This document shows positions 1-64,000 of a stretch of 64,000 bases of DNA, piece by piece. The DNA is from an uncultured Actinomycetota bacterium. Lineage in GTDB: Bacteria > Actinomycetota > Actinomycetes > JBEVHX01. The notes beneath the pieces are model-generated. The model made no database searches. It saw nothing but the letters and a program-made list of their open reading frames with translations, and was not told where the DNA came from. The position numbers were made by a program, and so were the translations under genes. The stretch is taken from positions 105,493-169,492 of the forward strand of contig CAWIIE010000014.1 of the NCBI GenBank assembly GCA_963836025.1. The letters run 5' to 3'. Numbering within the stretch: the stretch's first letter is position 1; each line of letters begins with the position of its first letter.

Positions 1-1
1 G

Positions 2-502
2 GGCCTGGCAGCGGCATTGCTCCGGCAGCCGACGCTGCTCGTGCTCGACGAGCCAACCAACGGGCTCGACCCGCAAGGCATCCACGAGGTTCGTGAGCTC
101 ATGCTCGAGATGAACCGGAACGGCACCACACTGTTCCTGTCGAGCCACTTGCTGGCCGAGGTGGAACAGGTATGCACGCACGTCGGGATCCTCGACCGCG
201 GTCGACTGGTGCGGCAGGCCCGCCTTGGCGAGCTGACGGGACCGACCGGTCGGGTCGAGGTCGTCTCCCGCGACGTCGACCGAGCGCTCACCCTGCTCGA
301 TGGTCGGGTACTCACCCGGGACGGCCTCCGGCTGGTCGTCACGGCGCCCGACGCGGCGGAGCTGAACCGCATGTTGGTCGCCGCCGGCGTCCGGGTCGAT
401 GAGCTCCGGCCGGAGGTTCGCACGCTGGAGCAGGTCGTCCTCGAGGTCACGTCGTCCGGGTCCGACAGGTTCGACGGGGTCAGCGACGGAGTGTCGTCGT
501 GA
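2..502 (+). CDS. ABC transporter ATP-binding protein, C-terminal part (5' end outside window)
   Basis: Frame open from window edge; LLVLDEPTNGLD (Walker B/D-loop) and LSSHLL (H-loop); stop overlaps next start (GTGA at 499-502). Confidence 0.9.
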   Translation, partial: GLAAALLRQPTLLVLDEPTNGLDPQGIHEVRELMLEMNRNGTTLFLSSHLLAEVEQVCTHVGILDRGRLVRQARLGELTGPTGRVEVVSRDVDRALTLLDGRVLTRDGLRLVVTAPDAAELNRMLVAAGVRVDELRPEVRTLEQVVLEVTSSGSDRFDGVSDGVSS

Positions 503-1305
503 TCGGCGTCGAGGTCGGCAAACTGCTGCGCCGCCCGCGCACGTGGATCACGATCACGCTGTTGGCCGGTCTCCCGGTTGTGGTCGCGATCTTCCTCGCG
601 GTGACCAAACTCGGACCACGGCCCGGGGAAGGCCCGGCTTTCCTGTCGGCGGTGCTGAACAACGGCACGCTCTTCCCGGCGGCGGCGCTTGCGATCGTGC
701 TGCCGCTGTTCCTGCCGATCGCCGTCGCGGTCGTCGCCGGCGACTCGATCGCGGGCGAGGCGTCTGGTGGAACGCTGCGCTATCTGCTGGTGCAGCCGGT
801 CGGGCGGACTCGGCTGCTCATCGCCAAGCTGATCACGGTCGTCGTGTTCACGATGCTCGCGGTCGTGCTCGTCGCCGCGGTCGCCTACGTCGTTGGCACC
901 CTACTGTTCGAGACCCAACCGTTGCCAACCGTGTCGGGTGGTGAGCCGCTCAGTGCGGCGGAGGCGACCAAGCGGATTGTGTATGCGGTGCTGTACGTCG
1001 GCTGGTCGATGCTCGGGGTCGGGGCGTTCGCGCTGTTCTTCTCCACGGTCACCGACTCGCCGCTCGGGGCAACGCTGGGAGCGCTCGCGGTCCTCGTCAG
1101 CAGCACGCTGCTGGTGACACTGCAGGCGGCCGGCTCGATCGGCCCATACCTGCCGACGCGGTACTGGTTGGCGTTCGTGGACTTCTTCCGGCAGCCGATC
1201 TTGTGGCACGACATCAGCCGAGGTGTCGCGCTGCAAGCGATCTACATGGCCGGCCTGCTGCTGGCCGCATGGGCGAACTTCGCAAGCAAGGACATCACGA
1301 GCTGA
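499..1305 (+). CDS. ABC-2 type transporter permease
   Basis: 268 aa, multiple hydrophobic spans, GTG start translationally coupled to the ATPase gene. Confidence 0.8.
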   Translation: MIGVEVGKLLRRPRTWITITLLAGLPVVVAIFLAVTKLGPRPGEGPAFLSAVLNNGTLFPAAALAIVLPLFLPIAVAVVAGDSIAGEASGGTLRYLLVQPVGRTRLLIAKLITVVVFTMLAVVLVAAVAYVVGTLLFETQPLPTVSGGEPLSAAEATKRIVYAVLYVGWSMLGVGAFALFFSTVTDSPLGATLGALAVLVSSTLLVTLQAAGSIGPYLPTRYWLAFVDFFRQPILWHDISRGVALQAIYMAGLLLAAWANFASKDITS

Positions 1306-1728
1306 CCACCGCTGGCAGGTTGGCTGTGCCGTCGATGACGTCGGCCCAATACGGCTCGTTGAACCCTGTCACCCAGGATGCCGAGGACGCGGCCGAGGAG
1401 ACCGGACTGACACCGGCTCCTCGACGCCACCGAAACCCCACCCGAGGATCGCATCGTGCGCCGGGTCGCGCGCCAGGGATTCGCGACCTGGGGTGTTGTG
1501 TTGACGCCGAACACGTGGCACCCGGAGCCCACTCTCACCGTCGCCAGCGCGTGGTGGCATCCGGTCGGGGTGCGGGACCCGGCGATGCAGCGGCCTCGAC
1601 ACGGCTGCCGCTCGTCACGGTCATGGCTGTTGTGGCGGCGACCGTGGAGGCATCCAAGACCGACCCGACGCCGATCTTCAGTCCTTCCGCTGCAGCTGAC
1701 CCGAGCCGATGCGCACATCCGCGCCGGG

Positions 1729-2532
1729 TCAGCCGCCGCCGAGTTCCACCAACTCCGCGCAGCTAAGTTGGTCGCCTCCGGCGAGTGCGTTCAGCACCAG
1801 CCCGACGACCGCCGGGTCGCGCGGCAAAGCCGCGTGCGTGACCCGACGGCCAGGGCAGACGGCTTGGACCTCGATGTTGGTCGCGCCGTCGAGCCGGCCG
1901 CTGCTCGGCGGGGTGACCGTCTCGTCGTCGACCGTCCAGACGGCGGTCCAGTCCGGACCGTCCGGCGACTCGTCGTCGGCGTTCAATGTCTGCAGGAGCT
2001 CGCTGTCGGGCCGCAGCTGCTGGCAGGCCGGCGGACAGCCAGAGCCGAGCAGCGCGTTCGCGAGCGCGGCGACCCCGGCGCCGTGGTGCGGGCTGCCCAG
2101 CGTGACCACCCGCCGGGCGAATTGATCGCCACCGCCCTCGGCCACCCACAAGCGGGCGACGACTCCACCGGCTGAGTAGCCGACGATGTCTACGCGGTTC
2201 ACCCCCGCACGCTGCATCGCGGCATCCGCGGCGGCGGCCAGAACGTCGGCCTGCTCGCGTAGGTGGCCGGTGCCGTCGCCAGGAAGCGCGACGATGGTTG
2301 CGGTGCGCCCGGATGCACTCAGCGCGCTCATCAGCGATCGGAGCGCTCGATCATCGCCGCCGAAGCCGGGGACCAGGAGCACCGGACCTGGCCGGTTGGC
2401 CCCCTCGCCTGACGCCCGGACGGTGCCCTCGGAACCATCCAGTCGCCACGCCAACAGCGCGAGGACGGCGGCCGCCACCGCCAGCAGCCCGAGCACGAAC
2501 ACCCGTCGTGGTGGACTCAACCGGGCGAGCAT
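1729..2532 (-). CDS. alpha/beta hydrolase, lipase class 2-like, with N-terminal anchor or signal
   Basis: GYSAGG nucleophile elbow (GxSxG), LLVPGFGG motif, hydrophobic N-terminus LGLLAVAAAVLALLAW. Confidence 0.75.
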   Translation of the reverse strand: MLARLSPPRRVFVLGLLAVAAAVLALLAWRLDGSEGTVRASGEGANRPGPVLLVPGFGGDDRALRSLMSALSASGRTATIVALPGDGTGHLREQADVLAAAADAAMQRAGVNRVDIVGYSAGGVVARLWVAEGGGDQFARRVVTLGSPHHGAGVAALANALLGSGCPPACQQLRPDSELLQTLNADDESPDGPDWTAVWTVDDETVTPPSSGRLDGATNIEVQAVCPGRRVTHAALPRDPAVVGLVLNALAGGDQLSCAELVELGGG

Positions 2533-2971
2533 GAGACCGATGGTGTCCTACCCGAATCAGGCATCGATGAGCTGCAGGGTGCGGTCACTGCGGCTTGCGA
2601 CGAACAATCGGCCGGTCGCGCTGTCCACGGTCACCTCGTTGGCCGTCGAACGGTCGGGAGCCGAGCCACCTCAATCGGCGGCTCGGCTGCGACGTCCAGC
2701 CCGACGACCTCGTTGCGCTCGGTCGGTGTGACCCACACCCACTCTGTCGCCTTTCGTAGACAAGTCCGTACGGCGTGCCCGGAAAACTTGACCTCCGCCG
2801 CGAGTCGCAACCTCGGCCCGCCCAGTGCCGCCGCCTTACCAGCCTGGCCCTGTCCGTGTCTTCGTGCCCGACAATGACGAGCGCCGAACCGCAGTTCTGG
2901 GCGGACGTCGACGACCACAGGGACGGGACCGATGCTGCGTGCATGTGGCGACCGCGTGACACGATGTTGGT

Positions 2972-3385
2972 ATGGACATCGAGTTCATCGCAAGCGTGAG
3001 CGTCATCACGCACGACGTCGAGTGGAGTCGCAAGTTGTTCATCGACGCGCTGGGACTTCCGCTCGACGCTGCCGCTGGTGACTACTTCCAGAGCGAAGAG
3101 ATCGAGGGCAGCAAGCACTTCGGCGTATGGCCCCTCCGCCAGGCGGCACAGGCCTGCTTTGGAGCAGACGAGTGGCCGGTGGATCGCCTCGTTCCGCAAG
3201 TCAGCGTCGAGTTCGAGGTCGCGAACGCAGCCGCAGTGCAGGCCTCGGCTGACGAGCTCCGGCGATCCGGCTTCGACGTCCTCCACGATGCCCGCACAGA
3301 ACCGTGGGGCCAGACGGTGGCTCGGCTTCAGTCGGTGGACGGCGCTGTCGTCGGCATCTCGTTTGCTCCCTGGCTTCACAGCTGA
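2972..3385 (+). CDS. VOC/glyoxalase family protein
   Basis: 137 aa, N-terminal beta-alpha-beta-beta-beta pattern (VSVITHDVEWSRKLFIDALGL), C-terminal WGQTVARLQSVDGAVVGI typical of the fold. Confidence 0.7.
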   Translation: MDIEFIASVSVITHDVEWSRKLFIDALGLPLDAAAGDYFQSEEIEGSKHFGVWPLRQAAQACFGADEWPVDRLVPQVSVEFEVANAAAVQASADELRRSGFDVLHDARTEPWGQTVARLQSVDGAVVGISFAPWLHS

Positions 3386-3603
3386 GCGCGAGTGCGGACT
3401 TCGGGACCGGCGCGCACTGCTTACCGACCACCTCGTGGGTCGCCGATGTCGCGCCCCCCATCGCCGAGCTTGGGGGACTGCTCGACCCGCACTCGCGCTC
3501 CAGTGCTGCATCCCGCAAGTGCGCCAGATTGCCCGATCGGGAGCGGCTATTTCGAGCGCCGAGCGGCAGATATGGCACGTCCCCGACCGGCACTTCAGGG
3601 CGC

Positions 3604-3903
3604 TCACACCTCCCGAATCTCAAACAGGAAGATTGTGGATGCCAGCGTCTCAGTGGCCGTGTTCACGTCTTGGAAGTCTTCGGCGTCCAGTGCCGTCATC
3701 GCATCCTCGAGGGTGGGGAAGTCGGCTTCGAGGATCCAGCCCGCTTCTCCGGCCTTGGCTCCCGGACCCATGAGTGAGCCCACGCTGCGCGTGATCGGCT
3801 GGCTGCCTGCACTGGATTTGAACGACGAAGCGATGCCCTCGATCAGAGCGTCTACCTCGACCGGACCTGCTGACTTGGGGAAGATCACCAATGCCCTGTA
3901 CAC
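3604..3903 (-). CDS. EthD-like / TIGR02118-like small alpha+beta protein
   Basis: 99 aa, MYRALVIFPK start and overall pattern of EthD-type proteins; recognition by eye only. Confidence 0.5.
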   Translation of the reverse strand: MYRALVIFPKSAGPVEVDALIEGIASSFKSSAGSQPITRSVGSLMGPGAKAGEAGWILEADFPTLEDAMTALDAEDFQDVNTATETLASTIFLFEIREV

Positions 3904-4023
3904 ACGTCGACGGTAGCGCTCGAGTCTCCGGTGCGAGGCCGATCAACCGCATGCTCGATCGCGACGGCGAACGCCCGGTTCGGGCGGTGCGCCGATGAGC
4001 GCCGAATGCCCGATATCGCGTCC

Positions 4024-4500
4024 TCAGGTCAGCAAAGGCGGATAGAGAGGCCGCTCGAAAGGCCACGCATCGCTGGTGAGCCAGTCGGCGATCGCGCGTC
4101 TGAGGGCATCGTCGAGGGTGGCCTCGAACTCCCGTACCCACGACTGCACGTTGGCGTCATGTACGCCGTCGTCAGCCGGGTACACGTAGACGCAGCCGAT
4201 AACGTCGTCGCTCGAATTGAGAACGGTGAACGTAAAGCCTCTCCGATCGACGAAGTCTCGGGCATGCCGCTCCAGATCAGCGCGGTTCTCGTCCACGCTC
4301 ATCTCCCGAGGCCAGTTCCCATCGGGGAAGCCCGGCGAGCGTCGAATGTGGTCCATGCTCGACGTCCAGGCTGCGTAATCGCGCTCATTGTGCTTCGGGC
4401 CGAGAGGCTCAAGGCGAAAGTCGTGAGCCGTGAAGCCGGTCGGAGGGTCAAAATCGGTGGGCACGAATGAGGCGGGCTCAGACACTCTCCTCCTTTGCAA
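4024..4500 (-). CDS. GNAT family N-acetyltransferase (putative)
   Basis: 158 aa; FRLEPLGPKH..DYAAW..WP...S..EN..DL..H...F..R.GFTFTVL....VIGCVYVYP pattern seen in actinobacterial GNAT-annotated proteins. Confidence 0.6.
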   Translation of the reverse strand: MQRRRVSEPASFVPTDFDPPTGFTAHDFRLEPLGPKHNERDYAAWTSSMDHIRRSPGFPDGNWPREMSVDENRADLERHARDFVDRRGFTFTVLNSSDDVIGCVYVYPADDGVHDANVQSWVREFEATLDDALRRAIADWLTSDAWPFERPLYPPLLT

Positions 4501-4811
4501 TGGCGCGGCGGCCAGGAGAGGTCAAGCGTGCACGACGACCCGTGGAGCCGGAACATTAGTCCTCATGGTGATGCCTGGTCCGCCAGTTCGGTATCGGCAC
4601 CTATGCGCGGTTGCCCTGTTGCTCGCAAGCTGTCCTAAGCGGCGCGGCATACCGCGGGGTATGCCGCGTCCTGGGACTCGGTGAAGACGGTGAGTCGGCG
4701 TTGGAGTCGGTGTCGCGTGCTGCTCCTGCAGCATCTATGCCAACTCCGCCCTATCGCTGACGCCGCGCCGAGCCATCCCGGACCTCCGATACACGACGTC
4801 CGGTGGGTTCG

Positions 4812-4973
4812 TCACCCTGTCGGGCCCTGGCCAGGGTACGCACCCCCATGGGACCTTCCGTCGTACAGTTCCTGTTCGGCGTGGCAGCGTCTGCACTGCT
4901 TCCATGTTCGGCCGCCCGTGCGCCTCGTCGTCCATGCATGCATCCCCAACTTGCAGCGCAGGCTTTTGGTCAT
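4812..4973 (-). CDS. small Cys-rich protein, DUF1660-like (tentative)
   Basis: 53-aa internal ATG ORF MTKSLRCKLGMHAW...WKQCRRCHAEQ with a CxxxxxH...CxxC pattern; below track cutoff as a stand-alone ORF. Confidence 0.3.
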   Translation of the reverse strand: MTKSLRCKLGMHAWTTRRTGGRTWKQCRRCHAEQELYDGRSHGGAYPGQGPTG

Positions 4974-5522
4974 GACGACCTCCACTGGTGGACCGCTGTC
5001 GTGGCGTTCAGGGCGTGCCACTGGGGACGTGGGACAGCACCCAAATCGTATGCCGAATCGGTTGTACGGCGGTGAGTTCGTAGCGCTGCGCGAGGAACTC
5101 CTGCTGGGGTCCTTTCGTGATTCCAACCGGGTCAGGGTCGACGACCGCGTCATGATCCGCCGTGATCGGCGGCCACCCCTGCCTGCGTCGCGCCAGGTGA
5201 CGGACCAACCACCAGCCCGCTTGCGCGCCACTCATCCACGCGATGCTCGATCTCGGCCCATGTTGCGTCATGGTCGCTGAGGGAATCGACGTCGTGAGGA
5301 TGCCAGTGAATGCCCGCGAATGCCGGATCGTTCGCACGCGATGTATTGGCGCTTCCTGCGCGCAAGCCCTGCGCGGCCGAGCACACCCTGCACATGACCC
5401 GGGACGATCCAAAGCAATCGCGCGTCTTGGTCGCGCCGGGCTACTGTCGCTCGGGCCGGCCTACCCTCGGCCGTCAACTTCGAGCACACGGGGTGTGTCG
5501 TCTCGCTGGAAGGAGCAACGCC

Positions 5523-6137
5523 GTGCGTGAGCTGCTGATCGACTTCATCACGTCCCTCGATGGGTACGCCTCGGCCGAGGGCTGGCCGGGATGGTGGGGT
5601 CTGCAGGGCCCCGAGTACCTGCGCTGGCTCGACGAGCAGTCCGACCCGAGTGCCACGACGCTGATGGGCGCGGCGACCTACAGATTGATGTCGGGCTTCG
5701 CCGCCGGCGAGACCCCGCCGGGGACGGAGGATTTCACCAGCGATGAGCAGGACTCAATGGCCGGGCTCACGCAGGCGCCGAAGGTGGTGTTCTCGACCAC
5801 CCTGGACGAGCCGCTCACATGGGCGAACACAACTCTGGTGCGAAGCGACGCCGCCGCCGCGGTGCGAGCGATGAAGGCCGAGGACGGCGGGCCGTTGCAG
5901 ACACTCGGCAGCGTCTCCCTGTGCCGGTCGCTGCTCGCCGCCGGGCTCGTCGACCGGTTCCGGGTCGTGATGTTCCCGGTCATCACCGGTGCCACCGGCA
6001 GCGAACGCATCTACGACGGTTACCCCGACGTGGCGCTCGACATGACCTCCAGTCGCACGTTCGACGACCGGATCCAGCTGGTCGAGTACCGTCCCAGAAT
6101 CCTCGAGCACCCACCCACATCGAAGCCGGAGCGATAG
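5523..6137 (+). CDS. dihydrofolate reductase family protein (RibD C-terminal domain type)
   Basis: GTG at 5523; LIDFITSLDGYA, MGAATYRLM, LVDRFRVVMFPVITG motifs; the upstream part of the listed ORF looks non-coding. Confidence 0.8.
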   Translation: MRELLIDFITSLDGYASAEGWPGWWGLQGPEYLRWLDEQSDPSATTLMGAATYRLMSGFAAGETPPGTEDFTSDEQDSMAGLTQAPKVVFSTTLDEPLTWANTTLVRSDAAAAVRAMKAEDGGPLQTLGSVSLCRSLLAAGLVDRFRVVMFPVITGATGSERIYDGYPDVALDMTSSRTFDDRIQLVEYRPRILEHPPTSKPER

Positions 6138-6325
6138 GGCCCGGCTCGGCTGGCGTCCGCGACCGGCGCAACTCGCTCGTCGGTGGTTCACGCTGCCGAT
6201 GCATTATCCGCCGGTAGTGACGATCACGGCGCGCCGCAGCAGCGCACAACGCCGGACGCGAACGCGTCCGGGGTCGATCGGTCATCGGAGCAAACACTCG
6301 GGAGGGCTCTCGAAGGCAAGCGTCT

Positions 6326-6906
6326 TCAGGTCGAGCGGGCCCTCGAGCCCCGCGTCCACGGAGCCTCTGCTAGTTCTGCTTTCTCAATCCACCGGGCTAG
6401 AACAGAGAACGTCGCCAGATACTCCAGGGCCTCCTGCTCGGATGGCTCGGAGAGCTCACCATGCTCGTGTGCCAGAACGTTCCGGATTGCCTTGAAACAG
6501 CGTTGGCCGAAGGCGACGGCTCCATCCTGAACACTTCGGTACGTAGCGCCACCGTCGTCATCTATGAGACGTAGACGGGGCTTTCCCTCTTCGGGTTCGC
6601 TGCGGGAAAAGGCCTGAGCCACAGCGTCAGCTTCCGAGACATCTCGCCTCGACAACCTTCGTTGAAGTTGCGCGTTGACGCTGCGCGCCGATGTCGAGAC
6701 GGCCTCCGCGCAATGACCACTGGCCCAAAGTGCGCTCGCCGCTTCCAGACGACTGGGTGAAGTCCAGCGGCTTGGAGTGACGGGCCGCTCTCCCCCAAAT
6801 TCTCAGCGATCTCGTCAGAGCGAATCAACTCGGCCAGCGCCCTCTGCGCCGCTTCCCGATGCCTGTGCCACTCGAAGGTGTGCTCGCGGGGACGGTGCTG
6901 CGCCAT
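6326..6906 (-). pseudogene. TIGR02391 (Hypoth_ymh) family protein split by one frameshift (or assembly error)
   Basis: N-frame ends LHPVVW; adding one G at the GG run (plus-strand CC 6745-6746) gives LHPVVWEAASALWASGHCAEAV, then IRNVLAHE and ALEYLATFSVLARWI, the family signature. Confidence 0.6.
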
Positions 6907-7336
6907 GAGGGAAGCACCCGGTCGAGAATCTTCTCGACGACGACGGCCTGCGCGACGACCACATCTCGTGGAACCGTGGCCCGACTCTGGGTTGTGATGA
7001 ATCCACCGCCGCTCATATTCCGTGGCAGCGTCAGCTCGACGAACACACGCAGCTGGTCCTTAACCCACTCCGGGAAGGTGTACGCGGGGCGGCGCGGTGG
7101 CTCGATCTCCAGGAACTCGCCCGAGAGGTGAAACAGGTCCCCGTCCGGTGACTGCATCGCAAACCGGTAGGCGCCGCCCACGTCAAATCGAGCTCGGTCA
7201 CCCGCGTCGTGAAGCCGTGCGGCCCCCACCAGGTCGCCAACTCGGCAGGCTCGGTCAGCGCGCTGAAGACCCTCTCACGCGACGCCCTCACAGTCGCTCG
7301 CAGTGTCAAGGTTCGTCCGGCCGAATGCTCGCTCAT
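6900..7336 (-). pseudogene. SRPBCC / AHSA1-like protein split by one frameshift (or assembly error)
   Basis: MSEHSAGRTLTLRATVRASRERVFSALTEPAELATWWGPHGF then frame change; adding one T to the TTT run (plus AAA 7184-7186) gives ELDFDVGGAYRFAMQSPDGDLFHLSGEFLEIEPPRR; 3' end approximate. Confidence 0.6.
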
Positions 7337-7529
7337 GGCCAACTGTTGCACGTCGGCGCCACGCGGCCGTGACCGATCTCCAGCAGCGGCATACGAGACC
7401 CGGCGGTGCCTCCGACACCGTCGCGACAACCGGTATTGGCGCTTCTGCGCGGGTTATCTTCTCGCCGCTCGCGGCGATATGACATTGGGTTCCGCCTCGA
7501 GCAGAGGGCGCGGGCCTTGCCTCGTTGAG

Positions 7530-7967
7530 TCAGAGCGACTCTGCCTTGTGGAGCACCGATTGGAACTGCCTTCGCAGGATGTGTGGTCCAGCGATCGGGA
7601 TCAGTGCGCCGGCGAGCCTGCCCAGGAATGACTTGGGCACCCGGGTCAACGTCACCTGCACGTCGGTGCCCCCGGCAGCCGACGTGAGCTCGTAGCGCCA
7701 GCCGCTGGTCGGTCCCCACAGGTTCGAGTCGAGGGTGTCAATCGTGACCGTGCCAGCGGCGGGGTCCCAGGCGTAGCGTTCACGCTCCCAGCCCATCGCA
7801 GTGCCCTCGGTGACCTCTGCCCAGTCAGCGCCAAGCTCGTGCACCGTGAAGTGAGCCTCGTCGATGTTCGGCCACCGACTGGCCCGAGCAGGACCAAAGT
7901 CGGTCAGCACCGCCATGACATCCCTCGGCGACAAGCTCGAGTGGACCGTGAACCGTGTTGTCGGCAT
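7530..7967 (-). CDS. SRPBCC family protein (polyketide cyclase/dehydrase-like)
   Basis: Internal ATG at 7967 (MPTTRFTVHSSLSPRDVMAVLTDFG...); size and pattern of the SRPBCC fold; upstream ORF extension looks non-coding. Confidence 0.65.
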   Translation of the reverse strand: MPTTRFTVHSSLSPRDVMAVLTDFGPARASRWPNIDEAHFTVHELGADWAEVTEGTAMGWERERYAWDPAAGTVTIDTLDSNLWGPTSGWRYELTSAAGGTDVQVTLTRVPKSFLGRLAGALIPIAGPHILRRQFQSVLHKAESL

Positions 7968-8595
7968 GGTGTCTTCCAAGCATCCAGTGGCGGCGACCGC
8001 CGATCGTGGCCACATCATCCGCCCTGCCCGGGTCAGCCCACAGCCGATGTTGTCGCCATGGGTTGACGCTGTGACCGCGCGCCGGTGACGGCCAGAAGAG
8101 GGCTGGGCGGATCGCGAGCGGCAGCAACGACCGAGACGATGTCCATCCGCCGGATCCATCCACGCTTTCGAAAGCAATCAAAACGGTGAGCGCCCCGAGC
8201 AGCAGCACGGCTGCCGACGCTGTGGCGATCAGCTCGTCACGTGCCTCGAACCGCGGATGAAACCGGCAAGCCGCGTTGAACCCCGTTCGGCGCCGACTGG
8301 TCGCCGACCACGACCCAGGCGATTACGTAGACGAGTACTGTGATGTTGTACACCACGATGATCAGCGCCTACCGGTAGCGCATCCTCGCCGGCGTCACGG
8401 CCTGGACACCGGCTGCTCGGCCGCCACGACAAGAGCATGACGCGGATTGCTCTGACCTCCAGCCAGCGGACGGATCCCGAACGATGGTTGAGCCGCGCAG
8501 CGAGCCGCCATGGCGCTTGCCCGACTGGGCTGCGCCCGAACGAGGGCGCATGACCGGCACGTCCGGTACGCAATGCCGACCCGTAGGTTGGAGGG

Positions 8596-9360
8596 GTGGA
8601 GGACGGCACGTCGACGCTTTCGCGACAGCCCCGTGCCCCCACGTTGGCGCAGTGTGAGGTGGTGGAGCTGCGCCGCTACACCTTGCGAACTGGCCAGCGT
8701 GACGAGCTCCTGGCCGTGTTCGAGGGCCATCTCATCGAGCCGCAGGAGCGCGGTGGCATGGTGGTTGGCGGGCTGTTCACCGACCGCGACGATCCGGACG
8801 CGTTTGTTTGGTTCCGGGGCTTCGTCGACATGGAGGCGCGAAGGCGGGCGCTTCACCGCTTCTACGACGGCCCGGTCTGGGCTCAGCACCGCGACTCGGC
8901 CAACGCCACCATGGTCGACAGCGACAATGTGCTGCTGCTGCGGCGCACGCAGCCCGAACACGCGCTGCCTGCCCCGACTTCACCCCGCGCGCCCAGTCAT
9001 GCCTTGCCCACCTCGACGGCCTGGGTGGTGGTGACGACATACCTGCACCACGGCGACCCGGCGCTAGAGGCGTGGCTGGCTGGACAGGTCCACGACGTTC
9101 TACAGACCGAGTTGCGGACCCTGGTGGCTATGTGGCGTACCGAGCCGGCCGACAACACCTTTCCCCGGCTGCCGGTACGCCGGGTCAACGCCGTCGTCTG
9201 GACCGCCGGTTTCGCCGACCAGCAGATCTACCTGCAGGCGCGGCACCGATTGGAGACGAGTCACCTCTGGAACCACGAAGTGAGGCCCCGCCTGCAGACG
9301 GAACTGTCCGGCTGCGAGCACCAACGCCTCCAACCCACATCACGCTCGTCACACCTGTGA
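8596..9360 (+). CDS. NIPSNAP family protein (two-domain)
   Basis: VVELRRYTLRTGQRDELLAVFE...FVWFRGFVDMEARRRALHRFYDGPVW, repeated in the second half (WRTEPADNTFPRLPVR...). Confidence 0.75.
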   Translation: MEDGTSTLSRQPRAPTLAQCEVVELRRYTLRTGQRDELLAVFEGHLIEPQERGGMVVGGLFTDRDDPDAFVWFRGFVDMEARRRALHRFYDGPVWAQHRDSANATMVDSDNVLLLRRTQPEHALPAPTSPRAPSHALPTSTAWVVVTTYLHHGDPALEAWLAGQVHDVLQTELRTLVAMWRTEPADNTFPRLPVRRVNAVVWTAGFADQQIYLQARHRLETSHLWNHEVRPRLQTELSGCEHQRLQPTSRSSHL

Positions 9361-9727
9361 CGTCCCAATTGGTCCGCCTGCGCGACCTTCCCAACTCTGC
9401 CTTCCGAGTTCCCTGCGGTCCGCCGCACCGTAACCGCGACATGTAGAACCGGTCGCGAGGGCCGCGCGCAGCATTGGCGCTTCTGCGCTCCACGACCGAT
9501 GCTTCAAGTCATGTTCGTGCGACTCGTCGTTGATCAGGCGAGAAAGCACAGGGTCGGGGCTGCGGGTGATAGAAGGCGCTTGATCGGGCGTCCGCAACTG
9601 GAGTGGCAATAAATTGGACGACTCCGCGTGATGCCGTCGGAGGGCGGACCTGACCGTGCCGTGGCACATCCAAGCGCGCCCGACCTCCTGTGTTGGTACC
9701 GGCGGTGTGGTGAACCACGATGTCGGT

Positions 9728-10666
9728 ATGCGGCCGCCGCTTACCGTCGAGGTTCCGCCCGGCTTGCTCGCGATGTTCAATCCTGACCCAAGTTGGGTGG
9801 CGTGGCTGGACGACCTGCCTCGAGTCGTCCGTGAGCTGTTGCACGACTGGGATCTGTCGGTCGACGGCCGGGCTCGTCACGGCGCGTCAGCGATCGTCGT
9901 CCCGGTGCGCGACGTGGACGGTGGCAGGCACGTCCTCAAGGTCGGCTGGCCGCACGAAGAAGCTGAGCATGAGCATCTGGCCCTGCAGGCACTGCACGGC
10001 AACGGCACGGTCCTGCTCCACCGGGCCGACCCGCGCCGAGGGGCGCTGCTTCTCGAGCGGCTGCAGGCTGATGTCTCGGCGGAGTCGTTGCCGGACCGCG
10101 AAGCGTGCGAACTCGTCGCCCGGCTGTACGCGCGACTGCACGTCCCTTCGCTGCCGCAGCTGCGTTCGCTGGCGAGCTTCGTTCAGCGATGGACGGAGGG
10201 TCTCGCGGCGCTGCCGCCGAGCGCGCCGGTCCCGCCCCGCCTGGTCGCGCACGCGATCACGTTGGGCCGTTCGTTCGTCGACGATGACGCGACCGTGGGG
10301 ACGATGATCCATGGAGACCTGCACGGCGGGAACGTCTTGGCTGCGAACCGCGAACCCTGGTTGGTCATCGACCCGAAGCCGGTATCCGGTGACCCGCACT
10401 ACGAAGTCGCGCCGATGCTGTGGAATCGTTGGGACGAGGTCACCGCAACAGGGGACGTCCGATCGGCCATCCGTCGACGGTTCCACACGATCGTCGACAT
10501 CGCCGGGCTGGAGGAGGAACGAGCCCGGGACTGGGTCATTGTGCGCCAGATGCACAACGTGCTCTGGGCGATCCAAGACGCCGAACGCGCAGGACAGCGC
10601 TTATCGGCCGAGGACCGCGAATGGATCACCCGGAGCGTTGCGATCGCGAAGGCCGTCCAGGGCTGA
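9728..10666 (+). CDS. aminoglycoside phosphotransferase, APH(6)/streptomycin-kinase-like
   Basis: ATG 9728; WLDDLPRVVRELLHDWDL, VLKVGWPHEEAEHE, IHGDLHGGNVL (catalytic loop), VIDPKPVSGDPHYEVAPML. Confidence 0.8.
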   Translation: MRPPLTVEVPPGLLAMFNPDPSWVAWLDDLPRVVRELLHDWDLSVDGRARHGASAIVVPVRDVDGGRHVLKVGWPHEEAEHEHLALQALHGNGTVLLHRADPRRGALLLERLQADVSAESLPDREACELVARLYARLHVPSLPQLRSLASFVQRWTEGLAALPPSAPVPPRLVAHAITLGRSFVDDDATVGTMIHGDLHGGNVLAANREPWLVIDPKPVSGDPHYEVAPMLWNRWDEVTATGDVRSAIRRRFHTIVDIAGLEEERARDWVIVRQMHNVLWAIQDAERAGQRLSAEDREWITRSVAIAKAVQG

Positions 10667-10916
10667 GCAAACTCGTCGGCGCCGGCTGCTCGCCGGTGGG
10701 TGTCGTTCAGCCGTGGACGCGCAGCCGAGCCATGCTTCTTTTCCCCGCCAGCGCCACCGGACCTTCGGTGTTCTCGAGGAGCGGCGCCGGCGCCTCGTTC
10801 CTCGGCGTCCCGGTGGAGAACGCACACCTGCCGGGAAAGCCGTGTCCCCTCATGCGTCTGTAAACGTCCATTCCCGGTTGTCGGCCACCCGCGCTAGTGA
10901 TGCTCCCCGGGCGTAG

Positions 10917-11005
10917 TCAAGCCGGGATCTGATGCGGTAGGTCGGGGAAGACCCTGCGTGCGATGAAGCCCTTGAGGGACCGCACGACTTCGCGTCGATA
11001 GTCCG
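10917..11005 (-). pseudogene. about 30-aa C-terminal stub of an IS110-family transposase
   Basis: DYRREVVRSLKGFIARRVFPDLP resembles the C-terminus of the IS110 copy at 30-31 kb (IMRCLKRYVAREVFDLLP). Confidence 0.3.
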
Positions 11006-11263
11006 CCACCGCACCCGGCTTGCTCGTCACATCGGCAGCTACAGGGACTGATGCGCTCAAGCGGCCGCACGTAGCGGCACATACGAGCGGATTGACGAAC
11101 GCCCCCAAATGGCGCTTCGCGCGCGGGGCGGGCCGCCGGTGTTTCCGTGCGGATCGCTCGACCGCCTTTGTGACATGGAGCAGTCAAGGGTTCATGTTGC
11201 TCTCGGGCAACTGTCGACTGGTGCCTGGAGGCAAACCGCCTCGCGTTGACGCCGGGTTCGGCG

Positions 11264-12436
11264 TCATGCTCCGCCTTGTGAGATTCCGCGCACGAGCAGG
11301 CCAGGTGCCGCGGTTGCCGGAGCCTCCCAGCGAGTCGCGTAGTGGTCGAGGAAGATCTGCCCGACCAGCTCGCCCCGGCTGCGCACTCCGGTCTTGTCGA
11401 AGATCGACTTGAGGTGGTCCTGAACGGTGTAGGGCGAAAGGGAGAGCGCGCGTGCGATCTCCTTGGTGACCCGTCCCTGCACGCACTGCATGGCCACCTG
11501 ACACTCTCGAACGGTCAGGCCGTACGCCAACGCGATCACTGTTGCGACGTCCTGGGGAGTAGCCGGGTGAATGATCACCGCGGTGCGTCCGTCGGATTCT
11601 CCGCTCAGCCGGCTGCCGTACAGCAGCAGCCACGCGCCGGAGCGGGTGCGCACGCGGACCCGGGCCGCCAGCTCCAGCGGGTCGGTGCCGGGTGCGATGG
11701 ACCGGGCGCGGGCCGCGACTGCCTGCACGGTCTTCGACTCGCTCGGCGGGCTCGGCGGAGGGTCTTCCACCAGCTCGCCGATCCAGCGCTCCGCGGCCGT
11801 CGAGATCGACTCTGGCCGGCCCTGCGCATCGAACACGACGACGCCCGGGCCGTGGTCGACCGGCCCGGCGGCGTCCTGCGGTCCCGGGGGCGCCAGCAGG
11901 GAGCGACGAAGGCCGGCTCCGATCGCGGGCGCGAGCGCGACCAGTGCGCGGACCTCTGCGTCGGTGAACCAGGGTTGGTCGGAGTAGCGCAAGAATGCTG
12001 CCGCCCCCCAGTAGATGCCGTCGACCACGATCGACACGCGCAGCTCGTCGCCGAATCCATAGGCCTGATGGGATCGGTGCCGGGTCGAGCGGGACAGGTC
12101 GCCATGGGTGTCGATGCTGGTTGCCCCCGCGATCCGGCCGCTGCGCGCGAGGAACGACCATTTGTTGACGTCCTCGACGATGTACTCGTGGTGGGCCAGC
12201 CATGAACCTGAGCAACCGATGTTTCGGTTCACGCTGCCCGTGAACAGGATCGTCCCTGGGTCGACTGTGTGGCAGCAGTAACCATCGAAGGGGATGACGG
12301 TCGCGAGCGCGTCCGCAACCGCGGCGCTGTAGTCGACCCAAGTGAGTCCGCGCGAGCCCAGGCCCTGGATGTCGTCGCGGACCCGCGGTGCCAGTCCTGC
12401 GGTCATTCTGGGAGGGTACGGCGATCGCATTGCCAA
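11264..12436 (-). CDS. LuxR family transcriptional regulator with N-terminal sensory domain
   Basis: C-terminal LTVRECQVAMQCVQGRVTKEIARALSLSPYTVQDHLKSIFDKTGVRSRGELV (LuxR/GerE HTH). Confidence 0.8.
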   Translation of the reverse strand: MAMRSPYPPRMTAGLAPRVRDDIQGLGSRGLTWVDYSAAVADALATVIPFDGYCCHTVDPGTILFTGSVNRNIGCSGSWLAHHEYIVEDVNKWSFLARSGRIAGATSIDTHGDLSRSTRHRSHQAYGFGDELRVSIVVDGIYWGAAAFLRYSDQPWFTDAEVRALVALAPAIGAGLRRSLLAPPGPQDAAGPVDHGPGVVVFDAQGRPESISTAAERWIGELVEDPPPSPPSESKTVQAVAARARSIAPGTDPLELAARVRVRTRSGAWLLLYGSRLSGESDGRTAVIIHPATPQDVATVIALAYGLTVRECQVAMQCVQGRVTKEIARALSLSPYTVQDHLKSIFDKTGVRSRGELVGQIFLDHYATRWEAPATAAPGLLVRGISQGGA

Positions 12437-12494
12437 GGGGCACCCCAGAATCGTGGGATGGCGGTCGGCTACCTCTTCTGTTCACGCTCAACGC

Positions 12495-13511
12495 ATGACG
12501 ACCCTGAGCGCAGACCCTGACGTCCAGCACATGGTGACGCCCGAGCGCATCTTCGAGATCGCGCAGGGGTTCATGGCGAGCAAGCACCTGTTCGCGGCGA
12601 GCCAGCTTGGCCTGTTCGAGGCCTTGGCCGAGGGACCGGTGGACCTCGACGGCCTGGCGGCACGTACTGGCCTGTCGCGTCGTACGGCGCGCATCAGTGC
12701 GGACGCCATGGTGGCGATCGGCCTGCTCGAGAGGCAGGGCGACCGCTATGCGAATAGCGCGCTGGCCAGCACGTTCCTGTCCGGGCAGGCCCAGGCCGAC
12801 CTCCGGCCCCTGCTCAAGTTCTGGGATCGGCTGAGCTATCCCGCCTGGCAGGATCTCGCAGGCGCCCTCGGCCGAGGCAAGCCCGCCCACGAGATCTTCG
12901 AGATCGACGACGAGCTGGTGCCGGTCATGTCCGCCGGCATCGCGGCGGCCACCGCCGGTGCCTGCCACGCCCTGCCCGAGGCCGCCGCGCTGCCCGCGGC
13001 CAGCCGGGTGCTGGACGTCGGCGGAGGCACGGGTTCCTGGTCGACCGCCCTAGCGGCTTTCGACCACGGGCTCACCGCGACGGTGCTAGAGCTCCCCGAG
13101 GTCGCCCGTGTCGCGCGAGATGAGCTACGCATCACGGCATACGCCGACCGCGTCGACGTCTGCGACGGCGACGTCCTCGTCGACGAGTTCCCGCGCGGCT
13201 ACAACGCCTTCCTGCTCGCCAACCTCGTGCACTACTACGCGCCGGAGACCAATCAGTCGATCCTGCGCCGAATCCGGACCGCCGCCGAACCCGGCGCCAG
13301 GGTGCTCATCGCCGACTTCTGGACCGACCCGACCCACACCCACCCACTCCCTGCTGCGCTCATGGCCGGCGAGTTCGCGATCCATGTCAACCACGGGGAT
13401 GTCTACAGCGTCGAAGAGGGCGCCGAATGGCTCGCGGACACCGGATGGAGGCTGACGGGTCATCGTCCGCTCGCAGGCCCGATCAGCCTCGTGACCGCCG
13501 AGGCGGTGTGA
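12495..13511 (+). CDS. SAM-dependent O-methyltransferase (family 2, with N-terminal dimerisation wHTH)
   Basis: ATG 12495; LFEALAEGPVDLDGLAARTGL (wHTH), VLDVGGGTG (SAM motif I), LLANLVHYY. Confidence 0.85.
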   Translation: MTTLSADPDVQHMVTPERIFEIAQGFMASKHLFAASQLGLFEALAEGPVDLDGLAARTGLSRRTARISADAMVAIGLLERQGDRYANSALASTFLSGQAQADLRPLLKFWDRLSYPAWQDLAGALGRGKPAHEIFEIDDELVPVMSAGIAAATAGACHALPEAAALPAASRVLDVGGGTGSWSTALAAFDHGLTATVLELPEVARVARDELRITAYADRVDVCDGDVLVDEFPRGYNAFLLANLVHYYAPETNQSILRRIRTAAEPGARVLIADFWTDPTHTHPLPAALMAGEFAIHVNHGDVYSVEEGAEWLADTGWRLTGHRPLAGPISLVTAEAV

Positions 13512-13681
13512 CCGCGCACCCTGCGCGCGTTGGGCTCGGCCGCTTCCGAATAGGTCGGGCAGACAACCGCCGACCCTGTCATCCGGTGCTACCCACCCAG
13601 ACAGGGGTCGCATCGATGGTTGTGTGCTGACAGCCGAACCGATCGGTAGTGCCGGCTATCGCGCGCCAACACGCTGCATCG

Positions 13682-13777
13682 TCTGACGCCAAATCACACG
13701 GTCCTAGGACCGTTCGCTGTCGTTCCGTCTCGCTGCGTCAGCATGGTTCGCACGAACCGACCGCAACCGAGCGCAAG
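13682..13777. repeat. copy A of a roughly 96-nt extragenic repeat family (here called X)
   Basis: Gap-free alignment to 42198-42293 with 16 mismatches (hand count); contains GGTCCTAGGACC, GGTTCG-CA-CGAACC and outer CTGACGC/GCGTCAG inverted repeats. Confidence 0.6.
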
Positions 13778-13826
13778 ACGACGAGGCGAGAACACGCAGC
13801 TGCTGGTCAGTTTCGCGATCACCTGG

Positions 13827-13970
13827 TCAGGCTCGGCGGCGGGGGATGATCTTCGCCAGTGCCAGCGTGGCGTAGATGAGGGTGTTGATCGCGACAAAGG
13901 TCGCCAGGGCTTGGAACCATCCGGTCTGCAGCGTCTCGGCCGGGAGCAGGATGCCCGTGTGGATGCTCAT
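13827..13970 (-). CDS. 47-aa hydrophobic peptide translationally coupled to the GT2 synthase
   Basis: ATG 13968-13970 overlaps the GT2 stop (ATGA); MSIHTGILLPAETLQTGWFQALATFVAINTLIYATLALAKIIPRRRA; one TM-like span with a basic tail; below the ORF-track cutoff. Confidence 0.45.
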   Translation of the reverse strand: MSIHTGILLPAETLQTGWFQALATFVAINTLIYATLALAKIIPRRRA

Positions 13971-15508
13971 GCTTCGGCTTTCTGTTGTGGGACGTGGTCC
14001 CAGCCGGACGCGCGGCCGGTGGCGATGTCGAACAGCGATTTGACGAAGACGGCTTGCAACACCAGGTCGTAGGCAATCTCAATGACCAACGGGAACGCGA
14101 TCGCCCGGCCGCGCCAGCCGACCGCCCAGACGGTCACGACTCGTTCGATCACGAAGATGCAGCCGATGGCGCCCCAAAACCAGAGGATCTCGAGGCCGTC
14201 AGCGGCGAGCAGCGTGATCAGCATCAACAGCAGGTAGGAGTTGAGCGCGATCGTGCCGTAGCCGATGCCGAGCTGCTGCAGCCAATAGATCAGCGTTGTG
14301 CGGGTCAGGCCGTAGGCGCCGATGTTTTCCAGCGCGCCGCGCTGCCAGCGCATCCGCTGCCGCCACAGCAACCGCCAGGTGGGCATCAGCTCGGTGGTGT
14401 TGCGGCATTGCATCGGGGAGATCATCTTGGCGCCGAGCGTCTTCAGCGCCAAGGTCAGCTCGTTGTCCTCGGTCAACGCCAACGTGTCATAGACCTGGCC
14501 CGGGTCGCCGGGAATCAGGGTGCCTCGCGCATCCGCGACGGCCTGCAGCGCGTATGCGCGAATCAGCGATGCGGTTCCGGTGAGCACGAACACGCGGCCC
14601 AGGCGCCGGGAGATGTAGCGCTGGTAGCGGGTGTACTCGTTGCGCTGCAATTGACCAACCAGGCCGGCGCCCTCCTCGCCATAGAAGACACCGCCCACCG
14701 CGATAAAGTCCGGGTCGGCCTCCAGCCGGGCCAAGGCGGTGTCGAGGAACTCCGGGACGATCGTCGTGTCGGCGTCCATCACCATCACCACATCACGCCG
14801 ATCGGTGGCTGGGAGCAGCGCCGCCAGTGCCTGGTTGAGCGCGCCGGCCTTCTTCTCGGCGTTACCGCTGGTGATAAACACGTCCGCGCCGTTCGCGCGG
14901 GCAATGTCCGCGGTGTCGTCCGTACAGTTGTCGGCCACGACAAGCACCCGATCCGGCGAACGCGACTGCGCCCACAGCGAGTCCAACGCTGCGCCGATCC
15001 GCAGCGCCTCGTTGTGCGCCGGGACAAGCACCGTCAAGCGAAGCTGTGCTTGGCCGTCCTCGGCGGGCTCCGGCAACGCGGTGGGCGGAACCTGCGGCTC
15101 ACGGTCGAGCTGCAACAGGCTCACGCCGACCGGACTCAGAACCCGGCTGCGAATCCGGCGAGCCTCCTCCGGCAGCGGCGCCGGGATCCGCCGGTCCCTG
15201 GCCAGCACGCGCATCGCCGCCGCGGTCTGCAACGCCGCGAACCCGACGAAGAAAGCCGCCGCTCCGACCAAAGCTGCCAACAACAACGACACCGCCGGCA
15301 CGTCATAGTCGACGCCGAGCGGAAGCTGCCCAACCTCACTCCCGGAGTCCTCGCCGAAGGCGATCCAAGCAGCCAGGGCCAACAACCCCAGCATCGCACC
15401 GCCGAGGAGGGCGGCGACCAAGCTGAGCCGGGCCACCCGGCGACGAGGAACCGGCACAGACTCAATCGACAAGCCGACACCTCCGTGTGCATGGCACCTC
15501 AAGGACAT
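13967..15508 (-). CDS. processive family-2 glycosyltransferase (membrane glycan synthase, PgaC/NodC/BcsA-like)
   Basis: VLVPAHNE, VADNCTDDT, VMVMDADT (DxD), QRMRWQRGALEN (QxxRW); TM spans at both ends. Confidence 0.85.
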   Translation of the reverse strand: MSLRCHAHGGVGLSIESVPVPRRRVARLSLVAALLGGAMLGLLALAAWIAFGEDSGSEVGQLPLGVDYDVPAVSLLLAALVGAAAFFVGFAALQTAAAMRVLARDRRIPAPLPEEARRIRSRVLSPVGVSLLQLDREPQVPPTALPEPAEDGQAQLRLTVLVPAHNEALRIGAALDSLWAQSRSPDRVLVVADNCTDDTADIARANGADVFITSGNAEKKAGALNQALAALLPATDRRDVVMVMDADTTIVPEFLDTALARLEADPDFIAVGGVFYGEEGAGLVGQLQRNEYTRYQRYISRRLGRVFVLTGTASLIRAYALQAVADARGTLIPGDPGQVYDTLALTEDNELTLALKTLGAKMISPMQCRNTTELMPTWRLLWRQRMRWQRGALENIGAYGLTRTTLIYWLQQLGIGYGTIALNSYLLLMLITLLAADGLEILWFWGAIGCIFVIERVVTVWAVGWRGRAIAFPLVIEIAYDLVLQAVFVKSLFDIATGRASGWDHVPQQKAEA

Positions 15509-15722
15509 CGATTATCGCCAAGAGATGCGCCACGGCTCGACCCCAGCTTCTTCTGACGCCCATCGGCGCCACCGCAGCGGCGTGGCTGGGCGATTCCGGC
15601 ATTCAGGCGGTCGGGCAGGGTTTCGGGTTTGCGCGGAGGGAGCAGATTGAACTGGGTGCCGGCAGGGGTCGTTCCCTAATTGGTGGAGGCAGCATAAGCA
15701 CACCCCATTCGTTGGAGGCAGC

Positions 15723-17546
15723 ATGAACACCCCCCGCTCAATCGTGGTCTTGTCCGTGTTCGCTGCGCTGGTTGTTATGCCTGGCGCTGCGTTGGCCGCG
15801 CCCACGCCGGGCGGTGAGACCGAGGTCACGGTTGGCAGCGACGACCGCTTCTTTTCGCACAACAAGCAGAACGAGCCCGGGCTGGCGGTCAATCCGGTCA
15901 ACCCGGCGATCCTGGCGTCTGGGGCGAACGACAACATCGATATGGAGCGGTGCAACGCGGGTGACCCGCTGACCTGCCCGTTCACCCCGGGAGTCGGGCT
16001 GTCCGGGATCCAGTTCTCCGTCGACGGCGGGGTCAGCTGGACCCAGCCCACCTACACCGGCTACTCCGCGCGCAATGCCTCCTGCCGGCCGACCCCGCCG
16101 GCGGCCACGCCGGGCTGCGTCCCGGATACCGCGGGTCCGATCGGCACGCTGCCGTGGTACTTCGAGACCGGCATGGTCTCCAACGGCGACCCGGAGGTGG
16201 TGTTCGGGCCCGCCCCGGACGCGGACGGTGACTTCGCCTGGGCGAATGGCCAACGGCTGTACTACGCCAACATCGCCACCCCGTTCCCGGGCAACCCGGG
16301 CTTCCGCGGGGACGCCGCGATCGCGGTCTCGCGCACCGACGACGTGGCCGCGGCGGCGGCCAACGACAAGTCGGCGTGGCTGCCCCCGGTGGTGGTCACC
16401 CGGCAGAACTCCGCGCTATTCAGCGACAAGGAGCAGATCTGGGCGGACAACGCCGAGTCCAGCCCATTCTTCGGCAACGTCTACGTCTGCAACGTCGGCT
16501 TCCGCGGCACCGCCGGGTCGGAGCCGGTGCTGTTCGCCAACTCCACCGACGGCGGGGACAGCTGGCGCACCCGGCAGGTGACCGCGGCGACCAACAACAA
16601 CCAGACCGGCGGCCGGCAGGGCTGCACCATCCGCACCGACTCCGACGGAGTGGTCTACCTGGTCTTCGAGGGCTTCGACCGGCAACTCGGGACTGGTGTC
16701 TTCTTCCAGGCGCGGTCCTTCGACGGCGGTAACAACTTCGAGAAGCCGCGGGTGATCCAGCCGCTCGCCGGGATCGGCCAGTTCGACCCGGCGCAGGGCC
16801 GGTTCACCATCGACGGCATCGCCGGCGCGCGGACCAACACCTTCCCGAGCATGGACATCGCCAACGGCGCCCCCACCGGAGCCGACGCCACCGATGAGAT
16901 CGTGGTCAACTGGTCCGACGACCGGGCCGGGCTGAACCAGGAGCGGGCCTACCTGATCCGCTCGACCAACGGCGGCGCCAGCTACGGACCAATCCAGACG
17001 GTGTCCAGCGCCGGCGACCGGGCCAACCAGCCGGCGGTGGCCATCGCCCCCGACGGTACGGACGTCTACGTCGTGTACAACGCCTACCTGGATCCGTGGC
17101 GCAACGACACCACCTCCAGCCGACGGATGCTCGGCGTGGTCAACCACGTCGCCCCGAACGGGACCCTGACCGGTCTGCACCGCGGAGCGGTCGGCGACGT
17201 GCGCGGGTCCAGCGCGAACGGGCTCACCTCGGAGTTCATCGGCGACTACAACTACGCGGTCGCCACCCGCGCCGAGGGCATGGCGGTGTGGAACGACGCC
17301 CGCGACGCCGCGGTCTGCCCGGCGATCAACACCTACCGGCAGGCGTTCGTCGACGACGTCCGCGCCGGCCAGGCGCAGCCGATCGTCGGCGACCGGCCCC
17401 GGGACCGCGCCTCCGCCAACGTTGTGCCGAGCTCGCACTCCACCGCGCTGCGGCCCGGCCCGAACAACCAGTGCCCACAGGGCGGCACCACATCGTTCGG
17501 GAACACCGACCACTACGGCGGCACCTACACCGACCCGACCCCATAG
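15723..17546 (+). CDS. secreted BNR/Asp-box beta-propeller protein (sialidase-fold)
   Basis: Signal peptide [25 protein letters not shown]; Asp-boxes [32 protein letters not shown]; no FRIP motif noticed. Confidence 0.75.
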
Positions 17547-17737
17547 CCAAAGACGCCCGGGCGATTACCCCGGGGAGTCGCATCCCCGGGAATCGCCCCG
17601 CCCGCGCTGCCCACGGCACGGACGGAGCGTCGCCGGCCGCACACATCCCGTAAATCAGCCGTCCGGCCCATCGCCCATGAGCACTACCGCGCTCACAGTG
17701 GCCCTCCGCAATCTTTTGCCCCAAATACGGAGGAACC

Positions 17738-18163
17738 ATGAGGAAACGCTCGGCACTGCTGGTCGCCGGAGTGGCGCTCGCGACAACGCTCGGCAGCGCA
17801 AGCGCCGCGTCCGCCGACCCCAAGGGCGAGGTCGTTCCCCTCGTCTGCGACAACGGAAACACCTACCAGGCAGCCGTCAACGGCAACGGTGCGTTCACTC
17901 CCGCTCACGACCTGGCCAGCACCAGCATGCTGGTCCCCACATCCTTTGGGGAGTTCCACGGCACCCTGACCGACAGCGACGGCAACGTGATCGAGGAATT
18001 CGTCGATCCGCCGACGACCAAGGGCAACTCGGGCAAGCGAGCCCGGGCCACCACGACGTCGTGCACCTTCAGCTTCACCGAGTCCTTCGACGACCCGGAC
18101 CTCGGCCCGGTCACCTTCAGCGGCGAGGGCTCAGTCACCGGATTCGTCACTCCCGTCCGCTAA
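17738..18163 (+). CDS. small secreted protein, unknown function
   Basis: Signal peptide MRKRSALLVAGVALATTLGSASAASA; RBS-like GGAGGA upstream; no recognised domain. Confidence 0.55.
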   Translation: MRKRSALLVAGVALATTLGSASAASADPKGEVVPLVCDNGNTYQAAVNGNGAFTPAHDLASTSMLVPTSFGEFHGTLTDSDGNVIEEFVDPPTTKGNSGKRARATTTSCTFSFTESFDDPDLGPVTFSGEGSVTGFVTPVR

Positions 18164-18803
18164 CGACAACCAGGTAGCCGGTGGTGCACCCGACGCCAAG
18201 CATCGGGTGCCGGGTGCACCCGCCGAGCACACTCACCACTTGGGCGCCACAACCGGGGCTCGGGTGGTCACAAGACATCGGCGGCGGGCCGGACTTCGGT
18301 TCGGGCTGACTGTCGATTCCGCCGCCGATCTGCACGACAACAGTGCATCACCCGTGCCCATTGGCCGCCCGCCTTCGGTGGAGCCAAATCCCACTCTCGA
18401 TCAGCGCGGTTAAGCGCCGCGGCACGCCCTCGCCCTGGGACGCGCCGCGAGTTTCCGCGGACCGACCCGAGACCTCCGTTACGGCCTACTCAGCCCACAC
18501 GTTCGGTTGATGCCGACACGTCGGGGATTCGGAAGATCACGCCCACGGCCCCCTCTTCCAATGGGGGCCGTGCCACGTTCCGGGAGGGGCACACCGTTTC
18601 GAACGCGGTGCGTTCAGCCGGCTACCGAGCTGCCCAGCTACTGGGGGATCACCCTGCCGCCTTTGCCGGCGGGCGCTACCGAGTGGTGACGGCAAAACTC
18701 CTAGCGGCCCTCGCCAGGGTGCCGGCGGGGCCGAACGCGAGACGTTCGTAGGTTCCTTGGAACGGCCGGCTCGCGTTGGCTGATTAAACCGTCCTGCAAA
18801 ACG

Positions 18804-18834
18804 AAGGCCCCCCGTCGAGGAAGCGGGGGGCCTT
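18804..18834 (-). terminator. 11-bp GC-rich hairpin, likely terminator of the minus-strand gene ending at 18956
   Basis: AAGGCCCCCCG / CGGGGGGCCTT with a 9-nt loop; on the minus strand it is followed by TTCGTTTTGC. Confidence 0.4.
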
Positions 18835-18871
18835 TGCCGTGCAGGAAGGGACGCGTTTCAACCGTGTTCAC

Positions 18872-18937
18872 ATCTGCGCGTTGTGATCCGGGCGTTCGCG
18901 GCAAATCTGCGCCTTGTGATCCGGGCGTTCGCGGCAA
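18872..18937. repeat. 33-bp unit repeated twice in tandem (one mismatch)
   Basis: ATCTGCGC[G/C]TTGTGATCCGGGCGTTCGCGGCAA at 18872-18904 and 18905-18937. Confidence 0.9.
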
Positions 18938-18955
18938 GCGACGCGCCGTCATCAT

Positions 18956-19290
18956 CTAATCGTCGGACAGCACCCGCTGGTAGACGAGGTGTACGGCGTT
19001 GTTTGAGGGGCGCACGACTCGTTGGCGATACAGCACCCGCGTGCCCGCCCGGAACAACGGGGTACCGCCACCGAGCAGCATCGGTGCGAGATGCAGGTGC
19101 AACTCGTCGACGAGGCCCTGGTCGATCGCCTGGCCGATGACGTCGCCACCGCCCATGATCACAACGTCACCGTCGTCGCCGCGGCGCGCGCCTGCTCGAC
19201 GTCCCTCGCCGAGTGGCCATCCCCACGATCCCGACTCGCCGGCGAGGTCGACGTCGTCGCGCACATCTCCTCGCTCATCCGACATCACCC
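18956..19290 (-). pseudogene. C-terminal remnant of a DHFR-family (RibD_C) protein
   Basis: VVIMGGGDVIGQAIDQGLVDELHLHLAPMLLGGGTPLF...VHLVYQR matches the family C-terminus; upstream part lacks the N-terminal motifs and overlaps the PAP2 gene out of frame. Confidence 0.5.
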
Positions 19291-19488
19291 CACTGCTCGG
19301 CGCCACCCTGCTGAGCCCTCTTCTGCACGACACCCGATGGACCGGGCTGAGCCAGCGAGTGCTATGGACCCTGCTGTTCAGCTGGCTGCTGTGGACGGCC
19401 TGGCGCATTCCCGCGCAGGTCGCAGCGGCTGCGGCCTGAGGCTCCAGCCGGGGACACGGTCCATGATCGGCGCACCGACAGGGCCAGG

Positions 19489-20142
19489 TCAGGCGACCGC
19501 GGCTGCCGACCCGACGCTGGTGCCCGGACGACCAAGGAGCAGCCGAATCGCGGCCCCGAGCGCGACCCCGAGCGCGGCGCCGCCGACGACGTCCAACGGC
19601 ATGTGCGCCCCGACGTACACCCGCGCCAGGCAGACGGCCGCGGCCAGCGCCCACGGAGCCCAGCGCCAGCGGGGCGGCAGCCACGGCGTCGTGACGGTCG
19701 CGATCATGGCGACGACGGCGGCGTGCCCAGAGACATAGCCGAGACCAAACGGTGACGAGTCGCGAAAAACGACGTCCTCGAGCAGCGCCCCCGGTCGACC
19801 ACGGTCCACCTGGTCCTTGACCACCTTGGCCAGCCAGTACGCCAACATTCCGCCCACGAGGATCGCGACCGCGAGCCGGAACCGGCGAAAGATCGCCGCC
19901 GCCACTGCGGCTATCGGCACGACGGCAACGTTCCCGAGCTGCATCACCGCCCAGACGGCGCGGAACGGAAGGGTCACTGTGTCGTTCACCGCGCGGAACA
20001 CAGCCTCTTCGACTGACGGAACTGTCGAGCCCATGGCAGCGACAGTGCAGACCGCGAACACGACCACTGCAGCCCCGAGCATCACCAGGTCGGACCGCGG
20101 TCGCACCAGGGCGGGCGGGCGCGACGCCTCGACACCGGTCAC
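19489..20142 (-). CDS. PAP2 family lipid phosphatase
   Basis: KDQVDRGRP (C1), VSGH (C2), ARVYVGAHMPLDVVGG (C3); GTG 20140-20142 overlaps the upstream stop (GTGA). Confidence 0.8.
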   Translation of the reverse strand: MTGVEASRPPALVRPRSDLVMLGAAVVVFAVCTVAAMGSTVPSVEEAVFRAVNDTVTLPFRAVWAVMQLGNVAVVPIAAVAAAIFRRFRLAVAILVGGMLAYWLAKVVKDQVDRGRPGALLEDVVFRDSSPFGLGYVSGHAAVVAMIATVTTPWLPPRWRWAPWALAAAVCLARVYVGAHMPLDVVGGAALGVALGAAIRLLLGRPGTSVGSAAAVA

Positions 20143-21269
20143 GCGGTCTCCGGCACCAGTGGGGTCCGCGGGGCCGTATTGGGCGGCCGACGCCATGAGC
20201 GGTTGCCCCGCCAGAACAGATAGGTCAGCACTCCCAGCGGGATAGGCAAGACGTAGGTCAGCAAGCGGTACACCAAGACCGCGGCAGTGACGTCATCGCG
20301 CGAGCCGCCTGCGGCGGCGAGGCCGGCGATGAGGGCCACGTCAACAACACCGACCCCGCCGGGAGTGATCGGAATCGCGGTCAGGAGCCGCGCGAACGCG
20401 AAGACGGCAAGCACCTCCTGCCAGGCGATCTCCTCCTGTGAGACGCCGATGTGACGCAGCGCGAGCAGCAGGACGAAGAACAGCGACAGTTGGCTCACCA
20501 ACGTGCCCAAGGTGAGCCAATGCCAACGCGCCCGGACCAGCAGGACGGTCCGCGACCGGAACTTGGCGACCGCACGACCCCAGCCCTGCACGGGGTCGCG
20601 GCGCAGCACCCCCAGCACCTTGGAGACCGCACGACCTAGCGCCTCACCGACCCGGTGCGCCCACGCGTCGCTGCGCAGCAGCAATGCAAACAGCACGATC
20701 GCGGTTGCCAGCGCGACGACTCCGATGACGGCGGCGACGACGCGGCCGGTGCTGGCGCCGCCCTCGAGCGCGACGAGCGCGAGCGCGATGACTGGGAGTC
20801 CCAGCTTGGCGAAGTTGTTCCAGATTCCAGAGACCGACATGGACACCGTGGAGCGTGAGCGAGAGAACCCCCACGAGTCGTACATCGCGAACGTCATCGC
20901 CACGCCGAGTGCGGCGCCGGCGGGCAGCGTGTTCGCGACCGCCGTCGACGACTGGGTCGCGACGAACGCCTGGCGCGGCCGTATGCCCGGCATCGACGGC
21001 ACGATGACGAACAAGTAGGTGACTAGATTCCACGCCGCAGCAGCGACGAGGGTCGCAACCTCCATCGGCGTCATCGCTTTGATCGAGGCCCAGACAGCCT
21101 CCATGTCGGCGAACTGCGGCAGGAAGTACGCGAGCACGCCGACGACGATGACCAGCGTGATGACGCCGGAGATCCATTGCCGGCGGCTGATCCGGATGCC
21201 TTCGCTTGCTGGGCTCGTCACCTCGGCGGCCGCCTCGTCGTCGGACGGGTGTGTCGACGGCTCAGTCAT
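20139..21269 (-). CDS. LPG-synthase-TM / UPF0104 flippase-like membrane protein
   Basis: 376 aa polytopic; FAFARLLTAIPITPGGVGVVDV signature; translationally coupled to the PAP2 gene. Confidence 0.8.
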   Translation of the reverse strand: MTEPSTHPSDDEAAAEVTSPASEGIRISRRQWISGVITLVIVVGVLAYFLPQFADMEAVWASIKAMTPMEVATLVAAAAWNLVTYLFVIVPSMPGIRPRQAFVATQSSTAVANTLPAGAALGVAMTFAMYDSWGFSRSRSTVSMSVSGIWNNFAKLGLPVIALALVALEGGASTGRVVAAVIGVVALATAIVLFALLLRSDAWAHRVGEALGRAVSKVLGVLRRDPVQGWGRAVAKFRSRTVLLVRARWHWLTLGTLVSQLSLFFVLLLALRHIGVSQEEIAWQEVLAVFAFARLLTAIPITPGGVGVVDVALIAGLAAAGGSRDDVTAAVLVYRLLTYVLPIPLGVLTYLFWRGNRSWRRPPNTAPRTPLVPETA

Positions 21270-22517
21270 CGGGAGCCCTCCGGATCGAGGTGGAGCCGGT
21301 CGTCGGTGGAGTCGGCCAAAGCGTCAGCCACCGCTGCCGCTGGGATCGACCATCGTTGTCCTCCGATCGACGTCGTCCGACCAGCCTAATAAGCGCTCGC
21401 CGTCGCTCTGATTGCAGAGTCTCCAAAGAGCGATGTGCCTTGCGGGTGCCGGCAGCGAGCCTCATGCCTTTTACAGCGCATCCCCACCCAGGGACTGATC
21501 GATCCGAATCGTGAACGTCCTTGCGCCGGTTCTCTGGACGTGGTGGCAGTGTCGTTGCACCGAAAGACGCCTTCGGTCCTACTGCGCTGGGAGTCGTCAG
21601 CCCGGCCGCGCCAACGGACAGCTGCTCTTCGGTTGACGTCGTGACGGCGGCCCGACGCGGACGACTTGGACGATCAGGACCCGGTCGCGGACCTCGTCGA
21701 CGATGCGGTCGTCGCCGTCCCGGACACGGGCAGTGTCCTTCGCGCGCCCGCCATCGCGACGCAGCTTGGAGGTCGCGGGGTTCGGCGAGGAGGTCGATCG
21801 CGGCGCCCCCCGCTGCCCCGCGCGGGGCAGACTGCCGATAGACCTGACCGCGCGGCGAGCGATATGCGAGCCGCCCGACCGTGCGCATGGCCGTGACGTC
21901 GTGGTGTTGTGGTCGGCTCGCCCTCCCGGCGGCGGCGGTTCAGCGTCGCCGCCGTGAAGCGATTCCTAGGGGCACTAGCGGGGTTGTACCTGCTCGCTGC
22001 GCTGATCGGGAAGGGTGCTTGCGGCCGCAGGTGTAGCCCGGTGCGGATGTTCGTCGGACTGCTGGTGCCGCCGGCGGGGGTTGTTCGCGTTCCGCTGGGT
22101 CTTTCCGTACGGGCATCGTTGACCACTCGAGGGGCGCACGTCACACCACCCGATCGTCGGGGACCTCGAGTTGCCATTCGAGTCCTTTCCCCCAGGGGTC
22201 GACACCAGCCAGAGCCTGCTCACCTACACCCCCGAGCCAGGCTCGTCCACGCACGATGCCCTGACTCTGCTGGCCGGTTGGGCCGCCGGCACCGCACAGG
22301 GCAGCCGCTCCAGCGGGCACCCGAGCGCGCTGCGACGGGGACACACCAAACGGGAACCCGATCTGCCCACCGGATCCACGGCTGCGCCCCCGAAGTTGCA
22401 TAGCAGAACTCGAACACTGTCCAGGTAGGCGTTGGGCACCTCACCGACGTCCGGCCTGCATCCGCACCCGGACATCGGCACGAGCGCAATCGATCCGTCC
22501 GCTGCCATCGTTGGGGC

Positions 22518-22964
22518 ATGCAGACCGTGTGCGAGGCCGCGGGTGGCGACGAGGGCCTGCTCCGCCTGGCCAGGGCGTGGCACGCCCGGGTGATGGCAGA
22601 CGAAGTGGTCAGCCACGCGTTCAGCCACGGTTTCCACCCCAAGCACAGCGAGCGCCTCGCCGCCTACTGGGCCGAGGCACTCGGTGGCCCGACGACCTAC
22701 TCCGATACCTACGGCGATGAAACCTCAGTGGTGCGCATCCACAGCGGCAACGGACCGCACCAGGAGATGGACCAGCGAGCCATCGCCTGCTTCGACCAGG
22801 CGCTGACCGACATCGGAGTATCCGACAACGACCCGCTCCGGGTAGTGCTATACGACTACTTCGCCTGGGCGACCACAACGACCATGTCCCGCTATCACCA
22901 GTCCGCGGACGAGTGCCGGCACGATCCCGCTAGACCTTCGAAGATCAGGAAACGCGAATGCTGA
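22518..22964 (+). CDS. bacterial-like (truncated) globin with atypical C-terminus
   Basis: GGDEGLLRLARAWHARVMADEVVSHAF...ERLAAYWAEALGGPTTYS...VVRIHSGNG; after HQSAD it diverges from the paralogous 3' fragment at 25717-25998. Confidence 0.75.
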   Translation: MQTVCEAAGGDEGLLRLARAWHARVMADEVVSHAFSHGFHPKHSERLAAYWAEALGGPTTYSDTYGDETSVVRIHSGNGPHQEMDQRAIACFDQALTDIGVSDNDPLRVVLYDYFAWATTTTMSRYHQSADECRHDPARPSKIRKREC

Positions 22965-23111
22965 TTTGCTGGCGGCAAGGAGACTGATCCTGGCCTAGCC
23001 GGAACGACGCAGCAGCCCCATCAGGAGTGACGCTTGGGACAAACCGCTTGTTCGCGCCCGGCTTAGCGAGCCGACCAGCGATACGGTGCGGCGCAGGGGC
23101 CACTGGGTGAG

Positions 23112-25319
23112 GTGCACATCGTGGAACTGTCTTCCGGCAAGGATGCGACGGCGGCGGCACAGCCTGGCGGGCAGCCCGCTGTGTCGCGCGCGACCGGACG
23201 ACGACGGCGGCCTTCCGGGCAGCCGCCACCGTTGCCGCGTCATGTGCGGAGAAGCGGCCTTGGGTGGCTGCTGGCCTTGATCGCCCTGGCGGCCGTGTCG
23301 ATCGCGATGTTTGCCGGTCGTTGGCGTGGGCCCGCAGTGACGGTGACGGTGGTGGACGACACGATCGTCCGCTGGCTGTCCGAAGTCGCCTTCCCCGGAT
23401 ATCTGGGGGTGATGCGTGGCCTGGCGGCGGTGGCGTGGCTTCCGTTGATCACGGCGGGGCTGTGGGCGCTGGTCATCGCGCTGCTCGCGTTGCGCAGGCT
23501 GCGTCACCTGGTCGTCTTCCTCGCCGCCTGGCTGATCGGCGGGCTGGTCTTCAGCCTGACCTTTCTCGCCGCGCAGCGACCACGCCCGTTCGGTGTGACG
23601 ATCCGCGGGGATTGGCTCGGCTGGGCGTTGCCGTCGCTGGCCATGACCACGCTTTCGGCCCTGGCGGTCGGCGTGCTGTACACGCTGGTGCCGGAGGGAC
23701 GCTGGCGCAACGTCGGCAAGTGGGTCGCTGCCGGACTGCTGTCGATGGTGGCTGTGGGCCGGATGGCGTTGGGCATCGAGGGGCCGACCGACGTGTTGGT
23801 CGGTGTCGCCATCGGGGTGACGATTCCGCTGGTCGCGTTCCGCTTGTTCACGCCTAACGAGGTGTTTCCGGTCACCTACCGCCGAGGCAGGGCTGCGCAT
23901 CTCGACGTGGGAGGCGCGCGCGGGGAGGCGATCCGTTCGGCGCTGCAGGAGCAGCTCGGCCTGACCGTGGAATCATTGGCCCCCTTCGCCTTGGCCGGGT
24001 CCGCGGGATCCACCCCGCTGCGAATCCGGATCGCAGGCGACCCCGGCACCTGGCTGTTCGGCAAGTTGTATGCGGCCAGTCACCTCAGCGCCGACCGCTG
24101 GTACAAGCTCGGGCGCGAGCTGATGTACGGCCGGCTGGAGGACGAGAAACCGTTCCACTCGGTGCGCCGGCTGGTCCAGCAGGAGGACTACATGCTGCGG
24201 CTCTTCCGAGACAACGGGCTCCCGACGGCAGCGCCGCACGGGGTCGCGGAGCTCACACCCGAGCGCGAGTACCTGCTGCTCACGGAGTTCTTCGACGGCT
24301 CAGTCGAACTTGGCGACGTTGAGGTCGACGACGAGATCATCGACGCCGGCCTCGCGATCGTCCGCCGGCTCTGGGACGCGGGGGTCGCGCACCGCGACAT
24401 CAAGCCCTCCAACCTGCTTGTTCGCGGGCAGGAGGTCCTGCTCATCGACGTCGCGTTCGCCGAGCTACGGCCGACGCCGTGGCGGCAGGCCGTCGACCTG
24501 GCCAACATGATGCTTTGCCTGGCGCTGCGGAGCAGCCCGGAGCGGGTCTACCAGCGAGCGCAGACCTACTTCACGCTTGCGGACATCGGTGAGGCGTTCG
24601 CCGCTGCGCGCGGCCTCGCGCTGCCATCACAGCTGCGGCGGGCCCTGCGCGCAGAGGGCCGCGACCTGCACGCGGAGTTCCTCGCTCTGCTGCCGGAGCG
24701 GCCACAGCCGGTACGGATCCAACGGTGGAGCACGCGGCGGGTCGCTCTCTGGGTGTGCGTGGCATTCGGTGTGTTTCTGCTCATCCAGAACAGGTCGTTC
24801 TTCACGCTGCAAGAGGCAGAATCGGCCGATCTGGACATACCTGCGCTCGAATGCAGCGAGTTACCGCCGATGTGGCTGCAGGCTCAGGCGGTCCCGTCGG
24901 CGTCGCTGGTGCCGTGCACCGGCCCGCTGGCGACCGGGTGGTCGTTGGCGCAGGCAAATGTCCGGCGCGGTGAAGCCACCCTGACGTTCGACCACGACCG
25001 TGGCGGCGAGGGCGCGCTGGTCGCGACCTTCCGGGAGAGGTGCGACGTCGGCGATGCGGTGGAGGTACCAACCTCCGACAGTCGGGTGACCCGCTTCCAG
25101 CAACAACCCGGTCGTACCGCCGCCGATGCCACCTGGTTCGAGGTCTTCCCCGGCGGATGCGTCACCGTCGTGGTGGATCACGATGCAGAAGAGCTTGACG
25201 TCCTGGGCGACCTGACGGCGCAGGCGCCCGGAGTCCTCGGTTTCACCAGCCGGCGGAGTCTGCAGGAGGAGCTGGAGCAGCGGTCCGACGGCAGGCTCAG
25301 CCTCGACCCAGCCAACTGA
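23112..25319 (+). CDS. multi-domain membrane protein: degenerate PAP2-like TM domain, kinase-like domain, TM, extracytoplasmic C-domain
   Basis: PAP2 remnants AQRPRP / PSLA (PSGH without His) / GRMALGIEGPTD (SRx5Hx3D without His); kinase FGKLYA, QQEDYML, HRDIKPSNLLV, LIDVAFAE; TM VALWVCVAFGVFLLI; GTG start. Confidence 0.7.
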   Translation: MHIVELSSGKDATAAAQPGGQPAVSRATGRRRRPSGQPPPLPRHVRRSGLGWLLALIALAAVSIAMFAGRWRGPAVTVTVVDDTIVRWLSEVAFPGYLGVMRGLAAVAWLPLITAGLWALVIALLALRRLRHLVVFLAAWLIGGLVFSLTFLAAQRPRPFGVTIRGDWLGWALPSLAMTTLSALAVGVLYTLVPEGRWRNVGKWVAAGLLSMVAVGRMALGIEGPTDVLVGVAIGVTIPLVAFRLFTPNEVFPVTYRRGRAAHLDVGGARGEAIRSALQEQLGLTVESLAPFALAGSAGSTPLRIRIAGDPGTWLFGKLYAASHLSADRWYKLGRELMYGRLEDEKPFHSVRRLVQQEDYMLRLFRDNGLPTAAPHGVAELTPEREYLLLTEFFDGSVELGDVEVDDEIIDAGLAIVRRLWDAGVAHRDIKPSNLLVRGQEVLLIDVAFAELRPTPWRQAVDLANMMLCLALRSSPERVYQRAQTYFTLADIGEAFAAARGLALPSQLRRALRAEGRDLHAEFLALLPERPQPVRIQRWSTRRVALWVCVAFGVFLLIQNRSFFTLQEAESADLDIPALECSELPPMWLQAQAVPSASLVPCTGPLATGWSLAQANVRRGEATLTFDHDRGGEGALVATFRERCDVGDAVEVPTSDSRVTRFQQQPGRTAADATWFEVFPGGCVTVVVDHDAEELDVLGDLTAQAPGVLGFTSRRSLQEELEQRSDGRLSLDPAN

Positions 25320-25374
25320 CGACGCGGGTGGCGGCGGCGCACCGGCTTTGCAACGTTGGGCCGGTCGGGACTGG

Positions 25375-25700
25375 CTACCGCTGCTGGTGATCGGTCCCGG
25401 TTCGGCTGACGGCCGAGAGCCGATCGGGTGGCGCCAGCTGGAGCGGCGGCGCCAGAACACGTAGCAGGCCGCGCCGATCAGGATCGGCGGCAGGAATGTG
25501 AGTGCCCTGGGAAACAAGCACCGCGGCGACGATTCGGATGCGGGTGACGGCGTCGACGCCGAAGGACAACGCCGCGACGTAGCCGAGCTCGATAACGCCC
25601 AGCCCGCCGGGGGTGATCGGCACCGCGGTCAGCAGCCGCCCGAAAGCAAAAGCGGCGAGCCCCGACCCGCTCCACGAGGCGTTCCTGCAGGCAGGCGCGG
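25375..25700 (-). pseudogene. C-terminal fragment of a second LPG-synthase-TM gene, frameshifted and 5'-truncated
   Basis: AFAFGRLLTAVPITPGGLGVIELGYVAAL...AAVLV, then in another frame FLPPILIGAACYVFWRRRSSWRHP; parallels the C-terminus of 20139-21269; abuts the globin fragment. Confidence 0.55.
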
Positions 25701-25716
25701 CTCGAGTGGCCGTCCC

Positions 25717-25998
25717 GGCCCGACGAGCTACTCCGACAGCTATCGCGATGAGACCTCGGTGGTGCGGATCCACAGCGGCAATGGACCGCACCAGGAGATG
25801 GACCGGCGAGCCGTCGCCTGCTTCGACCAGGCGCTGACCGACATCGGAGTATTCGACAACGACACGCTCCGGGCGGTGCTACACGACTACTTCGCCTGGG
25901 CGACCACAACGACCATGTCCCGCTATCACCAGTCCGCGGAGGACGTGCCCGATGACCTACGCATTCCGCACTGGTCCTGGGACGGACAGCAGACCTAG
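25717..25998 (+). pseudogene. 5'-truncated globin gene fragment
   Basis: 25717-25940 aligns gap-free to 22686-22909 with 16 mismatches in 224 nt (hand count); keeps a C-terminus ending ...DLRIPHWSWDGQQT; no N-terminal part. Confidence 0.7.
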
Positions 25999-26136
25999 GC
26001 CCCTCCACAATGCGGCGGTAAGGCCCACCTCGGCCGCGATCCGTTACAAGCGTCGCGGCGGTCTTAACGAGCCGACCATTCGCTTTGCTGGCCGTCGACG
26101 AGCACTTCGAGACCCCGCGCGCCACCTGAGCCGGGT

Positions 26137-26532
26137 TTACTCCTCCGGGGTGGCGGTGGTGAGCCGGCAGTGGCCGGCGTCGCACGCCGCCAGCGCGTCC
26201 CGGACGATTCGTCTGGTTCGGCGCAGTTCCGCCTGTTGCGCCTCGATGCGGGACACGACCTGCTCGAGGCGCCACCGCTCCGAGGAGCAGGTCGCGCCGC
26301 CGAGGTCGTGGGAGGCCATCGCGTCCACGACCTCGGTGACCGTCAGGCCGAGCAGTTGGAACTGCCGCGCCAACCGGACCCGATTCAGGTCGCGGTCGTC
26401 GAAGGTGCGGTACCCGCCCGGAGTGCGGGGTGCGGGGTGCAGCACACCGCGGCGCTCGTAGAACCGGACCGCGTCGACGGACACCCCGGCGGCCACCGCG
26501 AACTCCCCGATACGCATGCGTCGCTCGGTCAT
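26137..26532 (-). CDS. MerR family transcriptional regulator (Cys-containing effector region)
   Basis: MRIGEFAVAAGVSVDAVRFYERRGVL (HTH), long coiled coil, Cys at GGATCSS and ACDAGHC. Confidence 0.85.
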   Translation of the reverse strand: MTERRMRIGEFAVAAGVSVDAVRFYERRGVLHPAPRTPGGYRTFDDRDLNRVRLARQFQLLGLTVTEVVDAMASHDLGGATCSSERWRLEQVVSRIEAQQAELRRTRRIVRDALAACDAGHCRLTTATPEE

Positions 26533-26555
26533 GTCAGCACCTCCACGCCCGTCGC

Positions 26556-26587
26556 TTGACTCTGGACCATGGTCCAGAGTCTACGGT
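26556..26587 (+). promoter_or_regulatory. MerR-type promoter: -35 TTGACT, 20-bp spacer that is part of a 24-bp perfect palindrome, -10 TACGGT
   Basis: TTGACT 26556-26561; GACTCTGGACCATGGTCCAGAGTC 26558-26581; TACGGT 26582-26587; the target ATG at 26594 is 7 nt after the -10. Confidence 0.6.
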
Positions 26588-26593
26588 CCTTCC

Positions 26594-27022
26594 ATGACCA
26601 AGCTGCTGTCCATCGCCGCGCACTCCGATGCCCCGGTCGCCTGCGACATGACCGGCGCCGAGGACACCCTCGCCGCGCGTCTCACCGAGTACCGGCGCCT
26701 GTTCGACCACGCGCTCCTAGGCCGCGAGTCCAGCGACACCGCGACCACGTTCCGGTTCGCCGCACGCCCAGGCGTGCGCGAGTGGGTGCTCGACCTCGTT
26801 CGGCGCGAGGCCGCCTGCTGCCCATTCCTGTCCTATGAGGTCGACCGGGACGGCGAGCAGATCGTGTGGACCACCAGCGGTGGCCTGGGAGCCCCCGACA
26901 TGGCCGCCCTCGACGAGTTCCTCAGCGGTGACGAGGCCGCGGCGGGCTCGTCCAGCGAGATCGCACAACAACTTCACGACCGCGGCGGCATCCCCGTCAT
27001 CGTGCCGCCGAACAAAATGTGA
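26594..27022 (+). CDS. MerR-controlled Cys-motif protein, unknown function
   Basis: ATG 26594; 142 aa with PVACDM and EAACCPFLSYEV; divergent from the merR-like gene. Confidence 0.55.
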   Translation: MTKLLSIAAHSDAPVACDMTGAEDTLAARLTEYRRLFDHALLGRESSDTATTFRFAARPGVREWVLDLVRREAACCPFLSYEVDRDGEQIVWTTSGGLGAPDMAALDEFLSGDEAAAGSSSEIAQQLHDRGGIPVIVPPNKM

Positions 27023-27741
27023 CCGGCCACATCTCGATCGAGCTCGACGGGCTGCCAGGGGCGGTCGGCCCAACGGCACCACCCTGCAGCCGGCCGCGGT
27101 GCCGCATCCCAAACGCCGCCCCGGCCTTGCCGCCAGGTTGCGCACATCCTCGAGGGCTGGGCTACCCGAACGATGCCGCGGAGCCTGGCCCGCCAGCGGA
27201 GGTAGACGCCGAAGGAGATGCCGACAAAGCAGCACCCGGCCGCCATCCGGACGCCCCGACGGCACCCATCCTTGACCGTACCGACAGGCTGCGGATCTCG
27301 GCAGGACCGTGCCTTCGAGCGCTCGGCATGCTCAATGCCAGCCGCTGGTCACCGGCACTCGCGGACGGATTCCTGTGTTGCAGGAATTCGTTGCGCTCGC
27401 CCGAGTGGTCACCGATGTCCGTAAGGGAAGACCCGTCGGAACGTCGACAGCCCATGGTGCCGACACCAGCACTCAGCCGAGCAGCTGCACCGTGAAACGC
27501 CGCGGGCTTCGACCATCTTCGTGACCAAGGCGGCCAGCAGGTACAGCCCCCAACAACGTCCCGACGATTCGCCCACTCCGACAGGTCGTAATCCCGTATG
27601 CGAGTGTGGCAGGGATGTTGGATTGAGGCCGGTGTCCCGTCCGGTTGACCCGAAGTAGTGGCTGGCGCTCCGGTTGCCTTGTAGGCGATCCGTCGCCGGG
27701 CGGGAGACCGACTTGGCACTCACCAGCTGGCGGAAGTGACC

Positions 27742-28887
27742 TAGTACGTCGTGAGTGTATGGATGGTATGTAGTATGTGGGGATGTGTTGTGGAGGATGT
27801 GGTCGGCGGTCTTGGTCCAGATGTAGGGCCTGGGGTGTCGTTCCAGGTCGTGATCCAGGCGCGGATGTCGGTGTTGAGGTGCGCGGACGAGCGGTGCGTG
27901 GAGCGCTGCAGCTTCTTGGTGGTGAGCTCGGCGAACCAGCGCTCGACGAGGTTGAGCGAGGAGCGTGCTGGTCGGGGTGAAGTGGAGGACGAAGCGAGGG
28001 TGCGCGTGCCAGCGAGCGTTTGATGTCGGGGTCTTGTGTGTGGAGGCGTTGTCGAGCACGAGGTGGAACGGCGAGGTCAGTCGGGGACTCGGTGTCGATG
28101 GTGGCAGGAACTTGGTGAACTCGATGGCGCGGTGGCGGGAGTGGAGTGAGCGGATGACTGGCCGGAGGTGAGGTCGAGGGCGGCGTAGAGGCTGGAGGTG
28201 CGTGGCGGAGGTAGTCGTGGCTGGCGCGGCGGGGGTGCCGGGCATCATCGGGAAGATCGGCGCGGTGCGATTCAGTGCCTGGATTGGGTCTTCTCGTCCA
28301 CGCAGAGCACGAAGGCGCGCTCGGGTGGATTGAGGTAGAGCCCGACGACGTCGAGGACCTTGTCGATGAACGGCGGATCCTTGCGACAGCTTCCAGAGAC
28401 TCGTGCCGGTGCGGCTGCAGCCCGAACGCCGCCAGATCCGCGACACCGCGGACTGGCGACATCCCCAGCTCGGACGGCGAGAGACCGGGTCGACGAGTGC
28501 GTCGCGTGCTTCGGCGTCGTCTCCAACGTCTCGAGTGATCACCGCCTCGACCTGCGCATCGAAGACCGTCCGCGGTCGGCCCGGTCGCGGCTCGTCGAAC
28601 AGTCCCGTCCAGACGGTGCTCGGCGAACCGCGCCACGCCACTTGCGCGACGATGGCTGCGCGTGACGCTCGAGCCGTGCAGCGATCTGCGGTGTTCGCCC
28701 GAACCGTCGGCCGCAGGCGAGCACGATCCGCGACCGCGTCGCCAACGCCTCGCGCTCCTCGGCCGCCGCGCCCACGACACGCAACTGCGCACGCTCATCA
28801 TCAGACAACACGCAACGCATACGACGACAGGACTCGGCATAAGTTGAGTCTAAACCACTGACAGAGTATTATTGACTCACGACACTA
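27742..28887 (-). mobile_element. decayed IS630-family element (transposase with multiple frameshifts)
   Basis: Bounded by CTAG at 27741-27744 and 28885-28888; fragments [51 protein letters not shown] spread over three frames. Confidence 0.65.
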
Positions 28888-29970
28888 GTGCGCCGTGTTC
28901 GAAGTGGTCTGACGGTTCGCCTTCTTTAGGATCTGGTCGGCGGTCTTGGTCCAGACGAAGGGGTGGCAGCGGTCGTTCCAGCCGTCGATGAAGGCGCGGA
29001 TCTTGGCGTTGAGGTCTTTAACCGAGCCGAAGCTGCCGCGGTGGATGGCCTGGCGTTCGATGATCCCGAACCAGACCTCGACCAGGTTCAGCCAGGAGCC
29101 GGAGGTCGGGGTGAAGTGCACGATGATCCGTGGGTTGGCCGCCAGCCAGCTGCGGACCTCGATCCGCTTGTGCGCTGCGTAGTTGTCCATGATCAGGTGC
29201 AGCTCGGTGCCGGTACCGTCGTCGGGGTAGGCGCGGGCGATCTGCTTGAGGAACGCCAGGAACTCCTGGTGGCGGTGCCGCGGCTTGCACGCCGCGGTGA
29301 CCGTGCCGGTGGCGACCTCCAGCGCCGCGAACAAGGTGGAGGTGCCGTGCCGCTTGTAGTCATGGGTTCGCCGGGCCGGCAACCCGGGCCGCATCGGCAG
29401 CATCGGCGCGGTCCGGTCCAGCGCCTGGATCTGGGACTTCTCATCCACGCACAGCACGATCGCGTTCTCCGGCGGGGCAAGGTACAGCCCGACCACGTCG
29501 ACCACCTTGGCGACCAGTTCCGGGTCGGTGGAGAACTTGAACGTCTCCACCCGCCACGGCTGCACCCCGTACTCCCGCCACGCCCGGGCCACGGTGGCGT
29601 TCCCGATCCCCAGGTGGGTGGCCAGCAGCCGAGACGACCAGTGCGTCACCCCGTACCTCCTCGGCGGGGGCGCGAGCGTGGCAGCGACCACCGCACCGTG
29701 ATCGACCGACCTCGGCCGGCCGGAGCGCGGGTCATCGTCCAACCCGGCGATGCCGTGGCTGGCATACCGGTTCCGCCAGTCGATCACCGTCGGCCGCGAC
29801 GTCCCGACCTTCGCCGCGATCGCCGTGTTCGACTCCCCGTCCGCGGCCAGCAACACGATCCGCGCCCGCTGCGCCAGCCCCGCCCGCGCCGAAGACGACC
29901 TCGTCAACCGGGCCAGTTCCTCTCGATCACCATCACGCAACACCAAGGCCGCCGCCGGACGATTCGCCAT
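28885..29970 (-). CDS. IS630 family transposase
   Basis: MANRPAAALVL...; HTH region, VLCVDEKSQIQAL, MDNYAAHK, FTPTSGSWLNLVEVWF (DDE); stop codon TAG lies in the terminal CTAG. Confidence 0.9.
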   Translation of the reverse strand: MANRPAAALVLRDGDREELARLTRSSSARAGLAQRARIVLLAADGESNTAIAAKVGTSRPTVIDWRNRYASHGIAGLDDDPRSGRPRSVDHGAVVAATLAPPPRRYGVTHWSSRLLATHLGIGNATVARAWREYGVQPWRVETFKFSTDPELVAKVVDVVGLYLAPPENAIVLCVDEKSQIQALDRTAPMLPMRPGLPARRTHDYKRHGTSTLFAALEVATGTVTAACKPRHRHQEFLAFLKQIARAYPDDGTGTELHLIMDNYAAHKRIEVRSWLAANPRIIVHFTPTSGSWLNLVEVWFGIIERQAIHRGSFGSVKDLNAKIRAFIDGWNDRCHPFVWTKTADQILKKANRQTTSNTAH

Positions 29971-30024
29971 GACCCAATTCTGGCCCAACCAGAAGCGTCA
30001 ACCTATTAATGACACGCTTCACTA
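28886..30024 (-). mobile_element. intact IS630-family insertion sequence
   Basis: Ends lie in CTAG (28885-28888, 30022-30025); imperfect TIRs ACTAGTGCGCCGTGT / ACTAGTGAAGCGTGT; about 1.14 kb. Confidence 0.8.
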
Positions 30025-30115
30025 GTAGGAGCCTGTGCGAGAGGCCCCGTCCCTGTCTTGTCCGACCCTCCGGCTCGTGCGCGCCTTCCCGTTCAATCCG
30101 ACTGAAAGGGATGGC

Positions 30116-31176
30116 ATGACCACGATCGCATCCGCGTCCGGTGTTGTCACCGGCGGCGTGGACACCCACCTCGACACCCACGTCGCTGCGGTGGTTGATC
30201 ACCTCGGCGCGGTGTTGGGGACCACGGCGTTCCCGACGACGCCGGACGGCTACCGGCGTCTGCTGAGCGCTGGATGCGCGACCTCGGGCTGCTCGACCGG
30301 GTTGGGGTCGAGGGCACCGGCAGCTACGGCGCCGGCCTGGCCCGACACCTGGCCCGCGAGCAGGTGCACGTGGTCGAGGTGGACCGGCCGAACCGGCAGG
30401 TGCGTCGCCGGCACGGCAAGACCGACACCGTCGACGCGATCGCCGCGGCCCGCGCCGCGCTGGCCCGGACGGCGGTCGGCACTCCGAAGGCCGGCGACCG
30501 GTCAGGTCGAGGCAATCCGCGCGCTGCGGCTGGTGATTCGCAGTGCGCACAAGGCCCGCACCCAGGCCACCGAACCAGCTGCACAACCTGGTGCTGACCG
30601 CGCCCGAGGAGCTGCGGCAACGGCTGCGCGGCACCACCACGCAGACAGCTCGTGGCGACCTGCGCCGGGCTGCGGCCCGGTGACGGGGAGGACCTGATGT
30701 CGCTGATGAAGCTGGCGCTGCGCGAGACCGCGCTGCGCATCGCAAACCCTCGACGCCCAGCTCGCCCGACTCAAGCCACGCCTGCGTGTCGCTGGTCACC
30801 GACGGTGGCACCAGAGCTGATCGCCCGTCCCGGCATCGGGGCCGACACCGCCGCCGCGCTGCTGATCGCTGCCGGTGACAACCCGGACCGGCTGCGCTCG
30901 GAGCAAAGCTCCTTCGCCGCGCTGTGCGGAGCGAACCCGATCCCGGCCAGCAGCGGCAAGGTCACCCGGCACCGGCTCAACCGGGGCGGCGACCGACAAG
31001 CCAACGCCGCGCTGTGGCGCATCGTGCTCGTCCGGATGGGCCACGACCCACTCACTCGCGACTACGTCGAACGACGCACCAAAGAAGGGCGAACCAAGCC
31101 CGAGATCATGCGATGCCTCAAGCGCTACGTCGCCCGCGAAGTCTTCGACCTGCTACCTCGAGAGCATGCTGCTTGA
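30116..31176 (+). pseudogene. IS110 family transposase with at least three frameshifts
   Basis: VTGGVDTHLDTHVAAVVD, VGVEGTGSYGAGLARHL, ELIARPGIGADTAAALLIAAGDNPDRL, NRGGDRQANAALW found in different frames. Confidence 0.8.
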
Positions 31177-31548
31177 CAGTAGGAGCATCGCCTATGCACG
31201 CCTGAGGGTCAGACGTGCGTCATCAGTGTCGTCGGGCTCATGGAGTTCAGGTCGTCCATGAGGCGGCCGTAGGTGACTTGCACGCCAGGACTAGCAGCGT
31301 CCGCCTCGTGCGAGCGAAACGACTCTGATGTGCAGGGACCGCGCGATCGAGAACTGCGTCCAGTTCCGCGCTCTGCGGCCGACAGGGCGTCGCCGCGGGT
31401 GGCAAGTAGTCCCGCCCGCAACGCATAGCAGGCCCACCTGGTCGTTCATTGGAAGACGTTACCGCGCGCAATCACCACGGCGTTCGACGACGACTCCGGG
31501 TTTCTGCCGATGCAACTCGAGCGCAAGAGGCGGCGTAGCCTTCGCCGG

Positions 31549-32519
31549 TCAGTCTTGGCGCGAAGGTGCCTCTGGCGGCCCACCTGACGCCGGCCCTCCC
31601 GCGGCGGGGGAGCTGTCGGCTCCTAGTACTCGAAGAAGCCGCTCCTCGCGGCTGTAGTGGCCGACCGAGTCGAAGGCGTATTTCGCTCGCAGTCCCGCGC
31701 TGAGATCACAGTCGGCGATCAAGGTTTCCTCGTGTCCGTAAACAGGCTCGGCGACCACCGTGCCGTCGGGCGCGACGATCATCGTGCCGCCCCTGGTGAC
31801 GAACTCGTCTCCGTCCGTGGGCACGGTTTCCACCTCAACGGGGTGGTCGCTACGGCGACTGAGGCCGCACACCGAAACCACCCAGGTGCCGGATTCGAAG
31901 GCGATGGTCTGCATCAGGGCAGGCCATACCGCGCTGTCGTCCATCGTCGGAGCCAGCCAGATCTGCGGTCCCTGCCGGTAGACCGCATATCGCGCCAGCG
32001 GCATGAAGTTTTCCCAGCATGTCAGTCCGCCGAGCCGTCCCACGGGCGTCGCGACCACGCCCAGGTCGTCCCCAGCTCCTATTGCGTGGAACAAGCGCTC
32101 GTGATGCGTTGGCATCACCTTGCGGTGCCGCAGCAATAGGCCGCTTGGCCCGAAGAGAAGCATCGTGTTGTACAGGCTGCCGGGCCTGTCGTCCTCACGC
32201 TCATTGACGCCAATCGCCAGATGAACATCGAACTCGCGGCACACACTCGCCAAACGCTCCGCCAGCGGCCCGCGGACATCAACGGCGCTCCGCCACATCC
32301 GCTCGAAGAGCCGGTCTGTCTTGGATCCGAGTCCGACCGGGTCAGCCGCGACATCGGGTAGAAGGACACGAAGCACTCCGGGAAGACAACCAGACGAGCC
32401 CCCTTCGCGGCCGCCTCCTTCGTCAACGCGATGGCCTTCTCAACGCTTGCCTCCGCGTCGAGAATTACTGGGGTTGCCTGCACAGCGGCCACCCTCACGG
32501 GTTCGAGCACCACCATCAC
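31549..32519 (-). pseudogene. nitrilase / C-N hydrolase split by one frameshift (or assembly error)
   Basis: VRVAAVQATP...ARLVVFPECFVSFYP then frame change; adding one C (plus GGG 32356-32358) gives YPDVAADPVGLG...; RHRKVMPT (Lys) and GGLTCWENFMP (Cys) present. Confidence 0.75.
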
Positions 32520-32929
32520 AAGAGCGTCCCACCAGCCGCCCAGGCTGAAAAGGGACCACCTGGGCAGGAGGCGGTCATGTGCGGGTCGTGCCGCGGAAGA
32601 CGGCTACATCAGCGCCGCGATCGAAGGTCTCGCGGCCGACGCCCCGGCTGCGACCAAGGCACTCGCGTTCGCAGTCCGACATGTGCCCAGGGCAATGCTG
32701 CGGGCTCGTGGTGTCGACTTCTTCATGGGCGACCCCTTGCACCACTACATGGAAGTCGGACTGCTTCGCGGGTCCCAGGAGCGCCCGGAAGGGACGTACG
32801 ACAATGTCGAGGACACTCACCCCACGACGCCCGCCGCCGTGGAACCCCTGGCGACCGCACCCTGAGGCCGCCCTCACGGAGGTGACGGCGACCCGGCGAC
32901 CGCATCCGGGACTGCTCTGTCACATCGCT

Positions 32930-33212
32930 TCCTTCACCCAGAGGGCGGTGGAACGCCTGAGCACATCGCGCTCCAGCACCAGCTCGGCGTTCTCCCGACG
33001 CAACCGAGTCAGCTCCGCGCGCTCGGACTCTGACAGAGGCCTGATCGCCGACCTCGCGCGCGAGCCGGTCCCGGTTCACCCAGTTCCCGAGCGTGCCCTC
33101 GTTTACCCGAGCTCCCGAGCGACCTGCGCAATCGGCTTTCCGGTCTCCAGACACGATCCGCACCGCGCCCTCCGGGAACTCAGGAGTCTTACCTCCTGCG
33201 TGTCTCAGGCAT
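32930..33212 (-). pseudogene. IS3-family orfA (HTH transposase subunit) stub, frameshifted, no orfB
   Basis: TPEFPEGAVRIV.., VNEGTLGNWVNRDR, SESERAELTRLRRENAELVLERDVLRRSTALWVKEAM across frames. Confidence 0.65.
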
Positions 33213-33347
33213 AGCCTCCCTCCTCAGCGGCGATGTCTCCACGCTACGAGGGAAGCCCAGTCGAAGCCGAGTTCTACCGTCACCACAACACCGCCGCCGA
33301 GCAGCCGCTCGCGGCTGAACCGACCCTGTAGCCACCCGGGCGATTCA

Positions 33348-33599
33348 ATGAGGTACAACCTGGCCCGGCTACGCCTCAACGGACTGATCGAACGACAGCC
33401 CGGCACGAACACCTACCAGCTCACCGCCGACGGCCAGCGGGTCGCGATCTTCTACACCAAGGTTCACGACCGGGTGCTGCGCCCACTCCTGGCCGCTGAT
33501 AGGCCACCCGCGGCCCCAGAGCTGCGACGCGCGCTGACCACCGTCGACCGACACCTCCACGCCTACGTCGACAGCGCAAGCCTCGTTAACGCCGCCTGA
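33348..33599 (+). pseudogene. C-terminal fragment of a wHTH-like actinobacterial protein (family not named)
   Basis: MRYNLARLRLNGLIERQPGTNTYQLTADGQRVAIFYTKVHDRVLRPLL; begins next to the IS3 stub, N-terminal part missing. Confidence 0.3.
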
Positions 33600-33709
33600 A
33601 ACTCAAGACAAACACATGAGTCCTAGCGACCAAGGATCGCTAGGCGGTCGCCAATGCCGCTTAGTTCCTCACGCGACTTGTGGATCAGCAAGTCGGCGTG
33701 GCAACCGTG

Positions 33710-35021
33710 CTACACCCTCACGACCTCACCGTGTGTCGGGTCGACAGGATCCGCGCGGACGATGAATCCGTCCGGCCAAGTGCGCACTTCGTTGAGTCCT
33801 GGGTCGTCGAGATGCAGCACGCTCGCCCGGTCGAACTCGGCGTGGTCGGTGAAGGTCGTCTCGTCGAACTGGGCATCGCCGGCGAAGGTCGCCCCGCCGA
33901 ACCGCGCCAGGGTGAAGGCCGCCTTGTTGAACCAGACGCTGCGGCCGAATTTCGCCTCGCCGAACGAGGCGTTGCGTGCGAAGCTCGCCTCGAAGAACCC
34001 GGCGTCAAAGATGAAGGTTGCCCCGTCGAACGAGGCGTCGCCCTCAATGGTCACGCCGTTGAACCCGGCGTCACCGGAGAAGGTCGCGTAGCCGAACCAG
34101 GCGCTGCCTTCGAAGGTCGCCCCGGCGAACGAGAGGTAGGTGAAAGTAGCGCTGATAAACGCGGCGTCGCCGGAAAATGTCGCCCCAACGAACAAGGTGT
34201 TGCCGGTGAAGCTCGCCCCGCCGAACTCGGCGCGGCCGGTGAAGGTCGCCCCGCCGAACGACGCGTTGCCAGTGAAGGTCGCGTAAGCGAACGAGGCGTC
34301 GCCGGCAAAGGTCGCCCCGGCAAATGACGCCTGCACAACAGAAGCCTTTGTGAGGTCAAGCTGCACGAGGGTGGCGCCGGTGAGGTCAAGGCTGATCCGG
34401 GGCCAGAAGTTCTCGTCCGGAGAGGACGGGCGTAGCTGCGCTCTCTGCCGAAATGTCATCGGGTCGGATGAGGTGGGCGGCGAGTAGGCGTTGGACGGTC
34501 TGACGCACTTGCAGTTCCTGGGCCGAATCGTGCGCTTGCTGGACGCGCTCGACCTCGGTAGGGATGTCGGACCGGGCGGGGAGCGTGTAGGGCATGCGCA
34601 GGTAGGCGCAGAACACATCAACAATGGCCTGCCGACGGTGCGGTTGGCCCTGGGCGAGGGAGTCCAGGGAGTACAGGGCTCCGAGGCGGACCGGGGCATG
34701 ATCGTGACCGAGCTGCTCGACGGCCTTGGCGTAGAGCTCTCGGTCATAAGTGCGGTCCTGCTCGAGACGGTTTTGCCGATAGGTGCGATAAGTAATGACG
34801 AGGCCACCTGCCACTGCCAGCCCAGCGAGGGCCTGCACCAGTGTGGTCCGGACGTCGTTCTTGGCCTTCAGTTCCTGCTCGGCAGTGAGGTTCCGCTGCG
34901 GTTGCTGAGTGAGCAACCACGGACCTAGGACGAGCACGAAAAAGATGAGCAAGATCCCTGCAAGGATGCCCACTGTCCAAAGAGCCGTGGTCCGGGTGTC
35001 CAGCCTTCGCCTCTCCGCCAT
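33710..35021 (-). pseudogene. membrane-anchored pentapeptide-repeat protein split by one frameshift (or assembly error)
   Basis: N part: TM WTVGILAGILLIFFVLVLGPWLL plus helical region (VRLGALYSLDSLAQ); C part in another frame: about 40 A(D/N)LxF-type repeats (ATFAGDASFAYATFTGNASF...). Confidence 0.75.
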
Positions 35022-35089
35022 CGGTTCCCTCTCCAAAATGCTCCGCTGCCCCATTCCAGGTCCACCACGCTTCTGCACGGTCGGGTAGC

Positions 35090-35500
35090 CAGGACCACCA
35101 GCCAGCCTGGCGCCCGCCGCACAGTCTCCTTGACCTGGTTGTGGATGCCGGCCACGAGGCCGTCGCGGGCCATCGGCCCGACCTGCGTCGCCTCATCGGT
35201 CGGGTCGCCCACCCCCAGCCGCCGGGTGGCCGCGACGAAGGTCGCGGTGAAATTCTCGGCGACCGGCGCCTCCGCGATCGGCCGCTTGCCCAGACGCTGC
35301 TCTGACCCGCGTTGTTGAGGCGTGCGCGGACCGCGGTGCGGCAGCCTTCTGTACGTCGGCGTCGGCGAGGACGACGAAGTCGTCGGAGCCGGCGAGCTCG
35401 AGGACGGGGTTGGCCGGAGACGCTTCCGGGTTTCCCGGTGTGAACACGCCTTGGGCGGGCGCGGGCAGCGTTGGGCCCATGGCCGAATTCGACATCGACG
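35090..35500 (-). pseudogene. internal fragment of an aldehyde dehydrogenase, frameshifted and truncated at both ends
   Basis: ELAGSDDFVVLADADVQKAA, RLNNAGQS, FVAATRRLGVGDPTDEATQVGPMARDG in different frames. Confidence 0.55.
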
Positions 35501-35592
35501 AGAAGTCGGGTCACCGGATGCAACTTCGGTCGCTCTCGGGTTCCTCGGCTTGAGGGTCACAGTCTTGCCGATGCGTGCAATGCCGCGCGGCA

Positions 35593-37237
35593 TTAGTCGG
35601 CGGCGAGGAACGCGTGCACCTCCCCCAGGAAGATGGGCCAGGCTGGCTCGTCCTCGAGCAGGATGTGGTTGGTCCCGTCCAGGGCCACGAACGTGGCGCC
35701 GGGGATGAGTTCGGCCAGCAGCCTGCCCTGCTCGAACGGGGGTCGCTGGTCGTTTCGGGCATGCAGCACCAGCGTGGGTGCCTGCACCGAACGCGCGGTG
35801 TCGCAGATGTCGATGTGCCCGGTCACCTGCAGCAGTCGGGCCGCGTTCTGCGGCGACGTCGAGCGGCGCTGGAGCTCGTTGAAGTCGTCCCACAGCTCCT
35901 TCGAGCCGCCCGGCATGAACTGCGACGTGAACACCTGCCGGAAGGACGCGTCGTCCTGGCCCCACCCGACCCGGGCCAGTTCGACCTGCAGCGCGTGCAG
36001 CCGACGGGCGGTTGGGCTGTTCCCGCGCGCTTGTCGGCCCTGCGCGAAGGCGCCGTACAAGCACGAGTTTGCGGACGCGCTGTGGGTGGCGCGCGGCGTA
36101 TTCCACCGCGACAGCGCCGCCCTGCGAGACGCCGAGCAGATCGAACTGCGCGAGGCCGAGCGCGTCCACGACGGCTTCGAGGTCGGCTACCCACGCCTCG
36201 AGGGAGTAGGAGGCATCCGGCACGTGCCACTCCGAGAGCCCGCAGCCGCGTTCGTCGTATCGGATCAGTCGGTGCTGTGCCGACAGTTCGCGCCACCAAT
36301 GCGCCCAGACCGGGCTGGCCCAGTCATAGTCCAGGTGGGTCAGCCAGTTGGCGGCCTTGACCAGTGGCGGCCCCGTCCCGCTGGTCGCGTAGGCGAGCCG
36401 CACGCCGTCGGCGGCGCGGCAGAACCCCAGCCGCTGTGTGGCCAGGCCCGCATGTCTGGGCGAGGCGGTCGACCGCGGGGCGGCCGCCGCGGGCACACCC
36501 ACCGGGCTGTCCAGGGCCTCCACGCGCAGGGCGAAGCCCTCCGGGCTGAGCCCGATACCCAGCTCGTCCTCGAGGATCCGTTCGATCTCACCGATCTGCT
36601 GCAACGCACCGGCCCGATCGCCGCGGGCCAGCATCGAGCGGGCGACGCCGAGATGCGCCTCTTCGTCCGTTCGGTCGAGCCGCACCAGCTCCGGCCAGCG
36701 GCCGGCCCGCCGCAGCAGCTCCCGGTGGACCGCCTCCAGGCGCCGCCGGGGCTGCGCCGCCCAGGGCGCGTACAGGTCGTCCGGCAGCAGCCCGACGCCG
36801 AACATCGCGAGCGCCGCCCCGGCCCGACCGGGATCAGGAAGCCCGTCCTCGGGCGCCGTGAGCTCGGCCGCCGCCGCCTCGACCATCACCGTGTCGACCT
36901 CGACGTCGGCCTCCGGGAACAACGTGACGAACTGGTTGCTCAGCACCACGCACCCGGGAACTCCCGTGCCCCGGCGGGCGTAGTGCGCCGCCTTGTGCAG
37001 CCGGTTCGCCGCGTCGTCGGAGGGGACGCCGGGCCACAGCGCGTCCATCACCTGCTCGCGATGCAGCCGTCGCCCGGGGGTCAGCGCCAGAAGCTTCACC
37101 AGCGAGGCAGCACTGCGCTGGGGGAACGCGGAGCCGGTCAACCGCCGGCCGTCGATCACCACCGCGAACTCGTCCAGCAGGTGGATCCACACGTCCACGT
37201 GCTGACGGTATCCGCAGTCAATCGGCGTGTCTGCCAT
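35593..37237 (-). pseudogene. SARP (wHTH + BTAD) fused to alpha/beta hydrolase, one frameshift near 36059 (or assembly error)
   Basis: LLDEFAVVIDGRRL...REQVMDALWP (wHTH), BTAD helices, then GTGPPLVKAANWLTHL, LLGVSQGGAVA (GxSxG), HPQRVRKLVL / YGAFAQGR..., APTLVLHARND. Confidence 0.75.
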
Positions 37238-37608
37238 CGACCAGACGCCGCGGCAGCAGGTCCCGCGCCGGTTCCCGACCGGATCGAAGGTCACCCGCAC
37301 CCTGCGGTGCGCCCAGTCCGTAAGAGGGTTGATCGCTTCGTCGAGCCCGTGGTGGCGAACGGCCCATCGGTGTCGTTCAGAGGGGACTGGCGCTCTCGTT
37401 CGCGGTTCACCTGTCGTCGGTGCTCCTCGGGGAGCTTGCACAGGGCGTCGGGCAATCCGACGACGCGTCGGCCGGCACGGGACTTCGTTTCGTCGAAGCC
37501 GGCGCGGCGACGGCGGCCAGCGTTCATCCGCGCCCGGTCTCGATGTGCGCGAGAACGGCCCATAACCTACGCTTGGGTAAGTTACGCAACCGTAGGTCTG
37601 GAGGACCG

Positions 37609-38547
37609 ATGGCGACAGCCACCCACGACGTCCGGCTGATGCGCGAGCTCGAACCGGTGGTCGAGCGCGAACTCGACCGCCACCTCGGGGTCGCCAAGGA
37701 CTGGTTCCCGCACGAGTACGTCCCATGGGGTGAGGGCTCCGACTTCGACGGCCCGTACGCCGGCCAGGCCTGGGACCCGGAGCAGTCGCGGATGGACGAG
37801 GTGTCCAGGAACTCCCTCGAGCTCAACCTGCTGACCGAGGACAACCTGCCCAGCTATCACCGCGAGATCGCCGACGTCTTCGGTCACGACGGTGCCTGGG
37901 GCACCTGGGTCGGGCGCTGGACCGCCGAGGAAGGCCGGCACGCCATCGCGATCCGCGACTACCTGGTCGTGACCCGCTCCGTCGACCCGGTCGAGCTCGA
38001 GCGTGCCCGCATGCAGCACATGACCACCGGCTACACGTCGACGGTGGACGGCGGCATGCTGCAGTCGGTCGCCTACGTGTCCTTCCAGGAGCTGGCCACC
38101 CGCATCTCCCACCGCAACACCGGTCGGCATACCGGCGATCCCGGCTGCGAGCGGCTGCTCGCCCGAATCGCGGCCGATGAGAACCTGCACATGCTCTTCT
38201 ACCGCAACCTGCTCGACGCCGCCTTCGACGTCGCCCCCGCGGAGACGATGCGCGCGGTCACCGACGTCGTGCGCGACTTCGCGATGCCCGGAGCAACCAT
38301 CGCCAACTACACCCGCCGCTCGGTGCAGATCGCGATGGCCGGCATCTACGACCTGCGCATCCATCACGACGAGGTGCTCGCACCCGTGCTCCGGGCCTGG
38401 AACATCTGGGACCGATCCGGCCTCGGGCCCGACGGCGACGCGGCCCGGGAGGAACTCGCGATGTTCATGTCCGGCGTCGACTCAGCTGCCGCGCGATTCG
38501 AACAGAAACGCGCCGCCCGCCAGCAGCGGCTGGCCGCAACAGCCTGA
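37609..38547 (+). CDS. acyl-ACP desaturase (DesA-type di-iron enzyme)
   Basis: GGAGGA RBS then ATG 37609; NLLTEDNLPSYH, WTAEEGRHAIAIRDY, FQELATRISHRN, IAADENLHMLFY (two ExxH motifs). Confidence 0.9.
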   Translation: MATATHDVRLMRELEPVVERELDRHLGVAKDWFPHEYVPWGEGSDFDGPYAGQAWDPEQSRMDEVSRNSLELNLLTEDNLPSYHREIADVFGHDGAWGTWVGRWTAEEGRHAIAIRDYLVVTRSVDPVELERARMQHMTTGYTSTVDGGMLQSVAYVSFQELATRISHRNTGRHTGDPGCERLLARIAADENLHMLFYRNLLDAAFDVAPAETMRAVTDVVRDFAMPGATIANYTRRSVQIAMAGIYDLRIHHDEVLAPVLRAWNIWDRSGLGPDGDAAREELAMFMSGVDSAAARFEQKRAARQQRLAATA

Positions 38548-38856
38548 CCCATGCGATCGTCAGCCGCCACTGCGACGCCAGCACCGACGAGGCCCGGCGC
38601 CAACAACCTCTCAACACCCGAGTCAACATCAAGGTGGGCGGCGAGTTCGCCGGCTCCGACTCGATTTGGGCGGGACAACAGGATTAGATGGGTGGCGGGC
38701 CGGGAAGTCTGGTCGGCACTCGTGATTGCTCCAGTGCGAGGGAGTCGCGGTGATTGTCCGGGGGCCTGCCGAGTCGTCAGATGCGGGCGGCCGCGCGGCG
38801 GCAGTGCTCGGTTTTGGCCGCCATGGCCCATTCCCCACGCACACCGGGAGACGGCG

Positions 38857-39339
38857 GTGTGGGTGCTGCTGACCGGAGAGGGCGACATCCGCGTCGAGCG
38901 GGTCTCTGCCCCGGACCGGGTTCTCTGCCGTGTCAGAAGCAGGCAACTCGACCGTCAACTCGCCGATGGGGCGTGTCCCGACGCGAATATGTCTCTCGCT
39001 CTTCGCGCGAGGCTGCTGATGAGACCCACCACTCGCAGTCAGCTGGCGCGGAGCATCGCTAGGGTTCTGGCGCAGGCGAGTGAACCCCGCCGCCGCTGGC
39101 CCACACGAGGCTCGCGGGTGCCCGTCGCCAAGGGCAACGTGGTCGAGGCAGCACCCTCGCTGGAGGCCCTGTCCGACCGGTTACGCGGCCCTGTTCCCGT
39201 TTCGGTTCGGGGCATGGCGTCGGTCGAGCTGCTTCTTGGCGATGGAGTTGGCCCGGTCTACAACCCCCACTGCCCTCGACAGCTGCGCGACATGGTTGAC
39301 GAGGCCCTCAGGTCACTGGCCCAGCTCGACGGCGACTGA
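38857..39339 (+). CDS. hypothetical protein (start uncertain)
   Basis: In-frame GTG at 38857; RQLDRQLADGACPD...LALRARLL...VPVSVRGMASVELLLGDGVGPVYNP resembles a conserved actinobacterial hypothetical family. Confidence 0.4.
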   Translation: MWVLLTGEGDIRVERVSAPDRVLCRVRSRQLDRQLADGACPDANMSLALRARLLMRPTTRSQLARSIARVLAQASEPRRRWPTRGSRVPVAKGNVVEAAPSLEALSDRLRGPVPVSVRGMASVELLLGDGVGPVYNPHCPRQLRDMVDEALRSLAQLDGD

Positions 39340-39558
39340 CGGCGGAGACGGGGACGCGCCAGCCTGGTCGAGTCCGGAGGCTGTACCCTCAGCCCGGTCG
39401 CCGCATGCCTCGCGAACGCTGGCAGATCGTGCTTCCTGCACCGTGTGCCTCGACCATGCATGTGGCCCGGCTAACTGGCGTGTCACGGCAACCAGATCCG
39501 GCACAGAGCCGTTGGTGGTTGCCGAGTCGCTCAGCAACGGTGCCTGGCCCAGGTCCGG

Positions 39559-40410
39559 TCAGGGCGACACCAATTCGCTCGGCCGGTCAATCAGCTGCTC
39601 GGGCAGGCCGCCCTGTTGCTCCGCTGTCATGGCGGCGATCATCTGGCCGAACTGCGCGGAGTCCGGCGGCATGAACGGCTCGGCGTCCGGGACCGTCTCC
39701 AGCACCTTCAGGAACTCCTCGATCGGTGTTCCGTCGGCGGCTGGCAGGTGTGAGGAGAAGATCCGGGTCGGCTGGAGCTGTCGGACCCGGTCGAGCACCT
39801 GCCCGAATTTGGTGCGGTCCACGATGTGCGCCCAGGGTGAGTCGGCGGTGGCCCAGCCGACCATGCCGCCGGCCAGCGCCTCCGGTGGCAGGTCGGCCAC
39901 GCTCTGTGTCGCCTCCGGCAGGATCGCCCCGAACGCGTCCACGCTGAACAGGGCGCCGGTGGACTGGTCCAGCACGCCGATCGACAGCGGGTTGTCGAAC
40001 AGCGGCGGCGCGACCGCGGTCAGCGTCCGGTCCCCGACATGGATCTGGTCGCCGACGCGGATGGCATGCACGCGTTCCATCGGGACCGGCCACCACGAAC
40101 CCATCCGCAGCGCGCCCATCGCATGCGTCACCAGCTTGGCGTTCGGTGCGGCCTCCATGATCCGCTGGATGCTGCCGGTGTGGTCGGCGTCGTCGTGGGT
40201 CAGCCACACCCACTTCAGAGACTCCAGGTCGATGAGCGAGCTCACCGCGGCCAGGAAGTCCTCACCGTCGACCCCGATCCCGGTGTCGATGAGCACCGGC
40301 TCCTCGGCCATCAGCACAAAGGCATTGATCGGCAGCACCCCCACCCCGGGCATGGCCAGATTGGCCGGCAGGACGTGCACGTCCCGAGCACCTTGATAGA
40401 CAGCATCCAT
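39559..40410 (-). CDS. MBL-fold metallo-hydrolase
   Basis: ATG 40410; WVWLTHDDADHTG (HxHxDH variant), later FSVDAFG and SSHLP. Confidence 0.8.
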   Translation of the reverse strand: MDAVYQGARDVHVLPANLAMPGVGVLPINAFVLMAEEPVLIDTGIGVDGEDFLAAVSSLIDLESLKWVWLTHDDADHTGSIQRIMEAAPNAKLVTHAMGALRMGSWWPVPMERVHAIRVGDQIHVGDRTLTAVAPPLFDNPLSIGVLDQSTGALFSVDAFGAILPEATQSVADLPPEALAGGMVGWATADSPWAHIVDRTKFGQVLDRVRQLQPTRIFSSHLPAADGTPIEEFLKVLETVPDAEPFMPPDSAQFGQMIAAMTAEQQGGLPEQLIDRPSELVSP

Positions 40411-41332
40411 GGCTAAACCTCCGCGATCCATAGGCCTATGGCTTCGGATCGCCGGCGGCCCCCCGCCGAGAGTTGTACCACGGCGGTCCGAAGGCGCCGC
40501 TGATTGACTGCAGGACCGTTGTGGGAGTGAGGCGATTCGGGGTGGGATGAGCCTCTTCTCCGTAGCCAACAGCGGCGAGTCCAGCGGCCTTCGCAACGGA
40601 TCGACTTCGCCCCGAACGGCATTCATGAAGGGGCGGGTTTCGTCAGGGTGTTCCTGAGCGTTCTTCGGCCTGGGCGGCTGCCTTGGGGGCGCGTCGAGCC
40701 AAGGGGCGGGGTCAACACGGAGCCCCCCGCAGCGCGAAGCGTGAGGGCGAACGGTGTTGACGCCGTCCCGGGTCGACGCACAAGCCGCGTCGGGTGCAGG
40801 GGGTTGTGTCTCTGGCTCCACTGCCGTTGGTCGTGATCGGGGCAACCGGGGCCTGCCACGGCTCATCGAACGGCTACTCGGCCGGCCACAGCCATCCAGC
40901 GCGTCGGCAGCCGACGAACCGCCACACGAGCCATAGGACCGGGCGCTTGCGCACCCAGGTGTCACTGCAGGGTCAACGGCGTCAGCATCGACGATGCGTG
41001 AGCGAGGTCGCGACACCGCGTTGAACGCCAAGGCCAGGCCCACCGGTCGTGCAGCACGCGGAAGGTGTCGGCGGCGCCGGTGAGCAAGTCCTCACCCCGA
41101 CCTTGACGATCCACCGCGTTGATCGCACCGACGGCACCCACGCGGTTGGCAGACGTGGGCGGCGGCCCCACGTTCTAGATGGTCCGTCCGGTTGCGCCAA
41201 TGAATCCCGGCCAAGTCTTTTGCGTTCGCGGCTGCCAGGACGATGTCACCGGCCCTTCGCCCTGTTCAGCACGTACTCAGGCCGTCCCCTTTAGCGTTCT
41301 GGTCGACCATCATGGGCGGAGAGGGGCGGATC

Positions 41333-42094
41333 ATGGAACGACGGAAGCGCACCCGCGTAGCTGGTGTCGTTGCACTGGGGTTGGTACCGCTGCTCGGGAT
41401 CGGACTCGCGCAAGCATCGAGTGGCGGCGCAGGTGCCACGCAAGCCACGGCCCAGAAGGCGATGCCCTTCGGAGATGCTCGGCTGAAGATCGAGTTCAAC
41501 GCCACTGACGGCGATGCCGGCCTGCAGATCTTCGTTGACGCCGAGCCCTGGCGGAAAGTCACTATCACCAACCCACAGGGTCGAGAGGTGGCCCGGTTCA
41601 AGGCCGAGGACGTCATCAGGAACTTCGGCCTGACCGAGCTGTTCTCGGAGAGCAGCGAGCCGCCGTTCGTCGAGTTTCCGTTCGAGCAGTTCAAGCAACT
41701 GTTCCCCCAAGGCCGCTACACCTTTAGCGGGACCACAGTCGAGGGTCAGCAGCTGCAGAGCGTCTTCCGGTTCACGCACAAGGTGCCCGACGCACCGAAC
41801 ATCGTGACGCCGCTCGAAGCATCCGTGGTAGCCCGGGATCAACTGGTTGTCTCGTGGGAGCCGGTCACGACGCCGCAGCGGGTCAAGGTCGCGGCCTACC
41901 AGGTGCTCGTCGTGGCGGACGCACCGGCGAAGGGGAACCCGACACGGGTGCTCGACGTCATGCTGACCGCGGACACGACCCGGTTCCCCGTTCCCGCGGA
42001 GTTCCTGCTGCCCGGTGCGTACAAGACCGAGGTACTGGCGATCGAGAACGGTGGAAACCAGACGCTGTCCGAGGTGGCGTTCACGATCCGGTGA
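41333..42094 (+). CDS. secreted protein, unknown function
   Basis: ATG 41333; signal peptide MERRKRTRVAGVVALGLVPLLGIGLAQA; beta-rich sequence. Confidence 0.6.
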   Translation: MERRKRTRVAGVVALGLVPLLGIGLAQASSGGAGATQATAQKAMPFGDARLKIEFNATDGDAGLQIFVDAEPWRKVTITNPQGREVARFKAEDVIRNFGLTELFSESSEPPFVEFPFEQFKQLFPQGRYTFSGTTVEGQQLQSVFRFTHKVPDAPNIVTPLEASVVARDQLVVSWEPVTTPQRVKVAAYQVLVVADAPAKGNPTRVLDVMLTADTTRFPVPAEFLLPGAYKTEVLAIENGGNQTLSEVAFTIR

Positions 42095-42197
42095 CGCTGC
42101 CACTCGCGGGCACACGCTGGCGCCCATCTGACGCCCGCCCCAGCATGCCGTCAACAAGATCTGAACTTCAATTGGGACTCAGCGGCCGAGCAAGCTT

Positions 42198-42293
42198 CTG
42201 ACGCCAACTCAGATGGCGCTGGAACCGATCGCTGTCGTTCCGTCTCGCTGCGTCCGTATGGTTCACACGAAACGGCAGCAGGCGAGCGCAAGT
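42198..42293. repeat. copy B of repeat family X
   Basis: See 13682-13777; lies 77 nt left of the tRNA-Ala-half repeat. Confidence 0.6.
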
Positions 42294-42322
42294 TGCCGCG
42301 TGCTGAAGGATGGCTCGTGCTG

Positions 42323-42346
42323 CGCGCTAACCGATCGGTTAGCGCG
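42323..42346. repeat. 24-bp perfect palindrome CGCGCTAACCGATCGGTTAGCGCG, with a third half-site at 42349-42357
   Basis: Direct reading; GGTTAGCGCG recurs at 58778-58787 and 60328-60337. Confidence 0.85.
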
Positions 42347-42369
42347 GTGTTAGCGCGATGCCTGCCAAT

Positions 42370-42467
42370 CGGACAAACCGGGCGGACGATCTAACACGAT
42401 CCGACATCAACGCTGTTCAAATGGGTGGAGCTAAGGGGATTCGAACCCCCGACCTTCTGACTGCCAG
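42370..42467 (-). other. att-like direct repeat, copy 1; 42426-42467 is the 3' half of tRNA-Ala(GGC), positions 32-73
   Basis: Sense: CTGGCAG TCAGA AGGTC GGGGG TTCGAAT CCCCT TAGCTCC A (loop with GGC anticodon, T-arm, Ala acceptor strand with U70); no 5' half upstream. Confidence 0.8.
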
Positions 42468-42877
42468 GGCGATCCACGCCGTCGCGGATGGTGCCGTTTC
42501 TGTTGCATCAGCCGATGACCTGCACCTTCTGGTGGTCCACGATCGACCACCTGGGGCCGGTTCGTCCGGTGGACTGCACTTCCTAGCGAATCCCCCGCGT
42601 GTCCTCCAGCGCGTTCCGACCAGTCCCGCGAGACCCATCCTGTCCATCCGGCGCGAGCAGGTTGCTGCCGGGACGTGCCATGTCGTCCGTCCACTCCGGT
42701 TCGCCCCGGCCGACGTGGCGACCGGGCCGCGAGATCGCCAACCGAGCGCACTCATCGCGCGGCCTTTCGACCCTGGAACGGGTCCACTGACGCTGCACTT
42801 GAATCAGGATCAGCCTGGCTTCAGGTTGGCCTGTCCATACTCGCGTTCACGACATCACAAGACGTGGGGTTGCACCG

Positions 42878-43690
42878 ATGACCTGGATCGTGCGCGGTGG
42901 GAAGGTGGCCGTGGCGGCCACGCTGGCCCTGACCAACGCCGGTTGTGGTGGTGACAACGCACCGACGGCCGGCACGGGCGAGGAGACTGCCGGCGCGGGA
43001 ACCGAGACTGGAGCGAGCTCGTCGCCGACGCCCGTCGTCGATCCGGGTGACGGGGGCGACTACCGGCCCGATCTAGATCCGCCGAATTTCGTCGACGTGG
43101 TCTGCAACCCCTACCTGCCGTTCAAGCCCGGCATGAGGTGGGTGTACGAAGGGGCAAGCGACGGCGACGCCGAGCGCACTGAGATCGTCGTCACCACCGA
43201 ACGCCGTGACATCCAGGGCATCTCCGCGACCGTCGTCCGGGACACCGTCTCCACCGGCGGACGGGTCGCCGAGGACACCTACGACTGGTACCCCCAGGAC
43301 AAGGACGGCAAGGTCTGGTACCTCGGCGAGGACACAACCGCCTACGAGGAGGACGGGACGACCAGCAAAGAGGGGTCTTGGGAGTACGGAGTCGACGGCG
43401 CCCTGCCCGGCATTGTCATGCAGGCACACCCCACCGTGGGGAACAGTTACCGGCAGGAGTACTACCCGGGGCACGCAGAGGACGCAGCTGAGGTGCTGCT
43501 GGTCGGCGAGACCAAGAAGATCGGCATCGGCGAATACACCGACGTCGTGGTGACCGAGGATTGGAACCCGCTCGACCCGGAGATCATCGAGAACAAGTAC
43601 TTCGCGCCCGGAGTGGGCCTGATATTCGCTGAGCACACGGCGGGCCCCGCGGAATCCGAAGAGCTGGTCGAGTTCACACCCGGTTCCTGA
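42878..43690 (+). CDS. lipoprotein, unknown function
   Basis: Lipobox ALTNAGC; Gly/Thr-rich linker then a globular domain. Confidence 0.65.
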   Translation: MTWIVRGGKVAVAATLALTNAGCGGDNAPTAGTGEETAGAGTETGASSSPTPVVDPGDGGDYRPDLDPPNFVDVVCNPYLPFKPGMRWVYEGASDGDAERTEIVVTTERRDIQGISATVVRDTVSTGGRVAEDTYDWYPQDKDGKVWYLGEDTTAYEEDGTTSKEGSWEYGVDGALPGIVMQAHPTVGNSYRQEYYPGHAEDAAEVLLVGETKKIGIGEYTDVVVTEDWNPLDPEIIENKYFAPGVGLIFAEHTAGPAESEELVEFTPGS

Positions 43691-44366
43691 TAGCTGGTCA
43701 GGCGTGAAGACGCACGATCGTGGATGACTGCGAAACTGTGCGGCCCGCGATACTGACGACGACACCACCCACGCTCCGAACAGCGGCACGGCTGGACAAG
43801 CACTGCCGGTGCCCCCGAGCACCACCGGCGGCGGGCGTGCGACCTGCACCCACCGGATCACGTGCTGACCGCGCCATACACCACGACGTGGACTTGACCC
43901 CAACGCGGCCCTCCGACGGGGATGCCTGATCATCCCCGCCCGCAACGGCACTTGTACGCGGTCAATGGCTACTCGACAGCGACTGCCGGGGCGCCGCGGT
44001 AACTGTGAATCAACTTCGGAGTCGGAGTTGGCAGCGTTGCAGCTGACAGTGGTGAGGCTCAGAAGCAGTACCGCAATCGCGACTCGATGCCTCACCCTCA
44101 TCGGTAGCCCTGACCGCCCTTTCGGGTCGGCCCATCCGACGCGCCGTCAGCTGCAGTCGGGATGGGCTAGTGAGCTGCCAGGTGCTCGGGGATGAACCGA
44201 CGATGGCACCTCCCGGCGGTCGTTACGCTCCGAGAACTCAATCCTGTCGATCGGGTCCACGGAATCGATCTCGAGGACGTGGCTGGGTTGGCACTGTGCC
44301 AGAACTGTGCCGACGCGCCCGCGTTCGCGGGGTCATACAAAGTTTGGTCCACGGAGGTGATGGTCG

Positions 44367-45350
44367 GTGGAGGTCCGATTCCTGAGCCAGTCCGCGATAG
44401 CCGTGCATCAGGTCGCTGAACTGCCCGCGTTGCTCGAGCGCGACGACGGCTTCGTCTGGGTGGACATTCCCACTTTCGACGACGAGCAGGCACGCGTCCT
44501 CGCCCATCGGTTTGGCTTCCATGACATGGCGCTTCGGGCATGTCAGGAGCGCAATCACTTGCCGTCGACGCACGCATACCAGGAGTACATCTTCACCATC
44601 CTGCATGCTCCGCTGCCGGGTGCCGCCGGGCACGTGCACCTGCTGGAGATCGACCAGTTCGTCGGTCGTCGCTACCTGGTGACGGTGCATGGCCCGCTCA
44701 ACCCTGACGTCGCGATCGAGCGCGCCCTTGAGGAGACCCTGGCGGTGCTCAGCCGGATCGAGCGCGGGCGCTTCCGTCCGTCATCCCCCGCCGAGCTGTC
44801 CTACGCCATCGTGACGGCCGTGGCCCGGCGCCAACGCGGCCTGGTCACCACGGTCGCGGAAGAGGTTGCCGCGCTCGAGCGACGGGTCATGGGCGACGAC
44901 CTCCGCAACCCCGAGCAACTGCTCGAGGAAATGTTCCTGGTGCGCCACGAACTGCTGACCGTGCGCACCATGGCGGCCCAAAGTCACGACATCTTTGCTC
45001 GGCTGGCCACCTTGGGGCGCTTCGTCCCCGTCGAGGACAAGCCGATGCTGCACGACCTGGCCGATCAGTTCGACCGGATCCGCAGTCTCAGCGACGGCGA
45101 GAAGGAGTTCCTCTACGGCGTCATCGACCTGTACCAAACCCGAGTCGCCACCAAGATGACCGTGGCCGTGGAACGGCTCGCCGTGCTCGCCGCGGTCACG
45201 TTGCCCATCACCGCGCTGGCGTCGATCTTCGGCATGAACGTGATCGTCCACGACCAAACCCAGCCGGTCCAACTCGTGTTGATCCTCGTGCTGATGATCG
45301 CGATCAGCGGCCTGCTGCTGCGCTGGACCAAACGACAAGGCTGGTGGTAG
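44367..45350 (+). CDS. corA: CorA family Mg2+/Co2+ transporter
   Basis: GTG start; cytoplasmic domain plus two C-terminal TMs with ASIFGMNV (GMN motif). Confidence 0.85.
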   Translation: MEVRFLSQSAIAVHQVAELPALLERDDGFVWVDIPTFDDEQARVLAHRFGFHDMALRACQERNHLPSTHAYQEYIFTILHAPLPGAAGHVHLLEIDQFVGRRYLVTVHGPLNPDVAIERALEETLAVLSRIERGRFRPSSPAELSYAIVTAVARRQRGLVTTVAEEVAALERRVMGDDLRNPEQLLEEMFLVRHELLTVRTMAAQSHDIFARLATLGRFVPVEDKPMLHDLADQFDRIRSLSDGEKEFLYGVIDLYQTRVATKMTVAVERLAVLAAVTLPITALASIFGMNVIVHDQTQPVQLVLILVLMIAISGLLLRWTKRQGWW

Positions 45351-45596
45351 TCGCCTACTAGGACTTGCCGTTCTTCGACTTGCCCTTCTACGCTTGCGCG
45401 TTCGAGATCTTCGCAGCCCGCTTCCTGGACATGCCCTTATCCCTCAAGGCCGCCTTGAGCTGGCTGACATCGACAACCGCGTGTTGACCGATGTTTGCGA
45501 CATACGTCGACGAACTGCGCAGCGAACACCGCTTGACCGATTACCACCGGACCGCCTCCAACGCCGGATCACGCGTGGGCGCCCGCAGGCAGTCAT

Positions 45597-45680
45597 CTGA
45601 CACCGAATCAGACGGTCCTGGAACCCGTTGCTGTCATTCCACGTCGTCCGTATGGTTCGCACGAATCGGAACCAAACCTG
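45597..45680. repeat. copy C of repeat family X (shorter, internal deletion)
   Basis: TCTGACACCGAATCAGACGGTCCTGGAACCCGTTGCTGTCATTCC...GTCGTCCGTATGGTTCGCACGAATCGG; convergent intergenic position. Confidence 0.5.
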
Positions 45681-45719
45681 GATGAGCTGGCCATCAGCTA
45701 TGGCCGCTCAGGTGTGTCC

Positions 45720-47603
45720 CTACTGGTCGGGTGTCCCTTTCAGGGATCCGGACACCAACGCGCTGGAGAGCTTCTGCCCGCCTGGCACCTGACCGACGCC
45801 GCCGGCCGTTTCTACGTTCGGTCGGCCCGACGGGGCCAGGACTGGATCGGCGTCAGGGGTCACGATCGGGATCGAGAGCTTCATGCGGGTGTGCGCGGCA
45901 TCGCGGGTCACGTCGAGTGTTCCTTCGAGGGCTGTGACCCGGTCGGAGACGGAAGCGTGCTCACCCACGACGCCCTCAACTCTGACGACGATGATCAGCT
46001 CGTTGTCCCGGGTGGCAGCGTGGATGGTCGTCGGCCCGGTCTCGCTCGCGCGCGCAAGCAGGAGGTATGCGGTGGACTCGATGACGTCGTCGAAACGCTG
46101 GCGCGGCATGGCCTCGACGTGCAGGCGCCTGCTCTCGCCGAGCGCACCGAGCGCGGCGGCCAGTCCCGAGTCCTTGAGGAGCACCGGGTAGATGCCCCGA
46201 GCTAGCTGCCGCAGATCCGAGATGGTCTGCTGCAACAGAGCCTCCGCCTGGTCGAGCTGCCGACCGGCGTCGGTGGTACGTGAGCGCAGAAGCCGCAAGG
46301 CGAGCGACAGCCCGACCAGTCGCTGCTGCGCCCCGTCGTGCAGGTCACGTTCGATGCGGCGACGCTCCTCGTCACCGGCTGCGACGATACGCGCACCGGA
46401 CGTGCGGAGGTCGTCCATCTCGGCCAGCGCTTCGGCGTGCAGGCGTTCGTTCTCCAGCGCGAGGTGCAGTGCCGATTCGATGTTCGCCGCCGCCTCTCGG
46501 CCGTCGAGCAGGCCTGGCCGATGAACGAGGACGGCGACCTCGGTCCCGTCGTAACGCAGCCGCGTCATGACTCGGCCATCCGCCGGTGGGAGCTGAACGG
46601 CGTTGGCCAGCGCGTCCACGTGGCGGCGATCACCGTCGATCGGGTAGGCGACGAGCAGGTCGGGATCACCCAGTCGGGTGGCGATCGCCTGCCGAAGTTG
46701 GCCGGCAGGGGCAGTGCCACCCAGCTCGACGACCAGCCGGGTCAGGGCGCGGTGAGCGACTCGGCCACGCACGACGTCGATGATCACCGCCGCACCGATC
46801 AGCGTCAGGAGGGCCGCCTGGGCGAGCCACAGCCAAGCATCGCGCTCCTCGCCACCGAGGAAACCCCGGTCGAGGCTTGCCACGTAGGAGACGAGAACCA
46901 CGCTCAGATAGCCGAGCGAACCGGCGGAGACCAGAAGCACCGACTGTCGACGCGCAGGGCTCGCCTGGAGGAACCGCCACGTGATCGCTGACAGTGCGGC
47001 CGTGAGCCACACGACGCCGAGACGGACCCCAGTCAAATTAAGCTGGTCATAGAGATCCGGTCGATCGGCAATCAGCAACAGATTGTCGGCGCATCCGACA
47101 CATCCCTGGCCTGCCGGGTCGAAGACCGCGGCTGACGCGGCGCCGAGCACGACAATCGTGATTGCGTAGCCGCAGGCAACGACGACGCGGCTCGTCCACG
47201 CCCCGAGCCGACCCGACGGGTATGCGAGTCCGAGATGGACCACCACTGCCGGGCACGCCGCATACAGCACGAGCCCAGTCGTGAACAGCAGGCTTGAGGA
47301 GATCGCGGGGTTGTCGAACTCGGCAAGCAGCCACATGATTGCGACCGCGTACACCACGAGGGCGGTCGCATACCGCCCCCGGACGTACGACACGACCAGG
47401 GCCGCGACCAGGAGCGACCAGCCGGCGGCCAGCAAGGCGGTCGTCCCCCAGGGGGCTGTTGCGGTGAAGGAGAAGCCGGCCGCTGTTCGGGCGATCGCGA
47501 ATGCGGCCAGGCTCAGCGCCAGGCCTGCACCGAGCAGAGCGAGCCGGATCGGCATCGATGACTTCTCCCAACCCCCACGCGACACCGTCGCGTCCACCAG
47601 CAT
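45720..47603 (-). CDS. membrane histidine kinase HK-A: canonical HisKA_3 H-box, degenerate ATP-binding domain
   Basis: ERRRIERDLHDGAQQRL (His codon 46338-46340); CA region ESTAYLLLARASETG / VEGVVG / SDRVTALEGTL lacks N-box Asn, G1 and G2 glycines; start may be ATG 47555. Confidence 0.8.
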   Translation of the reverse strand: MLVDATVSRGGWEKSSMPIRLALLGAGLALSLAAFAIARTAAGFSFTATAPWGTTALLAAGWSLLVAALVVSYVRGRYATALVVYAVAIMWLLAEFDNPAISSSLLFTTGLVLYAACPAVVVHLGLAYPSGRLGAWTSRVVVACGYAITIVVLGAASAAVFDPAGQGCVGCADNLLLIADRPDLYDQLNLTGVRLGVVWLTAALSAITWRFLQASPARRQSVLLVSAGSLGYLSVVLVSYVASLDRGFLGGEERDAWLWLAQAALLTLIGAAVIIDVVRGRVAHRALTRLVVELGGTAPAGQLRQAIATRLGDPDLLVAYPIDGDRRHVDALANAVQLPPADGRVMTRLRYDGTEVAVLVHRPGLLDGREAAANIESALHLALENERLHAEALAEMDDLRTSGARIVAAGDEERRRIERDLHDGAQQRLVGLSLALRLLRSRTTDAGRQLDQAEALLQQTISDLRQLARGIYPVLLKDSGLAAALGALGESRRLHVEAMPRQRFDDVIESTAYLLLARASETGPTTIHAATRDNELIIVVRVEGVVGEHASVSDRVTALEGTLDVTRDAAHTRMKLSIPIVTPDADPVLAPSGRPNVETAGGVGQVPGGQKLSSALVSGSLKGTPDQ

Positions 47604-47714
47604 TGTGGCGGGAGAGGGCTATCCCCGATGTACTTACGCCAGAGGGGGGTTTGGCCCCGATGTCGCGACCCGGCAGCGTCCCTAGCGTCGGTGGCATCGA
47701 CAAGGGGGTTTCCG

Positions 47715-49550
47715 ATGAAGAGAACCAAGCAACAATCCTGGATCGCCGCCGTGGGCCTACTGGGTCTGCTCGTCGGCACCGCTGCTTGTGCAGCCCCGGA
47801 TCGCGCCGGAGGGAACGCCGACGCCGACGCGACCGTGCTGACCTTCGCGCAGCCAAACGAAGGTGCGCCCCAGGCCCAGCTGGTTGCCTGGGCCGAGGAG
47901 GTCGACCGGCTCTCGGGGGGATCGGTCCGGATCGAGTTCAAGAACGGCTGGCGCATCGGTGAACCAGATTTCGAGTCGGGGACCATCGCGGATGTGCAGG
48001 AGGGCGATGTCGACATGGCGTGGGTCGGTGCGCGTGCATTCGACCGGATCGGCGTGACCAGTTTCCAAGCCCTGCTGGCGCCGATGCTCGTCGACAGCCA
48101 TGACATTCAGGCGAAGGTGTTCGAGGAAGGCATCCCACAGGAGATGCTCGCCGGCCTCGGCCAGATCGACGTTATGGGGGTGGGGGTCCTACCGGGACCG
48201 ATGCGGAAGGTGCTGGGGGTTGAGAGGGCGTTCACGACGCCCGGCGACTTCTCCGGCGCCGTCGTCGGGATGCAGGACTCAGCGGTTGCTGAGCGATCTT
48301 TCGCGGTACTGGGTGCCTCGACGAAGAGCCTGCCCAGCGGTGCAAGCATCAATGGTGTCGACGCCTACGAGCAGCAGCTTTCGTCCATCTGGGGCAACCA
48401 CTACGAGCTGTCCGCCGGCTTCGTGACGTCGAACCTCAACCCCTGGCCGCGGCCGCTTGTCATGTTCATCGGTAGGACGGCCTACGACGGTCTGTCTGAG
48501 AGTCAGCAGCGGGCCCTCACCTCGGCAACCGACCAGGCGATGCTGACAGCACTCGATGCCGCGCGGGCCGAAGACTCCGAGTTCGTTGCCGATCTCTGCC
48601 ACGCCGGCTTGGAGTTCACTGCGGCGTCACTTGACCAGCTTGGCAGTCTGGAACTGGCCTGGCAGCAGGTCTACGACGAGCTCGGCACAGACTCAGAGAC
48701 CGGCAAGTGGATCGACCGCATCAAGGTGCTCAAGGAAACCCTGGGTGCCGGGCCGGACACAGCCGAGTGCCCTGAGGATGACGCCGCGACGCCCGTGGCC
48801 GGGTCGCAGGATCTGCCCAACGGTACCTACGAGATGACCCTGACGCCCGACGACATCCGAGCCGGCTGCAAGCCTGGCGATCTTGGCGCTGAGAACCTCG
48901 AGCCGCTGACCGAGTTCGAACAGACCCTGTTCGTGAACACCGTCAAAGACGGCACGATCACGCAGTTCTCTTACTACGGCGGCCGCGACGGCGAGCGCGA
49001 CTTTGGCTGGGGCGGGAGCTTCCGGACCTTCCGGGACACTTTCGAGCTCACCGACGACGAGGGTGGGGTGCTTCCTGCGACTTGGTCCTTTGACGGAAAG
49101 CAGCTCGTGCTCAGCGACATGCGGACCGAGTGGTGTGACAACAAGACGGTCTGGACGACACACCCGTGGGTGCTGGTCACCGTGACCCCGGCTGCGTCCA
49201 GTGGTGCGTCCAGTGCATCCAGTCTCGAGGGCACCTGGACGACCACGGTGACCGAGGAAGACTGGGCCACGGCGGGGTTGAGCAACCTCAGCGACCAGGC
49301 CGGCGTGTTCACCCTGACCTTCGCGAACGGCCTGGTCACGCTCACCCAGCCTGACGGCGTGATGGGCTACCGGGCCAAGTACAAGGCGTTCCGGGATCGA
49401 CTCGAGACGAGCGGACATGAGGATGTGCTCACCGCGACCTGGTCGGTGACCGGCGACACGCTGAGCATGAGCGGGATCAACAGCGGTGGCTGCACCGATT
49501 GCGAGCCATACGCCGTGGTCTGGGGTACGCACCCCTGGACCAGGCAGTAG
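47715..49550 (+). CDS. DctP-like (TRAP-type) solute-binding lipoprotein with a duplicated C-terminal extension
   Basis: Lipobox LVGTAAC; DctP-like pattern (IEFKNGW..GE..FESGTIADVQEGDVDMAWVG...); two related C-terminal modules of about 115 aa ending THPWVLV / THPWTRQ; no DctQM nearby. Confidence 0.75.
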   Translation: MKRTKQQSWIAAVGLLGLLVGTAACAAPDRAGGNADADATVLTFAQPNEGAPQAQLVAWAEEVDRLSGGSVRIEFKNGWRIGEPDFESGTIADVQEGDVDMAWVGARAFDRIGVTSFQALLAPMLVDSHDIQAKVFEEGIPQEMLAGLGQIDVMGVGVLPGPMRKVLGVERAFTTPGDFSGAVVGMQDSAVAERSFAVLGASTKSLPSGASINGVDAYEQQLSSIWGNHYELSAGFVTSNLNPWPRPLVMFIGRTAYDGLSESQQRALTSATDQAMLTALDAARAEDSEFVADLCHAGLEFTAASLDQLGSLELAWQQVYDELGTDSETGKWIDRIKVLKETLGAGPDTAECPEDDAATPVAGSQDLPNGTYEMTLTPDDIRAGCKPGDLGAENLEPLTEFEQTLFVNTVKDGTITQFSYYGGRDGERDFGWGGSFRTFRDTFELTDDEGGVLPATWSFDGKQLVLSDMRTEWCDNKTVWTTHPWVLVTVTPAASSGASSASSLEGTWTTTVTEEDWATAGLSNLSDQAGVFTLTFANGLVTLTQPDGVMGYRAKYKAFRDRLETSGHEDVLTATWSVTGDTLSMSGINSGGCTDCEPYAVVWGTHPWTRQ

Positions 49551-49557
49551 CAGCGAG

Positions 49558-49977
49558 ATGAATCCGCGCGTCGGGGACAGTCCTGACGCGCGGACCCATG
49601 TCTGCTGTCAGCATGGCGCGGTGGCCCCCACGTTGTTGATCGCCGACGACCACGCGGGCTTCCGGTCCTTCGCGCGTGCGCTGCTGGAATCCGAGGGCTA
49701 CGACGTCATCGGCGAAGCCGAAGACGGGGCGGCCACGGTCGCCGCTGCTCGGCGACTCGATCCGGAGATCGTGCTGCTTGACATCGCGTTGCCCGACATG
49801 GACGGCTTCGCTGTCTGCGAGCAGATCACCGCCGGCCGCCGGGACCGACCCATCGTCGTGCTCACATCGAGCCGAGATGCCGAGTCGTACCGCGACAAGA
49901 TGCTGACCAGCCGCGCGCGCGGGTTCATCCCGAAACAGGACCTCTCCGGCGCAACCCTCGCCGCGTTGACAGGCTGA
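49558..49977 (+). CDS. stand-alone response-regulator receiver domain
   Basis: LLIADDH, VLLDIALPDMDG (phospho-Asp), VVLTSS, FIPKQD (Lys); no output domain; start could be GTG 49621. Confidence 0.75.
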   Translation: MNPRVGDSPDARTHVCCQHGAVAPTLLIADDHAGFRSFARALLESEGYDVIGEAEDGAATVAAARRLDPEIVLLDIALPDMDGFAVCEQITAGRRDRPIVVLTSSRDAESYRDKMLTSRARGFIPKQDLSGATLAALTG

Positions 49978-49981
49978 GGCG

Positions 49982-51481
49982 ATGCCCGACTGGGTGATCC
50001 GGGCCAGCGACCCCCTTGTCGGCGTGACGCTGCTCGCGTGCGGGGCGGTGGCGTGGAGCCGCCGGCCGCGCAGCTGGGTTGGCCTGCTCATGGTCGCGGC
50101 CGCGGTCTGCTGGTTCCTCGGCAGCCTGCTCGCCGTCGCGGTGTTCCTGCACCGGGGTCCGATGGTTCACCTGCACATCTCCTACCCGACCGGTCGAGTA
50201 CGGCGGCCCGTCGCCATCGCGACGGTGATCATTGCCTATGTCGCCGCGCTGTTCGAGGCGGTTGCAGGCAACGCCTGGATCACGCTCGGACTGGCCCTGC
50301 TGGTCGCGGTCGCCGCGCTCGATGTGTACGTGCGAACGTCGGGGCGAGCCCGCAAGGCCGGCGGTCCCGCGCTCGCCGCGGCGCTGACGTTCGCCGGAGT
50401 GCTCGCGTTGAGTAGCGCGAACGTGATCCTGGACTGGGGCGCCGACCGGGCCGTCCTGTTCACCTACAACCTGGCCGTCTGCGCCGTTGCGGTTGCCCTG
50501 ACAACGGACCTGTTGTGGGGGCGGTGGTCGGAGGCCACGGTCGCCGACCTCGTGACACAACTCGGAGGCCGCGGCGACACCAGTGGCCTGCGCGGCGAGC
50601 TTCAGCGAGCGCTCGGCGACCCAACACTCACGCTCGGCTACTGGTTGCCCGAGCAGCGCCGATACGTCGACGACGACGGACTCCCGCTCGATCTGCGGGA
50701 CGACCCGCGAGCTGTCACCGCCATAGAGGAATCCGGTCAACCCCTCGCCGTTCTGGTCCACGACCCGTCGGTCCTCGACGACAACAAACTGGTCGACGGT
50801 GTCACGGCAGCCCTGCGGCTCGCTGTCGTCAACTCGGTGATGCGGGCGCAGGCACAGGCGAGAGTCAGCGAGCTCGCCGCCTCCAGGCGACGCGTCGTCG
50901 AAGCTGCCGACGACCAGCGTCGCGCGCTTTCGGCCGAGCTTGCTCGTGGTCCCCAACGGCAACTGACCGAAATCGCCAGCCTGATCCGCAGCGCGGAGGT
51001 GGGGATCGGCGAGAGCTGCCGACCCGATCTGGCGATAGCCCTATCTGAGGTGCGCGGGGCGCAGCACGAGCTTCACGAGCTCGTCCAGGGCATCCGGCCG
51101 TCAGCGCTCGAATCGGGTGGCCTCGCCGCAGCCCTGCCCGCCCTCCTAACCCGAGCACCCATCGCTGTTGACCTGCAGGTCACCCAACGGCGGATGCCTC
51201 CCGCAATCGAGGCGGCGATCTACTTCGTCTGTGCCGAGGGCCTGGCCAACATCGCCAAGCACGCCGACGCCCAGTGCGCCTCGGTCGATGTTTGGCTGGC
51301 GGACGGCGTGGTGGTGATATCTGTGCAAGACGACGGGATAGGTGGCGCTGAACCAGCCGGCTCGGGACTCAGGGGCCTCGCCGATCGAGTGGCGGCGCTC
51401 GGTGGCCACCTGTCGGTCGGTGACGAGGCCGGCGGGGGCACCCGTCTGGTGGCCAGGATCCCTCTGGCGGTTGGGTCGTGA
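49982..51481 (+). CDS. membrane histidine-kinase paralogue HK-B: H-box His replaced by Ala, intact ATP-binding domain
   Basis: DQRRALSAELARGPQRQL (GCT 50942-50944 at the His position); AIYFVCAEGLANIAKHA (N), VQDDGIGG (G1), GSGLRGLADRVAALGG (G2). Confidence 0.8.
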   Translation: MPDWVIRASDPLVGVTLLACGAVAWSRRPRSWVGLLMVAAAVCWFLGSLLAVAVFLHRGPMVHLHISYPTGRVRRPVAIATVIIAYVAALFEAVAGNAWITLGLALLVAVAALDVYVRTSGRARKAGGPALAAALTFAGVLALSSANVILDWGADRAVLFTYNLAVCAVAVALTTDLLWGRWSEATVADLVTQLGGRGDTSGLRGELQRALGDPTLTLGYWLPEQRRYVDDDGLPLDLRDDPRAVTAIEESGQPLAVLVHDPSVLDDNKLVDGVTAALRLAVVNSVMRAQAQARVSELAASRRRVVEAADDQRRALSAELARGPQRQLTEIASLIRSAEVGIGESCRPDLAIALSEVRGAQHELHELVQGIRPSALESGGLAAALPALLTRAPIAVDLQVTQRRMPPAIEAAIYFVCAEGLANIAKHADAQCASVDVWLADGVVVISVQDDGIGGAEPAGSGLRGLADRVAALGGHLSVGDEAGGGTRLVARIPLAVGS

Positions 51482-52134
51482 GGGTCGTGATCGCTGACGA
51501 CTCGGTCCTGCTCCGGGATGGACTTGCGCGCCTGCTGTCCGAGTCGGGCTGCACAGTAGTCGGAACGGCTGGAGACGCCGATGGGCTACTGCGCGAGGTC
51601 GCCCTGACCCGCCCGGACGCCGTGATCGTCGATATCAGGATGCCGCCGACCCACACCGATGAAGGGATCGCGGCGGCGCGCCAGCTCAGGAGCGCTCGAC
51701 CACAACTCGGCGTGCTCGTCCTCTCCCAATACCTGGAGTCCGAGTACGCCATGCGGCTGATCACCGATGCACCCGAACATGTCGGCTACCTACTCAAGGA
51801 GCGGGTCTCGAACATCGCAGTCATTGTTGATGCTCTGCAGCGAGTGGTCGAAGGCGAATGCGTCGTCGATCCGACCATCGTCTCGACACTGCTCCGCCGC
51901 CCCCGAGACCCCGGACCGCTCGACGGCCTCACGCCTCGCGAGCGTGAGGTGCTGGCGCTGATCGCTGAGGGCCGATCCAACGGGGCGATCGCCAACAGGC
52001 TGGAGATGAGCCCGAAGACGCTGGAAGCGCACGTGCGCCAGATCTTGCAGAAACTGGGCATCCACGAGTCACCCGACGACCACCGCAGGGTGCTCGCCGT
52101 CTTGCGGTACCTCCGAGCCGACGCTCACGGTTGA
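51478..52134 (+). CDS. NarL/LuxR-type response regulator
   Basis: GTG overlaps the HK-B stop (GTGA); VVIADDS, VIVDIRMPP, LTPREREVLALIAEGRSNGAIANRLEMSPKTLEAHVRQI. Confidence 0.9.
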   Translation: MRVVIADDSVLLRDGLARLLSESGCTVVGTAGDADGLLREVALTRPDAVIVDIRMPPTHTDEGIAAARQLRSARPQLGVLVLSQYLESEYAMRLITDAPEHVGYLLKERVSNIAVIVDALQRVVEGECVVDPTIVSTLLRRPRDPGPLDGLTPREREVLALIAEGRSNGAIANRLEMSPKTLEAHVRQILQKLGIHESPDDHRRVLAVLRYLRADAHG

Positions 52135-52312
52135 CAGACTGTCGGCGCCAATGCATGGAGCCGATTTCCGGCACAACCAACCATCCGGTTGCCGGTCGGC
52201 GTCGTCAACGAGACCTCCATGGTCTCCCCCACCATGAGCTTGCGCGCCAGGCGCCCCCGTTGCGCCGCGAACGTTGTATCGGGTTACAGATCTCCAGCAG
52301 GGTCGGCACGCG

Positions 52313-52771
52313 ATGAACAGTTCCCCGAGCGACACCCCGATCGGGCGCGAGGCGGGTTCGCGTCGACGTGGCTGCGACCGAAGCCACAAACGCGGCGGCC
52401 GGAACCGAGCCCTGCTGCTGCGCCTGGATGAGACCGAGTACGCAACTCTTGGTCGCGGCAGCTCAGCAGTCCGGGCTCACACCCACCGGATACACCGCCG
52501 AAGCCGCCCTTGCCTGCGCGGGCGCATCCACGCCGCCGGCGCCGGATTCGGTCCGTGCCGTCCTGCTGGAGCTGGTCCGGCTGCGACATCAGCTACGCCA
52601 AGCCACCGCCGATCTGCGCGGGATCCGGAGGTCGCCGGCAGACCCCCGGTAGCGCTCCTGCACGTGATCCGCGTGCTCTACGACGCGGTGGCGCGCATCG
52701 ACGCATCCGCCGAGCAGTTGACACCGAAACACCGGGTCTGCAGTTGGCCTCGCTTGGTCGGAGACGATTGA
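52313..52771 (+). pseudogene. MobC-like ribbon-helix-helix gene, frameshifted
   Basis: RNRALLLRLDETEYATL then, in another frame, VAAAQQSGLTPTGYTAEAAL...LLELVRLRHQLRQ; parallels 59141-59542. Confidence 0.55.
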
Positions 52772-52897
52772 AACCGGCAGGCCTCCGGGAGTCCCGGCCG
52801 ATCCAGTGCGCGCGCTGGATCCGGCACTCGCGTGCGGGATCGTCATACGCGCTTGAGCGGCACCTAGCGATCGCGGCGTATGCCCCGGCCATTCCGT

Positions 52898-53245
52898 TTA
52901 CAGCGACATGTACGGGGAGAAGAGCTGGACCGGGCCGTCGGCAGAGAACCGAGCCCTGAGTTCCGGACTGGGGTCGCCGAGGAGTTCGCCGTAGACCGTG
53001 CCCGTGGCGATGATCGGTTCCATCAGGTGCGCGAGGTGCTGGCCGTGTTCAAGGAGAGCCTGCGAGTCGCGGTACCGCTCGACGACAATCGCCTCGGATT
53101 CGTCGGCGTTGAAGTATGTCTCGTAGGCCAGCGTGCCCGTGTCCTGTGCTTTGACGATCTCCATGCAGAGGGCAGAGAGTCGCTTGAACTCCTCGACCTG
53201 GCCTTCGTGGAACTTGAATCGCGCGATACCGGTCAGTTCGCTCAT
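52898..53245 (-). CDS. ABM (antibiotic biosynthesis monooxygenase-like) domain protein
   Basis: ATG 53245 preceded by a GGAGGG RBS; ARFKFHEGQVEEFKRL...AYETYFNADESEAIVVERYRDSQALLEH. Confidence 0.6.
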   Translation of the reverse strand: MSELTGIARFKFHEGQVEEFKRLSALCMEIVKAQDTGTLAYETYFNADESEAIVVERYRDSQALLEHGQHLAHLMEPIIATGTVYGELLGDPSPELRARFSADGPVQLFSPYMSL

Positions 53246-53425
53246 ATGCTTTCCCTCCACCGTTGTCAATCGGCCACATCTGACCGCAACAACAAGCCTG
53301 CATGTTCCGGGCACACGGCATCAACCACAGGTGGACAACATTCGTCGCAAGCCATGCCCAGGCCACGTCCTAGAGCCTGCAGTAAGACCCGATGCCGAAT
53401 GCCGGCTCTCGCGCTGCTTGGGGGT

Positions 53426-54829
53426 CTGTCAGAGGAACGGTGTAACCGGCGTTCATCTACAAGGTCTCCGCCGCTGGCATCCGGTCGGCGAAGGTGATGG
53501 CGAATGCGTTCAGGGCCGGCTTCCAGCGAGTGATCCATCGTGCCTGCCCCAACCCCTTGGGGTCCAGGGATCGAGTGACCAGGTAGAGCGTTTTCATCGC
53601 CGCCTGCTCGGTGGGGAAGTGTCCCTTGGCGTTGACCGCTCTGCGGTAGCGGGCATTCAACGACTCGATCGCGTTCGTGCTGGACAGCACGCGGCGGATC
53701 TCGATGTCGTAGTCGAGGAACGGGATGAACTGCTCCCAGGCGGCGCGCCACAGTCTCGGGATCGCCGGGTAGCGTCCGCCCCACTTCTCCTCGAGATCCT
53801 CGAACGCCGCCCAGGCTGCCTTCGCATGCGGTGCGGTGTAGATCGCCCGCAGGTCCTTGGCCAGCTGTTCCCAGTACCGCTTGGAGGCGTAGCGGAAGCT
53901 GCCGCGGATCAAGTGGATGATGCAGGTCTGGACCGTCGCGAGTGGGAAGACCGTGTTCACCGAGTCGGGTAGCCCGCTCAGCCCGTCGCAGACGACGAAG
54001 AACACGTCCCGCACGCCGCGGTTGCGCAGGTCGGTGAGCACCGCGAGCCAAAACTTCGACGATTCACCGCCGGTATTCGAGCCAGCCCACAGCCCGAGCA
54101 CGTCCCGGTGGCCGCCCAGGTCGACGCCGATCGCGGCGTAGAACAGCTGGTTGCCGACCTGCCCGTCACGGACCTTGACCCGGATCGCGTCGATGAACAC
54201 CGCGGCGTAGACCGGCTGCAGCGGTCGCGACGCCCAGGTCTGCATGTCTTCCACCACCCGGTCGGTGATCCGGGACACGGTGTCCTTCGACACGCTGGCG
54301 CCGTAGACCTCGGCGAAGTGCGCGGAGATCTCCCCGGTGGTCAACCCGCGGGCGTACAACGACAGCACCACCGCGTCCACATCGGACAGCCGGCGCTGCC
54401 GCTTCGCGACGATCACCGGCGCGAAGGTGCCGTCCCGGTCCCGGGGCACCTCGACCTCGACCGGGCCGGCGTTGTCGGTCAACACCGTCTTCGACCGGGC
54501 GCCGTTGCGGGAGTTGCCGCCGTTGCGGCCCTCGACCGCGTGCTTGTCGTAGCCGACGTGCTCGGTCATCTCCTCCTCCAACGCGGATTCGATGACCTGC
54601 TTGGTGATCGACTTCAACAGCCCGTCCGGGCCGGTCAACTGATCACCCCTTGCGCGAGCGGCCTTCACCAACTCGCGGACCGCGGCCTGCTCCACCTCAT
54701 GTGGCGTGACCGCCTTCGTCGCTGCCTTCTCAAGCGAGCCCACGCCCGCCAGTGTCTCGGTCATCCAGGACCGGCCTTCCCGCCGAGCCACCTCGGCGTG
54801 TCGGGCCAGTTACACCGTTCGTCGGACAG
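53426..54829 (-). mobile_element. IS256-family insertion sequence (coordinates are the IR cores)
   Basis: 24-nt inverted repeats CTGTCAGAGGAACGGTGTAACCGG (53426-53449) and reverse complement of 54806-54829, 3 mismatches; no clear target duplication found. Confidence 0.75.
53457..54764 (-). CDS. IS256 family (mutator-type) transposase
   Basis: EEEMTEHVGY, NGARSKTVLT, VFIDAIRVKVRDG, FFVVCDGLSGLPDSV, VQTCIIHLIR, STNAIESLN. Confidence 0.9.
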   Translation of the reverse strand: MTETLAGVGSLEKAATKAVTPHEVEQAAVRELVKAARARGDQLTGPDGLLKSITKQVIESALEEEMTEHVGYDKHAVEGRNGGNSRNGARSKTVLTDNAGPVEVEVPRDRDGTFAPVIVAKRQRRLSDVDAVVLSLYARGLTTGEISAHFAEVYGASVSKDTVSRITDRVVEDMQTWASRPLQPVYAAVFIDAIRVKVRDGQVGNQLFYAAIGVDLGGHRDVLGLWAGSNTGGESSKFWLAVLTDLRNRGVRDVFFVVCDGLSGLPDSVNTVFPLATVQTCIIHLIRGSFRYASKRYWEQLAKDLRAIYTAPHAKAAWAAFEDLEEKWGGRYPAIPRLWRAAWEQFIPFLDYDIEIRRVLSSTNAIESLNARYRRAVNAKGHFPTEQAAMKTLYLVTRSLDPKGLGQARWITRWKPALNAFAITFADRMPAAETL

Positions 54830-54985
54830 TCTCTTGCGCGCGAGCGGATCGCGTCAGATCTGGAGGCCCAGTGCCGACAGCGCCAGAGCGGGTGGGCGTA
54901 GCCACCGCCTGTCTGCCAGGGCTGCGCCTCTCCGGCGACATGCCGTGACGATCGCCCGAGTGAATCGTGCAGGTTTGCTGCAGAG

Positions 54986-55396
54986 CTACGTCCCCTGCTG
55001 CAGAATGCGGATGGCGTTGCCGAAGGGATCCCGAACGCCCATGTCAGTGCCGTAGAAGTGCTCGGTGGGCTCCTGGGTGAAATCGGTGACACCGCGCTCG
55101 CGGAGCGTGTTGTACATAGCGCGTGCGTCATCAGTGATGAAGACGAGGCCGCCCAGGGCACCTTTGCTGATCAGCTCGCGGAGTCGCTCGGCCGTCGCTT
55201 CGTCATGGAGCGGCGGGCCGGGCTGCTCGAGCGAGATCTCGGTCGCCTGATCGCCGGGAGCCCGCACAGTCAGCCAGCGGTAGTCGCCCTGCTGCACGTC
55301 ATTACCCTTCTCGAGCCCAAGCTTGTTGACGTAGAAGTCGAGCGCCTCCTCCTTGTCGAGGACATAGATGGAAGCGACATTCAGCCTGCTGATCAT
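54986..55396 (-). CDS. VOC/glyoxalase family protein
   Basis: LNVASIYVLDKEEALDFYVNKLGL...FITDDARAMYNTLRERGV...YGTDMGVRDPFGNAIRI. Confidence 0.8.
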   Translation of the reverse strand: MISRLNVASIYVLDKEEALDFYVNKLGLEKGNDVQQGDYRWLTVRAPGDQATEISLEQPGPPLHDEATAERLRELISKGALGGLVFITDDARAMYNTLRERGVTDFTQEPTEHFYGTDMGVRDPFGNAIRILQQGT

Positions 55397-55447
55397 CGTG
55401 TTCTCCTGCGCCGTTCCTGATGAAACGACCCCAATCCTAAGGACCCG

Positions 55448-55888
55448 TCACCGGGGCGGCTTCTCCAAAACTGCTCGCTGTTCTGGCCGCCCAACGCTGC
55501 TACGAGGGCGTAGCGCGGCGAGCTGGACACAGTGCGGCGCCACGATCGGGCCGTGCCCCCTGCGATAGGCGCTCGGCGATTCGCCGACAATTCTCCGGAA
55601 GGTTCGGCTGAAGGTCCCAAGGCTGGTGAAACCGACCGCGAAGCAGACGTCGGTGACGGTGCGGTCAGTCTCACGCAGCAGGAACATCGAGCGCTCAACT
55701 CGCCGCCGCTGCAAGTAGCGGTGGGGCGTCTCGCCGAAGACGGAGCGGAAGCAGCGGCTGAAGTGGGCTGGCGAGATGTGGGCCACCGCAGCGACCGCTC
55801 GCACGTCGAGCGGCTCGGCGTAGGCGCGATCCATTGCGTCTCGGGCGCGGAGCAGGCGTCGGTTGAGATTTTCAACTTCGCGGCTCAC
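55448..55888 (-). CDS. AraC family transcriptional regulator (HTH-only type)
   Basis: LDVRAVAAVAHISPAHFSRCFRSVFGETPHRYLQRRRVERSMFLLRETDRTVTDVCFAVGFTSLGTFSRTFRR. Confidence 0.8.
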   Translation of the reverse strand: MSREVENLNRRLLRARDAMDRAYAEPLDVRAVAAVAHISPAHFSRCFRSVFGETPHRYLQRRRVERSMFLLRETDRTVTDVCFAVGFTSLGTFSRTFRRIVGESPSAYRRGHGPIVAPHCVQLAALRPRSSVGRPEQRAVLEKPPR

Positions 55889-56093
55889 CCGCCGACGCTA
55901 CGCGACACGGTGCCATCGCTCTGGATTCGATCACGCCGCTGTCGGTAACCGAGCCACAAGCGTCGGCGGCCAGGCCCCGACGTCGTTACCCGCCTCGCGG
56001 CGGAAGGACGCACCTCCGGAAACGCCCGGATCGCAGATCCGTACGTTGCGGGGCGACACCTGGTGTAGCACTCTCCGTGGTCGTGCCGGTCGT

Positions 56094-56705
56094 TCAGGTG
56101 TCGCTGTCGAGGTTGGACAGCGCTGCACGCACGAGGGCTTGCGCGGACGAGAGCATGACCTCTGCGGCTTCGTCGCGGGTCAGTCCGGCAACATCGACGA
56201 GCCAGACAAGTGATTCGATGCCGACAGCGCTGCGCACGGCGACTGCGAGCCGGTGTATTCCGGCATCGGTGAGCTGCGTTCTCGCTGGCGCCAGCGCATC
56301 TTCGAACCAGCCGATCGCCCGGCCCTTTCGCAGCGGCAGTTGGCTCGGCAGGGTCGAGGTCTCAAGCGAGAGTCGAAGCATCGTGCGCTGTTGCGGCTCG
56401 GAACTCAGCACCATCTCGATGAACGCACGCACGGCGACGAGCAGTCGAATTTCCGGGTCATCGCCGCTGTCGGACGGTAGTAGCGAGGCGAGGTTCAGCT
56501 CCGGGTGGGCGGCGGCGAGCAGTTCCCGTTGGCTGCGGAAGTAGCGATACGCCGTCGTACGAGAGACCGAGGCAGCCATCGCTGCTTCCTCGACGGTCGG
56601 GACCGACCCGCCCTGGGAGATCAGCTCACGGGCAGCGGTGACCAGATCGTTGCGGGTGCGCCGCTTCTGCCGACTGCGGCCCGATTCCTCGTACGCCGTT
56701 GACAT
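56094..56705 (-). CDS. TetR family transcriptional regulator
   Basis: TRNDLVTAARELISQGGSVPTVEEAAMAASVSRTTAYRYFRSQ; divergent from the cupin gene. Confidence 0.85.
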   Translation of the reverse strand: MSTAYEESGRSRQKRRTRNDLVTAARELISQGGSVPTVEEAAMAASVSRTTAYRYFRSQRELLAAAHPELNLASLLPSDSGDDPEIRLLVAVRAFIEMVLSSEPQQRTMLRLSLETSTLPSQLPLRKGRAIGWFEDALAPARTQLTDAGIHRLAVAVRSAVGIESLVWLVDVAGLTRDEAAEVMLSSAQALVRAALSNLDSDT

Positions 56706-56732
56706 GCACCTCACGGTACCTTAGTTTCTTTA

Positions 56733-56748
56733 TGGGACTTGTGTCCCA
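56733..56748. promoter_or_regulatory. candidate TetR operator
   Basis: Inverted repeat TGGGAC-TTGT-GTCCCA, 4 nt upstream of the cupin ATG, in the TetR/cupin divergent spacer. Confidence 0.4.
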
Positions 56749-56751
56749 CCA

Positions 56752-57246
56752 ATGGAGAGGTCGGCTGAAATGGAGACATTGGCTGCGACGGTCCGCGACC
56801 GCGGTGAAGGCGAGAGGCGCTGGTTCTGCGGGGGCGGGTTGCACACCTGGCTGGCCACCTCAGAGGAGACCGGAGGCGCATTCCTCCTCTTCGAGTTCGT
56901 CGGCGAGCAAGGCAAGGTGACGCCCGTTCATATTCACCCCGTCTCGGATGAGACGTTCTACATCCTCGAGGGCGAAATCCTCCTGGACCTCGAGGGAGAG
57001 CGCCGCAAGCTGACGACCGGCGGGGTAGTGGTGGTCCCCCGCGGTGTGCCGCATGCCTTCATGGTCACCTCGTCGCAGACCCGCTTCCTGACGATCCAGA
57101 CCCCGGGCACCGATGAGGCGTTCTACCGGCTCGCCAGCGAACCCGCTCCCGAAGGGAGCCAGCCCATCCCCGTCGACTTCGACAGAATTCGTGATGCCGC
57201 TCTGCAGACGGGTGCCATTGAAATTGTGGGGCCTCCGCCCTTCTGA
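56752..57246 (+). CDS. cupin domain protein
   Basis: GKVTPVHIHPVSDETFYILEGE...VVVVPRGVPHAF (two cupin motifs). Confidence 0.75.
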   Translation: MERSAEMETLAATVRDRGEGERRWFCGGGLHTWLATSEETGGAFLLFEFVGEQGKVTPVHIHPVSDETFYILEGEILLDLEGERRKLTTGGVVVVPRGVPHAFMVTSSQTRFLTIQTPGTDEAFYRLASEPAPEGSQPIPVDFDRIRDAALQTGAIEIVGPPPF

Positions 57247-57663
57247 GGGCGGGAGCGGTGTCGTGATCCGGGCCCACATCGTGCGCTGAAGCACAACGTC
57301 CGCTCATCGGCCAGATCTGGTTAAGGGCTGGAGCCACACATGCTTGTCATCCGTCCGGCGCATCTGACGATGCCGAACGGGCGCGTCAATGTGGGCGGTA
57401 AGACGCGAGACTTGTCGGCAGAACCGCGGGCTTCCAAGCGCTCGGCAATGCCCGGCTATCGAGCGGGCGTTGCAGTCGTGCTGACCAGCATCGCGGACGT
57501 CTGAGGGAGACCACGACGCGCCGGCTGCTGTCGTTGCCCGCGCTCGATGCGTCCTGACGACGGGAGCGGACTCCCCGCACGAGCGTGCTCGTTTCACACA
57601 CCCGGCTCGTGACCGCCTCGTGGCCGTCATCGACGAACCAACAGTCCACGTGACCTCTGTGCG

Positions 57664-58050
57664 TCAGCGATCGCGGGGCTGGCGATCGAATGGCAGCCTG
57701 CGGGTCCGGACGCGGCCGCGGACCAAAGTGACCACGGCACCGGCCTCCAACTCGGCCACGACGCGTGGCAGCACCTCGACCAACAATCGCGCCTGGTCAT
57801 CGGGTGTCATCTCGTTCACGTGTCGAAAGAGCACGAAGGACGGCTGCGAAAGTTCCAGCCTGGCAAGCAACGTGCCGAAGTCCGTATCGCTCGAGACAAC
57901 GACGCGTTCTTCTTCGGCCGCGAACCGGAGGATCTCGGCATCGGTCGCGGCCAGCTTGCCAACGTCAGCCACATGCACGACGTCATGGCCCTCGGCAATC
58001 AATCGGACAGCGACGCGTGGCGACAAGTTCGCGTCGAGGAGCAGCCTCAC
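57664..58050 (-). CDS. DUF5615 (PIN-like/Mut7-C-like) putative toxin
   Basis: MRLLLDANLSPRVAVRLIAEGHDVVHV...DAEILRFAAEEERVVVSSDTDFGTLL. Confidence 0.7.
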   Translation of the reverse strand: MRLLLDANLSPRVAVRLIAEGHDVVHVADVGKLAATDAEILRFAAEEERVVVSSDTDFGTLLARLELSQPSFVLFRHVNEMTPDDQARLLVEVLPRVVAELEAGAVVTLVRGRVRTRRLPFDRQPRDR

Positions 58051-58316
58051 GCCGCGGTGATCGGCAACTCGCGCTCGGACACCGCAGCCGCAGCAAACCG
58101 CAACGCAGCCAGCACGTCCTCACGCTCCAAGTAGGGGTAGTCAGCCAGGACATCGTCGGTGTCCCGCCCGGCGGCCAACTGCCCGACAACGGCACTCACG
58201 GTCACACGTAACCCCCGGATGCAGGGCAGGCCGCCCATGACCTCCGGGTCCACCGTGATCCGCTCGAATGCCACCCAGTCATCGTAAGGGCCGCCTGTCC
58301 CAAGAGCCGTTGCCAC
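58047..58316 (-). CDS. DUF433 putative antitoxin
   Basis: ITVDPEVMGGLPCIRGLRVTVSAVVGQLAAGRDTDDVLADYPYLEREDVLAALRFA; 4-bp overlap with the DUF5615 gene. Confidence 0.75.
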   Translation of the reverse strand: MATALGTGGPYDDWVAFERITVDPEVMGGLPCIRGLRVTVSAVVGQLAAGRDTDDVLADYPYLEREDVLAALRFAAAAVSERELPITAA

Positions 58317-58359
58317 GGCGGATGCGACCCCAAGAAGGGCGCAACGCCCCTGCAGGCTT

Positions 58360-58440
58360 CTGACCGAAACTCAGACGTCGGTCGTCCAAGTCGTGGCGTT
58401 GCGCTTCGTTGCGTTCGGCGGAGCCGTCACCAACCGATAC
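58360..58440. repeat. copy D of repeat family X (most diverged)
   Basis: TCTGACCGAAACTCAGACGTCGGTCGTCC... shares the 5' part with copies A-C; same position relative to the tRNA-half repeat as copy B. Confidence 0.35.
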
Positions 58441-58540
58441 CAGTGCGCAGCAGCGACCATCACATGGACTGAGGCAATGTCCGCCGGCTAACGATGGGCT
58501 AGGAAATGCCCGCGGCTTGCCAGCGCGACAACGCGCCAAA

Positions 58541-58638
58541 CGGACAAAACGGTCGGACGATCCAACACGATTCGCCATCAACGCTGTTCAAATGAGTGGA
58601 GCTAAGGGGACTCGAACCCCTGACCTTCTGACTGCCAG
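58541..58638 (-). other. att-like direct repeat, copy 2; 58597-58638 is the 3' half of tRNA-Ala(GGC)
   Basis: 98 nt aligned gap-free to 42370-42467 with 8 mismatches (hand count); the T-stem change G49 to A49 keeps pairing with T65; identity stops exactly at tRNA position 32. Confidence 0.8.
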
Positions 58639-58771
58639 CCAGCCTGGTGCGGATCCAGGTTGTGTCGGTTGAGGCGACTTGGGCCGTTGACCAGCAGTTT
58701 TGTGTTTTCGCCTGGTGGAGGTTGGTCCGCCCTGTGGGTCTCCTTCCGTGCAGTTGCTGTGCGTTTCCTAG

Positions 58772-58824
58772 CGCGCGGTTAGCGCGCCGTCCGTGTCGTG
58801 AGGGTGGTTCGGGCGCCCGGCAGC
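58772..58824. repeat. 53-nt direct repeat E, copy 1
   Basis: CGCGCGGTTAGCGCGCC[G/A]TCCGTGTCG-8 nt-GTTCGGGCGCC..CAGC shared with 60322-60374. Confidence 0.7.
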
Positions 58825-58864
58825 GACATGTTCGCGACCTCTCGACGCCGTCGGCCGTGCAGCC

Positions 58865-59144
58865 ATGTCCATTGATCCCTCACCCGCGTTCTACGAGTTC
58901 GATCGACGTTGCCGAGCCCGGCTCGCTGCTCGTCGGGGACCAGCGCTTCGCGCTCGTTCCCGACTGGGTCATCAGCGCTGAGTTGTCCGACGCCAGCTTC
59001 CGTGTCTACTCCTTGCTGCTGCACTTCGGCAACGTGTCCGGTTGCCGGATGCTGGCACGGCGCACGTACTGCCTGCTCTGGGTGCTTTCCTGCGTGGTTC
59101 GAGTGATCGCGGCATGCCCGAACGGGTCGCCGGAGTCGACGTGA
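58865..59144 (+). pseudogene. decayed wHTH gene (element replication/regulatory type), frameshifted
   Basis: FALVPDWVISAELSDASFRVYSLLLHFGN (pattern typical of HTH proteins of integrative elements), then frame breaks; stop overlaps the MobC-like GTG. Confidence 0.4.
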
Positions 59145-59542
59145 GCGGTCGGGAGCGACGCGGTGCGGACCGAGTTCATCGTTCGCCGAGACGGCGCCGA
59201 GCCGTACTCGTGCGCCTGGGCGACGAGGAGTATGCGGCGATCGCCGCAGCGGCCGAACTGGGTGGTTTGACCGTGGCCGGGTACACGGCCGAGAGCGCGC
59301 TTTCACAGGCTCACGGTTGCGCCACCCGAAACAGCGACCCGCTACGAATGGCTCTCAAAGAACTCATCGACGCTCGGACACAGGTCCGCAAGTACTCCAA
59401 CGCGCTGCGCCGAGCGTTCGAGGAAACCGGCACCGCCGGCGAAGGCGGTCTCGTGATGGCGGACCTCATCAACAGCACAAGCATCACGGTCAACCGCATG
59501 GACGAGGCCGTCGCCAGTGGTCGTGCACTCGTTGAGGCTTGA
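59141..59542 (+). CDS. MobC-like ribbon-helix-helix protein
   Basis: GTG 59141; RRRRAVLVRLGDEEYAAIAAAAELGGLTVAGYTAESAL followed by a helical C-terminus. Confidence 0.65.
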   Translation: MSGRERRGADRVHRSPRRRRAVLVRLGDEEYAAIAAAAELGGLTVAGYTAESALSQAHGCATRNSDPLRMALKELIDARTQVRKYSNALRRAFEETGTAGEGGLVMADLINSTSITVNRMDEAVASGRALVEA

Positions 59543-59657
59543 TCGCTGAACCTGGAAGCTCCGCTGCCCGCCCGCACCTGCTTCGCCGTGGGCGAGCTCC
59601 CGTTCGGGGCGAGAGCTGAATTGGACGCATCGCCTACGCACCAAGCGCAACATCCTC

Positions 59658-60248
59658 ATGAGGCTCCACGTCCTGAGCACCGGTGGGTCGATCGACAAGC
59701 TCTGCACGATCGCCGGACAACTGGAAGTCGGCCCGCAGACTGCTTCAACGATCCTCGAGCAGGCCGCGGTCACCTTCGAGGACTCCGTGGAATCAGTCTT
59801 TGCCAAGGACAGCCGGACATCCACGAGACCGACCGAGGACTCATTCGCGAGCGCGTGCGGTCCTGCACCACCGGCCATGTGCTCATCACGCATGGAAGCG
59901 ACTCAGCGGTTCGAGACGGCCCAACATCTTCAAGGCATCGACGACAAAGTCGTCGTCCGCACCGGAGCCATGCAGCCCAGCCGCATGCGCGACACCCACG
60001 CTTACGTCAACGTCGGCGTGGCCGTCGGTGCCCTGCAATGCCTGCCGCCTGGCGTGTACATCGCTGTGAACGGGCGAGTCTTTGATGTGATGAACTCTCC
60101 AAGAACAGATCACCTGGTCGCTTCGAAAGCACAACTGCGTCTTGGCCGACCCAGACCAGCAGATCGATTCGCGACACGCTCGTTGGCTGATAGCGCGCAG
60201 CCTGACACCCAAACCCCAGTTCATCGCGGACGTGGTTGGAACTGCTAA
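59658..60248 (+). pseudogene. short asparaginase-like protein with about two frameshifts
   Basis: LHVLSTGGSIDK (TGG[ST]I motif), GHVLITHGSDS in a second frame, VVVRTGAMQP and YIAVNGRVF back in the first. Confidence 0.55.
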
Positions 60249-60321
60249 TCGGCTAGCCAGTCGGCTAACGGCTGTGACGCCGTCGCTTGTCGCCGCGGGT
60301 GGTCTCGGGGTTGGCTCGTTC

Positions 60322-60374
60322 CGCGCGGTTAGCGCGCCATCCGTGTCGCCCGGCTCGTTCGGGCGCCGGACAGC
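60322..60374. repeat. 53-nt direct repeat E, copy 2
   Basis: See 58772-58824. Confidence 0.7.
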
Positions 60375-60408
60375 AGAAGGGCCGCTCCTGCTGGAGCGGC
60401 CCTTCTGC
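60373..60408. terminator. 16-bp perfect hairpin, likely terminator for the minus-strand gene ending at 60423 (possibly bidirectional)
   Basis: GCAGAAGGGCCGCTCC-TGCT-GGAGCGGCCCTTCTGC; no U-tract. Confidence 0.55.
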
Positions 60409-60422
60409 GTGGTTGCTTCGGA

Positions 60423-60887
60423 TCAGCCGATGACCCGGACCCAGCGGGTCAGATTCACCTCCAACACCTCTTCGCCGTGGGACAGGCAGAACTGGAGCCA
60501 AGCTTGGCCTCGCTCAAGCTGCCCGATGCCGTACTCAAAGGTGCCGATGGTGAAGGTGTCGATCTGCCACCGCCCGTTGCAGGTGAAATTGGTGGGATGG
60601 CTCTGCCACCAACCACCGGCGGTCTGGGCCACCACGGCGCTGCTTCCGGGCTGTTGGAGGCGGGGGTCACGGCTGCGGTCGCCCACCTGCTTGGCCGAGA
60701 CGAACAGGTGCTCGCCCTCCTGGCAGTTATAGAGGGCCGTCACCCTGGCGGTGTCCCCGGTGATGATCACCGGCCCGATGATGTGGGCCTGCGGCTGCAG
60801 GGAACCGTGCGCCGATGCCGGAGCCGCCAATCCAACGACCCCGAGGAAAACCGCCGCCGCAACAGCGACGGCACGGATCTTTCGCAT
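60423..60887 (-). CDS. secreted protein, unknown function
   Basis: Signal peptide MRKIRAVAVAAAVFLGVVGLAAPASA; four Cys; no recognised domain. Confidence 0.6.
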   Translation of the reverse strand: MRKIRAVAVAAAVFLGVVGLAAPASAHGSLQPQAHIIGPVIITGDTARVTALYNCQEGEHLFVSAKQVGDRSRDPRLQQPGSSAVVAQTAGGWWQSHPTNFTCNGRWQIDTFTIGTFEYGIGQLERGQAWLQFCLSHGEEVLEVNLTRWVRVIG

Positions 60888-61089
60888 GAATCATCCCCCC
60901 TGGATGTATTCCGGGTGTGCGTCCGCTCACCCGGGGCGGACAGTAACACCCGTGTCGACGGCTAAAGACGGCATGACAGGTCAGGTACAGCAACCTTCCG
61001 GGAGGGGCGCCACCGGCCATCAAGCCTCGCAATTTCAGGTCGCGAACCGTCACGTCGGCGTCTCGACGGCTCTCTCAAGGCCGCGCGCT

Positions 61090-61614
61090 CTACGACGAAA
61101 ACACCGCCTCGGCGCACGATGCGACCGCCGCTCTTGACTCCTCGAAACTCGAGATGGCTGCCGGGACGCAGCCGTCATTCGCGACTCCAGCCCGACCGAG
61201 CGTGCGCACGTGCGTGACCACCGCGACGATCGTCCCGGCGATCGCCAACGCCAGCAGAACCCGGATCATTAACGCCCAACCCTCGGTCACGTCGAATGGG
61301 AACAGCTGCCAGATCCGGACCTCGACGACCGAGCTGAACAACGTCGTGGCCAAGGCGCCCAGCGCCCCGAACCACACCCGCTCAATTGCAAGTGCGGCCA
61401 CGCTGATGACGATCCCGACCACCAACGATGTGTTGATCAGGCCAGCCTGGCCATGTCGTCGGACAGGAATGGCGCCACTTGCCAGCCCCGGCCAGATGTT
61501 CACCGCCCAGAGGGCGATCACGTTGGCCACCGCGCCCACGACGAAGTCGGCGCGTTGCCCAGTCCTGCTCCGTCGCTCCGCGGTGTCCAGGTGCTGACGG
61601 TCCAGTGCGGCCAC
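61090..61614 (-). CDS. membrane protein, unknown function
   Basis: Four hydrophobic spans (FVVGAVANVIALWAVNIW, LVVGIVISVAALAI, GALGALATTLFSSVV, LLALAIAGTIVAVV). Confidence 0.5.
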   Translation of the reverse strand: MAALDRQHLDTAERRSRTGQRADFVVGAVANVIALWAVNIWPGLASGAIPVRRHGQAGLINTSLVVGIVISVAALAIERVWFGALGALATTLFSSVVEVRIWQLFPFDVTEGWALMIRVLLALAIAGTIVAVVTHVRTLGRAGVANDGCVPAAISSFEESRAAVASCAEAVFSS

Positions 61615-61824
61615 ACTTCGACGCTAAGGACCGCACGCCGCAACAGTTAGGGACCAACGTCATCGCCGACCACGGCGAAGGTCCGGAACTCGCAGCAGTC
61701 ATTGCCGACAAACACTCTGGTCGGACACCGCACCAGATCGCGGCATGATCAACCGACCCAGCCCTACGGAGAAGCTGGGCGGGCCATGCTGCCTTTGTCG
61801 GCGAGTGACATGGGCTGCGAGGCC

Positions 61825-62329
61825 ATGGCGCTCGATGGACGTGTTCTGCGGCTCCGTGCGGCCCAGCCAACGGACGAGCAGCTGGCGCGCAGCGTCAACA
61901 GCCGGGTGAGCGGCCGCAGCATCTCCTGCGCTTCTTTGCCCCCGGACCGGCGGACCGCGGATCGCTACGCGCGGAGCTTGTCCTGCCGGCCGACGATGAC
62001 CGGTTCGCGTTGGTCGCGTTGCTCGGCGATGGGGCTATTGGGGTTGCTTGGCTACGAGTGGACCAGGCCGCAGAAGCCGAAGACGTTGCTGTGGAGAACA
62101 CGCAACACGGCAACGGGATGGGACGCCCCTGCTCGCGCACTTGGCGTCGCACGGAAGGCGGCATGGCATTCGAGATTTCGTGGCGATGGTGCTGCCCGAG
62201 AACGCTCGGATGCAGCGGGTCTTGGGACTCCGTCTTACTGACCAATTAGACGGTGAGCGCACTCTCAAGGTCATGGACCAGCGGAAGCGGCTCGCTGACG
62301 TCCGTCGGTCACACAGAGCGCGGTCGTGA
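61825..62329 (+). pseudogene. GNAT acetyltransferase (Pat-type C-terminal domain-like) with several frameshifts
   Basis: VLRLRAAQPTDEQ, FALVALLGDGAIGVAWLRVDQAAEAEDVAVE, LLAHLASHGRRHGIRDFVAMVLPENARMQRVL in three frames. Confidence 0.55.
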
Positions 62330-62568
62330 TCCAACGGCGGCCGAGTGCGCCCGCAGACCCACGTCCTCGGCACTCAGCCACCAGTCACCAACGTGCTCGA
62401 CCAGGCCGTCGCCCATATCACCCCACGGGTGTCCGCTGGCTCGCACCGGCGGCCCGTTCTCCTCCCGGACTGAGGGGGTCGACCGGCCCCCCAGGTCGTG
62501 ACTTCCGGCCCCCGCGATCGCCGGGTCGCGGCCGCAGACTCGTCGTGACCACGAGAGGCGGGATCACG

Positions 62569-63570
62569 ATGAACTTGACTCAGGCAGAGCTCGAAATCGC
62601 AGTGGGGGCGGCAATCGCGGCCCCGTCGGTGTTGAACATCCAGCCGTGGTTGTTCGAGTTCTCGGGCGATCGGATCGACGTCCGGCTCGACCGCCGCCGA
62701 AGGCTGCCGGCGCATGACCCGGACGACCGCGAGCTGTGCATCTCCTGCGGGGCTGCGTTGTTCAACCTGCGGCTCAGCCTGGCCGCCTTGGGAAAGGAAG
62801 TCAGCGTCACATTGACCGACGGCCAGGGCGACGGCGACCTTCTGGCCAGCGTGTACATCACCGGATCGGCCGTCGCAGCCGGGGAGGATCTGATCCTGTC
62901 TGACGCCATCCCGCGGCGACGGACCAGCCGGGTGCCGTTCTACGACACGCCGATCCCGGACGAGGTGCGAACCCGGCTGGTGGCCGCGGCCGCGACCGAG
63001 CATGCCCTGTTGCACTTCACCTCCGGATGGGCCCAGCAGGACCTGGTCCACCTGATCCACCAGGCCGACAGCGCGCACCGGTTCGACCCGGCGATCCGCG
63101 CCGAGCTCGGTAGGTGGGTCGGAATCGAAGCAGACGAGGGCTTGCCGTCGCGGGTCCTGGGGCCGAGGCCGAAGAACCCGACATCGGTGATGCGTGAGTT
63201 CGCCCCGGAGATCGGGTTCCGGCGCGAGGCCGGTGACTTCGAGAAGAACCCGGTGCTGGCGGTCCTTTCGACGCGCGGTGATGAGGTGCGGGACTGGGTG
63301 ATGGCCGGGCAGGCGTTGGAACGCGTGCTGTTGACCGCGACCGCGGACGGGCTGGCGACCTCGTTGAACAGCCAGCCGATCGAGGTGGCATCCCTGCGTT
63401 GGTTGACGCGGGACATGGCCGGCCCGATCTCGATGCCGCAGGCGGTGATCCGGCTCGGCTACGGTCCGCGTGGTCCGGCGTCGCCGCGTCGGCCGGTGCG
63501 TGACGTGCTGGTGATGCACGACCCTGTTCCTCACGACCCGCCGGCAGCAGGGGAGGTCGTGCGACATTGA
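62569..63570 (+). CDS. Acg family FMN-binding nitroreductase-like protein
   Basis: ATG 62569; AIAAPSVLNIQPWLFEF, IPRRRTSRVPF, two nitroreductase-like halves. Confidence 0.8.
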   Translation: MNLTQAELEIAVGAAIAAPSVLNIQPWLFEFSGDRIDVRLDRRRRLPAHDPDDRELCISCGAALFNLRLSLAALGKEVSVTLTDGQGDGDLLASVYITGSAVAAGEDLILSDAIPRRRTSRVPFYDTPIPDEVRTRLVAAAATEHALLHFTSGWAQQDLVHLIHQADSAHRFDPAIRAELGRWVGIEADEGLPSRVLGPRPKNPTSVMREFAPEIGFRREAGDFEKNPVLAVLSTRGDEVRDWVMAGQALERVLLTATADGLATSLNSQPIEVASLRWLTRDMAGPISMPQAVIRLGYGPRGPASPRRPVRDVLVMHDPVPHDPPAAGEVVRH

Positions 63571-63595
63571 GCCAGCGTCGGTTGGGAGGGCTCGG

Positions 63596-64000
63596 ATGAT
63601 GGACGAAACGGCCTCGTCGCTCGACCGGGTGTCCGCCTTGCTCGACGCGGTCGTGTCGGTCAGCAGCGATCTCGACCTGCCGAGCACGCTGACGCGGATC
63701 GTTCAGGCGGCGTGCCGCCTGGCGGGTGCCCGGTACGGCGCTCTCGGGGTGCTTTCACCGGACCGGACCAGGCTGAGCCAGTTCGTGACCGAGGGGGTGA
63801 GCGACGACCTGCGCGCCCGGCTCGGGCATCCGCCCGAGGGCCACGGCATTCTCGGCCTGCTCATCGACGATCCGCGGCCGGTGCGCCTGCATGACATCAC
63901 CGCGGACCCTCGGGCGTATGGCTTCCCGGCCGAGCACCCGCCGATGCGCAGCTTCCTCGGTGTGCCGGTCCGGACCCGAGACACCGTGTTCGGCAACCTG
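63596..64000 (+). CDS. GAF-domain sensor histidine kinase, DevS/DosT-like, N-terminal part (runs off window)
   Basis: Open frame to the window end; ARYGALGVL...FVTEGV...GHPPEGHGILGLLIDDPRPVRLHDI..DPRAYGFPAEHPPMRSFLGVPVRTRDTVFGNL. Confidence 0.8.
   Translation, partial: MMDETASSLDRVSALLDAVVSVSSDLDLPSTLTRIVQAACRLAGARYGALGVLSPDRTRLSQFVTEGVSDDLRARLGHPPEGHGILGLLIDDPRPVRLHDITADPRAYGFPAEHPPMRSFLGVPVRTRDTVFGNL

Follow-up and report, generated by a model that had tools for sequence, protein, structure and literature searches.

The stretch of DNA analysed here (64,000 nucleotides, referred to as the window) carries a locus of five genes, in which two genes for kinase-like membrane proteins, HK-A and HK-B, bracket genes for a solute-binding lipoprotein and a stand-alone receiver and are followed by a response regulator gene. 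The features of the locus are the following:

45720-47603, minus strand: HK-A open reading frame, 627 aa
45720-47555, minus strand: likely coding span of HK-A, with Met17 at 47555 as the likely start, as in the database version
46761-47555, minus strand: HK-A membrane domain (hydropathy scan, model helices and invariant alignment columns)
46131-46373, minus strand: HK-A DHp domain with H box ERDLHDGAQQRL and DxxxQ phosphatase motif
46338-46340, minus strand: HK-A phospho-acceptor His codon CAC, in ERRRIERDLHDGAQQRL (His422 of the 627-aa open reading frame, His406 of the 611-aa form)
45864-46130, minus strand: HK-A pseudo-catalytic domain (column counts, model secondary structure, no HATPase_c match)
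47556-47714, no strand: intergenic region separating HK-A from the divergently oriented DctP operon, presumed to hold both promoters
47715-49550, plus strand: DctP-family (TRAP-type) solute-binding lipoprotein (Pfam DctP, E = 4e-19)
49558-49977, plus strand: stand-alone receiver (Pfam Response_reg, E = 8e-22)
49982-51481, plus strand: HK-B, membrane subunit, 499 aa (Pfam HATPase_c match only)
50942-50944, plus strand: HK-B codon at the His position, GCT (Ala321), in QRRALSAELARGPQRQL
51158-51466, plus strand: HK-B catalytic (CA) domain (N box, G1, G2 and GGT motif)
51478-52134, plus strand: NarL/FixJ-type response regulator, receiver plus GerE helix-turn-helix (Pfam Response_reg and GerE)

Both kinase reading frames lie where an earlier, sequence-only reading had placed them, and the two codons it had assigned to the His position were found as described. 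The last 47 residues of HK-A (45720-45863) occur in the window alone and are predicted to be disordered. Short repeats were the sole features found in the intergenic region. Position 47715, at the lipoprotein signal peptide, is the most likely start of the DctP gene. The stand-alone receiver has two possible starts (ATG at 49558 or GTG at 49621), and its translation shows the DD, D, T and K residues. The stop codon of HK-B is overlapped by the start of the NarL-type regulator gene.

HK-A and HK-B are related to each other over 371 aa (BLASTP, 29% identity, E = 7e-23), a part that reaches from the final membrane helix as far as the C-terminus. They had been described as full-length paralogues; the homology holds for this shared part, but the collinearity does not extend to the whole of either protein, with about eight membrane helices in HK-A (hydropathy scan and model) and about six in HK-B. 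The distance tree is weak, with bootstrap support of 59% for the HK-A clade and 32% for the HK-B clade, and so does not establish that the pair arose only once. The reciprocal kinase defects proposed from the sequence were confirmed by HMM scoring in the window and, with a single HisKA_3 match among the HK-B relatives, in the 30 relatives scored for each protein.

The sole Pfam match of HK-A is HisKA_3 (E = 8e-11), and among its relatives HisKA_3 was matched in 30/30 and HATPase_c in 0/30. The alignment columns of H406, D407 and Q411 are invariant in all 116 relatives, and none of the same 116 has the N-box Asn, the G1 motif DxGxG or the G2 motif GxGxxG. Conservation in HK-A peaks in DHp alpha-1 (mean column identity 0.91, 15/32 columns invariant); the pseudo-catalytic domain scores 0.63. 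This domain still retains R487, E493, Y497, D538, R539, G545 and P563 as invariant residues among relatives, which argues that the remnant is being maintained and is not decaying. In the AlphaFold2 model (mean pLDDT 82) it keeps the alpha/beta fold at a pLDDT of 85-90, with a 6-residue loop at the site of the ATP lid, where the HK-B model has a lid loop of 13 residues. The CA domain of HK-A is a structural remnant devoid of the motifs that ATP binding requires. The nearest Foldseek match is the DHp-CA region of DesK, and structures of ChpT (4fmt) and RetS are also among the matches. An invariant CxxC...N motif (residues 152, 155 and 158, P0001 numbering) lies in one extracytoplasmic loop of HK-A.

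HK-B presents the mirror image. HATPase_c is its sole Pfam match (E = 5e-7), and its relatives match HATPase_c in 30/30 and HisKA_3 in 1/30 cases. The residues of the N box (E419, N423, K426), of G1 (D450, G452, G454, G455), of G2 (G460 and G462 to G465) and of the GGT motif at 485-487 (with G486 and T487 among the invariant positions) are invariant or nearly so in 117/117 relatives, and 22 of the 103 columns of the CA domain are invariant. The His, on the other hand, is replaced in 114 of these 117 relatives by at least eight different residues distributed by clade (A 49, D 33, R 23, T 4, S 2, and E, K and N one each; H in 3), and the variety of the replacements points to several independent losses. 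The alignment of the 117 relatives showed no alternative invariant His in the DHp domain. DHp alpha-1, so conserved in HK-A, is the least conserved region of HK-B (0.60); this would fit the loss of regulator docking and is unlike a very tight, specific interface. The mean pLDDT of the HK-B model is 82.6.

The two kinases, the DctP-type lipoprotein, the lone receiver and the NarL-type regulator occur together in 15/15 loci with enough flanking sequence, a small survey reached by homology to the window. These paired loci come from lineages as distant as Streptomyces, Kribbella, Microlunatus, Acidimicrobiales, Thermoleophilia and Gaiellaceae. The co-occurrence of the five-gene block, which the sequence-only reading had named as a check, is complete in these 15. 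Two gene orders were found, with unrelated flanking genes; the lone receiver lies directly upstream of HK-B in both, and the NarL-type regulator is present in all loci (orthologues 63-80% identical). At least 17 further contig-length matches connect the hit lists of HK-A and HK-B. Related loci with one kinase (receiver, kinase, NarL-type regulator) also have the receiver upstream of the kinase, which is canonical, both Pfam domains being confirmed for L006; in tblastn searches these one-kinase loci gave no DctP gene.

The HK-A of distant paired loci already shows the degeneration, and the His of HK-B is present in two (L005, L019) and lost in two others (L007, L056). Taken with the family-wide counts, this indicates that the defects differ in age, the loss in HK-A being universal and that of the HK-B His having apparently occurred repeatedly, with few members keeping it. 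Such a pattern is what would be expected if the HK-B His became dispensable once HK-A relied on the ATPase of HK-B. Where HK-B keeps its His (3/117, and L005 and L019), it may still autophosphorylate in the ordinary way or take part in a relay.

The lipoprotein is also matched by NCBIfam TRAP_S1 and by DctP subunits in the PDB. Every orthologue carries the lipobox Cys, and the C-terminal beta-rich domain is duplicated (internal repeat, E = 1e-9). Its gene is found in all paired loci, and the neighbourhoods of these loci contain no DctQ or DctM gene near it. The protein is likely to be an extracytoplasmic ligand sensor, and its ligand is probably an organic acid.

Our analysis makes it probable that the sensor histidine kinase of this locus is split by nature into two paralogous membrane proteins, accompanied by three partners, and that HK-B would phosphorylate the His of HK-A in trans. 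We infer this by elimination and from the conservation patterns. The sequence-only reading had suggested the same division, and each of its proposed checks that computation could address spoke for it. HK-B would be the catalytic subunit, its intact CA domain binding ATP and its own phosphorylation target being absent, and HK-A the substrate and output subunit, offering the sole phospho-acceptor His and the HisKA_3 phosphatase motif. The two would assemble via their DHp helices, in the simplest case as an A:B heterodimer and possibly as a higher hetero-oligomer, and the HK-B CA domain would phosphorylate the HK-A His. Phosphorylated HK-A would then pass the phosphoryl group to the NarL-type regulator as the transcriptional output and also to the lone receiver, which may be a sink or a modulator; HK-A may dephosphorylate the receivers as well. 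The lipoprotein most likely signals via HK-A, the sole subunit with real outside loops. A kinase pair of this kind, recurring across many actinobacterial genomes, is most likely functional only together, and CheA3/CheA4 (PMC3591291) and FasB/FasC (PMC12675982) show that labour divided in this way is workable in the cell.

The same split chemistry might also proceed outside a DHp heterodimer, if HK-A and HK-B formed homodimers that met transiently or within a larger membrane complex and the HK-B CA domain reached across dimers. CheA3/CheA4 operate in this manner, the poor conservation of HK-B DHp alpha-1 is compatible with it, and the DHp hairpins, predicted to be complete in both proteins, could homodimerise. 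However, the short linker that tethers the CA domain in DHp-class kinases normally confines its reach to a His within its own four-helix bundle, and FasB and FasC, the closest DHp-class case, show hetero- but not homo-interaction in two-hybrid assays. We regard separate homodimers as possible, if rather unlikely; as for stoichiometry as such, the present evidence favours neither arrangement.

A relay appears doubtful. Here HK-A would serve, in the manner of Spo0B or ChpT, as a His phosphotransferase bound to the membrane. The lone receiver would be charged by an unlinked kinase or by a His-keeping HK-B and would hand the phosphoryl group to the HK-A His, from which it would go to the NarL-type regulator; His-less HK-B would be an ATP-binding regulator and not the kinase. 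HK-A is indeed built like these proteins (a DHp His with a dead CA domain, and ChpT among its structural matches), the second gene order couples the receiver with HK-B and the NarL-type regulator with HK-A, and HK-B retains its His in L005 and L019. Yet the many independent replacements of that His mean that the first step could by no means be general, and the neighbourhoods show no conserved third kinase. Moreover, the strict invariance of the HK-B ATP-binding residues favours catalysis over mere binding, and one-kinase loci have the lone receiver too, where no relay is needed.

Still less plausible, and in our view very improbable, is a role of HK-A as phosphatase only, keeping both receivers unphosphorylated; acetyl phosphate or some non-cognate kinase would charge them, and HK-B would have an unrelated ATP-dependent role. 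The DxxxQ motif of HK-A is invariant and, according to a review, HisKA_3 phosphatase activity does not need the His; but the HK-A His would then be free to vary, and it is the HK-B His that does so, and the strict linkage of the two genes in 15/15 loci would be left unexplained. Finally, sequencing or assembly artefacts and decaying pseudogenes have next to no chance of accounting for the defects: HK-B and DctP are frameshifted in related long-read MAG contigs (L085, L086, L089) and frameshifts had been noted elsewhere in the window, but both kinase reading frames are intact, as the sequence-only reading had stated, neither alternative frame of the C-terminal region of HK-A contains canonical N or G boxes, the same patterns of substitution recur in over 100 independent relatives per protein, among them the finished genomes of Streptomyces (CP108354) and Microlunatus phosphovorus (AP012204), and the degenerate domains retain invariant residues and a confidently predicted fold.

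The split kinase proposed here has its family of origin in DesK, NarX and LiaS, with which it has the DHp sequence signature of H box and DxxxQ, a NarL-type partner and the CA fold in common; unlike HK-A and HK-B, these canonical HisKA_3 kinases are homodimers with both activities on each subunit. The best NCBIfam matches (MctS, UhpB, LiaS, NarX) are partial, and all NCBIfam matches lie far under the cut-offs, at 54-66 bits against 400-700. Mixed dimers of His-less and ATP-binding-dead mutants of EnvZ, NtrB and CheA reportedly regain kinase activity by trans-phosphorylation, in work attributed to Yang and Inouye (in 1991) and to later studies. The chemistry would be the same as that suggested for HK-A and HK-B, but EnvZ complementation was engineered with laboratory mutants of one homodimeric kinase, whereas the present defects have been fixed by evolution in two different genes, and an actinobacterial family conserves them. 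ChpT and Spo0B resemble HK-A in combining a DHp-type bundle and its phosphorylatable His with a CA-like domain unable to bind ATP. In contrast, both are soluble proteins that take the phosphoryl group from a receiver Asp, and no ATPase paralogue is paired with them; HK-A spans the membrane with eight helices, combines a HisKA_3 H box with a phosphatase motif and is strictly linked to a partner whose CA domain is an orphan. The pseudo-histidine kinases DivL and RetS have likewise lost catalytic function and still act in two-component signalling, partly via DHp hetero-association (RetS-GacS heterodimer). They regulate a complete kinase (CckA and GacS, respectively), whereas neither HK-A nor HK-B is complete; the pair would therefore reconstitute activity and not modulate it.

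As in LuxP/LuxQ, TorT/TorS and XylFII/LytS, a solute-binding protein gene lies among signalling and not transporter genes, and its product is presumed to report a ligand to a membrane kinase; in the parts of the review consulted (PMC8050422), DctP-family proteins figure as transporter components only and not as sensor-kinase partners. The receptor kinases known for this type of sensing have a sizeable periplasmic domain, whereas HK-A has short loops only and HK-B almost none.

The closest precedents for the division of labour are two natural pairs. In CheA3/CheA4 of Rhodobacter sphaeroides (PMC3591291), as here, the phospho-acceptor and the ATP-binding kinase domain reside on separate proteins; neither works alone, both together phosphorylate a response regulator, and the His-carrying partner is also a phosphatase. 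FasB/FasC of group A Streptococcus (PMC12675982, 2025) are adjacent kinase-like membrane proteins with the two-hybrid pattern given above; the FasB kinase domain is proposed to phosphorylate H246 of FasC, whose own kinase domain is dispensable, and a single regulator acts downstream. This pair belongs to the Firmicutes and has neither a solute-binding lipoprotein nor a second receiver; its division of labour comes from genetics and is not described as reciprocal loss of catalytic motifs, and FasB may retain an acceptor His. The sequence-only reading had considered the arrangement undescribed, which stands for the family, of which we found no description in the literature, and for the architecture, but not for the split or heterodimeric principle, in which both pairs precede it. 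CheA3 and CheA4 are cytoplasmic CheA-class proteins (P1 to P5 domains), assembled on a chemoreceptor cluster and each simply missing whole domains; HK-A and HK-B, by contrast, are full-length membrane paralogues of the DHp class (HisKA_3) that keep both folds, with one inactivated in each.

Our analysis supports, as far as sequence goes, the proposal of the sequence-only reading that HK-A and HK-B, two histidine kinase homologues of the window with reciprocal defects, constitute a split, obligately heteromeric kinase. The locus is probably a naturally split, heterodimeric sensor kinase of the HisKA_3 type, encoded within a conserved five-gene module. The five genes occupy 45.7-52.1 kb of the window:

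45720-47603, minus strand: HK-A; probable start at Met17 (47555), matching the database copy P0001
intergenic gap of ~160 bp between HK-A and the four plus-strand genes beyond it
probable start 47715, plus strand: DctP-family gene; this start yields a signal peptide with a lipobox Cys
end 49977, plus strand: stand-alone receiver
49982-51481, plus strand: HK-B
51478-52134, plus strand: NarL-type regulator; its start overlaps the HK-B stop

The NarL-type regulator shows the features of the NarL/FixJ family, i.e. an acidic pocket, a phospho-Asp and a Lys visible in translation plus a GerE helix-turn-helix (Pfam Response_reg, E = 1e-15; GerE, E = 6e-16), and the active site of the lone receiver is likewise complete. 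A repeat search of the divergent intergenic region between HK-A and the DctP gene returned only short, unconvincing repeats, and no operator is proposed. The surroundings include a CorA gene (44367-45350) on the HK-A side. On the other side, an intact Mutator/IS256-family transposase gene (53457-54791, minus strand; Pfam Transposase_mut, E = 3.6e-131) follows the NarL-type regulator after ~1.3 kb, with a small ABM-family monooxygenase gene (52898-53314) in between.

Both kinase reading frames and their paralogy were confirmed (29% identity over 371 residues, E = 7e-23), the match starting at the last membrane helix and running on to the C-terminus. Common to both is an HLxxxYPxGR motif, placed on the cytoplasmic side by hydropathy and the positive-inside rule. 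Scoring against Pfam bears out the reciprocal loss of domains: DHp, the helical domain carrying the H box, is detected in HK-A only (HisKA_3, E = 8e-11) and the ATP-binding catalytic domain (CA; HATPase_c) in HK-B only. The codons on which the sequence-only reading had rested are correct, namely CAC (His) at 46338-46340 on the minus strand in HK-A and GCT (Ala321) at 50942-50944 at the corresponding position of HK-B. NCBIfam holds no model for either protein; the best partial match, MctS, falls far below its cut-off.

The defects also proved to be conserved in relatives. Across 116 aligned near-full-length relatives of HK-A the H box ERDLHDGAQQRL is near-invariant, and every one (116/116) has the acceptor His, the Asp next to it and a Gln four residues further along, Asp and Gln representing the DxxxQ phosphatase motif of HisKA_3 kinases. 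Of a canonical HisKA_3-type kinase (PF07730 plus PF02518) HK-A has thereby kept the acceptor His but not the N, G1 and G2 boxes of the ATP-binding CA domain: neither the N-box Asn nor G1 (DxGxG) nor G2 (GxGxxG) occurs at the CA position in any of the 116. Seven residues of this pseudo-CA are still invariant (R487, E493, Y497, D538, R539, G545 and P563). HisKA_3 was found in all 30 re-scanned relatives and HATPase_c in none, and HisKA_3 is the sole annotation in all of the best 120 relatives out of thousands. A search with the 91-residue pseudo-CA alone retrieved 56 clusters at 50% identity, and in nearly all of them the matching stretch is the C-terminal end of a 550-600-residue protein or lies in a fragment. 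Two large proteins, P0241 (2846 aa) and P0263 (1498 aa), contain 24 and 18 separate stretches matching the same query; either both are built of repeats of a similar unit or the matches are artefacts of composition. The HK-A of the window carries in addition a C-terminal tail of ~45-47 residues (45720-45863, minus strand) that is seen in no other family member; a pLDDT below 50 predicts disorder for this tail, which may stem from read-through past a lost stop codon.

Hydropathy, the positive-inside rule and alignment columns assign to HK-A an extracytoplasmic loop of ~25 residues with an invariant CxxC...N motif. Cys152, Cys155 and Asn158 (GCxxCxxN) are invariant in this sole sizeable outside loop (window ~47076-47120, minus strand; residues 146-160 of the 611-aa form), and a loop of the GCxxCPxN type is also found in some relatives from loci with a single kinase (L006, L017). 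For the CxxC loop, a role as disulfide, redox or docking site is conceivable. In HK-B the same hydropathy and positive-inside criteria leave hardly any loop on the extracytoplasmic side.

HK-B has retained what HK-A has lost. Its ATP-binding residues E419, N423, K426, D450, G452, G454, G455, G460, G462 to G465, G486 and T487 are invariant (117/117 relatives), so that N, G1 and G2 boxes are all in place, and the acceptor His of the H box is missing from 114 of the 117. The position is held by Ala in 49, Asp in 33, Arg in 23, Thr in four, His in three, Ser in two, and Glu, Lys and Asn in one each. These replacements track clades and the three His-keeping proteins sit among Arg-type sequences, which indicates that the His was lost several times independently. 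No other invariant His is present in the DHp region of the family alignment. Among 30 re-scanned relatives HATPase_c was detected in 30 and HisKA_3 in one, and HATPase_c is the sole annotation in nearly all of the best 120 out of thousands; the DHp domain of HK-B is too diverged even for recognition as HisKA_3. According to a 2025 review, the acceptor His is absent in only 0.3% of recognised HisKA_3 domains. One HK-B relative at 63% identity, P0161, comes from a 1.9-kb contig labelled as a Gammaproteobacteria MAG, a label more likely due to mis-binning than to a genuine family member outside Actinomycetota.

Per-domain conservation was used in place of dN/dS, since orthologues are ~50% identical and synonymous sites would be saturated. 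The two profiles are mirror images. In HK-A the DHp helix alpha-1 is the best-conserved part (mean column identity 0.91; 15/32 columns invariant) and the pseudo-CA the least conserved (0.63; 6/89), whereas in HK-B helix alpha-1 is the least conserved part (0.60; 5/32) and the CA domain has 22 invariant columns out of 103.

The five-gene block had been taken for a module from the window alone, and related genomes bear this out: both kinase types and the DctP gene co-occur in all 15 loci with enough flanking sequence (15/15). Acceptor site and ATP-binding domain thus reside, at sequence level, on separate co-encoded polypeptides in the window and family-wide, as in a split kinase. The gene order of the window recurs in Kribbella (L001), Streptomyces NBC_01352 (L002), Microlunatus phosphovorus NM-1 (L003; AP012204, ~75.7-93.3 kb), Streptomyces NPDC001536 (L004), Streptomyces lutosisoli (L088), Streptomyces NPDC056464 (L090) and the closest relative, L086; the genes flanking these loci are unrelated. 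A second order (receiver, HK-B, DctP on the opposite strand, HK-A, NarL) is found in L084 (an Acidimicrobiales MAG), L085 and L089, and also in the more distant loci L005, L019 and L007. The distant locus L056 reads HK-B, DctP (opposite strand), HK-A, NarL, and tblastn found no lone receiver there. L087 is uninformative, its sequence ending 163 bp from HK-A. Two homology searches gave at least 17 further HK-A/HK-B match pairs on sequence records of equal size.

Several of these loci show peculiarities of their own. The HK-B or DctP orthologue is broken up among several frames on three contigs from long-read MAGs (L085, 3800-6800; L086, 3100-4700; L089, 2000-3600), which most likely reflects homopolymer errors in the assemblies rather than decaying genes; gene callers render the broken genes as fragments without a Pfam domain. 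In L089 DctP occurs as two paralogues in tandem (637 and 470 residues; 3434-6804), and straight after the NarL-type regulator there is an additional guanylate-cyclase/receiver gene (9354-10640) which hints at a second output. In the loci of the two closest HK-A relatives (L086, 8720-15143; L087, 1885-8890) HK-A is succeeded in both cases by genes for COXG, a xanthine-dehydrogenase-type molybdenum hydroxylase and PucR, a block that is a possible regulatory target; the CorA gene takes its place in the window.

The DctP-family fold of the lipoprotein was confirmed (Pfam PF03480, E = 4e-19; DctP subunits in the PDB, E = 1e-7; NCBIfam TRAP_S1, 62 bits against a cut-off of 50), and its gene is present in every paired locus examined, i.e. 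every locus with both kinase types. The protein is not filed here as a transporter subunit, because no DctQ or DctM gene adjoins it: none is listed in the gene tables of nine gene-called loci, and none is evident in the window around the locus. Of 11 orthologues, 8 retain a putative carboxylate-binding Arg, a hint that the ligand is an organic acid. As only HK-A has real outside loops, HK-A is the more likely signalling partner of the lipoprotein. Behind the TRAP fold (window 48800-49550) lies a beta-rich domain of ~130 residues without Pfam match that ends in ...THPW; it is single in most orthologues and doubled in the window and in L086 (5071-6861; internal repeat, E = 1e-9).

Clues to the origin of the pair come from a genome scan with the HK-A alignment, based on back-translated patterns (ERDLHDGA and similar) which are common to many HisKA_3 kinases and permit no unbiased co-occurrence count. 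Among the loci listed, one is a new true orthologue (L004) and the other 79 are distant relatives; the scan yielded the ancestral one-kinase form and four distant paired loci. Most of the distant relatives (~30-35% identity) have the order receiver, kinase, NarL with one kinase only. Full CA boxes are present in all five such kinases examined (L006, L008, L012, L017, L035) and the H box in all four that are shown from the H box onward; in the L006 kinase both Pfam domains are detected. By tblastn, which also missed the DctP gene of L007, no DctP gene was found in one-kinase loci. Degeneration of the HK-A-type protein has already taken place in the distant paired loci, where the HK-B-type protein has His at the acceptor position in L005 and L019 (RLHDGA...), Arg in L007 and Leu in L056. 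The most economical scenario is a duplication of a canonical receiver-kinase-NarL system, loss of ATP binding in one copy, which rendered the His of the other dispensable, and then repeated loss of that His. The lone receiver goes back to the one-kinase ancestor. Neighbour-joining of the cytoplasmic regions agrees with HK-A and HK-B forming clades of their own, at weak support values (59% and 32%) that allow no firm claim of a single origin.

AlphaFold2 models of both proteins are confident (mean pLDDT 82 for HK-A, 82.6 for HK-B) and share a small alpha/beta linker domain and a long DHp hairpin, preceded by ~8 membrane helices in HK-A and ~6 in HK-B. HK-B ends in a full CA domain with a 13-residue lid loop, HK-A in a compact alpha/beta domain with a 6-residue loop where the lid would be. 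The closest Foldseek match of HK-A is DesK, a kinase of the HisKA_3 type, in its DHp-CA portion; RetS and ChpT are matched as well. The latter similarity (4fmt, E = 4e-3) brings up a relay scenario, in which HK-A would be a His phosphotransferase of the ChpT/Spo0B type fed by a receiver Asp; model and motifs agree with that architecture, a DHp-like bundle with a His next to a nucleotide-free CA-like domain, but no His-bearing kinase is conserved in the locus, which is indirect evidence against such a relay. A frameshift explanation of the defects, already discounted in the sequence-only reading, and a pseudogene explanation are both rejected by the lack of hidden kinase motifs in the other frames of the HK-A C-terminal region and by the family-wide pattern.

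Phosphorylation of HK-A by HK-B in trans is what the conservation pattern points to. To our knowledge, phosphate enters a two-component pathway solely via an ATP-binding CA domain acting on a His, and the only competent CA domain of the module belongs to HK-B, the only conserved acceptor His to HK-A. The invariance of these two sites, the relaxation of their counterparts, the repeated loss of the HK-B His and the strict linkage of both genes make it fairly probable, in our judgement, that the HK-B CA domain phosphorylates the HK-A His inside a hetero-oligomer. HK-A would then be the surface that docks, phosphorylates and dephosphorylates both receivers, because its helix alpha-1 and DxxxQ motif are hyper-conserved; the lone receiver may act as a phosphate sink or feedback modulator, and the DctP-type lipoprotein is the probable ligand sensor. 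All steps beyond the sequence features themselves are ones that we infer. We also lean, if only slightly, towards the wider view of an ancient class of obligately heteromeric sensor kinases that is widespread in Actinomycetota, in which a canonical kinase was duplicated, one copy irreversibly lost ATP binding and the His of the other, now dispensable, was lost independently many times, leaving a unit of five proteins (solute-binding lipoprotein, His carrier, ATPase and two receivers).

Histidine kinases are usually regarded as symmetric homodimers in which each subunit does everything, and much of the knowledge on trans- versus cis-phosphorylation and on functional asymmetry derives from artificial mixed dimers. 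If the above holds true, an ATP-only subunit and a subunit that accepts and passes on the phosphate would represent this asymmetry in fixed genetic form, and a natural dimer would allow trans-phosphorylation, phosphatase control and docking of regulators to be attributed to one defined subunit each, within a five-protein unit that is not understandable as a two-component pair. The pair would offer a clean experimental system with culturable hosts (Streptomyces, Kribbella, Microlunatus phosphovorus). Annotation is affected as well: databases name each of the two a "sensor histidine kinase", and a genome census would tally the pair as two separate sensors or as "incomplete" kinases. That one partner repeatedly lost its His once the other no longer bound ATP would be a compact case of duplicates growing mutually dependent, and a DctP-type lipoprotein without transporter genes nearby suggests a sensor input role for the DctP family.

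Among known systems, ChpT and Spo0B, both kinase-derived, carry a His alongside a dead CA domain, and DivL and RetS are pseudo-kinases that regulate complete kinases. Laboratory mixed dimers of EnvZ, combining His-less and ATP-dead mutants, reportedly regain activity. In the literature searched we found no description of the actinobacterial HK-A/HK-B family, no reciprocal degeneration of two full-length membrane paralogues and no DctP-type partner of a kinase; the passages on solute-binding sensors in one review (PMC8050422) mention none either. CheA3/CheA4 (PMC3591291) is a split kinase following the same logic as HK-A/HK-B, but belongs to the CheA class. FasB and FasC of group A Streptococcus (PMC12675982, 2025) are two hetero-associating kinase-like proteins of the DHp class; the FasB kinase domain is proposed to phosphorylate the FasC His, and the FasC kinase domain is dispensable. 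The sequence-only reading, which had not recognised the arrangement as described, therefore stands for the actinobacterial family, its architecture and the DctP link, which appear to be new, but not for the split-kinase principle, which is already known from CheA3/CheA4 and FasB/FasC.
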